DNA of 63,845 nucleotides, the filler included, from Intoshia linei (taxonomy: Eukaryota > Animalia > Orthonectida): the NCBI GenBank assembly GCA_001642005.1. It is 5 parts of 5 records of this genome, joined end to end, with 100 filler letters (N's around TTAATTAATTAA, not from the genome) between each part and the next. Parts side by side here need not be neighbours in the genome. Positions count along the whole stretch, not along the records: positions 1 to 30,932 come from LWCA01000366.1; 4 more parts are not named here. One strand, given 5' to 3'. Below the pieces are notes generated by a model. It was not told where the DNA came from. It was given only the letters and a program-made list of their open reading frames with translations, and made no database searches. The position numbers and the translations under genes are program-made. Shown piece after piece: positions 1-63,845 of the stretch (positions are counted from its first letter, which is position 1; every line of letters begins with the position of its first letter).

Positions 1-618
1 AACTGGGATACCAAAATAGAACATGTCTCCACGAGTATTAGAATGTTACCATCTGAGAGAACTGGTATATCTCCAATTGAAATGGTATACGGAAAAAAAT
101 GAATACAATTTCAAATAATAGAACAGTATCAATGAAAATATATTGAAAGAATGAAACACAACTATGATAAGAGAGTACAAAAATCAAAAAGTTACCATCA
201 TAAAAAATTATGAGCCAATACTTCCAAAAAAATCAAAAGATCATAAAATTTTCAAACGACGAAATAAACGCAATTAAAGAACCTACAAAGTTTAAGGATT
301 ATATTTTAAATATAAGCAAAGTTAATGAGTTCAATAATTTTAATCCTCCATTATTGAATGTAATAAAAATTGCCAACAAAACTTTTGGTCAACATTTTGT
401 AATGAATAAAATCAAAAGTATACTAGATGTTAACAATATTACAATATCTTAACGAGGGAGATGTAGTATCTCTATACATACCATTTTATTAAAGTTATAG
501 AGATACTAATTATCACTCAATGACTCAAGAATCTTTAAAGAATGTAAATATTAATTGTAAATGTAAATGTTAATTGTATTTTAGCTTAATTAAATAAATA
601 ATTATCATATTTATTACA
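1..618 (+). mobile_element. 3' end of a degenerate Ty3/Gypsy LTR retrotransposon (integrase remnant, PPT, 3' LTR 462-618)
   Basis: Integrase-like ERTGISPIEMVYGKK* near 55-102. Purine tract AACGAGGGAGA (451-461) directly precedes TGTAGTA (462). The LTR closes with TATTACA (618) and contains AATAAA. Confidence 0.7.
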
Positions 619-772
619 CTTTTTATTGATTGTTTATCAGTATTTTAAAGCCAAATCATTGAGTAATATTTTCTCATAATTTAAAAATATTGTGAAATTA
701 TTAAATTTATCAACTCCCAAAATGTCTACTTGTGCTGAGCACGAGTGGCACGAGGTGGAGAGTCGCCACTGA
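619..772 (+). mobile_element. Right end of a hAT element (TIR family CAGTGGCGACTCT)
   Basis: Ends GAGAGTCGCCACTG. The same terminus closes the hAT transposase pseudogene at 51639 and the copy at 33562. A left-end version CAGTGGTGACTCTC starts at 6792. Confidence 0.7.
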
Positions 773-1277
773 TTCAGATATAGTCGATTGGGGTGAACTA
801 GACAGTTTTTTAGATCAAAATTATGTTTCAGCTAGTAAATGTATTCGTCGACACTGGAATGTGAAATCAAAGCCTATGAAAGTAGCATTTACTAACGAGG
901 TATCGGAACGCGCCCTTGTACAAATGGAAATCTTAATAATAACAGTTCGAACTGATCAAAAATTAGAGTTAAAACTTTTGTCAAAATTCAATAAATTACT
1001 AAATTATTAAAATATGCTGTTATAATTTGTATTATTTATTTGTCTTTATCCTTGTGAGGTTATCCCACAGTGGCTTTTAGTACTACTCTTCTCTACTCTC
1101 CGTTAAAGATGAATATAGGTCTACCAGGGTAAAAAAGTATTATATCTCTTTTCTCTCTAGAGGTCATTATTTATCTCTATCTAAATACAAATTGTAATAG
1201 CATATTTTACATTTAAATATCTGTGTATATATGTAAAAATGTTCATGTGTATGTAATATGTGTATGTATGTGTATAT
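773..1277 (+). mobile_element. C-terminal transposase remnant of a TAGGGTG-TIR (hATm-like) element
   Basis: DWGELDSFLDQNYVSASKCIRRHWNVKSKPMKVAFTNEVSERALVQMEI closely matches the minus-strand translation inside the TSD-bounded element 25203-26436. The sequence continues at 7410-7989, ending GGGACACCCTA. Confidence 0.65.
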
Positions 1278-1686
1278 NGTAAATATTAATTGTAAATGTA
1301 AATGTTAATTGTATTTTAGCTTAATTAAATAAATAATTATCATATTTATTACACTTTTTATTGATTGTTTATCAGTATTTTAAAGCCAAATCATTGAGTA
1401 ATATTTTCTCATAATTTAAAAATATTGTGAAATTATTAAATTTATCAACTCCCAAAATGTCTACTTGTGCTGAGCACGAGTGGCACGAGGTGGAGAGTCG
1501 CAACTGATTGACATGTCAATATTGTGAATTAAAAACCAATATTTATTCGTTTTTATGGGAAACAATATTTATTAAAGAGGGATGGGCAGTCCATCATATT
1601 TGTTTTTTTTAGTTTAAATATTATGTATACAAGTAATAATATATTTACATTGTATTTACATCGCACATAAATAACGAAATCCACAC

Positions 1687-3088
1687 ATGAGACAGAGGTT
1701 ACGTGGATGTCAAAATAAACTAAATGATATATTAGTCGTATACGCATCATTTATGGTGTTTTTTATAACGGAAGGATTTGCGTATACTTTACCAATTTTA
1801 TTGGTTTATTTCAGAAAAAAATTTGTGCTAAACAACACGGACGTATCAAATTATGTATTACTAGCTTATTCTTCATTTAGAATTTCAGGTAATTTAGTTT
1901 TTTATATAATTCATTGGTTTTAATTTTTTCAATAAATTAAAACTTCAATAAGTTTAGCGTTTAATTTAGGTGCACTAGCAGCGACTATTAACAATTACAT
2001 AGGATATCCAAAAAGCATTTTCTTAGGATCAGTTATTATAACAATTTCTAATGTATTTTATCATTTACATTCAAACTGGAAGGTGTGTTTATTGATGAAT
2101 TCATTTTTTAGCAACATTGGAATGGGTATATTGTATTATAGTGTATTTTTATTTACTCTGGATTACTACGATATTCACACCACAAAAGCTATAGGCTTGG
2201 CAAGTTCTGGCTCAGCGTTTGGAGGAATGGCATTTCCGTATATAATACAATATCTTGTTGATCATACTGGAATTGATTATTACATGTATTTTTTATCAAT
2301 GGGAATGGGCCTAATTGGTTTGATTCATTTGCCAATCTATATAATAGTAGTGAAACAAAATCCTCAAAAGCTTACTGTAACGGCAAACGTGAGAAACATC
2401 ACAAAAGATGGAATTTTAAAAAATATAACGTATTATTTAGGAATAGATATTCTAAAAGACAAAAAGTTTATAAGTTTTATGTTTATTATGTGTCTATTGA
2501 CTATATCTGTTTACAACCCTTTTGTATTTATCATCCAACATGTATCAAGAAAATTTAAGGATGCTAAAAAGATAAATATCACTATTTTAATGTCTCTATC
2601 AAGAGGGATTGGACAAATATTTCTAGGCGTATTGTGTGATCAATCAAAATTTTCCAATATTTTAATTTTTAGTATTTATACATTTATTTCAGGAATTATT
2701 TTCTATTTTTTAATTTTTACAACCACCTTCAACCTTTTGATGTTTGTGTACATTTCTTACTCTTTTTTCCATGCTGGAGTGATAATATTGCCTAGTGTTT
2801 GTTTAAAAAATTTTTTAAGTCTTTCGAAATTAAAAGTAGGCTTTGCTTATTATTCAATTTTGACTGCAATATTTTTACCAATTGGATCACAAATAAATGG
2901 TATGATTTTATTAATATTTTTAAAACAGTCTAGCGTTGATCTTAAATGCAAATAAATTGGACCGAATTGTAATTGTATATATTGTAAATGGAACTATTAC
3001 AATAATATCTGCGATTTGTATGGTTCTTTTATCTGCCAGTCTGTTAAAATTCTACAAAAAACGAATAAAATATAAAAATTTATTGTAA
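1687..3088 (+). CDS. MFS monocarboxylate transporter-like (SLC16 family), copy 1; exons 1687-1888, 1970-2899, 2934-3088
   Basis: Multi-TM hydrophobic ORF with the motif AIGLASSGSAFGGMAFP. GT-AG introns of 81 and 34 nt restore the frame to TAA at 3086-3088. Confidence 0.85.
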
Positions 3089-3790
3089 AAATTAAATGGT
3101 ACAAACAAAACGGTTTGGTCTTGAAAATTTTAAATTATTTAATATTACAAACAGTAGGTCAAAAGTGGTAATGTTTATGATTTTTCTTTTTTCAATAATT
3201 ATTATTATAATACCAAAAAAGTTAAATTTGTCGCACTATCATATTTATTTGAGAAACTACATGTACTGTAGTACTTGAATGTGGTGAAAATTTTTAGCAT
3301 CTGATGTTAACGTGGGTGATTGAATTCAAGTGATAAGACTACATATTTTTTATTTGAAATAAAACCTTAAAAATTAATGAAAAAAAAACTTTAATTTTTT
3401 GAAAACGGTATGTCACTTAATAATTCTTTTAAAATTCATATTATTTTGGAATAACATATTTATTTTATTCTATTTCAAAAAAATGACTAACTTGATAAAA
3501 TTATAATTTATTAGAAATAACTTAAATTACTTAATGTAATTATCATTAACTTTTTTAAAATAAAAGTATATGAATATTGTTGAGTAGTTTATATAGGGGT
3601 TATTAGGAAAATTGGTAATACATTATAGTGCAGTAATGGTCTCGTATATAACATTATACTAGTAGCTACGTTAAATCGATTATAAATAAACAATTATAAC
3701 ATTAAAACATTATAAATAAACGTTTAATCTGAATATTAGATCAAATAAAAATTTCATTTAAAACTAGGGTTGATAATAAATATAATATAC

Positions 3791-5957
3791 ATGAACTTTT
3801 CAAAACAGATTGATGGATCATACGGCATATTAATAGTAATTGCTGCTTACATTTTTTATTTTATAGTTGATTCTTGGACATATACATCACCTTTAATATT
3901 TGATTTAATTCAAAAAAAACACAATAATGATTCTTCGTCGATCAATTTGTTTGTGACATTGATATTTTCTATACCTTGCTTCACAGGCTTAATTGTGTGC
4001 CATTTGATTGTCAAAATTGGATATACTCGTTGTGGTATTTTGGGAACACTAATATTTACGATACCATTATTATTCTATCATCAAATTGTCAGTTGGTCGA
4101 TAGTACTGGTAGTGATTAGTGGAATTTCGAGCGTTGGATTGGGATTTTTTTATTTTGTACCTTACTTGAATGTAATGCACTTTTTCAATAGGCACCGAGG
4201 TGTAGCATTAGGATTTACTACACTTGGTTCAGCAATGGGTGGAGCCATATTTCCGTATTTTTTTAATATTTTGCACTTGAATTATCCCAACAGTTACATG
4301 TACATTTTGGGAACTTTTATTTTGATTCTTCTTTTTATTTGTTCTTTTGTTTTTAAAGAACCTGAAAATCATGATATTGAAAAAATAGAACCAGTTGAAT
4401 TAACAAAGAGTTTAGAAAACAATCAACAAAAAAATTGTAAATCTATGGAAAATTTAATTAAATTCAGTTCTGAAAGCGTTCACAATAAAATAAAGAATAA
4501 TTTAAACACTATTCCAAAAAAAGTACGTAAAAATTGGAAACACATCTGTATTAACATATTACATGTACACCTGTTTGAAAATGTAAATTTTGATATTTTC
4601 TTGACGTTTACGTTTATTGCATGTTTATTTTTAACAAACTGTTTTGTTTATATTGGACAACACGTTGAAAGTGTTTTGAATAAACACGAAGTCACAAGTG
4701 AAACAGAATGGAAGGTTTCATTTGTTTTAACGGTCATGTCTACTGGTAGAGGTTTCGGACAATTAACTATGGGGGTTTTGATGGATCATTCCAATTATTC
4801 TCCTTTTAATCTATTAGGCAGCTGTTTCGTTATGATATGTAATATTTTATTTTATATTACTTGTGGCATAATTTTTTCATAAATTATAAAAATTTCTCTG
4901 CCATTTAATATAAACCGAGGAAAGTAGAAATCCTAGATAAATTTGTCATTTTTAACTTTTTTATTAACAGGTTTACTTGCATTAAAAACAGATGCGGCTA
5001 GTACAATTAACACATAGTTTACGAAAATAGATGAAATTCATTTTTACCAATTTTGGAATATTTTTTAGGTTTCAATATTACATAAATAAAATATAGAATT
5101 TTTTAAAGATTACATTTCAAATACAGTTTTTTTCGGGACGTATATTAAGATATATTTGAACCTTCCAATTTCATATCTTCAGGGTCAAAAACCCCTATTG
5201 TCCCTCTTTTTGAAAATGAAACGAGTTGGAGAATTTAAAAAATTATATACGCTGATGCGGATTTTAAAATTATAAACATTATCATAAATTTAAATTTAAA
5301 AAAATTATATCTTCAATCGTGTCATATCGTGAATTTATTTTTTTGGCATAATAAAAGAGTGCCCTCGGCAGAGCTAGGTGCTGTTTGTACATAGTACAAA
5401 ACTGCCAAGCTAGTGTTTATATATAGTTCTATTAGACGGGATCACGTGCTCCCTGGAACCTACAACACGACGCCACAGATTTAGACTAAATCTATATTTG
5501 TGTGAGACCAAATAAAAAATTAAAAGTATAATTTTAGCATTGATTCAATATTTGATCGCATTTATGGAAAATTACATTTTGTTGTTGATATTATATGGAG
5601 CATTTTCAGCGTTCTTTTCATCAATTGACATATTACCAGTTTTTTGTCTAAATAAAATGGTTGCAGAAAAACATATAAATGTTTCTTTTTCGTTTATGAT
5701 TTTATCTGCTGGTATATCCACGATAATTGGAGGCCAAATATCTTGTAATTTACAATTTATATTTTGATTTAGTATTTATATTAATACTAAAACTAGATGT
5801 TATATATAAAAAGTATCAACAATATATGATGATTTATGTTGTATCTGCTACGATATCATTGATATCATCATTTATGCTAATAATTCTTGGATACAAAGTT
5901 AAAAACGAAGCAAATTATGTCAAATCGAAAAATGAAAATGAAATTAACGTCCTTTGA
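3791..5957 (+). CDS. MFS monocarboxylate transporter-like (SLC16 family), copy 2; exons 3791-4838, 5538-5744, 5797-5957
   Basis: N-terminal DGSYGILIVIAA (DGGWGW-like) and FNRHRGVALGFTTLGSAMGG. GT-AG introns keep the frame, and the last intron is at the same position as in copy 1. Confidence 0.88.
5040..5413 (+). mobile_element. Non-autonomous Helitron-like family copy (in the MCT copy 2 intron)
   Basis: 3' hairpin TTTGTAC-ATA-GTACAAA then CTAG|T at 5410-5414. The internal sequence is shared with about 10 other copies in the window. The start is approximate. Confidence 0.7.
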
Positions 5958-6153
5958 AATGTAAAAGTAAACACCATTTAGATGCAACATAAAAAAATTT
6001 ATTATTTGTATATCTTTTGCGAAATATATTTTAAATTTTGAGATATAATTAAATAGAGAAACTTCATTTATGTATACATGTATGTAACGTTGTCCAAATA
6101 TAAAATATATTTAATGGGATAATGACTTATTAACCATAAAAATATTTTTCCAG

Positions 6154-6410
6154 TATTTTTCTACACAATTGCTTTGTTTATGTTGGTCAACATGTTGATT
6201 ATGTATTACATGAATATACTTATATCGTGAATACTTCCAGCAAAATTTTTCTGGTAATATCCACCATGTCAATTGGAAGAAAATTGGGACAAGTTATTTT
6301 AGGATTTGTCGTTGATTACTCCAAACCATCTTATTTCGTTTTGTATGCATCTTGTTATGTAGCTATAAGTACTTTATTATATATAAATCAGGGCATCTCA
6401 AAAGTGTTTA
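6154..6410 (+). pseudogene. Isolated fragment of a third SLC16-like paralog
   Basis: FLHNCFVYVGQHVDYVL...STMSIGRKLGQVILGFVVDYSK aligns to copy 2 FLTNCFVYIGQHVESVL...TVMSTGRGFGQLTMGVLMDHSN. It follows a TTTTTCCAG acceptor. Confidence 0.7.
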
Positions 6411-7409
6411 CCATGTTCCATTTTATATTTTTATATGATTACTCAATTTTATAAAAATATAAAAAATGATAATTTGGTAATGTTACATTCCACAGAATAA
6501 AAAAATAGAATATATTTTAAATTGAATAATTACCAGAACTTTAATTCTTTAAATAATAGCTATTTGAATTCCCACACTTGAAAACTTATAAACTGTTTCT
6601 TAAGATATAAATGTAAAGTACTTTTATTAATTTGGGGGCCTTTTTTAATAGTATAGTCCATATTGCCTATGCCTTAAAACGGCTTTGCCTAATTTATGGC
6701 ATATTTTAGTATTACTGACTTTTAAGTTAATGTTTTTAATATCTTTATGAATACTTTTTTATTGTGATAAAATGGTAACAAGGAATAACAGCAGTGGTGA
6801 CTCTCCAATTTGAGCTACTCAGACTGAGTTAGTGATTGTGATTTCCCGGGAAAAATAAAAAAATTTTATTCATATATAATATAGAAGCATTAAAATTTTT
6901 AGAGACTTTAATTAATTTTAGAAACAAAAAGAAATTTAATTAGAAAAAAATTTATTTATTTTAGATTGTTGAAAAAGTGTTTCAAAACACACATAATATT
7001 GATAGATTCGTCTTTTAAACGCGAACTTAGAAGCAGTAGAGAAATTTATTGCATTTTGTGTGAACGTAGGTTGAACGATCATAAGGCTTCCTTTAATTTT
7101 AACAATCTTGATGATGGCGTTCCAGTTCGTAACAACTTATAATATTGGAAAAAGGATATTTTTCCAATAAGGGCTGGAAAATTAGATTTTTATTTGTGGT
7201 TTGATGAAACGGATTTTTTTCATAGTATTTCGTAAAATCGGATTTTTGAAAAGAATATCGGTGTAAGACAATTTTTCCATGAGGGCTTGAAATGGTATTT
7301 TTGATTAAATTTTATTAGTGGTGGGATTTTTGAAATGGTAAATTTTAAATATTATAATATAATTATATTTTCATAGTAATAACAAACATAAATCAAATAC
7401 AGGTATGTN

Positions 7410-7989
7410 AACAGTTCGAACTGATCAAAAATTAGAGTTAAAACTTTTGTCAAAATTCAATAAATTACTAAATTATTAAAATATGCTGTTATAATTTGTA
7501 TTATTTATTTGTCTTTATCCTTGTGAGGTTATCCCACAGTGGCTTTTAGTACTACTCTTCTCTACTCTCCGTTAAAGATGAATATAGGTCTACCAGGGTA
7601 AAAAAGTATTATATCTCTTTTCTCTCTAGAGGTCATTATTTATCTCTATCTAAATACAAATTGTAATAGCATATTTTACATTTAAATATCTGTGTATATA
7701 TGTAAAAATGTTCATGTGTATGTAATATGTGTATGTATGTGTATATAATGTATATATATGTGTATGTATGTGTAAATAATGTATATGTATATAAATGTAT
7801 ATAAGTATAAAAACAAACAATAATAAAGTTCTTTTGTCATGCTTTTAAAAAAGGTTTATAAAAATTGGCGATAGAAATTACCAAACTAGATAAAATTTAA
7901 TCGGTAATTGTGTTCTAAATTACATTTCGAATGCTCAGTAAAATATACTTTTGTTAATTCAACCGAAAGTTTAAAAAAGGGACACCCTA
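7410..7989 (+). mobile_element. hATm-like element right end (duplicates 941-1277)
   Basis: Identical to 941-1277 after a single N. Ends in TIR AAAAAAGGGACACCCTA. Confidence 0.6.
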
Positions 7990-8037
7990 TTGTTCATATA
8001 ATTATAATTTTATTATAAGGCTTATAATATATATTCA

Positions 8038-9495
8038 ATAGCTTGACTGTTATGTTGTTCATACAAATAGCAGTTAGCCCGACCCAGGGCGAAAAATAAA
8101 CCAATAAAATAAATTAAATAAAATGTTACTTAAAAATTCTATTAGCTATTAATAATCCTTCAAAGGTATGGTTCTGAACTTGTTTTAACATGGACCGGCT
8201 TATTATTTTTAAAAAATATCCGAGAATTTAGGTTTCATAAAATTTTAGGACATTTTTCATATTTATAATAAAGGGTAATTTGTGATTTTGATTATGAAGG
8301 TGTGCGTTTCTGAGGCTGAGATTGACGACGATGTTAATGATTTTTAAACACATCCCAGAAGTTATATTTTTTTAAATTTTTGGGATGCTTATATTTTAAA
8401 AAAAAATGCAACTTGGGTTTTTCACCGTAAAGGACTCAATTTTGGAAAATAAAACTCAGATAATAAACATCAATAAGATAAACATCACATGCGAAAATAT
8501 TTATTATTAATTGGTTATTATGTATCTAGTCTAATAATAGTTCGTTGTTGTAGATTGAAAAATTGCAAAGGAATCAATTATATAGATTTTCACCCATATT
8601 TTTTTATTGAAAATGTGTATGTAATGTGAAGAGGATATTTAGAGTTGTCAATATTTGTGAAGTAAATATCTTATATGGTTTTGGAATACACAGCACTACC
8701 AAAGCACACTTGGAATAGTATTGTTACTAGGTGACAACGCTACAGTGTAGACGTTAAATGCACATTTTTTTGAAATTGTAGGATCAATATTTACATTTTC
8801 AATTTTTATTTTACGTTAATCGAAATATTGGAAAAATATTGGTTGATAATACATTATGTATAATACATAATATATATTAAAAATTATTTTTCACCGGGAA
8901 TGCATAGTTTTACTGGGTTCAAATTTTATATTTTATATCAACTGGAGTAAGCTCTATATTCTCTTGTTTTTTAATTTTGGGACCGATAATTATTTGAAAT
9001 TTTTTGTTTTAATAAAATATTTCGTAAAAAAATGTATATGAATACTAAGTGCTTTTTTGACCATGAAGGCGTCACTTATTTAGATTGAAATTATTTGTGT
9101 CTGTTAACAGGATAAAACTGTACCACCGCTAAATTTTTTTTAAATTCTAGGGTTATTTTCATTAAAAAAAGGGTAATTTGTGGTTTTGACCATGAAGATA
9201 TATTTTTTTTAAATTTAAATTTATGACAATATTTATGATTTTAAAATCCGTATCAGAGTATATACTTTGTTAAATTCTCGAACTAGTTTGATTTTCAAAC
9301 AATAGGACAATTGGATTTTTGACCCGTAAGATGTAAGTTTGAAAGGTTGAAATTTATTTTACTAACACACTTATAAAAACTGTAATTGAAATGTGGCTTT
9401 ATAAAATTCTAAGATTGGTAGTTATTAAAATAAACGATAACACACACAGATAAACAAAGCATATTATATACAAAGTAATCATATGTAAATAAGGA
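8038..9495 (-). mobile_element. Near full-length non-autonomous Helitron-like copy
   Basis: The minus strand begins A|TCCTTA near 9495 with a nearby (TG)n tract. A degenerate 3' end near 8038-8090 matches the other copies. Confidence 0.65.
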
Positions 9496-10332
9496 TGGTA
9501 TCAGATTTGAAGTGATTGATTAACAAATTTATCAAAAGTATATATAAGATTGTAAACATTCTAAATTGTTTTTTATGGTGGGACATTTACCCTACTATAA
9601 TCTAAGTATAATACGGAATATTTCCACTACGTTTTTTCGAATATTCCCAGTTTATAGAAAATGAACACGCTGCATGTAGGATGATATCACATTTGGCATG
9701 TTAAAAAACTTTAAAATGTAACTATTTGTATGTGACGCCACGAATTCTACCAGATTCAAAATAATATTCAACGTCAAATTTGAAATTAGCCGTTTTAATA
9801 TTGGTATCTTTTGTTTTTGAATCGATTGTAACAAAATCATCTAAATTAAATAGTTATTTTATCAAATTTTAGCAACAATTAGTGTCAAACTTAATATAAT
9901 TCTATTCATCAAAGACTCTAGTCACTAGAGTCAAGATTTTTACTCACTGGATAATTCCATTTTATTGAATTGAAACAAAATATTTTAGTAATATGTCAAT
10001 AAAACAGTTATACTAGTACTAATTGTATTAATATATTGAAATCCTTATAACCGCACTTACAATGTATAAGGCCAGTTTTTACATCAAAGTTAAATGTTAA
10101 TCAAACACAGAAAACAACAAACGATTAATTAAAATGTGATAAAAAATTAAATGACGACTAGCGTATAACAATTTCCCTAACAAATAACAATACAAATAAT
10201 GTCAATACATGAAAAACACGCCTATAACATTAATTGGCAAACTAATGAGATTATTGAGCATTTTCATTATCACAAAATAAAAAGTTACAATTCATCAGTT
10301 TAATTTTGAGCAAAGGTATACTTTAATAAAAT

Positions 10333-11240
10333 ATGCAATACAAACCCACATACTTATCCCACCTTGATGCAGACTACTTTGATCAACCTCAAAAGATAAA
10401 AAAGCATAACTGCTCCAAAGATTCAGGTTTACTTGAATTTATATATCAGTTTTATAATAAATTAGCATTCAAATCAATTTCACCCTTCGGAACGGAATCC
10501 AGCCTTTCTTCAGATAATTCAACCAAAATTATTCCAGTTATCAAAAAAAAGACTTTTACAGATTTTTCCATAATGAAAATACTAAAGCATTCTGAACGAT
10601 GTCAAAATACAACAATTTCTCATAAAATTAACACAAAGACGTAATAATTAATTTAAAATTATTATACGTTTATTATAATAATGTATAATAATAATAATTA
10701 TTAATTTATTTATTTAATTTCTAGAATATCTAATAAAATGGAGTTGTGTTGTCACATATGTACAAAGATGTTTAAATCACGCGCAACGTTACGTAATCAT
10801 ATGCCAGTACATACAGGATTAAGAGCATTTAAATGCATCATTTGTGACAAATCATTTAAACAAGCCAGTACATTGAGTAGACACAAGATTATACACACCG
10901 AACTGAAACCATACAATTGTAAACAATGCAGCAGCAGTTTCAATAGGAAATCCACTTTATATATGCACATGAAAATTCACACTGGAATAAAAGATATAAC
11001 ATGTACATTTTGCGGAAAGGGTAATCGAATTATAATTAATAATAATACTAATAATAACCAATAATTGTTAAATAATTCATTAAATGATATTTAGAATTTA
11101 ATCAAAGAGGTAATTTTCACAGTCATTATCTAACACATGTCGGAAATAGAAAATTTTTATGCTCTTTTTGCGGAAAAAATTTTTTAACAAAACACTCTCT
11201 TAAATACCACCAAACGAGACATTGTAAAAACACTAAATAA
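10333..11240 (+). CDS. FEZF: Fez family C2H2 zinc-finger transcription factor (FEZF/earmuff ortholog); exons 10333-10640, 10725-11020, 11095-11240
   Basis: Diagnostic fingers HMPVHTG, FKQASTLSRHKIIHT, FNRKSTL and FCGKEFNQRGNF, plus an eh1-like motif FSIMKIL. GT-AG introns of 84 and 74 nt. Confidence 0.88.
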
Positions 11241-11419
11241 ATGGATAATATTTTGTTATATTTTCAATTTTTGTTAATTGTTTCGAAAAATATACATATC
11301 GTTAAATTGATAAATTCTGTCGACTTTTTCAAAATTCAGTTAGCTTATGGTTCTTTGGTATGTGAATTCTCATAAAATGCAATGATAAGAATAAACTTTT
11401 TTGTATATATTTTCACATA

Positions 11420-11940
11420 TAATTTTGGGACTGTTAATTATTTCAAATTTTTTGTTTTAATAAAATATTTTGGAAAAAAAATATGTGAATACTAAGTGCT
11501 TTTTTGACCGTTAATGCGTCACTTATTCAGATTGAAATTATTTGTGTCTGTTAACAGGATACAACTGTACGACTTGTAATTTTTTTTCAATTCTAGGGTT
11601 ATTTTCATTAAAAAATGAAGGGTAATTTGGGGTTTTGGCCCTGAATATATATTTTTTTAAATTTAAATTTATGATAATGTTTATGATTTTAAAATCCGTA
11701 TCAGAGTATATATTATTTTAAATTCTCCAACTCGTTTGATTTTCAAAAAAAAACAAATTGGGGTTTTTGACCCGTAAGATGTGAGTTTGGGAGGTTGAAA
11801 TTTAGTTTGCGAATATCCCCGGAAAAAATGTAATTGAAATGTCGACTTTATAAAATTCTAAAACGGGTAGTTATTTAAATAAAGTGGGACACAAAAACAC
11901 ACAAAAACGAAAATAGCTCAGCATATTATATAAGTAAGGA
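11420..11940 (-). mobile_element. Helitron-like family copy (5' part)
   Basis: Ends on the + strand in TATATAAGTAAGGA|T, which is the 5' TC terminus on the minus strand. High identity to 8975-9470. Confidence 0.65.
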
Positions 11941-12148
11941 TTTTAAAGATATTAATTGAATTCCGCTTAATGTTTTTTGAGAATTGAGAGTTCTTAATAA
12001 CGGCATATTATTTTTCACATATCAAAGCATACTTTCTGGTCATGTGTTAATTTTTTTTTGAACAGCCCTAATATACATATACGAAATAGCGGCGGGTCAC
12101 TTAAATTTGAAACGGGCCACAAGTTTGACATATCTGATATATTATGAC

Positions 12149-13599
12149 TAGGGCGATTATTTTTTAATTAGGGCAAATTTTGATATGTTCATACGCATCA
12201 AATTACAATCATAATGATAGTAATTTTACGTGTATTAATTGGCTAATTAAAATTTGATTAAGTTAATAAAGTTAAAATAATATTTTGAAAAGTAAAATTT
12301 TATTAGAAGTTAAATTATATTTTCAAACATTAATTTTGTTCTATACAATTTCGTTTTGTTTTGTACTTTTATTTTATGCATAATTGTAGTAAATAAACTT
12401 ATTAATTTTTATATCACTCACTAAAAGCAGTTTTTGTTTTTTTTTAACTTATTTCTATTCATAATATAGGTAATTTAGCAATACTTTTATATGATTAATG
12501 TTTTTTTAAGCATGCCAAAATATGCGAAATCTAAATATGAAAAAATTTACAATATTACAAAACTTTATTCTAGTGAATTAATTAAGAATGACGACAATTT
12601 ATTTTGCATGAAATGTTGCAATGTTACTTTTACAAAATTAAATTTTGTTGAATTACACATCAAATTAGCAAAACATAAGAGTTTTATACATATTGTCAGT
12701 ATTGGAAGTTCAATTAAAACATCGAATGACTTTGCAACAGAAATTGCGGAAGCAATTCTATCTGCGGATATACCTCTAAAAAGTTAAATAACGTCGAGTT
12801 AAGAACAATATATAAAAAAAGGGAATAATTTTGCCTTCTGAAAGCAATTGCAGAAATAAAATTGATGTATTGTATTTAAATGAAATGGAGAGAATAAAAA
12901 ATTATTGCATTAATAAATTAATCTTTATCATTATGGACGAAACTGATTTAAATGGATATAAGTGCATTAATACTATGATCGGAACATTAGAAACACCTCA
13001 GAATGTAATATTATATGATTGTAAAAATATTAGAAGTAATATGAACGGAAAAATGGTCATTCATACTCTTCATGATACAATTAAAAATAATGAAACAAAA
13101 CAAAACAAAGAAAATTTTTAAAAGATAATTTTAAAAAATATTTGATTTTGTACTACAACAAATAATACACTTTTTATACATCTTTATTAAGACTTAAATT
13201 AGGGATCGGAAACCTTTTGCATTTAGTGGATCACTTTTCTATTTTTTACAGGTGTATTAGAAATAGTAGATATTACTAACGAGTACTAAATTTAAAAAAG
13301 GTTATGAAACCCTGAATTAGATATTTACGGACATAAGACAACGCTGCTTGTTCTACAACAACTATCTAATAATGGCAATACAATTATGTTTTAAAATTTA
13401 TATAACGGTGCTACTGCCGACAAGGCCCCAGAAATATTATTATTATGGCGAATAAGAGATTTCATCACTGTTTAGAAAAAAATTTAACGAAAAAAACAAC
13501 ACTACGTGAATTTTTTTTTCTAAAAGTTAAATAAGTTAAATAAATTTGATTGGTAAGTTAAATTTTTTGGTTTTTATAAGTTAAAAAAAAATCGCCCTA
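12149..13599 (+). mobile_element. hAT DNA transposon, internally deleted transposase (CGGBP1-like type)
   Basis: TIRs TAGGGCGATT.../...AATCGCCCTA and perfect 8-bp TSD ATTATGAC. ORF remnants carry LFCMKCC..H..H, ILSADIPL and IIMDETD. Confidence 0.9.
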
Positions 13600-14094
13600 A
13601 TTATGACTTTTAGTGTATTTATTTGAAAGTTACATAATCGACTGTCTTTTACTAATCACAAAATAAAGGCTTCCATATCAAAATTAGTAATTTAATAACT
13701 TTTTCTAAATAATATTTAAAATATAGTTTTTATATAGAATATAAAAAAATTTAAATTTATAGTCGACAAGTAAATCGTATATTTTAATTATTTTGAAAAA
13801 TTAATTGAAAACGTTAGCCTCGGTAAAACTAGCTGATGTGAAAAAATTACAAGCCAGTGGTTTATATTTTAAACTAAATAAACATTCTGGATTGCAGGAG
13901 ATTTGCTACCGACGGATGGTTTGCGTATACTGACCCTGCTTTAGACACACAAAGTATTAATTTATTTACATTGTTATATTATATATGTTCATAACTTTGT
14001 TGCACAACAACTAATTATATAATTATTGACATTCTACGAAATATTTACATACTACAGATTACAATATTTCTGAATATTTTAAAATTATACCAAA

Positions 14095-17000
14095 ATGAAA
14101 ATTTTTATATCTATCTTGATCGTTTTTGTCATTTTGTGCTTAAATTTTGAAACAACTCAAGGTATTTTTAAAAATTGTCAATTTTGCCAATCAGATTGGT
14201 TTTTTAATCAATGCATATCATAATCAATATTGCAGAAATAATTAAATTATTAATATTGCAACTATACAATTTCACTATCAATATGATAATAATTACAACC
14301 GATATGATAATAACGTGTTAATAATTCAATGTGATAACATTTTGCAAGACAATAAAATAATCACAAGCAATGTGATAATAGCAATTATCAATGTGATCAT
14401 TGCTATATTCAAATTGATAATCAAATTATTAAGGGTTTCTGGTATATTTTGACCAACAATTAAATTGTAGTTAACGGGAAACGTAATATGGTTGTAATGA
14501 CACTACCTATAATATATTTTTTTATGTTTAAGGTGTATATTTAAGAAAAATATTCGAATTTTTTGAGTTTAAATTGTTAAAAATATCAGTGTTATTTGCA
14601 GGTTTATTTAACCATAATAGCTTCGAAACAAAAATATAAATTATTTTTGAAAATTTTTATATTTACTTTCAAATTAAGAATAGTCACAGTCAATGTAAAA
14701 ATAGCTATTATCAATGCAAGAATAATTACATTCAAAATGAGTGAAAAAATTTCAACTAAATTCAAAGTGAGAATTTATTACTATACATGTAACAATCATT
14801 AAATTGATTTATTGGGTAGAGTTTATAAATTCCATATGACGTGATATTTTTCACATTTTAATTATTTTATTTAGCATGTAATTTTCATTTAATTATTAAA
14901 TAATTACATAATTAATTAATTTAATATAACGTTTAAATAATATATGTTTGTATTTATATATATTGTATAGAATGTGTAAAACTGTGAAATGTACACATTC
15001 TATGGGTTAGTTGTAGAATGTGTAAAACGTTCATTTATATTTTAGTATAATTTTGGGTTTTAGAAAATTTTGTAAACCAAATTTTAAGGCGTTTTTAAAG
15101 TTTTTTTTGAACCAAACTTTGAAGAGAGGTTTTTAAGATTTTTTTTTAAACCAAACTTTAAGGGGGGTTTTTAGGAAATTTTTAGAACCAAACTTTGAAG
15201 AGGGTATTTTAGAATTTTTTTTGAACCAAACTTTGAAAAGGGGTTTTTAAGATTTTTTTTGTGAACCAAAATTTCAAGGGGGGGTTTTACGAAATTTTTT
15301 TTGACGATTTTGATTTGAGATAGGTTCACATAAAGTTTCTAAAACCCAAAATTAAACTAAAATGTAAATGAAAGTTTTACACATTCTAGGCAACATATAC
15401 AAACACTCATAAATAGACGAATTTCCATTAAATAAAGTTATATTGCAGTTTTGGATAACATCCTTGTATAGAAATATATTTTTAGAAATTTAAAAAGCCA
15501 CAACATATTTTAATCTACTGTAAATAGAAACTTTTTTGAATTACAATTTTTTAATAGTAGTTGTAATGAAGTATCAAGAATGCAAGAGTTATTAGCTCTA
15601 ATTCAGTGTTTCCCAACCGTGGGGTAAGGGCCCACTGGTGGGACATTGGAAATTTGATGGGGCCTACGACTTTTTGGTGGGGTCTGGGAAATATCACAAA
15701 TGTATATGATTATGAAACTTTAGATTAATTTATTGTTAATTTTATACAATATTATCAGGTTTATAAGTGGTTATGTGATACTTGAACCAATTAATTGTAT
15801 TATTAAATTATTAGAATGACAAAAAACAAATGAATCTTTAATGATCGTGGGCTATTGAATTCAAATTTAACTAAATGGATGAGTATATGCAAAATTATCC
15901 GACTTTGATTACTTTGGTTAAGATTGCCATTTCCATCCTCTTATTTAGCAGAATGCGGGTTTAGTGCAGTTTTAGACTTACTGACAAAAAAATAAATAGA
16001 CTACAAATTTCAAAAAGGGGAGATCTATGATTAAAGCTTACAACATTAGTACCTAATATTAATAAACTTTGTCAGAATCGTCAGGCTCAATCGTCTTATT
16101 AATTTTAAAAAATAAATACATTATTATTGTTTTTATTATTATTTTATTATAATTCGCTCGAATTTTTTTTTCAGTGGGGCCTGGGATTTTTTTAAAAGTA
16201 AAAATGGGGCCTAGCATAAAAAAGGTTGGGAAACACTGCTATAGTTGTTTACTTGAAGAGTTTAACAAAAATGTTGTTAATGTTTAATTAATACAATGAA
16301 GTTCTTATTTATCCAATACATCATCGTGGTAGCTGCACGATGATGTAACAGTAGTACCCGTCTTTTTCATCTTTTTCCACGATACAATATAAAAATAAGA
16401 AACGGCATAATTAAATATTTAATGCTAAGTTATAGTTAATAAGCATATTTTAAAAATATTAAAATTTTCTATTGGATACTTTTTATTTAAAATTTAAAAT
16501 TTATTTTAGCTCAAGGACCCTGTAATTATATTGACAATAGAATATCATAAATCTATGATAAATATATATATGATTAATAAATATATATTGATGAATTTTA
16601 GATGGTTATTATTAGAATATATTAATTATTCAGGTCCTACACCATTTAATTAATATGTAAATATGAAAATGTTTTATTTAGGAAGTAATTATTATTATTA
16701 ATTTTAAAATCATAAATTAAAAGTATTTGCAAGCATATTTACATTGATGGTAATAAACCAAAGTAGTTTATAGAAATATTTTCTATTATCTTCTTTTAAA
16801 TAGTGGATGAAAATGCTAAAACTTATTTTTTGTACTCACTTTTTCTAAAAGTAATTAATTTTTATTGCACTAAAATAGAATTTATGACTATTTTTTGGAA
16901 CCTACCAAATGTGAACAATGAATACAGTAGTAATACCTAGTGTAGTTTACAATATTTTAATTATTAGTCTAATGGAAAAAAAATTTGAAAACTTTATAAC

Positions 17001-20000
17001 TTTCATCGATTTAAGTTCGTATGATAGCATTAAGTTTGTGTAATGTCATCAAGTATGCTCGAGTTTAAGCCATCAGTGTTTAATAAATGCAACGTTTTCA
17101 ATATACAGGAATACATTAACCAAATAAATTATTTTTTATAAAGGACGTAAATTTTTAAATTGCAAATAAATTGGTACATATATACAATGAATCATCATAC
17201 ATGTATGATGTATTTACATAAAATTAATGTTTCCAATATTATTATTTTGATAAACATTATTGTAAATTTATTGAAAATGACGAAATGTTAAAACCAAAAT
17301 AGCATGTCATCAATTTATATTATTTTAAAATCAAAAATAATAGATACATGGTCGTGTTTATAGTCTAATGCTAAGACTGAAATATCATTTTGTACTTACA
17401 TTTTATATATTCTGTAATTTTTAAAATGTCATTTTGTACGTACATTTTATATATCTTGTGATTTTTAGAATCTCACATAAGATAATTTGGTGTCTAGGGG
17501 TTAATGACGTGTTTTCAAAGTTTTTATGAAATTATTTTTATACAGCTTTCCATTGTACTTAATTATGTCAATATTAATTGGATAGATTCAAAAAAAATAT
17601 TTTACTCAAAACTATATAACAATTATGTTTGATAAATATCGTTTTTTGAGTGTTGTACTGTATAATTATAATCTACAGATATTGTACTTATTTATAGTTT
17701 ATTTCATCCATTATAATAATATTTTAATTGGAATATTTATTCAAACTAATTTATTTAGAAGGTAAAATACAATGAATTTACAAAAATATAATTTAACTTA
17801 AAAAATTCAACCAATGATGCATTATTAATTGACTATATATATTATCAATATTACAATTATAAACGTTTTCAGTAATAAGGTTATGTTTGCAATCAATAGC
17901 ATTTTATTATGGAAGTGTTAACATTTAACTATTGGCTGTAAATTTTTTTGAAATAAACATTAAAATTATAATGTTCATCATAGTAACCAGTCGAAATTCT
18001 TATGTTACTATTTTATTTAAAATAATTAATCTTTTATCAACCTATCAATATACAAAATGTACAACAATAATATCTTAAACCATCAATTAATTAAATGTAA
18101 TATGAATTAATATCATATAATCTTCATTTTAATTTAAAATTTAATATATAAATCAAATTTTTAATTGTGTTTGCGTTTCCAAGGCTTTACTATATTTTTA
18201 TAGATCGATAATTTAAAATATTTTTTTGTTACCAAGTAGATTTGTTTCTATTATTGATCTGATTCCGTTAATGGACTGAAATTTCGATGCCCCTTTTTAA
18301 GCCAATAGTGGATGCTTCACTGTACGTTTAAAGTACGTTTTTCGGTGTTGCGAAAAAAAATTAAATTTTCAATAAATTTTAAGTTTTATCATAAAACGTA
18401 CTTCTTTTGTAGGTCGCTTTAATTTAATCGATTTAATTTGAATCGGTATTCATTGGTTGGTAATGTATCTATTATAAAAGGTACAAAAATTTTATGACTG
18501 TTTTTAATAGGCCGTAATTTATTGTATCGAAAGACATTTCATTGCTTTTATTATGTAATATTTATATGAATAATATTAACAATGTAAATTAAAATATTTA
18601 ATTTTGTCTAGACGGTAAATATAAAATTTTAAATAATTACGTTTAACCCCCATATAGCGTACACAAAAATGTTTATTTTAGAACACGTTAAGCCTTACTT
18701 AAATTAATCTATATAAAGTTGAAATATATGGATATGTGAATAATATGTGATAATGTGATAAGAAATAATGTTATATATTGAAATATTGAAAGTTATGCGG
18801 ACCTAACGATAAGGAGTCCTTATCCTTATTAAGGAGCATGCATCATAATGTGCTTACATTATGGCCTCTACTACTTGATATTTTGAATACATTTAAATAT
18901 AAATTACCTGTTTTTACAATACATAAGTACTGGACTGGTATCATTAGATAAAATAGAAATTACAAGATATAGACTAACTATTTAATAAAAAGGTGGGTTT
19001 GGGTGATCCTCTTCTGCTTCTACCTTTGCTTGTCCCAAAACTGCAAACACAGGAACATGATATAGTAATCGTCAAATTGACCACTAAGTAGGTTCAATAT
19101 ATCAGTCAATTTATTAGTCATACATTAAACGTGTAATTACAACAAAATTTAGTATCCAACTCATATCGCACCGTATTTTCTGGATATTAATTAATATTAA
19201 CTTAATTAATCTAAGAAAAACCTTAAATTTAAATTTAATCTAAATTTAAGCAAACTGGGATGAATAAATCATACATAACCGTTGCTAATTATCAGATATG
19301 AGACCATTCCATCTAACACAATGATATTATCTTATATTCATAATCATTACATACAATCGTTACTTACATTTAATACATTTGGGTATATGTCTAGATTTAA
19401 TCACTCACTCATTCTCAGTGAACATTTGCGGAAGCGATTGAAATATACGCCACCAGTCTTATCTGTCATTATCCAGATCTTTGATGTATATCTTTACTGG
19501 TTTTTGATTGTGTTATATAGTTTTTATCTTTTAAAAATACAGTAGAGTATAGAGTACCTATAGTCCATCGAATTCTACAATTTTACAAAAAAATTAACAC
19601 CCTGCCCTACTCATATTAATATGTGTGTATATATAATATAATAATGTATTAATATAATATTGACAATTATTTTTTAATTTAATAAATTTTTAATTTTGGT
19701 ATTCTAGGATGTAATATCATAAAAAATAAATATTTTCACTCAATGCATGACAAGCATTTAAATTTATATTATATAATTTACACCGTAGCTTCTTTGTCTG
19801 TTGTCAGATGCTACCACATTTAATAATAAAAAATTTCCAAACCAAAACACAATTTATATTTAAGATTTATATTATTTACTTGCTAATATATAATATCTAA
19901 TAATAATATCTAGAAATAAAAAATGATTACTAAAAAAATATATAGTAAAATAAATAACCGTTTTCTACTTGAAATCTTACAAGGTTGTACAATATGCATA

Positions 20001-23000
20001 GATTTTACCACCACCCGACTGAGATTTTGAAACATTTTTTTGATTTAAAAAGACTATAATGGGCGTGGATTTCATATATATTTAATTTTAACAGTATACA
20101 CATGGGTGTTGTTTTTACCATTAATTTTTTAAAATACACATATATGTGTATTTTACTATCAATGGTTAAATAATCATATAATTAAGTTTTTCATATCTTC
20201 CAATATTTATCAATAAATTTACAGTATGTAATTTTAAATACTTACCGTATATAACATTATAATAAATATTAACGTTTTAAAATATAATATATTTAAATTA
20301 TATTAAATAGTAGGTAAAATTAAAGTTCGTAAATTTATTTAGATTATGTATTGACATTTTATTAGACCAGTACTAGAGCATAAACTACCTTACTCCGGAA
20401 CTTCTCTTGGGTGGTATAAATAAAATGTTAGTATAATTGGCCTCATTTCTATTTGGAAATTGATAATTAAAAAAATTTATATTTTTCAATATGCTAATTG
20501 TTGCGTCTCTAAATTAAATTTTCAAGTCCCGAACGTTGAGTGGTGGATAAGGGCTATGTAACATTACCGATGATTTGCTAAGATGTTCCTCGTAGTCTGT
20601 ATATGATTTATTGGTCGCTTTTAGTAGCTTTAGATCTTTATGGGTGACATTAAATTTAAAATAACAGCAGGGTTGCCAACTGCGTTATTTTCCCCCTGAG
20701 AATTCGGGTTTTCTAATTCAACTCAGGGCTCAGGGTTAAGTGATATTTCTCAGGTTAAGTTAATTATTTTAATTAAAATCATCAGATCAGACATATTTTA
20801 TTTATATTCTATAATTTTTTTCTCTAAAGTGGTTTCTGTTAAATATGAATACTGTATAATATAAATTTACGCTTATATGAATTTCATGAAAATAAAAGTT
20901 AGATTTGTATAGTATTTATTATGAAATAAAGTTTTTAATATGAATTTGTATTAATTTTCTATCACGTGACTTATAAATTTCAGAAAAGTAACCATTCAAT
21001 ATAAATTTGAATTTAAAGAAAAAAAGATTTTTCGATAAATGATAAAATAAAATTAATTAAACTGTTTGACGAATATTCAAATCGATCTTAAAAATATTTA
21101 GCCACCAAACACTCAATTTCAGTAGGTTTGATAAATAAGTCGTTAAAAAATCCTTAATTGTAATAATTTAAATTTGAATCAGATGAGACAACCTTGCCTA
21201 AGGAAATCTATGAAAATTGAATCAGTAGTTTCAATGTCAACGGACATTAAATATAAGTATAAGTATGAATATATTGAAAAAAATGACGGTGGAAGATGCC
21301 AGTCTTTTGAATTTGAACGATTTTAAGCATCTACTGGTTGTTAATTCTTTTTTAACCAGAGATTCCATTAAATCAAAAAAAAATTGTAGGAAAATCAAAA
21401 TTAGTAAGTGAGTCTAAAAGAAAAGAATGGAAAAAATTATTTTCTGAAACTGTAGAAAAAAATAGAAATGATAACATTTAACTGTGATAAAACCAGATCT
21501 TATAAAAGAAAGATCTTTAAAAAGAAAAAATTGAAAATAGCAACAAAATTATCAACTATTTTCTATTGCAAAAATACATACTTATACATTTGTGTTAATA
21601 TTCACTTGATTCGTAATTCATATTTATATTGTACAACCAACTCTATAATGAATATTCTAAATATCCGGTCCCTTGACATTCATATTGTACAGAAACCACT
21701 GTATTCATTTTGAAATTTGCAATAAAAATTGTGTGTAAACTTTTATTATTTTTTGAAAAAGACACCCAAAGTAAAAGAGGGCCACAAAAAATTTTCACGC
21801 TTCAGCCATGCTTGGCTCAAAACTCAGGGTTAAAAATAATTAATGTTGGCAACCCTGAATAACAGTCGATTACATTGAAAGTGTTTATATCTCACAGAAA
21901 TAACAGGTTTTAAATTATTATAACAAATCATAACATTAAAGGAGGTAAACGTTTCTATTATACAACTTAACTTGAAATATATTTTGGAACATACAAACTA
22001 TTAAAGCATATATATTTTTTATATCTTGTGTTTACTCAGCATGTAAGATTTTAACCTTATTTTATTTCCTAATCAATTAATATTTGTATAATTATTAATG
22101 TAAATTATTTAGTCAGTAAACTAATGAAAATTGTATAATTAATTGATGAGATCCAGGGTCCTCACCCTCGTGGCCGCTGTCATATTTTATTTTTATTATC
22201 AAATGTATTGTAATGCAATGCACATTGTATATTATAAATTATTTTTTATTCAAGTTTAAAATCCACATTTATCTACATCTAAATTTACATCATAAAGTAC
22301 TTTCAAATCACTAGAATATGTCGATAAAACAATGAAATTTTATTATACTGAATGTATAAAACTATCAATATAATAATATAAATGGATAGTAACTAAAAAT
22401 TATGAAATGTGTCTATCCGTCAAAAAGGTGGGATCCCTGGATTAGATATAAAAACAATATTTATAAATGTATAGCCATTTTCACATATATGTTAAAATTA
22501 ATAAACAATTTTATGGTTGTAAATGCTATTATAATTTAAAATTCTAGAATGTAACTTTATTTAAAATGTTCATCATTAATAATTATATGTATTTGTACAT
22601 TACACAAATAAAAAAAATAAATGTAGTTGTTAATTTAAACCACATTTTTTAGTTTGAGGCAGTTTTAAATGGAATAAATTATAAACTTTTTTATAAAATG
22701 CTATTTCTTTAACTTTAATATTTCATATTTAATATTATAAACATAATACAAATTTTGATTCATAATTTTTAATACTAAATTATATATATAGAGATGTATA
22801 GATTATATCTCTTAAAATATAATGTGGTTGAGATGATAGTCTGATTCACTTGACAAAAAAAAAATAACTTCACGTGAAAAACATGCTTCATTCTAATATA
22901 CATTTTAATATAATTATTATATAATGATTATTGGAAAAACATTATTATGAGAACGATACGGGATGACAACTGTGGAATAGAATAGAATCAACGCAATATT

Positions 23001-26000
23001 AGATGACATCAATAATAGGAATTTCTAATATGTGATGTTTATTAAATAATTATCAAACAATGTTTAATAATTATTAAACATTAAAAAATATAGTCCAAAG
23101 TCAAGTATAAGACCAAAAAATCAAAATTTCACAAATTAATGAGAAAATTACGCTAATTCAAATTATAATTAGTATTTTATAACGTCATAATCGTACAAAA
23201 AATCCAAAAAGTTAGAATTACTATCTTTAAATACAAAAAGTAAAATATTAAGAATAATTAGTGCAGAAAGAGTCATTTTTAAAAAATTTAAAGTACTACC
23301 AAGTAATGTGGTAATTTTGATATTTCTGTAAATCAATGCTTTAAACCAACTAATGTAAACAATAAGTTAAGTTAGAGTCTAACTGTTAGACAAAGGTATG
23401 TTGTATAGAGTTCTACTGTATTTATGAAAAAGTCAAGTGCATTTCATTCATGGACATTGTCCATTGGACAATGTTTTCAGAAATTACAGTGGAATATTTT
23501 TTATTTCTAGTAAATTTTCGTAATTTGTTAATCTGATTTTCAATTTGTTACTACAATATTTTTCCTAACGTTACGGTTTAAATAAACGACTACACTATTG
23601 TAAATTTGATATTTCGGATAACGTACATATTAAAAAATTTTTCTAATTATTTTAAACGTGTAGCAAGTATTATCATAAAATTATGTAAAGTAATTAGCAA
23701 ATAGTGTTACATTTTAATCAAAGAAGCGTTGTCAGATGTCGGGATTTTATCCCAAAGCCTAGACGACCGCTATATTATTATTTCAAAAATCCCACTTTTA
23801 TCCTGGCATTTATAAAATTTAATAAAATAAAATAATATTAAATAAAAAATGCAATCAAACCCTTAGGAAAAAATCTCCGTTTTGCAATATTTTTTTAAAA
23901 AATCCGATTTTACCAAACATTATGAGAAAAGTGCATTTAATCTAACCTTAATATAAAAACTCCATTTTACCAACCCTTAAAAGAAAAATTCGATTTTACC
24001 CACCCAAAAAAAGGGAAAAACCCCATTTTTCCAAATCTGAGAAAAATTTCTTATTCCAATTCTTTATTAAAAATTCAATTTACCAACCCAAAAAAGGGGA
24101 AAAAACCCCATTTTTCCAAAAATATTTTTAAAAATTAGATTTTACCAATCCTTAAGTGATAAATCTTATTCCGACCCAAAATAAAAATAAAATTTTACCA
24201 ATCCTTACCTCTTTAGTGAACAATGCTCTTTTATACATATTTATTAGAAAAATCTAATTTTATCAAACCCTTGCAGTGTTGCCGAACATACCGTGCCGTG
24301 TCTCTTTCGGGTAGAGCGTATATAAATTTTTCTAAAATGAGTGTCTCATTTTTCAAAATTGAACATTAAAAAAGTTATATTCTTAAATATCATAATGTGT
24401 TTAAATTTAAAATGCTAAGTCATGAGAACAACATTAACTCAATTTAGTGAATCTCTCTTTTGTTAAAAATTCCAAAAAAATGTGTTGGTAACGGTTATCA
24501 GTGCACTGCTTTGGCTGGATCAATGTTGATGTATGGAGCGCAGTAGCGGAACTAGGTGGGTACAGGGGGCTTACACCCCCTGGTGCGACAAATGTGATCC
24601 TAAAATATTTTAATTTGTGTATTAACATTATGAAAAATTAAAAAATATTCTAGGATCCATCATCCTACTTTTTATGTATATGATGATCATTAATCTATGT
24701 ATTATTTTTTATGCTACAATCATAGTAACATTAAATAATTTAAATTAAGTCAAATTATCGGACTTAAAGTTGTTTATAATCAAAAGAGAACTTGCCGAAA
24801 ATGTCAATTTTGATGCAGTTAACAACTCAACAGTTGAAGGTTCAATAGTGAAAAATTTAATAGAATGAAAACTAAAAAAAATATAAATTATTATAATATA
24901 TAGAAATATTAAATAAAAATTCTAATTTAAATACATTATATGCGTTTGACCCCTAATAGTTATATCGTTCTTCTCTGTCTGAAAAGCTTAGATCCGCCAC
25001 TAATGGATCCTACTGCCTGCAACGCTGTTATGCCTTTGTTTAATCTTTCCATCAATTGATTATTATCAAATATGACTATTTTATTATTATACATTATTGT
25101 GTACTGTAATTTTAAAACATTACTAATTATTTTATTATAGTTAGTAAAATGCCAATTTAAAGTTAAAATAGTATATATACATGATATATATAATATATAC
25201 AGTAGGGTGTCCACTTTTAACACTTTTGGTTGAATTAGAAAAATTATATTTTACTGAAAATTGGAAATGTAATTTAAAACATAAATATACAAGACAACAC
25301 TCCAAAGTCTGTAATTTATTCCACCTGAAAATTTTTAAACCTTTTTAAAAAACTAACTTTATTTAAATTAATGAATTAAAATTATTTAATTTAGAAGACA
25401 GTTTTAACTCCAATTTTTCATTTGTTCTAATTGTTGATCTTATAATTTCCATTTGGACAAGAGCTCGTTCCGATATTTTGTTGGTATAAATTACCTTCAT
25501 GGGTTTTAACTTTACATTCCAATGTCGTTTTAGACATTGACTTGCGGTAACATATTTTTTTCATTTAAATAGTTCGAAAGTTCATCCCAATCGGCAACTT
25601 CGGAATATCTAATATTAGTTTTATGATAATTTTTGATATATAAAATAATATTAATAATTACCTACAATTGCATAAGCATTTTACTTAATATTAACAAATA
25701 AAATCACATGCCTCGACCATCTTAGCGTCTCTTATTCCTAAGAGATATGCTTTAATAGCGTAAATTGCCTTTGTGTTCCATCTTGCATTGGATATAGGTC
25801 CTGGATATTTGAATAATATTTTTGGATTTTTTTTCAGATCGTTTAGTTAAGTAAGCATTGGTGAGATTATATAACTTGAAATAATCATTTCTCTATATAC
25901 CTTCAATATTAATGATATTTTTAATGTTTGTTGTTTCAACATAGTTATCTTTAAGGTTTTCAAAATTTGTTTGAACAAATGCAACAAATAGGAAGTTTAT

Positions 26001-27702
26001 ATTTGGACCTTCTGTATCATTTTAAATATACATTTAAGAGTATATTTGATAATTAGACCCAAAACGTGAAAGCGGCAGCTTGATATGACTATAACCACTC
26101 TACCAGTTCAACATCACAAGTGAGTTATATCAAAAGTATATATTCGAATTTCGATTAGTACAATAGTTATATATTACAACAATACTAATAAAGAGTAATA
26201 CATTATTAACATTATAGCACATTAAGATTTAGATTAATAATATATTATTATTAATAATAAATAGTGTAATAAAGTATAGTTCACATTTTTGAAAATAAAA
26301 ATATCATAAATGTTTTTAATTTCAGGCGGAATTAATTTCAATTAAATGAATTAATTTTCACATATTCGTGATTAGTGCATAAAAACACACATATATGCAA
26401 ATATACTTTTCGATCTTTAAAAAAGTAAACACCCTAATATACAGATATATGTTTAATATACAATTTGTGATGCCCATTATGCCTCAATAATTAGGGATCA
26501 CATTATTTTCAAAATTCTTTTTTTAGTATAACATATATGTTATTTTAGTTGGTATCAATTAAATTAATATGTCAAAATAACTTTTCTATAATTAAAAAAT
26601 TTATACAAAAATACATTAGGAAGTAAAGATTAATTAAAAAATTCTTAAAATTAATATATGGTCCAATTAATGGACATATATATTTTGATAATAAATAATG
26701 TAATATTTAAAATTCATAGAAAGTAATTTAATATATTCTTAAAGCTTTTATTGTAAATAGTATCTAAATATTTGATGTTAACCTTATTGACTAATAGCTG
26801 GTAACTTGATCATTACGATAATTATTAATACGTTTATTATTAAAAATAATATTGATATTTTAATATTTATAGGACGTATACATTTATAATTAAAAAATTG
26901 AATTAATATTAACACGTATATAAGTATATGTATATAATGCATAATATACATCTATATATTTTTATGTATGATAATGATATGATATATTAGATTGTAATTT
27001 ATTTTTCAGATTTTTTTACTACTTATAAACTTACTTATATTATTTATAATATTATAATATAATTATATTGTAGCTGGAAGTAAAACTTTTTAGATTTGAT
27101 ATCAATTATGAGCCGATCTGTCTTTATTTATTCAATTTTTAAAATGTTATTTTAATTGTATTGTTAGGTTCGGAATGTAAATTATATACTTTACATATTA
27201 AATATTTTAGTTATTAATATCATTAATATTTCTTTTGTAATTTTACTATGTTTTATTAATTTTTAATAAATTTTGATATTTAGACTAGACCAAAGTTTAC
27301 TTATTTATGCTAAAAAATTTTATTAATAAATATATTATTATTAGAGTTACGTACATTTGTTTCTATTTTTTATTAAGGTTGTCAATTGATATAACATTAT
27401 ACGAGCGATAATATGCATATATTCATATAGATATAGATATATATAGGATATAAATATATATATGTTACAGGCAATTTGAAAATTGCCTGGTTTGCGAAAT
27501 TGCACGGGTAACGGCCCTGCACCCGACCTATATCCACTACTGGTCTGAACATTTTGTCGTGCACTGTAAATAAATAAAAAGTTAGTTAGAATTACACAAC
27601 GTTTGTCAATATTTACAGTTTCATAAACATTTTTTTCATTTCTTAATACTACCAATAGGCATATTCAATTTTATAGGTGATAATTATAAATGTATATTTT
27701 AG
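14095..27702 (+). CDS. Predicted micro-exon gene encoding a ~75-aa secreted peptide (signal exon, ~31 micro-exons of 3-12 nt, terminal exon)
   Basis: Exon 1 14095-14161 = MKIFISILIVFVILCLNFETTQ+G|gtatt. It is followed by a run of AG|3n|GT units on the same strand and a terminal exon 27677-27702 ending TAG. The concatenation is an open frame (see findings). Confidence 0.72.
14945..15404. mobile_element. Foldback-like MITE with long imperfect TIRs and ~7 internal ~31-bp tandem repeats
   Basis: TAGAATGTGTAAAAC...TTTTGGGTTTTAGAAA is inverted as TTTCTAAAACCCAAAA...GTTTTACACATTCTA. The core unit TTTTTGAACCAAACTTTGAAGAGAGGTTTTTAAG repeats at 15075-15300. Confidence 0.7.
15604..16238 (+). mobile_element. 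Buster/Charlie-type hAT, non-autonomous
   Basis: TIR CAGTGTTTCCCAACC / GGTTGGGAAACACTG, TSD CTCTAATT/CTATAGTT (6/8). Remnant FPSSYLAECGFSAVLDLLTK...PNINKLCQNRQAQSS. Confidence 0.85.
18900..19545 (+). mobile_element. Possible decayed non-LTR retroelement fragment
   Basis: Locally higher GC and a broken GGFG..PLLLLPLLVPKLQ reading that resembles the post-RT GGLG motif. Weak support. Confidence 0.25.
20668..21857. mobile_element. hAT-type non-autonomous DNA transposon (CAGGGTTGCCAAC family)
   Basis: TIR CAGGGTTGCCAAC / GTTGGCAACCCTG and perfect 8-bp TSD AATAACAG. A short sister copy lies at 43042-43386. Confidence 0.9.
22154..22439. mobile_element. Small hAT-like MITE
   Basis: CAGGGTCCTCACC ... 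GGTGGGATCCCTG, flanked by GATGAGAT/GATTAGAT with a one-base offset. Confidence 0.5.
23850..24270. repeat. Degenerate ~30-bp tandem repeat (TTTTACCAACCCTTA core)
   Basis: Recurrent ATTTTACCAACCC/TTTTCCAAA units. Similar arrays at ~7150-7340 (reverse) and ~42520-42630. Confidence 0.6.
24541..25002 (+). mobile_element. hAT (Tip100/Blackjack-like) deletion derivative
   Basis: CAGTAGCGGAACT / AGATCCGCCACTA, TSD ATGGAGCG/ATGGATCC (6/8). Remnant LSDLKLFIIKRELAENVNFDAV. Confidence 0.65.
25203..26436 (-). mobile_element. hATm-like DNA transposon with decayed transposase
   Basis: TIR TAGGGTGTCCACTTTT / AAAAGTAAACACCCTA and perfect 8-bp TSD ATATACAG. Minus-strand remnant ...TNKISERALVQMEI... Confidence 0.88.
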
Positions 27703-28829
27703 TTATATATTTCTACAAACTGTTGTTGTTGTATGAAATGTGTAAAAATATCTTGATGCCCCAAATATAAAAATACTCATTGGTAAAATAGTACTTTTAA
27801 GATAATTTATTTCCATTTTTTTCTAATTTCCAATTTTTTTAACCATATGCATTGATGGAAGCTATGATATCATGCCTACGTGTTGTATGTTAAATTTTTG
27901 AGGATCTATCGCGCATACTCGTGCACTGGATAATATCAATAAATTATGATATCGCAAAAGTCTGTGCGATATATAATATCGATGAATTTGAAATCATAAA
28001 AGCCTGTGGTGACTAAATCTCATTTCGAAATAACGAATATTCCTCAATAAGTTAACATTTAAAATTTGTTAGCATTTCTATATTTTCCAGCTACTATATA
28101 TAAATTATATAACACATATATGGATAATAATCTCTACATTTGTACAAAAAATTTTTTTAGTATATGGAACATACATTTTTATATGTTTAATATGTCTCAT
28201 TGAGAAATGGTCAAAAATTGAATAACCTATTGAAACTATGACGCATTTATTTATGAAATTAGTTTTTAGACTTTGAAATTACACGATTCACATAGCAGTA
28301 CCAGAAAAGGCTCCACAGAGCAGTTCTATAACAAAGACTATAATAACATAAATGTCAAAGTGTATTTGAATCAAACATTATTTTGTTTCTTTTTTTTACA
28401 TAAAATTTAACAAAAGCTAATAATTAAAAAAGGTAAAAATCAAAAATTTATTATGTTGAAATAAAAATAAACTAGCTACAGATAAAAAAACAAATAAAAA
28501 GGTGGTATAATTATTCAAATTGAATATTTGACACACATACGCGCTTTTTATTATGCATTTATTATGTAAACGCTATAAACCTTCATATACAAATATTTAT
28601 TTTACAAGTTTAAACAACACATTGCATCATAGTAATTTGAACATGTTTAGCATAGAGCTACTAAATCACCTAACTAAACTTGCGGCCCGCCACGTATTCT
28701 AGTTTGACATGCTGATTGGTTTTCACCACTTCTTTCAATACTATCATAGGGTTCCACAGCGAAAAAGGGTTGATAATGTCTGTTTACATGGTAAAATGCA
28801 TCAAAAAAATGAAATTCAAAAAAAATTTT

Positions 28830-29705
28830 TAAGAAGCGTTAAAAATGCTCATAAAAAACCACAATTGTCCTATATTTTTAAATTTAAACCCGTTCTAGAA
28901 TTATAAAAAATATACATTCAAATAAAAAGTTTTAAATTCATTAATATTATGATAATTTGCAATTTTAAATTATAATATCTTCACGGTCAAAAACCCAGAT
29001 TACTCTTTTTTTAAAAATGAAAACATTTTTAGAATTTTAAAAAGAATTACAGATAATAGCTATATCCAGTTAACACACACAAAAAATGTCAATATGATAA
29101 AGTAACGCCTTCATTATCAACAATTTAAAATAATTAACGGTCCATAATCAAAAAAAATATAGATTATTCTGATAGAGCTCATTCCAGTTAATATAATTAC
29201 AAAATTTCAAACCCAGAAATCTACCCAGCATTTCCGGTGAAAAATAATTTTTAATATATTTTCAACCGTTATTTTTCAAATATTTGCATTTAAATAAAAA
29301 TTGAAAATGACATAATAGGTTTTTATAATTTTATTTATTCTGGAATTTATTCTTTTTATGAAAATTTTTAGGATTGGACTGTTTTTACTTCATTTTTAAT
29401 ATTATACACACATTCTGTTTAATAAATTAAAAATATGGGATAACAATTGTTAATAAAATTCTTTACGCAAATGTTAACAAACAAAAAATTAAGATGGAAT
29501 AATTCCCTTGAAAGTAAAAAGTAATGTGATATGATGGTTCCACCTGAAAAAAATTTGGGAATCACTCCTTTAAAGGATTTGTAATAGTGAATAGTAGGAT
29601 TTTTAAGTTAAATTTTAACGTGAATTTATTTTTTTGATAGAATAAAAATGTGCCCTCGGCAGAGCTAGGTCCTGTTTGTACTTAGTACATGACAGTCAAC
29701 CAAGT
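28830..29705 (+). mobile_element. Helitron-like family copy
   Basis: 3' end GTGCCCTCGGCAGAGCTAGGTCCTGTTTGTACTTAGTACA...CAAGT with shared internal sequence. Confidence 0.65.
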
Positions 29706-29907
29706 TTTATATAAAATCGCATACATCAAAATAAATTCAACCTGTATAAATAGTGCAATATTACGTATGAATTTATCAACGCTAACATTTAATAATTTTT
29801 AAAAAAATTGACACGATATTTACATTTATATTTGTTTATAAACCATTGTTTACTTTAAAATAATATTCATTTTAGAAATTTGTAGTTAACTGTTGTAACA
29901 CTTGAAA

Positions 29908-30285
29908 ATGATCAAATTTTTATTCTATAGTCTTATTGTCATTAATATATATGGTCAAGTTAGATGCCAATGTAATATTATGAAGTTGTATAATAAAAAT
30001 GAATGTATAGTGTGTTTACCAGACTTATCAATAGCCAGTTGTCAGATGACAGTTATAACATTTACGACACTTAGTATATATGTTGTAATATATATTGTAA
30101 TATTCAACGTATATTATATTTATGACATACTATATTTCCCAGTTAAATGCAACGTGAAATTTGATATCGAAAAGGATACCGTTTGGATAGGTTTTGAGAT
30201 GTTGAACGGGAAAAATTACACAATTATTCAAAATGAAGATTTCAAAAATGCAAAAATGATGATTATGTCAAAATCAATGACATAA
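29908..30285 (+). CDS. Small secreted Cys-containing orphan protein (probable in-frame intron 30074-30142)
   Basis: Signal-like MIKFLFYSLIVINIYGQVRC followed by several Cys. Removing the 69-nt GT-AG segment leaves ...TTLIKCNVKFDIEKDTVWIGFEM... Confidence 0.5.
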   Translation: MIKFLFYSLIVINIYGQVRCQCNIMKLYNKNECIVCLPDLSIASCQMTVITFTTLSIYVVIYIVIFNVYYIYDILYFPVKCNVKFDIEKDTVWIGFEMLNGKNYTIIQNEDFKNAKMMIMSKSMT

Positions 30286-31880
30286 TATATTTTATTAATT
30301 ATAACATTAATCTATTTTTATTTTTCATATTTGGACACTTGTACCATTTGCACATTCGTAGTTAAAGAATATTTTACGTTTTCACCATCATACCGACCAA
30401 AAATTGTAATGTTCAAATAACCCTTATACTTTATATTGGATAAAATGGTTGAAAACTAAATAATATCGTTTTTACTCGACTGTACTCGGCCAACTTAATT
30501 TAACTGTTGACAACTCTACTTTAGTAATACAGTAATCTTATTTGATACAATATTTGAAATTAAAATTTTTTTGAGTTACTGTCAAATTTAAATATATAAG
30601 ATAAAAATAATAAATATTATAATATATAATATTTATTTTTTTATTCAACAATTTACTTTAGAGCAGTGGTTCTTAACCTTTTTTGACCTATGCACCTTAA
30701 ATATTGATCTTGATGACTGTGCACTAGGGTGTCACACCCATCAAAGAATTAATGGCGGTTAGTGCGGAAATGGTGTATTATCATGATATATAAAATAAGA
30801 CTTATACTTTTTTGACATTGTGGGCATTTAGCAATGTAGTTTGCTATGTCTTCCTAATTTTAAAGTAATTTTTCTATTTGGGGACCAAAGTAAATAATAG
30901 GGCCCATAAAAAATTTTATATATATTTTAATANNNNNNNNNNNNNNNNNNNNNNNNNNNNNNNNNNNNNNNNNNNNTTAATTAATTAANNNNNNNNNNNN
31001 NNNNNNNNNNNNNNNNNNNNNNNNNNNNNNNNTAATAATAAAAAATACACTCTACAGCTGTATAATAATGTATAAACAGTTTATAAATATTAGATATATA
31101 TAAGTTTACTAAACATTATCTAGTGGAATTTTTCTTAAACTCTTAATATCGTAGAATTTTGAAAACAAAAATTTAAAAATAATTTTTCCAGTCAGTGTTT
31201 TATCAAAAATTTAATTATCAGAAAGTGCATCTGCATTGTCAAAAACTGAAATAACCATTTTATTGATCACATTTTGCAAATTATTACTGAAAAAATGTTG
31301 AATAATTCAAATTTCTAGAATTTAAAAAAATATTATTCCAACACAGTATTCTTCATTATAGCAAGTAGTGAAAAATTAAAATTAATAATTTTAAATATTA
31401 GTGACAGAGCCGAATCTACAATATGGATACACTCTTGGGCCTCGATGAAATTTTGACCATACAATGTATATTATACATCTAGAACAATAAGGTCTACACT
31501 ATATATTAAAGATTAACTATATAATTAATCAAATAAAATTACATTTTTTCACAATTTCTAAAATAAATTAAAGCTATTATTACATGCATTTACTTCCATA
31601 ACTTGCAAAAATCAAACATACACTCAACAAAATAATAAAAATGTTCATTTTCGATGAATATAAAACAAACTGTATAAAAATGATTAGATTTTTCAATGTT
31701 TATTTAAATGTCCAATGTAATATACGTTTATTTCTTTATCAATTCTAACTTTATATTTTTTTAACCGTAGAGATTATATTTCACATTTTCAATTACGTAT
31801 CATTACACTGGACAACACTCATAAAACATTTTAATTTTGTGGTGTCATATCTAAGCTATTAAAGTTTTAATTATAATCAA

Positions 31881-32275
31881 CTGGCTTGACTGTTATGTAC
31901 TACGTACAAACAGCACCTAGCTCTGCCGAAAGCACTCTTTTATTATACTAAAAAAATAAATTTATGTTAAAAATCCTACTATTCAATATTATCAATCCTT
32001 TAAAGAAATGGTTCCCAAATTTGTTTCAGGTGGAACCGTCATATCACATTACTTTTTACTTTAAAGTGAATTATTCCATCTTAATTTTGTTTTGTTAACA
32101 TTTGCGTAAAGAATTTTAAAAACAATTATTATCTCATTTTTTTAATTTATTAGACAGAATGTGTGTATAATATTATAAATCAAGTAAAAACAGTCCAATC
32201 CTAAAAATTGTCATAAATAGCATAAATTCCATAAAAAATGAAATTATATCAACCCATTTTGTCATTTTCAATGTA
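31881..32275 (-). mobile_element. Helitron-like family copy (3' part)
   Basis: Reverse complement of 29270-29705, including the TGTAC-hairpin terminus. Confidence 0.65.
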
Positions 32276-33399
32276 ATGACATACAAATGTATATTCAGTA
32301 CCAATTTAATAAATACTTAAAAAAACTAATTGTGTATAAATAATTAATTGAATCTTCACTTTATAAATATTTCAGTCGAAATTTACCATTATGTTATCCT
32401 AAATGTAAATCAGAATGAATACAGTATGATGATTAATTAAAAAAACTTAGAAAAACAATTGTTGTCTTACCTATTTCGGATATTATGTTGTTTTTGAGAC
32501 TCATTGAGACGTCTCATCTTCATTATTTTGGACTGTTAGCTACTTAATGTAGTTTTTTTTTTCACCATTTTATGTTAAATTTGTAACAATTATCAATAAA
32601 AAAATAACACTTTTAAGTTAATATAAATTTAATTTTATATTACGTTGCTGTAGTGTCATAAATTAATTAAAATTTACAAAATTTTTTGAAAATGAAAATT
32701 TGAAATTTAAAAATTGCGTAGCAATGAAAAAAATTCCTAAGGATTTTCACCCATATGTTTTTACTGGAATAATACCTAATAATACTGGACCTAATAATAT
32801 ATATTTGTTAAGATATTTTAATTCCTAGAGATATATTATGTTTATAAGCAAGAAATCGCTGAGTAGAAGATTTATCTTCATCAAATAATTTAATTAGTTT
32901 CTTTTTGTCATTAATTGTTAGATCATTTCTTTTTTTTCTTTTATTTGTGTTAATAATAAAAAAATGTAAATATCACGGTAAACGGACGGTAAAATTAAAT
33001 TTGATAATACTTAGATTTTAATGAATAAATACATATAAGTACATAATAATATGTTCATTGTTCAGAAATGACTATGTTAATATTAAATAATCTTTTTTTA
33101 TATGAATCTCTAACGTTTTTAACAAAACAAAATTGTGGTGGTTATATAAAACAGAATCGACTGTAATTTCAAAAAAAGACATGAAATTATATGAACTGAG
33201 TCAAAATATTTTAAATGGTTATACTCAAATATTTTTGCAGTAGTATTGTAAAAAAATAATTTTGTTAATTTTATAATAATTTGTACTAAAATGAATTTAA
33301 AAAAGATAAAATTTAATTCATCACTTTAGTGAATATTTTATTACCGTAGATATCCTTAATTATACAATATTAAACCATTATTATATTAACCAATATTTA

Positions 33400-33562
33400 G
33401 CCATTAAACCACGTTTATTAGAATATATGTATAAATAATAGTTATAAATAATAAAATTTAATTTAAAGTTAATTAATTGTAGTGATATTAAGTTTATATA
33501 TGTTTCGTTTCTATAGTACTGTGTTGAGCACGAGTAACGTTTTGACCTCAGAGTCGCCACTG
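33400..33562 (+). mobile_element. Solo right end of the hAT element at 49470-51639
   Basis: Near-identical to 51477-51639, ending AGAGTCGCCACTG. Confidence 0.8.
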
Positions 33563-35537
33563 CAACATATATAATATTTAAATGGCTACCTGGTAATTAT
33601 ACGTTAATTTGGTAGAAAATACTTTATTTTAGTAGCTAATACTTTATTTTGGTAGTAAATACTGTGTTCAACTTAGTTTTTTTTTACTCAGTACAGTACA
33701 ACTAAGTACTTTAAAAAAAACTCAGTAAAAAGTACTTTAAAATTTACATTGCATCACAAACAATTACATAATAATGCTTATACAATTGATAATTTATTAT
33801 TATTTATTTATTATAGTAATAAATTATTGATGTACAAATATTGGTGTATATTATTAACTATAAGTAACTATAACTGTAAGTAAATAACCATTTATAATAC
33901 AAGTATAAAAAATTATAGATTTATGAGTCGTCCACGTTTTCCAAAGTTACTCATTAATCTAATAGTAATTATAGTTTTATGTAACTGTCAACTTACTGAT
34001 AATTTTAATATGTATTTTGTTGAATTTTTATTTTAAATATACTTATTCGCATAATAACTAAATTTAGAAATTTTTTAGCAATGTTTTCTTTATTGCATTG
34101 TTAATAGTTCATAATCTCACAAGAAATTCAACGTAATTAAAAAAATTGGCGAAAATAGTAAATTATGAAAATTACTTGTAGTAATCGTTGTTTAGTTTCT
34201 ATTTAAACTTTATTCAAAATATTTTGAAAATCAGAATTTGAAATTTAAAAATCGCGTAGCAATGAAAAAAATTACGAAGGAATGAATTATATAGATTTTC
34301 ACCCATATTTCTTTATTGGAAATGTGTAGAGGTTCAATACACACTTTTTTGAAATTGTAGATTTACATATTCAATTTTTATTTACTATGAAAACTAAAAT
34401 GCTTTTTTGACCGTGAAGGCGTCACTTATTCAGATTGAAATTATAGGGCTGTTTTCAAAAAAAAGGGAAGGGTAATTTGGGGTTTTGGCCCTGAAGATAT
34501 CATTTTTTTAAATTTAAATTTATGATAATGTTTATGATTTTAAAATCCGCATTAGCGTATATATTTTTTTAAATTCCAATCTCCAACTCGATATATACCG
34601 ATATATAACTCATATATATTGTTTTACTACAAATATTACGATTTCAGAAGTAGCTGGAGTTTTGTTAGATCTCCGTTTATAGTATAATCCAGTTTCATCT
34701 CAATTCCATATATCGTCTGGCTTATTTTCAGAAATTTTCTTTTTATATTATTTGAAAAAGAATAATTTGGTACGTTTATTAAGAAATACAGTTAGAAAAA
34801 AGTGATATTTAGAAATACAGCTGTAAAAAATAGAAATTTTGGCCCATATAATACTTGTTATAATTTTAATTAGTTGTAACGAATTTCTGTTCATATTTAC
34901 GTAAGATTTTTCGAATAAACCATTATCACACTGCATTTAACTATTATCATATTGAAAGTAATTGCTATCACATCGGTTGTAATTGTTATCACATTAACAA
35001 TCGTTATTCCATTTTAAATTTAGCTATTATCACATCGGTTGTAATTATATCATATCGATAGTGAAATAATATAGATGCGTCAATGTTATAACTTCTTAAA
35101 AACAATTGAATTTTATGGCAAAAACAATTTATTTTTCAAAATGTTGTTACTACAGAGATGTTTATGAATGTACGAGAAAATTGACCATGAATGGGTCGTA
35201 ATATTGTTAAATTCTGGCGATCCTAGTCCAGACCATAGACTTTAGTCTAAAGTCAACTCTAAGTCTCAAATAGAAGAGTTAAAAAGTGACATATTTTGTC
35301 ATTCACAATTAAAAATATAACTTTTAAATTTTGGAAATAAAGTTAATTTTTGAAAGTTGATTTTACGGGTTTATTCTGTTTATAAGTTCGATATAGCGTT
35401 TAGCAATGATACAACATAATCATCTATTTAGATAATTTAAACCAATTTTTAGTGTCTAATGGGGAAATTTAAATCAAAGAATCATGTACTGTTTAGATTT
35501 GTTTAATTCATCTATTTTGTAGATTTTATACGTTGAC

Positions 35538-38500
35538 ATGAAAGACGAAGAATTTTATAAAAATTTACACAGGTTTAGCAAATATTTATATTTATTAAAA
35601 ATTTTTATTAACTTATTAGTTTTAAAAAAAACGATAAAAACCTAACACGATCGGATCATCCCAACCAATTAAATTTAAATGTACTGCATAATAATCAATA
35701 TTCAATACAATAAATTTTAGGAATTGAAAAAAACACCCACCACCGCAATTATGGATAGGTAGTACATTGACAACAAATGTCATTTTTTGCAATTTTATAT
35801 AGAAAATATCAAAAAATAAATAATTAGATAAAATAATCACATTTTCATCACCTTTCTATATAAATCGGATATACAAAATTTGTTCCAGATAAACGATTCC
35901 AAAAGGGTACACGTGATACAATAAGGGTTTAAGATATCATTATATATTCATTTGATTCACGCTTTTTTTTAGTTGTAAATTTCCAGTAAATTATCAATTA
36001 AAATTGGTCACAAGTTGTCATTCATTATAATTTTAAATCAGTAACGATTTAAGATAGATTTTAATCTATCTTTCATACGTGTTGTTATTTTCTATTTTCC
36101 AAATTATTGCAATTTTTGATATACCTAATTATGTAATCGATAAAATTTAGATATCTTAAAAATGTAGAAAACATTTCCATTCTAATATCTGACAGTGATT
36201 CAGATGAGGAAAGTTTACCAATTTCGAATACATCAAATGGACCTACTTTTAATGTTTTGAATTGTGAAAGAAAGATCAATGAAGCAACAACTTTGTAATA
36301 TACCCTCTTTTATAACTTGATCTCAACTAAACTCGGCATTTTTAAAAGTTGGAATGAGTTTTCCAACTTGACTTGTAAAAATATTGAGAATGCGTTATAT
36401 AAAATATTCAATTATTTATCACATTTGTTAACATTTGTAAAAAACAATTTTAATTTTTTACAATTGAGTTGATCCCATGGTTAATTAATTTTTTGCGAGG
36501 CAGACAGAAAGGGTCTCATTATAATTCATAAGTTATGAGTCATAACATATTTTATAAAATTTGAAAATGTATATATTGTAATGTAGCATTGAAAATTTAA
36601 AAAAAAGTTTATGTCGATGGAATGTTCATTCAGACTACTTAACTGAACGAATTAACATGTATTCAAAGGTAATTTTTGTATATTTTTTATTTTTAATGAT
36701 TAAATTCTAGAAAAATGATATTGATGAACTATCCAGCCAAGTAAGTTAAAATATTGTTTGAATATTTATTTTTTAGATTGAAAAAAATTTACTTATAAGC
36801 CAAAAAACGCCAATTATATCGCAACATTTAATACCTGTTAAGAAGCTAATAATTCCAAGTAATTTGTTTTTGTAGTTGACTTGATTAAAATCTAGATCTA
36901 ACAAATAAAATGATGGAAACTATACAAATATCTCTTCGTTTGAATAATATTACCAAAATTGGTAAATATACCATCACCTCGGCCGATTTAGTTACAGTAT
37001 TAAAAAATAATTGGCTTAATGACACAGTTTGTATTTCAATTATGAAAATTATCATTTTTTAGATTATAAATGTTTATTTTAAAATGATTGAATTGAGAAA
37101 TTTTGAGAATGAAAAATTACCTAATGTGTTCTCATTCAATACATTCTTTTATACTAAACTTTTAAAAAATGGATACAACGGTGTCAAACGATGGACACGA
37201 AATGTAGATATATTTTCAAAATCGTTCATACTTGTCCCCATTCATCAAAAAATGCATTGGTGTTTTTTGGTAATTTCTAATTAAATTTAGGTTATTTTTT
37301 ATCAAATTTTAGGTTATAGATATTAAGAGAAAAAGAATTGTATATTTTGATTCACTAGGAGGGCACGATGACGTTTGTTTACATCATTTTCGGTATTTTT
37401 TATTTGTTAAAGCAGCGGTTCTCAACCTTTTTCAGGCCATAACCCAAAAACGTTTTGCCTAAAATTCCATAGCCCATTTTAAAAAAACTTTAAAATATCT
37501 ATTTTTATATACAGTAAAATGCTTTATTTATTTAAATTTATACTAGTTTGTGACTGCCTTGGCATTGGTGTTTGTTGCACAATGGATGAAATGCGATGTA
37601 ACATAATTATGTTGATATTAGTAAGATGATTTGCATGATGTAATGATATAAGCCCGAAGTCATAGATTATGTCATTATCTGTTAACTGAGTTCGTGATAT
37701 GATCTCATTTGTTAACAAAACGCAAATATCGAAATCGACATTAAAATGCGATATATCATAACGATAGGTTAGAGAAAATATACTAAATGAAATTTTTAAG
37801 CGACCAAAAAATCTTTCCACGCAGCCCCTTATAGAGGCTAATTCCTTGTGTGACTCAACATCTACTGGTTCTATTAAAGATGGACGATTCATTACATATT
37901 TTCTCAAACCTAAAGTGTCTGAATCCGGTCCCATATATCCAGAGTCGAGAATCATACCCCATCTCGTATCACTTTCTTCGTCTGTTTCTTCAATTGAAAG
38001 CTTTTTCAGGTAGCCAAGATAACTTTTAAAATTTCTTTTAAATGTGAATAGTCATGTTTACTACCCAAAAAAGCATACTGAAAAAATAACCCATAGTGAG
38101 GTTGAGTGGTCATTACAGTTACTTCTTTTTTCAAAGAATTCATTTTATTCTTACCATCGTACATCTTTTTGGTATTTAATTCTACCCCGTATGGTCTAAA
38201 ATGTCAATAAGATAAGTAAAATGAATAGTATAATACCTAAACATCTATAGAGTGCTATCTACTCAAATTTCCATCAAGTTTTTGTGGTCGTTTCTTGTTA
38301 CTCCACCATTTTTCGGACAAAAGTTCCAAAAATGGAATTCTCATTCTTTCTATTGTTTTTTGAATTAAATTCGCATTAATTCCAAATATTTATAATATAC
38401 AATTGATTGATAATGAAATAACTCGTTTAATTTCAAAATAATAGAAACATGTCATTTATATTGGTTATCATTATCATCATGTATATAAATAAATTTAATT

Positions 38501-39493
38501 CGTAAAGTTTCAATTTAATTCCATTCATCTTGACATAATTATGTTACATCGCATTTCATCCAATGAATCGTAATCAATATCTATTAGTTTATTCAATTAT
38601 TAATCGCATTATTCATCGGTTTTTCACATCCAATTTTGACATTTTCTTACTAAAAATATCGACCACTGCTGAAAATACAGCTTCTACAAGCCATGTTATA
38701 GGAAAAGCAATAATGCTTGATTGAACATTATCAAAGACAATTGGATTTGATTCTTGAATTCCCATAAATCCAAATACACTTTTTTTTTCTATTCGTCTTA
38801 CTAATTTCAAATCTTTTTTTAAGACTTAAAATAATTAAATTAAATCCAAGAGTTTTCAGTTAGTTCAGGACTGATGTTATTATCTGGTATAAAGTTTTGA
38901 AGATCTGTGAACCATAATTCATAATTTATATTTCAAATTCATTATACATTTATAGATCTTGTTTTGGTTAGAAATTTTATGGCTTAATACATAAATTTTT
39001 TTTAATGTTGAAAATTTTCTGTGGGTCACATGGCCCACGTTGAGAACCCCTGTGTTAAAGTATACATTTATTGTATTGTTTTAGTCAATATTTAATTCAA
39101 GAAGCTGAAACACAATGTAAACCTTTAAAAATTAATCAATGGAAGTTAATTACCGCTAAAGTAATTATTTTATTCAACCGGTCAAGTTATAAACAAAATT
39201 AAACAGACTGCATGTTTACTTTTAAGATTAGTTTGGTCAATTTGATACACTTGATCCAATTATTTATTTTAATTGTATATTATAGAAGAATCCGCATCAA
39301 AATAATGGAAGTGATTGTGGAGTCTTTTGTATAAAATACGCTGATTATTATAGCCAAAATTCACCTATATGTTTTACAGCTGTATGTAGTATCAAAAATA
39401 TTTTCATTCCATTTTATTTAGGACAATATGATGACGTTTCGATTCTTGATAGCTTATGAAATCGTTACCGGAAAATTATTAAAATGTACATAA
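35538..39493 (+). CDS. SENP1: Sentrin/SUMO-specific protease (Ulp1/SENP1-like, peptidase C48), multi-exon; 5' exons approximate
   Basis: NWLNDT|IINVYF, FNTFFYTKL, VKRWTRNVDIF, LVPIHQKMHWC, YFDSLG and QNNGSDCGVF. Catalytic-domain exons ~36896-37026, 37063-37270, 37313-37392, 39085-39160, 39287-39381, 39422-39493. Confidence 0.9.
37413..39052 (-). mobile_element. Buster-type hAT element inside a SENP intron
   Basis: TIR CAGCGGTTCTCAAC / GTTGAGAACCCCTG and perfect TSD TGTTAAAG. Remnant IIAFPITWLVEAVFSAVVDIFSK. Confidence 0.9.
37584..38561 (-). mobile_element. PIF/Harbinger-ISL2EU (PHIS) superfamily element nested in the Buster element
   Basis: Perfect 29-bp TIR GGATGAAATGCGATGTAACATAATTATGT and 3-bp AAT duplication. 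DDE_Tnp_4-type motifs ILDSGYMG and LASIRGCVERFFGRLK. Confidence 0.88.
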
Positions 39494-39911
39494 TATAAAA
39501 TTTAATATTTGTAATTGTCTTCTTTATTAACTTACTATGATATACTTTCGTGGTTTATAAACTTGTTAATGTTGTCCAAGTTAATGGTTCATAGCAGTTC
39601 ACAATTTTGTTTAGATTGAGTTGATCTGTATAAAATTGTACAAATATATTTTCGATTTCGTCATAATTCTACAAACGATTCTAAATATTATGCTAGTCTT
39701 CCCAGCAAAGAGGATAAAAACATAATTATTAACTCAAGTGACATAGTGTATGTCACATACAATGCATTTATGATAAATAAATAATAATTTATTAAACAAT
39801 CAAATTAAAGGTTAATTCATGTCAAGAGTGATAATTAAACAGAAACCAGAGATACAAAAAATAGCCAACTTTAGTGACAAATTTCGAGCACATTTATAAT
39901 ATTTTGATTAA

Positions 39912-42900
39912 ATGGTAAAGTATGGAATAATTATAAAAATAATATCATTATAGGCCCAAAATAATTACATGGACTTGCACCGTAAACGGTATGGTAAACG
40001 TATGGACCATGATGAACGAATGTAATACGAATAAATATATTTTATACATGAATGTAATTAGGAGGAAACGGCTAGCTCGTAAACCGCACACTATACAAAA
40101 ACAAGCTAGGAATTTGCGCGGCATAAAGTAAATTCCAACTCAACTTAATAAAATGAATTTTTTTAAATTAGAGCTAAACAATTTAACAAGAAACGACGCA
40201 TTGAGAAAATTCAAATGAAAAAAACGTATTTGAAATATTGATGTCTATTGATTTAAATTGATGACTTCATTTAGCGAAAATCAAAATCAAAAAAAGAAGG
40301 GTAATGTGGACAAAGAGGAACCTCTTAGTTCTGGAGCTATGCCATTTTTTGTTTTGGATAGGTCTGAAACTAAAAGAGCTAAAATTCTAAGTAATATGGT
40401 TAAGCAAAAACGAAAGGAAAAATCAGTAATTCTTTTCCATTCATACTTATATCTACTAATGTAGGGTAAATGGGACGTACCTATACCCAAAGTTAAAGCT
40501 GTAAGCGATGCTGATACGTTCAAAGTATTGAAAACCGGAAAATCCAAGAGTTTTTTATTTTAATTATATTATTAATTATATGTATGTTAGGGAAAGCTTG
40601 GAAAAGAATGGTTACTAAAGTTTGCCATGTCAGTGAAACGTTTACTAGAAAACCTCCAAAATATGAGCGATTTATCAGACCTATGGTATGTTTCATTTTA
40701 ATAGCGTTCGAATGTTTTAATTTTTTAAATATTTAGGGCTTAAGATTTAAAAAAGCTCATGTTACACATCCAGAACTTAAAGCTACATTCCATTTGCCAA
40801 TTATTTCAGTCAAACAAAATCCAAGTAGTAGTTTATTTACCTCACTCGGTGTTATTACAAAAGGAACTGTGATTGAAGTATTATCTTTATTTATTATTAA
40901 AATACAGTATTCTCTCCACAACTCGCCATTAATTAAAAATATAAATTAAAAGTTTTAAAACCATTTTTCAAAATCAATTTAACCTTTAATTTAAAGGTTT
41001 TATCTGCTGTTTCTAGTTTTAAATTTTCTATTTCACCAACTTTTTCTAAATCCTAAGAATTACGAGTTATAGAGAGAATACTGTATTTATGTCGTGTAAT
41101 TGTGTATTACACGTGATATATTTTTTGATTAAATGCGTCAAAAAAATTCATTACTTTTTTTTATATGTTGTAGTTGATTTTTTTGATTAATGTTTTTATT
41201 TAGGTGAATATTAGTGAACTTGGATTGGTTACACAAGGAGGAAAAGTTGTTTGGGGTATTTTATTTGTATTTTCTGGTATATTTGAAAGTTTTTATTATT
41301 CTTATCATTGCTCAGAAAAAATGTAATATGAATTGATAATTGTAATTCACAGGTCAACAACTTATTAAGGTGGGTATCTAATTTGAGGGAAAGGTTCTAG
41401 TTCGCCCTGATATAATTTATGAAACTTAAAAACAGCTATATCAAAGAATAATGCTCTTTAATTTTGTATCTTACCAATTTAAATCTAATTTATATTTCAT
41501 GTTCACGTTTTTGTCACGACCCTACTAATTTTTGAAATCGAAAATGAAACAGGACCCTAAAAAATTTTCTCAAACCATTACAGTGACCAGTGCATTGGTA
41601 GTGTCATATGTCCAAGGGTTTTAATTTTTAATTTATCAACTCAAAATAATTTTTATTCATTGTGTCAATATATTTTAACTACTTAATTTCAAAAAATGAG
41701 GCTCCCATTTTACAAAAATTACGTACAACCCACCATCCCGAAGAGGGTCTCGGAGTTTGGTAGATTAGCTCTGGGTTTTAGTATTGTAAAATAAAAATGT
41801 CTGAGGATAAAGTGACTAACATATTGGTCACAATATGACCGACATGTGAATGATGTTATTTTATGATTATGATTTAAATGTTGACTACTTCAAATGTGTC
41901 AAAAATTATAGACTATAAAATAATATTATTGTATATATAAAGAAATACAGTATCCTCTCTACAATTTGCTTAAAATTCTTATTTAACATTTGGCTATGTT
42001 AATAAAATTCAAAAGGCGCAGAAAATTATGAAACATTTCTTAATATACTGTAGCGACAGATTAAGTGAACCACCTTACTGTAGAAAAGTGGAAGATGTAC
42101 CATTTGTGATAAATAGACTACTTTTTTGGATCCCATATGGGAACCCCTGATTTAACAGAATTATAATTAAAATTTATAAGTTTAAAATTGTTAATTAAAA
42201 ATAAATTTTCATTTCTAACATATTTTTCAGTTTGAAGGGTTTACGTAGTATATGATATATTCGTTATGATTAACTAAAATAAATAATATTGATAAATCGG
42301 ATAAACCACAGTGTTTTTTCTAATTAAAATTTAAAGCCATTTTATATAACAATTTTTTCAAATTTAAGCTTATTACATTTTTCGGATGCCAAATCGACTT
42401 TTATTGAATTAAGCTGTGCAAAATAGAAAATGGTTGACAACCCATGACGTAGGTAGTTAAAAACTGGTTAACGTTTAAAAAAATATATGATCTGATTACC
42501 ATAAAAAAATGTCGTCTATTTAAATCCAACCATTTTTACTAAAAATAACAATTTACCAACCGTTAAACGAAAAATCCTGTTTTACCAGCCCTTTGGAGGA
42601 AATCATTAGGCAAAATTCTATTTTTACCAACTATTATATGCGATTCTAAAACACGCTTTTTTCATTTTGAGTATTGAATTAGATTGCTTTATTGCAAACA
42701 TGACATTTTATTGAGTTTACAAAATTATATATTTTAAGACTTTTTAAGTTTGTTGCATTAGATAAAATGTTATTACTTTTACCCTTATTGAATTAAAAAA
42801 CTGTATATTTGTATGTATTATATGGGTTACTGTGCATTTATAGAAATACATATAATAAATGTATATAATTACGCAATATTTATAAAATGACAACAATATT

Positions 42901-43957
42901 CCACTTTAAAAAATAGCAATTTTCAAGTTTTAAAAGTAGGTAAAAGTGGAATTTTCCTGAAACTAAAATGGTTGGATTTTAGAATATTCTCATAAAAAAT
43001 ATTTTGAAAGATTCAATTGTATACTATATCCATGATTACTCCAGGGTTGCCAACATTAAGTTATCTCAACCCAAATTTTTGAGCGAAGCTCAAAATTTGG
43101 CTGATACGCAGCGAAGCAAAAACATTTTTTGGGGCCCTCTTTTACTTTGGCCTCTCTTTTTCAAAAAATATGGCTGTCACTAAGTAATGGAATAAAATTA
43201 ATTACTAACACTAAGAGTCATTCACCATTCAGAAAAAAATTATAGAATATAAATAAAATATGTTCTATCTGATGATTTTTATTAAAATAATTAAATTACC
43301 CTGAGAAAAATAACTTAACCCTGAGCCCTGAGTTGAATTTAAATACCCGAATTTTCGGGGGGAAAATAACGCAGTTGGAAACCCTGGATTACTCCCATTA
43401 TCAATGTTTGACATAAATCGACCACATAAAAAAACTACCTACCACCATCTAAAAAACTCATTGGCTTAATCCACCACTACTGGAAATTAATAGTATTATG
43501 TATGATTCACAATCAAAATTTCCCTATTTCATCAAATTCACTACTACGCCAAAACGATACAAGTGATAACGTTGGTGAACTAGAGAGGGTACTATATAAT
43601 GTATGGAAAATTTCAATAAAATGAAGTCACTTTTTCTTTCATTTTTAGAGGATTTAGAAATTTTTTAAACAAATAATCAAATTTTGTTTAATAGGTTATT
43701 TTATTTTGTTGCAAGGTCGACTTATTTTATAATAAAATTTGTATAAAATTACCTTGTATTTTAATTGAGACTTTTTTAAATTTAAGTTAAAAATCTAATC
43801 AGACTATTAGCTAAAAATAGTTGGATTAGTGACTTTGTCGTTGACACATTTAACCATCTCAATTGAAAATTTCTGATAAAAATGTATAGGTAAATATGCC
43901 CAAGTGACAAATAACCCTGAAAACGATGGATGTATAAATGCAGTTTTGTTAGTATAA
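39912..43957 (+). CDS. NSA2: Ribosome biogenesis protein NSA2
   Basis: M|[61 protein letters not shown]|[15 protein letters not shown] and terminal [22 protein letters not shown]. Confidence 0.95.
40905..41083. mobile_element. Tc1/mariner-pogo-type MITE in an NSA2 intron
   Basis: TA|CAGTATTCTCTC ... GAGAGAATACTG|TA. Confidence 0.75.
41948..43594. mobile_element. Related TA-flanked pogo-like element, expanded by nested insertions
   Basis: TA|CAGTATCCTCTCTA ... TAGAGAGGGTACTA|TA. Contains the hAT MITE 43042-43386. Confidence 0.55.
43042..43386. mobile_element. hAT MITE (CAGGGTTGCCAAC family)
   Basis: TIRs plus perfect TSD GATTACTC. It is an inverted deletion derivative of 20668-21857. Confidence 0.9.
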
Positions 43958-44415
43958 TTAATTAATAAATGTAAATAAACATTTCAAATAATGAGTATCA
44001 TGCAACAGGTTAGAATTAATAGTATAAAATTGTCTCAAAATAACTCATGTATATCAGTTGTATTTAAATTTAAGAGATTTCTTAGTATGATGAATCTATG
44101 TATGAAATGTATTTTTTCATTTATTGTAATTTATTAATTTAATTAAAGTTACCACTATGCACTCTTCATTATTGATAAAATTGATGAAATGTGATAAAAT
44201 ACAAATTTATACAAATTAGTCTAAATATAAGGTGAGCATAATTTTATTATCATCATGAATAGATTTTAGCAGGCATCTGCCTTTTGACGAAAATTGTAGA
44301 ATTTTATAAATGAGTAAATAAAATGAAACTCATCTGCGTTGTGGATAGTCACTTTACAAAAATTTAAAATTGCGTTATACGATATAAAAACTATAAATGC
44401 TCAATAAATAACTGA

Positions 44416-45617
44416 ATGTGTTTAATATTCCTAGTATTATTAAATCTATTTGTAAGCTACAAAAACGTGCAAATTTTCGAAACACCTACTCCATTTTTTT
44501 TAATGTCCGGAGATACCTTGGCATTGCGCTGTTTTGATGAAACAAATATCGATTTGGTTTGGTACCGAAGAACTAAATTATCCAACAATAGTCAATCAAT
44601 CATTGTACCTTCCTATGAAAAAAATTTTGAAATTCACAAAACTACCATATATCCTAAAATGTCTGTTCAAACTACTCTCATATATAGAAAGCTATCACTT
44701 GATGACGCCGGCGTTTATTTATGTTCTGATTTACTAAAATATTACATGTCTGCTATTTGGCTTACAGTTATCGATAGTAATTTTTTTGTGTATTGTTTTG
44801 TAATTTAAAATTTTAGTTGTACCTAGTAAAAATCTGACAATCAATTATTTTACCTCCAGTGTGTAATCTATATTTACTACAAAAATTTAAATACCTATTT
44901 ATGTTTGTTCAATTTTTATTTTTGATGTATTTTTTTAGACGCCTCACATGCCAAATTATTGGATTAGAAACTAATTTATCTCTTGTTTCTTATTTTTGGA
45001 CTTTTAATGGTCAGGTTATTTCCAATCCTCAGGATCGTTTTATCTCAATGGATTATCATCCGAATAATACATTTTCTATAATTATTAAACCAAACATAGG
45101 TATTTCATTATATATATATTTTTTTAAATCCCACTAGTACAATGTATTAATGATCAGTGTATAAGTCTTGAATTTTGATTTGTGATAAAATGAAAAGAGA
45201 TATTAACTATTACGTGTATTATAATAGCTCGTCTATTTAATAGACTATTATATTCGAATTTCACTATATTTTTGAAATTGTTTCTATTCGTGAATTCAGT
45301 AGTTATCAATATCTTTAAGTAGTTTTTAATATACAACATTATATTGAGTATATTATTTTTGTAGATACTAATGTTACTGGAGTTTATGAATGTGTATATA
45401 AATTGCATACGTCTTACGGTTTAGCCATTTTTTCAAAACCTATATTTTTTAAAGGTTAGTATTGTGTATACTTTTATATTCATTACATTTTTATTTAGTA
45501 AAACACCAACTTTTTGCAGAAGGTAAAGTGGGTAGTTCTTGCAATATAATCCACCCAAACAAGCAATTATATTTATTGCAAATTTTATTATTTATTTGCT
45601 TGTTGGACATTTATTAA
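44416..45617 (+). CDS. Two-Ig-domain cell-surface protein, probably GPI-anchored; exons ~44416-44776, 44817-44862, 44939-45099, 45365-45454, 45499-45617
   Basis: Signal peptide, Ig1 GDTLALRC..LVWYR..DDAGVYLC and Ig2 LTCQ..YFWTFNG..TGVYEC. Hydrophobic C-terminus GSSC...LYLLQILLFICLLDIY*. Confidence 0.75.
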
Positions 45618-47886
45618 ATCTCGTTATCCATCATGTACTTTACGGAATTTGTGTTTATTTTAGTTGTAAATATACTGAATGATTTATTTGTTTAAAAAAA
45701 ATTAGGGACCCCTGATTTTGATCTACAATGAAGTCTACAACTTATTGTTTCCTAACATTGAGCGCTATCAGTCCTAAGGAGATGGATGAATGTCATTATC
45801 TATTATTAGTTTGAATAGTTCAACAATGTATCTCCCCAATCGTGGTTGTACGTTAGGCTGTTAACTATTTTTAAATCAAAAATACAGGGTGAGAAATATA
45901 CACTTAAGAGTCGTGGTATAGTTTTTTAAGTTTAAATTTGGAAAAAGTCCGGCCAACCCAAGCAAAATAGTTATTAATAATAACTTATTATAAATATATT
46001 TTTTCAAAACCTTAACATTTAATTTATTTTAAATGTTGTTTTTATTTTTGAAGTTGGTATAATGCAGGGTTCCCACTAACACTCGCGGACCGGTAATAAA
46101 TTATAAATTTTAGTGCAGACCATTAAAGCGAAATTAAAAAAAATTGATAAAAAACGTAATTAGTTAACTTCTAATTAGAAAAAATGTAATAACTGTAAAA
46201 ATCATAAAAATCGTTCTATAAATTTAATAATAAGGGTTAAGCCAAATATATTTTTTGCACGCTTTATTTCTCTTGAAACCTGTATGCGAGTACCCGTTTA
46301 CAATAGATTATAGGAAGATATTAAAGATTGACATTTCGAGATGTACAGCATTGTAAATCTGATTTACTCAATAATTCGTATAATGAATAGTTTAATAAAA
46401 ATGGTTTTTCTAACACCCCCTGAAATTAATTCAAGCACCTGTTAAGAAAAGCTGACTTAGAGGCTTTTAATTTTTTTTCACTTTGTATAAAAAAATACAC
46501 GTAATTCTTCAAAAAATAATTTAACAAGTTTTCATTTAAATCTTTGCACAAATAAATTGGTGGAAAGGGTGTTTAGAATGGGCAATGAAAATATAAATGA
46601 CGTGAAAATTTAGAACACGTTTAGAGCATATTTAAAATTATACATTTATATTCTCATTTTTTGCAATATGCATATTAAGGTAATTTATGTGATGATTTAA
46701 CTTATTTTAATACTTTAACTTTAAACCTTTATATAAACGAGAAAAATTTAATTTACATTATAGCGACAAGCTATTTCATTTTAAGAATGTTTGGTGCTAA
46801 AGTCGGTGGTATTTTTTGATTTCAAATTTTTTCCATATGGATATTCGTTTTGTACAGAAAATTGCTCATATGGATTATATGCAAATCATGAATTAATTAT
46901 TAATGCTGGAAAATTAGTTTTCTTGCAAATACGGATCAATTACACAATCAATAGAGATACTGAATAAACGAAAATTATTACTATAGAATAGAAATGACTA
47001 CACTTAAGGACTAATTTTCTTAATAACGATTTATTTATTACAATCTAAAATATTTACATCCATTGATTGAATCAGTCGATATGCTAATAAAATATTTAAA
47101 TTGCAAATTTAAAATAACATTAAAATTAAGCCTGATTCACTTTGCTTTAGACAATTTTTATATAAAAAAACAAGTGCAACTAATGGACATTTTGAATTTG
47201 AAATATATACAGAATGTTAATAATCATGAAATATAATAAAATATTTTACTATTCATCAAAACCCTAATTATCTTATGCATACTTGTAACACAAAATAGAT
47301 ATATCATCGAATATTCATTATTTTTATAATTATGTAGAATCTACATTATAGATACCACATACACTGCGACAATCCCAAGGAAGCAAAAGAGGCATACATC
47401 TAAATCTAAATACGGTTCAAACCAAATGAAATCATGTAATATAAAATAGATTTTTTTATATAAATTATATGTTCAATTAATATTATTCATATATTTATTA
47501 TCGTTGTTTTAGTTTTGATCAAAATCAATTAAGAGAAAGAATTTCGAATACGTTGGACATGAGACATGCCTAGGGCAAGCAAAAGTCAGAAAAGTTAAAA
47601 TTTGATATGTTAAATAGTTTAACATTTCCAGCATGATGGCACTAATATTAAATTTTAAAAGTTAATAAAGTTAGATTTTTAAATATTCAATTATTTACAT
47701 GTGCAAATTGTGCATTGCATTGTTTTAAATAATACAAATCTGAATCTTAACCAAATTTTAATCTAATAATCAGTTAATGCCTAAATNNNNNNNNNNNNNN
47801 NNNNNNNNNNNNNNNNNNNNNNNNNNNNNNTTAATTAATTAANNNNNNNNNNNNNNNNNNNNNNNNNNNNNNNNNNNNNNNNNNNN

Positions 47887-48196
47887 TGTTTATGATTTTA
47901 AAATCTGTATCAGCGTATATATTTTTTAAATTCTCCAACTGGTTTGATTTTCAAAAAAAAGCAGAATTGGGGTTTTTGACCCGTAAGATGTGAGTTTGGG
48001 AGGTTGAAATTTATTTTGCGAACACCCCCGGAAAAAAACTGTAATTGAATTGGACTTAATTGAATTAATATAAATAATAAATTTATGAATTGAATTCTAA
48101 GACGTGTATTTATTTAAATAAAGTGGAACACACACACACAAACAAAAATCGCGAAGCATATTAGATAAGTAACGATATACAATGTATAAGTAAGGA
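47887..48196 (-). mobile_element. Helitron-like family copy (5' part, gap-truncated)
   Basis: Near-identical to 11680-11940 and 59390-59650. Confidence 0.65.
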
Positions 48197-49073
48197 TTTT
48201 GTATTTGCATTGTATGCAATTGTAATATTTTAGTAACATTTAATTTAACTGTGATTCTGTTGTATTATATGCTATCACGAACAAATTACCTCTAAAATTG
48301 CAAATGAAAATTTTCACGAATTTTTGACTTGTAGTTTAGAATCGAGTTTAACTGTACATGTATAATCGTAACAAGATGAAACATACGTTACCCAAATATT
48401 TGTAAAAATTCAAAAATTATTTAACCAATGAACACATTATTTATAAATATAAAGCGTACCATTACAAACAATATAATCTTTTGTGTCGATAAAAACCTTT
48501 CTACAAAACATGATGGATATATTTATAATTGAAATAAAAAAATTGTATCAAATCAATGAATATGTAGTTTGAATTAATGAAAAGTAAACTTAGTATATTT
48601 TTTGGTTAATATTGACTCATCTTAAAACAATTCTAAAATGAAATAAACTTTTATAGACATTATCCTAATTAATTTTATTATTAATATAGTATTTATATAT
48701 TATATAAGTTAATAAAATTATCAATGAGCAGTCAAAAAACTAATTTTTAAGAAGAAATTATCAAAAGAAAAATTTAAAAAATGCAATAACCCATTAGAAC
48801 GGGTGGGAAACAATTTTCATAGTTATTAAGATGGATCATTGAAGCATTTAATTTTCTTTGAACAGTTTACAATTGGAATGTCATTGACGTCACAAATTTA
48901 GGTGAACAAAAGACTGGATTGATGATTTGCCATACCAATATAATACCAATATAATATATAATAAAAAAATTATTATATTAAAAATTACTATTTCATTTTG
49001 AAAACTTTACAGTCACCAGCCAACACATCAATGGCTTCATTCAAGATGCAATTGAATAAATAAACAAATAAAC

Positions 49074-52000
49074 TTGTTCATTTTATCACATTCTTGTACA
49101 TCCAAATTTGTACAATTGAAATTATATCGCTTTATCGTCTATCGCTTTTTCAATGTTATATGTTATGTTACTCAGTTTAATCATGGACTCATTGGTATCA
49201 TTTCAATATTAATCAAATTTTAAATACAAATATACTATTATAATTTCGTATTTATATTCAAAATGGCACAAGTAAATAAATAAAAAGTTCACATTATTAT
49301 TATTTTGTTATACTTTATGATAAAGTTTATCATATGAATTTCTATAAGAAATTGTCTACTCGTTAATTCAAAATGGCACGAGTAAATAAATAAAAAGTTC
49401 TCATTATTATTATTTGTCTGGATTTACTATGGTGTTCACACCAGAGAATATTTTTTATCCAATTCAATTTAGTTTAGTTATGAAGTTTATTTTTTTACGA
49501 TTATTTGATTTACGATCCTTTGATAGTGCTTTTATATTGTTGAAAAGCGATGTATAATTGAATTTAATAGGCCTACACCTCCATTAATAACTACAGCGAA
49601 TGCTCGTAATTTTCAAATGAAGTGGTACGAAAAAATCGATTGGTTATGTGGAAGTATAGTAACTATGAAAGTATACTGCTGGCCTTGTTTACTTTTTAAA
49701 CCAAAATTAAGTCAATCTTGGTCAGATAGCGGATATAATAATTTTCGAAATATTTTATGAGATAGTAAGTGGCACAGTAAATCACAATCTCATCTACATA
49801 ATTACAAATGCCTTAAAATATTTGGAAAGATAGATATTGAATCTGCTCTTAATGAACGGCCAAATTAAAAAAATAGGCAGTACCTGAAACATTTAACCAA
49901 TGCTATATTATATCTTTGCAAACAAGAAATGCTATTAATCAAGAAACTATAAAGAACTGGTAAAATAGATAGTTCATTTGAATCGATATTATTAACCAAA
50001 GATAGATCATATTTTACGGGTGTTTCAAGCACAATTCAAAATGATATTATATTTTCAATAGACAAGGTCACATATAATGAAATTTATAACGAAGTTGAAT
50101 GTTGCCCTTATATATCTGTTCATGCTGATGAAACAACAGATTGTGCAATGTATGCTTAACTATCTATTATAATTAGATATGTTTATAAATCTAAAATAAT
50201 TGAAAGATTTATGGGCTTTTTTGATGTCAGTAATGATAAAAGTGCATTGAGGTTAGCTGGTGTAATAGAATCATCTTTAATTTCCTATAGTGGAATACGA
50301 AATAAATTGATATGTCAGACTTACGATGGTGAGGCAGTTATGTCAGGTCATTTAGATGGAGTTAGAGCAAAATTAAAATATAAAGGATTTAAATATGCTT
50401 ATTTCATACCCTGTTTTGCTCATAGATTAAATTTGGTGATTAGTAAAAATATTTAAAAGGTTCATGGAGTTAAATTGTTCTTTACTCAAACTAGATCATT
50501 TAGCAAATTTTCTTGAAAAAGTACCAAACGAAGAGCTATTTTACGCACTTATAAAATTAGCATTCTATTTGTATCTGAAACACGATGGTGTTATAGATGC
50601 CGAACAGTATCATATATAAAGAATTCCTTAAATGTATGAAAAAATGTATTGTAAGATTTTCTTAATAATACTCAATCATGGGATGATGATACCTTATTTG
50701 TAGCTGATACATTGTTATGAAAATTGAACGACTTTACCTTTGTTTTTTTTCTTAATTGTTTTGATGATATATTGTCTAATGCTGGTATTTTGTTTGACGT
50801 ATTACAGATGAAAAAATTAAATATGAAATTTGGATAATCTAAAATCAAAGAATTTGTTGAAGCGTTACGTACTGATGAACATTTCGAAGGTATTATTGAA
50901 CGGACAAATAATATTTTAAATTCTAATGACATTGATTATCATGTAACACTACCACGAAGGCAAATCAATTATAAATTAAAATTTTTTGAAATTGTAGATA
51001 ATGTACTAGTTACTTTAAGACAAAGATTTGCTTTTATGGAAGAATAAAATTTTTTCGAATTAATTGATATCACCAAATTCAATGAATTTTCTATTTTATT
51101 TCCGGCTCATCATATATCGGCGTTGAACTCAATATATTCTGATATTTTTGATATATCATCTTTAACTAGCGAATTAAAATATATATACGCCGATGAAGAT
51201 TTTAAGAAATGTAGCTCAATTCAGAAATTATTGGAATATATATAGAACTGATCTATTAAATTTCTTAAAAGAGAGTGTAAAATGTATGGAATTATTACTC
51301 ACTATCCCTATAACTTCGGTTTTTAATGAAAGAAGTTTTTCGACGCTCAATAGAATTAGATCATATCTGAGGTGTACAATGGTGCAAGATAGACTCTCCA
51401 GTATGGCCAGAATATCTATTGAAAAGTAATTGTTAAATAAAATGGAGAACTACATTCTCGGATTATTAATGAGTTTGCCATTAAACCACGTTTATTAGAA
51501 TATATGTATAAATAATAGTTATAGATAATAAAATTTAATTTAAAGTTAATTAATTGTAGTGATATTAAGTTTATATATGTTTCGTTTCTATGGTATTGTG
51601 TTGAGCACGAGTAACGTTTTGACCTCAGAGTCGCCACTGCTCTGAACCATCCATATCCGCGGATGAGAGGCAAGATATGCTAAGTTCTGTAGATAAACTA
51701 ATTGCATATACTCAAAAACAAGAAATGAAATCAGATTATAATAACTTATATAGTTTAAAAAAATATTATTAATCTCAAAAAATTAAATGTTAATCTTATT
51801 CTCAACATTTTTATTTGTATCATTTTTATCAACATTCAGTGTAAAATATTTAAGTTATTATTTTTACAGTTTATAGTCTTCGGTTTTGTATATAATATTT
51901 TTAATGTTATACAATGTAATTATACTTATAATAAAAATAATTAAACGTTAAATAATAATTTTAGTTTTCACTGTCGATATAATAACTAAATAAAAATCAA

Positions 52001-55000
52001 ATAATTAATTTTTTTTTAAAAAATTCTAAAAAATATGCTATTAATTCAGTATAAATATTTAATATGAATTTTTCAAATAGTAAATAGAATAAACTTGTAC
52101 TCGAGTTATTGTTAAATTTAATAGATTTAATAACGAGTATACTTAATAGCGAGGCTACATCGACAAACAACATGAAATAAAAATTTTTTGGATGTACTAC
52201 TTACATTACACGTAAAATTAACTTTTTCGGGTTACCCCTGGACGAATCTTGTTCAATATCAAGGATATAAGTGATAGACATAAATTTCAAAAATTAAGAT
52301 ATAGGAAGGTATCAATTAAAAATATTTAATAAAAAAAGTAATAATTAGATAAATTTAAAATTTATTTTTTATTGAACACCACCAAAAAAATTCAGAAATC
52401 ATATTTAATGATCTACATCTTCCAAAACGTCCTTCATGTAATATCATAGTTTGATGAAATTGTTCACCCTTTTCGTCTGACCACATACCGCANNNNNNNN
52501 NNNNNNNNNNNNNNNNNNNNNNNNNNNNNNNNNNNNTTAATTAATTAANNNNNNNNNNNNNNNNNNNNNNNNNNNNNNNNNNNNNNNNNNNNTACATGTT
52601 TTGATTTAGTGAGACGCCCTAATATATATAATATTATATATATTTTTTTTATTTAACTTACAAATAATCCAATACAATAAACCTAATTTTAAAAAACTTT
52701 AAAACCTTTTTTATTCCATAATATTGACATTTCCTCCTGCTAAATATACCAATTAACCATAAAGACAATGTAACAATCCACATTCCACCAAAATCACAAG
52801 CTGTGTTTATTAACGTCATAAAAGATCCGCCAATAAGAACATCGCTAATTTGCGAATGAAATGACATGATTGGTAAAAATGAAATTTGTTGAAAAATATC
52901 AACTAAAACTCCATACATGAACATGTAAACGTAAATACTTTTTGGAGGGTTGAATTTATTTATGTTTATGCTATTTAGCCCATACTGATCATGAAGGTAA
53001 TTCAATTTTGCTTGCTTCTGTGACAAGTCTCTTAAATATAGGCAAACATAATGTACACTAATTGCTAATAGAAATGTCAAAAACGAACGCAAAACTATTG
53101 AATTCAGCCATAATATTAAAGGATTTTTTTGTAATCTTTTGGCAAATCTAGAAAATATGTAAGATAGTAATATGTTCACAAATATTAGTGGTAAGGTGAT
53201 TATAGAGTAAATATCAATTAATATTCCTGCATCAATTAAACGCAATAATGCAATTTTTTCCGCAGCCAGAAACGGTATCTAAAAATTCAAAATTATCAAA
53301 AAATTATATAAAAAAAATTAAAAAGGATATTTTTAATAGTAAATCAACAAAATTAATTATAATTCAATATTCATGTCTCCTACACCTCAAGCAGTTTTTC
53401 TTCATCACTTTTTGATTTTTGAACCCAAGAACGAAGACGAAATTAAAAAAAATATGTTAACATTACCAAAATTATGTGTAGTTCAGATTCTGTACTCAAG
53501 GAAGATCAAGCAATGAAGATTTAAAAAATGAATGATCTATGTTATTTTTAAGCTAATAGGCATGGAAACGAAGACAAACGAAGTTGTACTTGTTAACATA
53601 CTCAAAAAAATTCAATCTGAATAAATGATGCCTTCACAGTTTAAAAGGTACTTTAATATTCATTTTTTTTATTTTAATACAATTTTATTAAAACAAAAAA
53701 TTCAAAATAATTTATAGTCCTACACTTAAAAAAATGACTATTCTGATAGAGTTTATTCCATTTGATATAAAAACAAAATTTCAACCCCAGAAATCTACGC
53801 ATTCCCCGTGAAAAATAAATTTTAATATATTATCAACCAATATTTTTCAAATATTTCGATTTAACATGTAGATAAAATTGAAATTGTAAATATTAATTTT
53901 ACTATTTTAAAAAAAATGTGTATTGAACGTCTACACATTTTCAATAAAAAAATATGGGTGAAAATTTATATAATTCATTGCTTAGGATTTTTTTTCATTG
54001 CTACGCAATTTTTCATTCTCAAATACTCATTTTTAAAAAATTTAACGAATTTTATTTTAAAATTACAACTTTGTTATCATCATTTTTAAATTTTATTACT
54101 ATGCTTTGCAATGTTATAAAATTCATCCGAAATATGTTTTTAAACTGCTGATTCCGTTAATTATTGATGCATAATTGATATTTTTAATTATTTATTAAAT
54201 TGTTAATGTTAATCATGGTAGATTAAATTTTAATTTATAATATTCTAATTAGATAATTCCCCTCGGTAGAGCTAGGTGCTGTTTGTACGTAGTACAAAAC
54301 ACCCAAGCTAGTAAAATATATAATGGTATATACAATTTTTACTAGTTTTGTAATAGTAATTTAAAGTATTTTCTACACTTATAATGTATATATGTTATTA
54401 TATATAATATAATAGTAAAAAATTATTAAGTTAAATGTATTTAAATGGCAATTACCTTTGATATCAAATGAATAACAATTAGTTTGAGTATTGGTTTGTG
54501 TTTTAATAAACGTAAAAAGTGGAGATAGGTTATTTTTAAATTATATTTCTCTTTGATATCCTTTTCTTTTTTAAATATTGCAAAGCATATTGCTGTAATG
54601 AATATTATTGCAGAGAGTATATACAAATAGGCTAAAATTTTATTTTAAATTAAATAGTTTTAATGAATAGTGTCTATAATAAATTATTTACAATTCGTTT
54701 TTAAAACATAGAGTTTGAATAATGATAATCAATATGTATGAGAATAATTAGAATATAGTATGTACTTTATTATTACAAAAGCAGTACAAATTGTATCGCC
54801 ATTTGCAATTACAAATTTACAAATTATGTAGTAATATTGAATTTCAAAACTTTTTTTATATTTGGCCTTTACCAGATCTAAATTTCAAACGTTTCAATCT
54901 TATAAATTACTCTTGATTTTTATAGTTTCATTCAAAAAAATTTGTAACTATAGATTTTCAAATTTAATTTAAAGTTAAACTTTTCTAAGAATTTTCTAAA

Positions 55001-57708
55001 TATTAATATCACATTAATCTGATTCATTGACAATTTTCTGTTGATTTTATTTAGTTTAAATAAATAATTTTTCTTGAATTTAATTTATTTTTAAAATATA
55101 CATGAAACATCCGCTTTGGAAGAGTTAGCTAGCAGTGTTTATAGGTAGTATAAAACAAGCTACTAGCTAGTAGTATAATAAATATAATATAAACCAGCCA
55201 TTCTCAACGGGGTCCATGAAAATTATATACATTTATTAGATATTATATACATTTTGAGTAACAAAGTCGTTTTTAAATCATTAAGTCTCAGAAATACTAA
55301 TATAAAACGTGCAAATCATGTAAAAGTAGATTCTTTGGTATTAAATTAAATTACTTAATAGTGTAAAAACTTATTATGAAACCTCCATTGTTCTATTTTA
55401 GGAGCAGCGATTTTATTTAATTATTTGATTAAAATTTATGACCGAATAAAGTTTCTAGTCATAAAAAAAGGTTTAAATTTCAAACTGAAAATGGGACAAA
55501 AAATCAGTCTATATACATGATTCTATGAAACATCAACTAAGGGATATAAAATATTAATTTTTCACAGGGAAGATAGATAATAGACTTGTTATTGATCTGA
55601 TAAAATATATAGTAAACAATTAATAATGTACTGTAAACAATACCTGAAAAAAACATGTTCCATTTTGGGAACATTGACGGGTTAAAGTTTATTATATTAA
55701 TAGTTCATCAAGTTTATCATCTTGCAAAACTAGAGTACTCCATGTCTTTTGACCATTATTGGTTTCACCCAAATGTAATGATTCATTAAAAATTTTCATT
55801 ATTATTCATATTTTTGGGGGTCCATAGCGAAAAAGGGTTGAGAATGCCTGATATAAACCAACAATTATTGGTATCTGTATATTCTTTTTTACATTAAAAA
55901 ATTACTTTGAATGGATATAATTGCCAATGTGTTTGATTGGGTTGTTTCAGTAGCCCCGTACATGAATGTTTTGAAATTATTAATTAAATCTCGTGATGTT
56001 AACATAAAGAACAAATTGACAGATACAACAAAGCCAACACATTTTGACATACTTCTGCTTATAGAGAAAATAGATTTATTCTTTCTAAGGTGAATTATTT
56101 AGACAAAATGTGAAATGCATATTTAATATTTTATAAATGAAAAATTTATTTTTGAGTTAATAATAGTTGGAAATTTTTGATGATTCATATTTTGAAAAAA
56201 AGATTCAATTAAAATTTTTAAATATAACAACTAATTATATATTGGTTAATAATCAGTGCTGAGTGAAATGCTCATACCAAGCAATATATTTTCACTCACT
56301 TCATTTCAGATGTTATCTTATCGTCACATATTTCACTTAAAATTGTAATATTATATATAAATGACTCAACTGTGTCCCACGAGCCATTTTTGTGACCCAC
56401 CAAATATTTTAAATAATTTTTAAATGTTGTCTTTGTTTAAAAAATTTTCTGATAATGACATAAAAACTGCGTCCCGCCATGGTGTTATTATTATGTTATA
56501 TTGATAAAATATGATCATTCTGAAAAAATGGTTGAGAACCATCGGGCTCATGGACGTAGGTGAAACAATTTTGATATTTAATTAGATTCTCATGAAATAA
56601 AAATGTTTTCAAGGGTTATTTATCTGATAATATCAACTTCACATTCACTTTTAATTAAACTGTTTTTGTCGATATATACAATTGTAATTGATATAATTTT
56701 TGCAGGAAATACTACAATCTTTGCTGTAAAGATGTACAGAGTTTGCTGTACAGAGAGCAAAATACAGCAATTCCGGTGCGCCCCTGTTAATAATATATAC
56801 AAGTATAATATAATAATATATATTATATATAGTATAATATAATAAGTATATAGTATAATATACAATATATATTGGATAATATATACAATGAGGCTGAGAT
56901 TTACTATAATGTTAATCATTTTAAAACGCGTCCCAGAGTGTATGTTTTATGTAATCATTGTTCTGATTTATTTTTTAAACAAAAGGAAAAATTGGGTTCT
57001 TGGCCCTGTAGCATTCAAATTTTGAAAATGAAAAATAGATATAAACACGGCCTGGGAAAAACTGTATTAGAAATTGGGTTTTTTTAAATTTTAAGACTGT
57101 CAATTTTTTAAATAAACGGTAACACAGACACAAACATACATTCAGTTTAATATAATTAAATGATATTAGTTTAATTATATTACTCGGATAATATTGTTAC
57201 GCACCAACCATCCAGTGAAATGTCTTGTAATGAAGCCATAAAATTCATGATGAAAAATATAATAATGAATCCATTAATATTTCCGTTAAAATTAATTTCG
57301 TCATTTCCAAGCAAAGTTTCCAAATTATAAGCAAGAAAAGCTAAGCACAAACTAATACATAACTGAGATGGAATTATCCAACTAAATTTCTATTTAGATG
57401 TTTTAAAAAATCACCACCTCTAATAATAAAAATATAAATTTATATTACAATAGATCATTAATGGAATATTACCTTTTTCTGCGGCCAAAAAATGGCAATT
57501 TTAAGCCATCAACAATGGGACCCCATAGTATTTTAATAGTAAATGGCCATAAAGCCATATTGAGATATGCTTGATTTTGTAGAGGCATATGCCTTTTTTG
57601 AAATATGTAAGAAAATGCCATAAAGAAACCCATTGGTAAAAATTGTAGAGTATATAAAATCATTAGTTGTGAAAGAACTAGTATATTTTTCAATTTTTCT
57701 CTGTTCAT
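49074..57708 (-). CDS. SLC33A1: Acetyl-CoA transporter 1 (SLC33A1/AT-1); 3' end unresolved
   Basis: LYTLQFLPMG, WPFTIKILWGPIVD..FGRRK, SWIIPSQL, LQDISLDGW and FHSQISDVLIGGSFMTLINT..GGMW. An in-phase exon 49138-49074 (NCTNLDVQEC) continues the Cys-rich loop. Confidence 0.85.
49470..51639 (+). pseudogene. hAT transposase pseudogene (ZMYM1/Tip100-like) with right TIR
   Basis: WYEKIDWLCGS..YCWPCLLF, SVHADETTD, QTYDGEAVMSG, PCFAHRLNL and TIPITSVFNERSFSTLNRIRSYLR. Multiple stops and frameshifts. TIR AGAGTCGCCACTG. Confidence 0.9.
53580..54311 (+). mobile_element. Helitron-like family copy in an SLC33A1 intron
   Basis: Hairpin TTTGTAC-GTA-GTACAAA then CTAG|T at 54308-54312. Confidence 0.7.
55195..55850. 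mobile_element. hAT (Charlie-like) MITE
   Basis: CAGCCATTCTCAAC / GTTGAGAATGCCTG with perfect TSD ATATAAAC. Confidence 0.85.
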
Positions 57709-58124
57709 TTCTTTGATAGCAACTATGTGAGTTTCTAAAAATTATTATGATACTTGGATGAAAATGAAATTTTCAGTTACGAACATTTTTAATGTGATAT
57801 AATATCGTTTTTATCAGCCCTTGAATCAATCTATGACTATTAACTACAAAGGAAAACAGACTTATGTGAAAGATGCGGTACGATTCAATCAATAATCCTT
57901 AGTTCCTCAGTGGCAGCAATGATGACAAGGACAATTTAAGCAGCTGGAAAGCAAATATGTTCTAAATGTCAGGATATCGGAAACTATACAGGTGATTGCA
58001 ATAGAAGACACAAGTTTCCACTTCGTGAAGAGGAAGATATAATATAGTTACATTAGTTGTACAATGTACAACATGAAAGTGAAGTTCAGTGTTCTTAAAT
58101 TAAATGTATGACAAGTACTTTATC

Positions 58125-58671
58125 CAGAGATGGCCAAATTATGGCGCACAATGGTTATCTAACAAAATGTAATATATTAGATTAAACCAATGGTTTTCAA
58201 CCTTTTTGTGTTCGCAGCCCCTCTTATAAACATAAAAAATTTTTGGGTCGCGAAAATTTTTTATATACTTCAAACATCTTATCAATTCATATAAATGAAA
58301 ATATTAAAAAAGCATATTCAGTTTTATTTATATTTTATACTGTGTCCAAATTCTCACAACCCCCGGTTGAAAACCACTGGATTAAACTGAAGACAGTGAT
58401 GTGAAAAAAAATTTTGGTCCATCATAACATAATATCTATACGTATATCAACAATTTTAGCTAAATATTTCAGATTTATTTTTTGGCAATGCTGTACGTCC
58501 GTGATGCTAACAATGTAAATACTAAATTTCACTGTAAATTGAAAACACGCCTATATTTTTTGTTGAGCTATAAAATATGTCAATATAATTGAATTTTATA
58601 TACATTGTGGCCCACTTGATTCAAAATTTTGTGGAATGTGGCCCGCGAGTTAATTAAGCTGGTCACCTCGG
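58125..58671. mobile_element. Older hAT MITE containing a nested MITE
   Basis: CAGAGATGGCCA / TGGTCACCTCGG, TSD ACTTTATC/ACTTAATC (7/8). Confidence 0.6.
58188..58379. mobile_element. hAT MITE
   Basis: CAATGGTTTTCAACC / GGTTGAAAACCACTG with perfect TSD GATTAAAC. Confidence 0.85.
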
Positions 58672-59344
58672 ACTTAATCGAATCAATCTTTTCACATATA
58701 CTATTATTGTATATATAGGTTGTATGGTATATATTAGGGTGTTTCACTAAATCAAACTATGTAAAACTTTAGGTCAAATTAGGTTTAATTTGGTTTAGAA
58801 ATCACTATGCCGAAAAAAAATTTTTATAAAAATTTGTTTTGAAGTGTCGCAGGTCATTTTTATAACCTCGTACAAAATTTTCGATAAAAATTAAAACTGA
58901 AATTTATTCACTAAACCACTGAAATTTGTTTTAAGCTAAGGTTAAATGTGTTATCATATTAATTAGTCTGCTCCCACTATATATTTTAAATTTTTAAATT
59001 ACGATGTAGCTTAATTATTTGTGATTAATATTGGGTTTTTATCATTTCTAAAAATTAAGAAAATGCAGCAGCTTCATGTTACAAGTGATAAAGTTTTTGA
59101 CAAGAATACTTAATACCGAGAAAAAAGTAATTTTAACCTTTAATAAAGTGCCTCAGGGTATTTTTACCTCATTTATAAATGACACCCCATTTTTATATTT
59201 CTCTAAATAAAATGAATTTAAAGCTTCACTTATTTTAATTTTTTCATAATAATACTAAGTACTACTACGATTTGTATTCATGGTATTTTAATATGAAATT
59301 CATGTAATATGAAAATATATTAAAGTAATACATTATTTTTTTTA

Positions 59345-59650
59345 GTCTTGGCCCATAAGATATAATTTTTTTAAATTTAAATTTATGAAAATGTTTATGA
59401 TTTTAAAATTCGTAACAGCGTATATATTTTTTTAAATTCTCCAACTTGTTTGATTTTCAAAAAAAAGTAGAATTGGGGTTTTTGACCGGCAAGATGTGAG
59501 TTTGGAAGGTTGAAATTTATTTTGCGAACACCCCCAGAAAATACTGTAATTGAAATGTGGACTTTATAAAGTTCTAAGACGGGTAGTTATTTAAATAAAG
59601 TGGAACACACACACAAACAAAAATTGCGTAGCATATTATATAAGTTAGGA
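59345..59650 (-). mobile_element. Helitron-like family copy (5' part)
   Basis: Ends GCATATTATATAAGTTAGGA|T with a (CA)n tract. Confidence 0.65.
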
Positions 59651-60783
59651 TTTTAGTTTTTGTAAAACATTTTTGTATGGAATTTTTAAAATGACAAGCG
59701 CTCCGCTAAAAATTCTCCATAATAATTTTTTTTGGTAACTATAAAACTTTTATACGCAACTTCATGCGTTGGTTGACTATAAAATTTAAAAAAAAAGTAC
59801 TACAATTTATACCCCTATTACGTATATATTCTACAATACTATATATGTAAAATGATTAACGTTGAAAATATACTTAATATAGATTATTCTTCAATATCTA
59901 AACGTAAGTTTTTCAATAATAAAAATTCAATCTTTCAATGTTCGTCAGTGTATTTTAAAGCAATGAATATCTGTTCAAACAAATTTATTTTTAAAAAAGT
60001 TTATAAATGACATACTTCACAAGTTGCAAATATAATTGAATTATACGAATTAAAAAATTGACTTATATAACATTTTATTTTACGTGACCAATTTTTACAA
60101 TGACCTTTATTTTCAACTCACATTTACCAATATACCCTAATAGAATTAAAATGGAAACACTCATCCTTTTTTATTATATATAAAGTAATTTGTAAATTAA
60201 AGAACATATTGTGTTAATATAAAGTTATATAATATTACGATATCAGTAGTTTTAGATTATATTAACATTGCAATAAAAATATAGTTTAGTTTTAAGTAAA
60301 CTTACTTTGTAAAGTTTACATTATTATAAATGTAACATATTAAATTTACAATTTCGTCATATCTAACAATCTTTTAACAATTAAATTGATTTTTTCAAGA
60401 AAATGAAATATATGATCAAATATACTTATAATAAAATTATTAATAAAAATTATTTTACGTTTCTTGCAGTATATTTGATTTAAAACTGAATATATAAAAC
60501 TAAAAATTAATGGTGACAGCTTAGGTACACAAAGAAAATTTAATCTATTTGAATTTGTATCTAATACAATAATGTTAATTGTTAATAATGCCATTAATTT
60601 CTTGAAATATCATTAACATGAACAATATTAACACATCAATATTTATGATATCCATTATATTGAATATGAAGTATTATTATAAAATTATCCATACATGTAT
60701 AATTTTATTTTAATTTCAAATAATGTGATATAAATAAACTGAGTTTCGCTAGTTAAATATTTATATTGATATATTTCTAAACT

Positions 60784-61024
60784 ATGAAAATTTATGACGC
60801 AAATTTGCAGTTGGACAATTGTGGATATTATTACACAGATAGCAGTGTTACTGGCAACATAATTTTTAATGTATATATGGATTATACAGTCATAGACAAT
60901 ATTATTATTAAATTGCTGGGAAATTATGATATAAGTTCGAAAATTAAAAACAAAACGGACGATAAATATGCAGCTACAATATACAGCAATCAATTTTTTG
61001 AAAAAGAATATAAAATTTTGAATG
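60784..61024 (+). CDS. First exon of an arrestin-domain (alpha-arrestin/ARRDC-like) protein; remainder downstream or unresolved
   Basis: LQLDNCGYYYTDSSVTGNIIF..IDNIIIKLLG...YSNQFFE resembles the start of Arrestin_N. Ends at G|gttaat. Confidence 0.55.
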
Positions 61025-62531
61025 GTTAATTTTAATATTTTATCATTCGTATATATTATCGATCACTAATGTGGGATTGTGTAACTGTATAAAATAATAC
61101 AAATTTTGATTATTTCGTATTTAGATTCATTGATTTAATTATTTATAAAATTGACTTAAAACTATTAACATAAATATATAAGTTAAATGCAGGTATAAAA
61201 ATATCGGTTTTATTTTTGAATGTAAAGATTTTTTATATCATTGTCACATTCGATTTTCGTTTCGATATTTGAAATTAATAGTACGTTTTCAGTGAAGCAT
61301 TAATTTAGTGTTTCACACTGCATTGACATCTCAGACATATTTTTAACCAAAAAGTATTTGTGGCTAAAGTAAAGCGTTAAATTAGATGTTATCATGCTAG
61401 GCTAAATTTCATCATCATTGTAAAAATACTAAAAAATAAATTTTCATTTGTTTGAAACATTATTTGAAAAACTGTTCCATAAGTGTTACAAACAGAATTT
61501 AGGTGTTTAATAAAACTACTTGCGTTTTATTATTGGAAGGTCAACAAAGTTAACAGCACGTTCGGATTAAAATTAGTTAAATGTAGATCCTAAATTATAG
61601 TAAGATAACGATTTAATATAAACGTGTATTAATTAAGTATACAGAAAATTATATTTTGAATATACTTTCTCGTGGCTATAAGCTAGATCTAAATCGAACT
61701 ATACTTTATTAATATTACAGTTGTTATATTGATACACGAATTTTAAAAAACAAAAATCTAGAACATCTTTTTTAAGACGGATATTTTATCATAAAATTCA
61801 ATCTCATAAATTAACATCTTGACTAATCAAAAATTTATTTCATCATGTAACTACAGTATCTACATTTTACAATATTATTTTGTAGTTTTTTTGTGATTTA
61901 TTTCGTAAGCAGTAGCTGGCCGTGCCGAAGCCAGGCGTTTCCAGGTATAATATGAAATATATCAAATTTGAATTTAATTTTATATTATTTCAGAAATTAT
62001 TATCAGAAAAAATACGTACTATCAATTTTAGTTTATTTAGTGTTAAATGTAAAACCAAAAATACTTATCTATGATGATGAAAAAAAATTTTCGGCTTAAA
62101 TTTTATTCCAAATAAACTAAAAATGATACAGTCAAAATCTCATTTAACGAAAATATTAGAAATGTGCTGCTGCACACATGTCTNNNNNNNNNNNNNNNNN
62201 NNNNNNNNNNNNNNNNNNNNNNNNNNNTTAATTAATTAANNNNNNNNNNNNNNNNNNNNNNNNNNNNNNNNNNNNNNNNNNNNTGTATCTTAGAATCTAA
62301 GAGATACATGACCTTGGGTTATATTTTACTAAATAATCATTTTTAGAATGTCCTATTAACAAATTATGCCACAGCAAGAGTATATCAGATATTGGTTAGT
62401 TTATTTTTTAATTTTATGCTATTTATTGCTTTCTCTCAAGAATTATAAAACATTCAAGGTTTTAGAGTTTGTGCTTACAAGACAGCGACCTATTCATTTA
62501 ATGATAATTAATGTCAATCTAGATTCTAGAC

Positions 62532-63030
62532 CAGTGTTTTCCAACCTTTTTTCAGTTACCGTCTCCTTTGGATGAAAATATTTTTAACAACGCCCCATTT
62601 AGTAAAATATATCATACCATATACTTCATAAATACGGTAAACTTTTATTTTAACAATTTTTACTGCGATGATTGTTTGATGTTTTCAGCCAATTCCTTGA
62701 TTGTGGGTTCCTTACGACTAACAAATAATGTGAGATCTTCCCTTTTTACAATTTGAAGACAATTTCTTCTTCTTCTTGCTTAGTTACAAGTTTAGTAATC
62801 CACGCTCTGCCATGTATGATGTATGAATTACACAATGTATTGTAGAAATATTTAATACAGATTTTTTAAAGGCTAAAAATTCTTTATATCGTACTATTAA
62901 AACCGGGGCTCCATCTATTGCACAGGCAATAATATTTTCAATTGTAATATCCATGTCCAACTGAATTACGTGGCGGGCCGCATCATAAAATTGTTGTAAT
63001 AGTGAAGTTACAGTAACAATTCCAACTGAA
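62532..63030 (-). mobile_element. Buster-type hAT remnant
   Basis: TIR CAGTGTTTTCCAACC. Minus-strand IIACAIDGAPVL...TIHCVIH. Confidence 0.75.
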
Positions 63031-63845
63031 CTGTAACTTATATATATACTGTAAATATATTTCAATAAGCACAAATTGAAATTTTGATTCAATAGACTAG
63101 TAAAAAAAATTTCATGTCATAGCTGATAATTTTATACTTTTACAAAACTCGTGTGTTGAATGCACTCACTCTTCGAGTTCATGCATCCAAAATGAAAATT
63201 ATGCACTAGACATGTATATAGCTATTTCACTACAAAACATTGTCTTAGTGCAAAAATATTGTCTGGTGTGAACAACATAGAATATTTTTAATTTTTTTGT
63301 AATATGGTTTGTAGGTAAAAAATTAATCTTAATATTTCAGATTTAACTTAGGTCTGTAGTGAATGAATTCTATAAAATTTAATAATAATAATAAGAATGA
63401 ATTTAATATAGGCAAATGTTAAGTGAAATTGCGTTATATAAGTGTAGTTTCGGTATTTCATTGTATTTTATTTTCATTGCTATGGTAATTATAATTATTT
63501 AAGTTGTGCCGTTTTTGTACATTACCGACTATACACTTCTAACGATCGAAGAATCCATTGTACCACATTATTTTCACAGCGACATAAGCTATTTAGTATA
63601 TCACACACATATATATACATCATATATTGTATTGTCGGTTAAACTTAACAAAATCGATGTAGTTTTTTCTTAATTATTGAATTTGTAGATTGTAGCACCG
63701 AAAATAAACTGTGTTAACTGTCGTGTTATAGAAGAGATTGGATATAGTTGCTATAAATGTAAAGGTATTATTATACAATCCAAGTCCAATAGACTTAGTC
63801 TATACTAATGGAACTTTTGATTTTTCAAAATGAATCAATTCCGTT

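What the first reader, a model, noticed from the sequence alone, without database searches (positions are those of the whole stretch)
14095..27702. Hidden extreme micro-exon gene: a secreted peptide assembled mostly from 3-nt exons
SEEN: a signal-peptide exon (14095-14161, phase 1) is followed on the same strand by 31 AG|exon|GT units whose lengths are all multiples of 3. They are 14471-82 TTAACGGGAAAC, 14875 CAT, 16510-21 CTCAAGGACCCT, 16602 ATG, 16682 GAA, 17144 GAC, 17759 AAG, 18511 GCC, 18612 ACG, 19708 GAT, 19984 GTT, 20225 TAT, 20311 TAG, 21942 GAG, 22040 CAT, 22113 TCA, 22548 AAT, 23390-95 ACAAAG, 23511-19 TAAATTTTC, 23664 CAA, 25141 TTA, 26549 TTG, 26620 GAA, 26720 AAA, 26798 CTG, 26873 GAC, 26991 ATT, 27074-79 CTGGAA, 27168-76 GTTCGGAAT, 27289-94 ACCAAA and 27345-50 AGTTAC, then terminal exon 27677-27702. 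Joined they read MKIFISILIVFVILCLNFETTQVNG-KPSQGPYGRQGHGCLLGAFKYKVNFPIIGKTGHSGSSEYQKLRDNYKCIF* (75 aa, plausible cleavage after VNG, two mature Cys). 23 exons are 3 nt, and 19 of those have YAG|NNN|GTA, against very roughly 4-5 expected by my hand estimate for this base composition. KNOWN: schistosome micro-exon genes (MEGs) share this layout (signal exon plus symmetric micro-exons, secreted, variably skipped), but their exons are mostly 6-36 nt. INFERENCE: this is an independent, more extreme MEG-like system that ORF and gene finders cannot see, possibly for host-interface variation. The exact exon list is my selection: a few candidates were dropped because they create stops, and the three AAG-acceptor exons are the least certain.
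Basis: partly seen in the sequence, partly recalled or inferred. Interest (0 to 1): 0.95.

Follow-up and report, generated by a model that had tools for sequence, protein, structure and literature searches.

The report
Gene built mostly from three-base exons
A small secreted-peptide gene in this tiny AT-rich animal genome appears to be spliced together almost codon by codon from about thirty exons, most only three bases long. At least thirty other loci in the same genome share this design, which goes beyond any micro-exon gene described in the papers I could search.

Summary
YAG-NNN-GTA occurs 21 times on the + strand of 14095-27702, against 3.8±2.1 in shuffles and 3 on the minus strand. No other spacing is enriched.

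It is a genome-wide class. Arrays of such units lie on at least 30 contigs. In 140 kb of fetched loci, YAG-NNN-GTAA occurs 302 times on the sense strand and 7 on the antisense.

Adjacent units avoid stop codons only in phase 1: 15 stops against 30.3±4.0 when unit order is shuffled, with 0 of 2000 shuffles as low.

A paralogue on contig C1428 has the same layout: leader exon, chain of 3-nt exons, then the same 3,3,3,6,9-nt run. Its introns cannot be aligned with the window's. The two peptides are 55% identical (z 15.6), and all three base differences in the best-conserved block are synonymous.

Exon 2 (14471-14482) lies in a dispersed repeat, has no counterpart in the paralogue and is probably spurious.

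Transcript evidence could not be obtained. The "host-interface variation" function remains speculation.

The parts
14095..14161 (+). Exon 1: start codon plus hydrophobic leader (22 codons + 1 nt, phase 1), donor GTAT
   Evidence: The paralogue has a similar 64-nt phase-1 leader exon (L016 2871-2934) sharing an I-L-I-x-F-x-x-L-C core. No SignalP run was made.
14471..14482 (+).
   Evidence: It lies in a dispersed repeat (window 14261-14494, more than 40 copies). Five other copies read GTAA where this copy reads GTAG. The paralogue has no counterpart. Leaving it out gives ..Q-A-S.., matching the paralogue's ..E-A-S...
14875..14877 (+). 3-nt exon CAT (TAG|CAT|GTAA)
   Evidence: Strict unit. With the last base of exon 1 it makes the Ala that is conserved in the paralogue.
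16510..16521 (+). 12-nt exon CTCAAGGACCCT
   Evidence: TTTTAG/GTAA flanks. The paralogue has a 12-nt exon at the same place in the chain, with the same GGA Gly codon (L016 2971-2982).
16602..16604 (+). 3-nt exon ATG (weak GTT donor)
   Evidence: The paralogue has an ATG unit with a GTAA donor (L016 5636), and the Y-G motif recurs in its chain.
16682..16684 (+). 3-nt exon GAA
   Evidence: Strict TAG|NNN|GTAA unit.
17144..17146 (+). 3-nt exon GAC (AAG acceptor)
   Evidence: In the pooled loci the AAG acceptor class counts 70 sense against 22 antisense. The paralogue chain has a positional counterpart.
17759..17761 (+). 3-nt exon AAG
   Evidence: Strict unit.
18511..18513 (+). 3-nt exon GCC
   Evidence: Strict unit.
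18612..18614 (+). 3-nt exon ACG
   Evidence: Strict unit.
19708..19710 (+). 3-nt exon GAT
   Evidence: Strict unit.
19984..19986 (+). 3-nt exon GTT (AAG acceptor, GTAC donor): uncertain
   Evidence: Weak class. It falls in a gap of the paralogue alignment.
20225..20227 (+). 3-nt exon TAT
   Evidence: Strict unit. It is part of the L-L-G motif shared with the paralogue.
20311..20313 (+). 3-nt exon TAG (not a stop in phase 1)
   Evidence: Strict unit. Together with 21942 it corresponds to a single 6-nt exon TAGGAA in the paralogue (L016 6564-6569).
21942..21944 (+). 3-nt exon GAG (AAG acceptor)
   Evidence: It corresponds to the second half of the paralogue's 6-nt exon TAGGAA.
22040..22042 (+). 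3-nt exon CAT
   Evidence: Strict unit.
22113..22115 (+). 3-nt exon TCA
   Evidence: Strict unit.
22548..22550 (+). 3-nt exon AAT
   Evidence: Strict unit.
23390..23395 (+). 6-nt exon ACAAAG
   Evidence: TAG/GTAT flanks. The paralogue region is only loosely alignable here.
23511..23519 (+). 9-nt exon TAAATTTTC
   Evidence: CTAG/GTAA flanks. The paralogue has 3-nt units here instead.
23664..23666 (+). 3-nt exon CAA
   Evidence: Strict unit. It pairs with CCA in the paralogue.
25141..25143 (+). 3-nt exon TTA
   Evidence: Strict unit. It pairs with TTT in the paralogue.
26549..26551 (+). 3-nt exon TTG
   Evidence: Strict unit, identical to the paralogue's TTG.
26620..26622 (+). 3-nt exon GAA
   Evidence: Strict unit.
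26720..26722 (+). 3-nt exon AAA
   Evidence: Strict unit.
26798..26800 (+). 3-nt exon CTG
   Evidence: Identical unit in the paralogue (L016 8412). The pair CTG...GAC with splice flanks occurs exactly only at these two loci in the genome.
26873..26875 (+). 3-nt exon GAC
   Evidence: Identical unit in the paralogue (L016 8460).
26991..26993 (+). 3-nt exon ATT
   Evidence: Identical unit in the paralogue (L016 9296).
27074..27079 (+). 6-nt exon CTGGAA
   Evidence: The paralogue has the 6-nt exon CAGGGA (L016 9362). Both differences are synonymous in phase 1.
27168..27176 (+). 9-nt exon GTTCGGAAT
   Evidence: The paralogue has the 9-nt exon GTTCAGAAT (L016 9438). The one difference is synonymous.
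27289..27294 (+). 6-nt exon ACCAAA (GTT donor): uncertain
   Evidence: The paralogue has no counterpart.
27345..27350 (+). 6-nt exon AGTTAC: uncertain
   Evidence: The paralogue has no counterpart.
27677..27702 (+). Terminal coding exon, ending ..K-C-I-F-stop
   Evidence: The paralogue's terminal exon ends ..C-P-L-F-stop (L016 9588-9604). An AATAAA lies about 240 nt downstream, at 27939.
22146..22209 (+). Alternative ATG-initiated, hydrophobic, phase-1 exon candidate inside the locus (a possible second start)
   Evidence: The sequence is unique in the genome and not homologous to the paralogue's similar candidate. The whole chain is collinear with the paralogue, which argues for one gene.

Best explanation
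Window 14095-27702 (+) holds one protein-coding gene of about 32 exons.

Structure (shown by sequence):
- A 67-nt first exon encodes a hydrophobic signal-like leader.
- About 30 symmetric micro-exons follow, all between phase-1 introns. 23 of them are exactly 3 nt, and each has YAG upstream and GTA(A) downstream.
- A 26-nt terminal coding exon ends the chain.

Product (inferred): a pre-peptide of about 71 aa. It is probably cleaved after ..T-Q-A to give a mature peptide of about 49 aa that is rich in Gly, Tyr and Ser and has two Cys.

The gene belongs to a class of at least 30 loci in this 41.6-Mb, 25% GC metazoan genome. From assembly size and gene content the organism is probably the orthonectid parasite Intoshia linei.

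Mechanism (inferred, not shown): introns are mostly short (mode 60-100 nt) and are recognised by intron definition. They are removed in order, 5' to 3'. Each 3-nt exon is first joined to the growing upstream exon. Then, like a recursive splice site that leaves three bases behind, it presents NNN|GTAA as the next donor. Because every internal exon is a multiple of three in one phase, skipping any of them would keep the frame. This could produce peptide variants.
For: 1. YAG-N3-GTA occurs 21 times on the + strand against 3.8±2.1 in shuffles and 3 on the minus strand. No other spacing is enriched.

2. The same signature fills other loci. Fetched 10-kb stretches carry 13-43 units on one strand, against about 3 for any other spacing. 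Pooled over 140 kb, YAG-N3-GTAA counts 302 sense against 7 antisense. Genome-wide, the triple pattern counts 175 against 45 in the control. The strict triple counts 61 against 3, spread over about 28 contigs.

3. When the units are joined in genomic order, stops number 35/439 and 39/419 in two frames but 15/419 in phase 1. Shuffling the unit order gives 30.3±4.0, and 0 of 2000 shuffles were as low. Shuffling keeps each unit and its splice-site composition intact. The depletion therefore shows that neighbouring units are read together.

4. The paralogue on C1428 has the same order of parts: leader exon, 12-nt exon, chain of 3-nt exons, then 3,3,3,6,9-nt exons and a terminal exon ending Cys-x-x-Phe. 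The predicted proteins are 31/56 identical. The local alignment score is 108 against 25±5 for shuffles.

5. The three base differences in the 24-nt block encoding TGHSGSSE all fall at codon position 3. The introns are so diverged that a DNA search at E<=10 does not connect the loci.

6. Upstream of acceptors, TTAAY is enriched at -30 to -10 and G is depleted, as expected for real 3' splice sites.

7. The flanks are not a repeat family.
Against: There is no transcript or protein evidence. No RNA run was listed. That result is uninformative, because my 10-kb query would dilute a spliced mRNA's words below the tool's threshold.

No database protein shares the exon-1 peptide.

Splice signals carry little information beyond YAG and GTAA. 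Individual exons cannot be verified from sequence alone, especially those of 6-12 nt and those with an AAG acceptor or GTT donor.

About 4 of the 21 strict units are expected by chance. 13 unused loose candidates would also keep the frame.

The C1428 model was assembled by me, dropping one unit that makes a stop.

Splicing dozens of consecutive 3-nt exons has no experimentally established precedent that I could find.
Confidence: 0.85

Rival explanations
1. Chance plus selection: in a 75% AT sequence one can always pick AG...GT triplets that join into an ORF, so there is no gene.
For: 41 loose 3-nt candidates exist in the interval, and many subsets of them stay open.
Against: The enrichment was measured without any selection of exons. 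It has z about 8 and is specific to one strand and one spacing. It is repeated at 30 or more loci, with 302 sense against 7 antisense. Stop depletion specific to phase 1 and a paralogue with only synonymous changes cannot arise by picking.
Confidence: 0.01
2. The YAG-NNN-GTAA arrays are real signals but are not translated exons. They could be recursive-splicing ratchet points or processing signals within long introns or non-coding RNAs, or protein-binding motifs.
For: The design resembles recursive splice sites (juxtaposed 3' and 5' splice sites). No RNA evidence shows that the triplets end up in mRNA.
Against: True ratchet points have zero spacing, and k=0 is not enriched (12 against 12). Using NNN|GTAA as the donor necessarily leaves the three bases in the RNA. 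Neighbouring units avoid stops in exactly one phase. The paralogue conserves the encoded peptide with third-position changes only, while the introns have decayed. The chain begins with an ATG and hydrophobic leader and ends with a stop in both paralogues.
Confidence: 0.05
3. The exons are real, but the locus is two genes or has two promoters. A second start would lie at the ATG/hydrophobic phase-1 exon 22146-22209, so the reader's single 75-aa product would not exist as such.
For: An SP-like phase-1 exon candidate lies at 22146-22209. A similar candidate lies mid-locus in the paralogue at L016 6671-6740.
Against: The two mid-locus candidates are not homologous. Both halves of the chain are collinear between the two paralogues, each starting from a homologous leader exon at the 5' end. 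The exon at 22146 would begin only 30 nt after unit 22113.
Confidence: 0.08
4. The gene class is real, but this copy is a decaying or silent paralogue.
For: There is no expression evidence. A repeat insertion lies in intron 1.
Against: No strict unit creates a phase-1 stop across 20 junctions at this locus. The terminal block differs from the paralogue only at synonymous sites. Start, stop and splice dinucleotides are all intact.
Confidence: 0.05

Closest known systems
[quoted passage not shown] 2010, as summarised in PMC4350168 and PMC10526429)
   Same: A signal-peptide first exon. Most of the coding region lies in very small symmetric exons (multiples of 3) separated by much longer introns. 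The products are small secreted peptides. The genes are invisible to ORF and gene finders. Multiple families occur in one parasite genome. The frame is preserved if exons are skipped.
   Different: MEG exons are 6-81 bp and mostly 15 bp (PMC10526429). Here more than 90% of internal exons are exactly 3 nt, and all are in phase 1. MEGs are reported as restricted to platyhelminths (PMC4350168), whereas this genome is probably an orthonectid. Sequence homology to any MEG family was not tested. Expression, secretion and alternative splicing are not shown here.
Recursive splicing (ratchet points) in long Drosophila and vertebrate introns
   Same: A 3' splice site is followed immediately by a 5' splice site. 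After the first splicing step the site becomes the donor for the next step. This is a plausible model for how 3-nt exons could be handled one after another.
   Different: Ratchet points have a zero-length exon and leave nothing in the mRNA. Here the spacing is strictly 3 nt (k=0 is not enriched) and the triplets are read as coding sequence.
Isolated 3-nt micro-exons in ordinary genes (for example Drosophila homothorax, PMC7392893; human MAP4K5, PMC8632122)
   Same: A single 3-nt exon flanked by canonical splice sites adds one codon's worth of sequence.
   Different: Those are single exons within otherwise normal genes. Here 12 to more than 40 follow each other and make up most of the coding sequence.

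Membership tests
Micro-exon gene (MEG-type architecture) | Most of the coding region is made of very small symmetric exons (length a multiple of 3) | tested here: met
   30 internal exons of 3-12 nt, all multiples of 3, make up 123 of 216 coding nt. With the 26-nt terminal exon the figure is 149 of 216. The class-wide signal is given.
Micro-exon gene (MEG-type architecture) | The first exon encodes a signal peptide and the product is secreted | tested here: inconclusive
   Exon 1 has Lys at position 2 followed by a run of about 15 hydrophobic residues. The junction reads T-Q-A|S here and V-E-A|S in the paralogue, which fits the -3/-1 rule. No signal-peptide predictor was available, and secretion was not shown.
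Micro-exon gene (MEG-type architecture) | Transcripts exist and vary by skipping of micro-exons | not testable with these tools
   No RNA run was listed, so read laying could not be used.
Schistosome/platyhelminth MEG families (homology) | Sequence similarity to one of the described MEG protein families; platyhelminth origin | not tested
   The exon-1 ORF found no protein. The genome is probably not a platyhelminth's: 41.6 Mb matches Intoshia linei.
Schistosome MEG exon size range | Exons of 6-81 bp, mostly 15 bp (PMC10526429) | tested here: not met
   23 of the 30 internal exons are 3 nt. In the pooled loci, k=3 counts 302/7 (sense/antisense), k=6 counts 24/14 and k=9 counts 17/10.
Recursive splice sites | AG|GT juxtaposed with a zero-length exon, leaving no trace in the mRNA | tested here: not met
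   k=0 counts 12 sense against 12 antisense. Phase-1 stop avoidance indicates that the triplets are translated.

The most novel reading that the evidence does not exclude
This animal's spliceosome routinely and accurately strings together dozens of consecutive 3-nt exons. It does so in a dedicated class of at least 30 genes, more than 400 such exons in the 190 kb sampled. These genes encode small secreted peptides, a design that arose independently of flatworm MEGs. The paralogues show introns appearing or disappearing at single-codon spacing: TAG + GAG separated by a 1.6-kb intron in one copy corresponds to one 6-nt exon TAGGAA in the other. This implies an active process that fragments coding sequence codon by codon, and possibly combinatorial peptide variation at the parasite-host interface.
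Probability: 0.55. Interest if true: 0.95.

Novelty: new variant of a known kind. Interest (0 to 1): 0.88.

Why it matters
If transcripts confirm it, this sets a new lower limit for what exon-intron architecture and the spliceosome can sustain: coding sequences assembled one codon-length piece at a time, dozens of times in a row. It would provide a natural system for studying how exons too short for exon definition are recognised.

It would also be a second, independent origin of micro-exon genes in a parasite outside the flatworms, which strengthens the idea that this design is adaptive for secreted parasite peptides.

On the practical side, a whole class of genes is invisible to current gene finders and RNA-seq aligners. 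The secretomes of such genomes are therefore under-annotated.

Tried and rejected
RNA evidence:
- The look-up of sequencing runs with a 10-kb query listed no RNA run. The cap is one search. The long query means that a spliced mRNA would fall under the tool's 1/20-words threshold, so the blank says nothing. Read laying therefore could not be used.

Database searches:
- The read-through ORF of exon 1 (window:14083-14220) found no protein.
- The joined transcript and the joined protein were not sent to any search tool. They have no reference, and the operators ask that this step be left out.

Paralogue searches:
- A DNA search with 26450-27950 found only short repeats and not the C1428 paralogue.
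- Loci C586 and C17, found with one mismatch to the CTG...GAC pattern, do not encode a clearly related peptide.

Statistics that added little:
- Genome-wide counts of single units are uninformative: k=3 9065, k=4 8817, k=6 9034. The class is too small a fraction of the genome to show there.
- A position weight matrix adds almost nothing beyond YAG and GTAA, so I did not build scored gene models.
- In the C261 tandem duplicates, unit cores are 52/60 identical against 66% for the introns. Part of that comes from requiring AG and GT in both copies, so it is only weak support.

Rejected readings:
- The excess of k=9 units upstream of the finding (11 against 3.8) is largely internal duplication, since the same flanks occur at 1071/7540, 1128/7597 and 9111/11558. 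I rejected it as a second micro-exon gene.
- The mid-locus SP-like exon 22146-22209 was considered as a second gene start and judged less likely.
- The fetched array loci have no convincing long sense-strand ORFs. The arrays are therefore not obviously linkers inside conventional large-exon genes.

Literature: four searches found no paper on orthonectid micro-exons or on arrays of 3-nt exons. The Intoshia linei genome paper itself is not held.

Full report
**Observation.** Each has AG immediately upstream and GT immediately downstream. The joined sequence is 228 nt and translates into the stated 75-aa ORF. The piece is 75% A+T.

I counted YAG-N(k)-GTA for k = 0-15 on both strands against 100 dinucleotide-preserving shuffles. 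On the + strand of 14095-27702, k=3 gives 21 hits against 3.8±2.1 expected. The minus strand has 3. No other k stands out, and neither do the regions before and after the finding. The 21 sites share no extended flanking similarity, so they are not copies of a repeat. 16 of the 21 continue as GTAA.

**A genome-wide class.** The window is contig C2339 of a 41.6-Mb assembly in 3520 contigs. That size matches the figure quoted for the orthonectid Intoshia linei (PMC9218549). The neighbouring genes are metazoan monocarboxylate transporters. The species assignment is my inference and was not shown directly.

A pattern of three YAG-NNN-GTA units spaced 55-125 nt apart occurs 175 times in the genome, against 45 for the reversed control. 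The hits cluster on particular contigs. A stricter version (TAG/GTAA) gives 61 against 3, spread over about 28 contigs that include this one.

I fetched twenty such stretches. Each carries 13-43 k=3 units per 10 kb on one strand, while every other spacing and the opposite strand sit at about 3. The pooled counts over 140 kb are in the table.

| Motif | Sense | Antisense |
|---|---|---|
| YAG-N3-GTAA | 302 | 7 |
| YAG-N6-GTAA | 24 | 14 |
| YAG-N9-GTAA | 17 | 10 |
| AAG-N3-GTA (weaker acceptor) | 70 | 22 |
| YAG-N3-GTT (weaker donor) | 49 | 31 |

The distance between successive units has its mode at 60-100 nt and a median of 130 nt. TTAAY is enriched and G is depleted 10-30 nt upstream of the acceptors. 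This looks like branch-site and 3' splice-site context. Genome-wide counts of single units are not informative. The class therefore comprises some tens of loci and is not a property of all genes.

**Are the triplets read together?** I joined all strict units of each locus in genomic order, with no selection. Stops number 35 of 439 codons when each unit is taken as a codon and 39 of 419 in the next frame. In the frame where a codon is the last base of one unit plus the first two bases of the next, which corresponds to phase-1 introns, only 15 of 419 are stops.

Shuffling the order of the units within each locus keeps every unit and its splice-site composition intact. It gives 30.3±4.0 stops in that frame, and none of 2000 shuffles was as low as 15. 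About 15% of units are expected to be chance hits, and weak-site units are missing from the set. That accounts for the stops that remain. This dependence on adjacency is what translation of the joined product predicts. Splice-site composition alone cannot produce it.

**The paralogue.** Contig C1428 (locus L016) carries CTG, GAC, ATT, CAGGGA and GTTCAGAAT as consecutive units. The window carries CTG, GAC, ATT, CTGGAA and GTTCGGAAT at 26798-27176. Both therefore have the same exon sizes of 3, 3, 3, 6 and 9 nt. The CTG...GAC pair with its splice flanks occurs exactly only at these two places in the genome.

I extended the C1428 chain upstream and downstream, dropping one unit that makes a stop. 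The result is:
- a 64-nt hydrophobic leader exon in phase 1;
- a 12-nt exon;
- a run of 3-nt exons;
- a 6-nt exon, TAGGAA;
- more 3-nt exons;
- the 6- and 9-nt exons;
- a terminal exon ending Cys-x-x-Phe-stop.

The two predicted proteins are collinear from leader to C-terminus. They are 31/56 identical, and the local alignment score is 108 against 25±5 for shuffled sequence. In the 24-nt block encoding TGHSGSSE, the three base differences all fall at third codon positions. The introns have diverged so far that a DNA search with the window's last 1.5 kb at E<=10 does not find C1428. Conserved micro-exons in a sea of unalignable intron, with synonymous-only change, is the signature of purifying selection on the encoded peptide.

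- *Exon 2 (14471-14482).* It lies in a dispersed repeat with more than 40 copies. In five other copies the 'acceptor' reads GTAA, not GTAG. The paralogue has nothing corresponding to it. Without it, the last base of exon 1 plus CAT gives Ala. The junction then reads ..T-Q-A-S-Q-G-P-Y-G, next to the paralogue's ..V-E-A-S-G-V-Y-G, a plausible signal-peptidase site in both. I regard exon 2 as probably spurious.
- *AAG-acceptor exons.* Two of the three (17144, 21942) have positional counterparts in the paralogue. 19984 does not.
- *Other uncertain exons.* 27289 and 27345 have no counterpart in the paralogue and remain uncertain.
- *Weak donor at 16602.* The paralogue carries an ATG unit with a GTAA donor at L016 5636, and the Tyr-Gly motif recurs in its chain. 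In the alignment, however, that paralogue unit pairs with a later Gly of the window's peptide, so it is only weak support for the window's ATG exon at 16602.
- *Exon fusion or split.* The window's TAG (20311) and GAG (21942), separated by 1.6 kb, correspond to a single 6-nt exon in the paralogue. Introns have therefore been gained or lost at single-codon spacing since the duplication.
- *Possible second start.* An ATG-initiated hydrophobic phase-1 candidate at 22146-22209 could mark a second start. Collinearity of the whole chain with the paralogue favours one gene.
- *Remaining uncertainty.* 18 loose 3-nt candidates are unused, and 13 of them would keep the frame. The exact peptide is uncertain by a few residues.

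**What was not possible.** No RNA run was listed. My query was 10 kb long, so a spliced mRNA would hold under a twentieth of its words, and the blank is uninformative. The exon-1 read-through ORF finds no database protein. Homology of the peptide to known families, including schistosome MEGs, is therefore untested.

**Mechanism.**
- *Shown:* the architecture, its strand and phase consistency, and selection on the encoded peptide.
- *Inferred:* the short introns are recognised by intron definition and removed in order. Each 3-nt exon acts like a recursive splice site that leaves three bases behind. True recursive sites (k=0) are not enriched.
- *Speculative:* because all internal exons are symmetric in one phase, skipping would give peptide variants. 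Neither skipping nor any role at the host interface has been shown.

**Comparison with known systems.** The design matches schistosome micro-exon genes in having a leader exon, tiny symmetric exons and small secreted products. Those have exons of at least 6 bp, mostly 15 bp (PMC10526429), and are described as restricted to platyhelminths (PMC4350168). Single 3-nt exons are known in ordinary genes (PMC7392893, PMC8632122). Four full-text searches found no report of arrays of 3-nt exons or of micro-exon genes in orthonectids. The I. linei genome paper is not in the library, so prior mention there cannot be excluded.

**Verdict.** This is a real and striking feature: a new, extreme variant of the micro-exon gene design, found as a gene class and not a single case. 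What remains is transcript confirmation.

Noticed in passing
window 14261-14494: A dispersed repeat of about 230 nt with more than 40 copies on both strands of the genome, 73-97% identical. It is built of internal CAATGTGATAA-like sub-repeats and sits in intron 1 of the gene.
   Followed up: partly
window 1687-6454 (+): A tandem set of monocarboxylate-transporter-like (MFS) ORFs, that is, several paralogous gene pieces in a row. An apparent ordinary intron at about 1889-2111 has gtaattta...ttttttag ends, the same splice consensus as the micro-exon units.
   Followed up: partly
window 1071-1225 vs 7540-7694; 9084-9120 vs 11531-11567: Internal duplications of the window with identical flanks around the same candidate sites. 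They explain the apparent excess of 9-nt AG...GT units upstream of the finding.
   Followed up: no
window 10738-11064 (+): An ORF of tandem C2H2 zinc fingers (108 aa).
   Followed up: no
window 29902-30285 (+): A 127-aa ORF with a hydrophobic N-terminus and several Cys. It may be another secreted-protein gene just downstream.
   Followed up: no
L014+L015 (G000:C1697:1-20000, +): The densest array seen: 77 strict 3-nt units in 20 kb. The first 10 kb read without a stop for 42 codons in phase 1. This is either a very long micro-exon gene or a tandem cluster.
   Followed up: partly
L018/L019 (G000:C261, minus strand) and L024 (G000:C207): Tandemly duplicated micro-exon segments about 70% identical over 1 kb, with six shared units. 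They lie next to sense-strand ORFs rich in Cys (furin/EGF-like CxxC patterns). Some 3-nt exon arrays may therefore belong to genes that also have conventional exons.
   Followed up: partly
window 20311 + 21942 vs L016 6564-6569: Two 3-nt exons separated by a 1.6-kb intron in one paralogue equal one 6-nt exon (TAGGAA) in the other. Likewise, 9- and 6-nt exons in the window correspond to runs of 3-nt exons in the paralogue. This is evidence of intron gain or loss at single-codon spacing.
   Followed up: partly
G000:C7:10637-10652 (+): AAG|GTTCAGAAT|GTAA is the same 9-nt exon as in the C1428 paralogue. It may be a third member of this peptide family. It could not be fetched.
   Followed up: no
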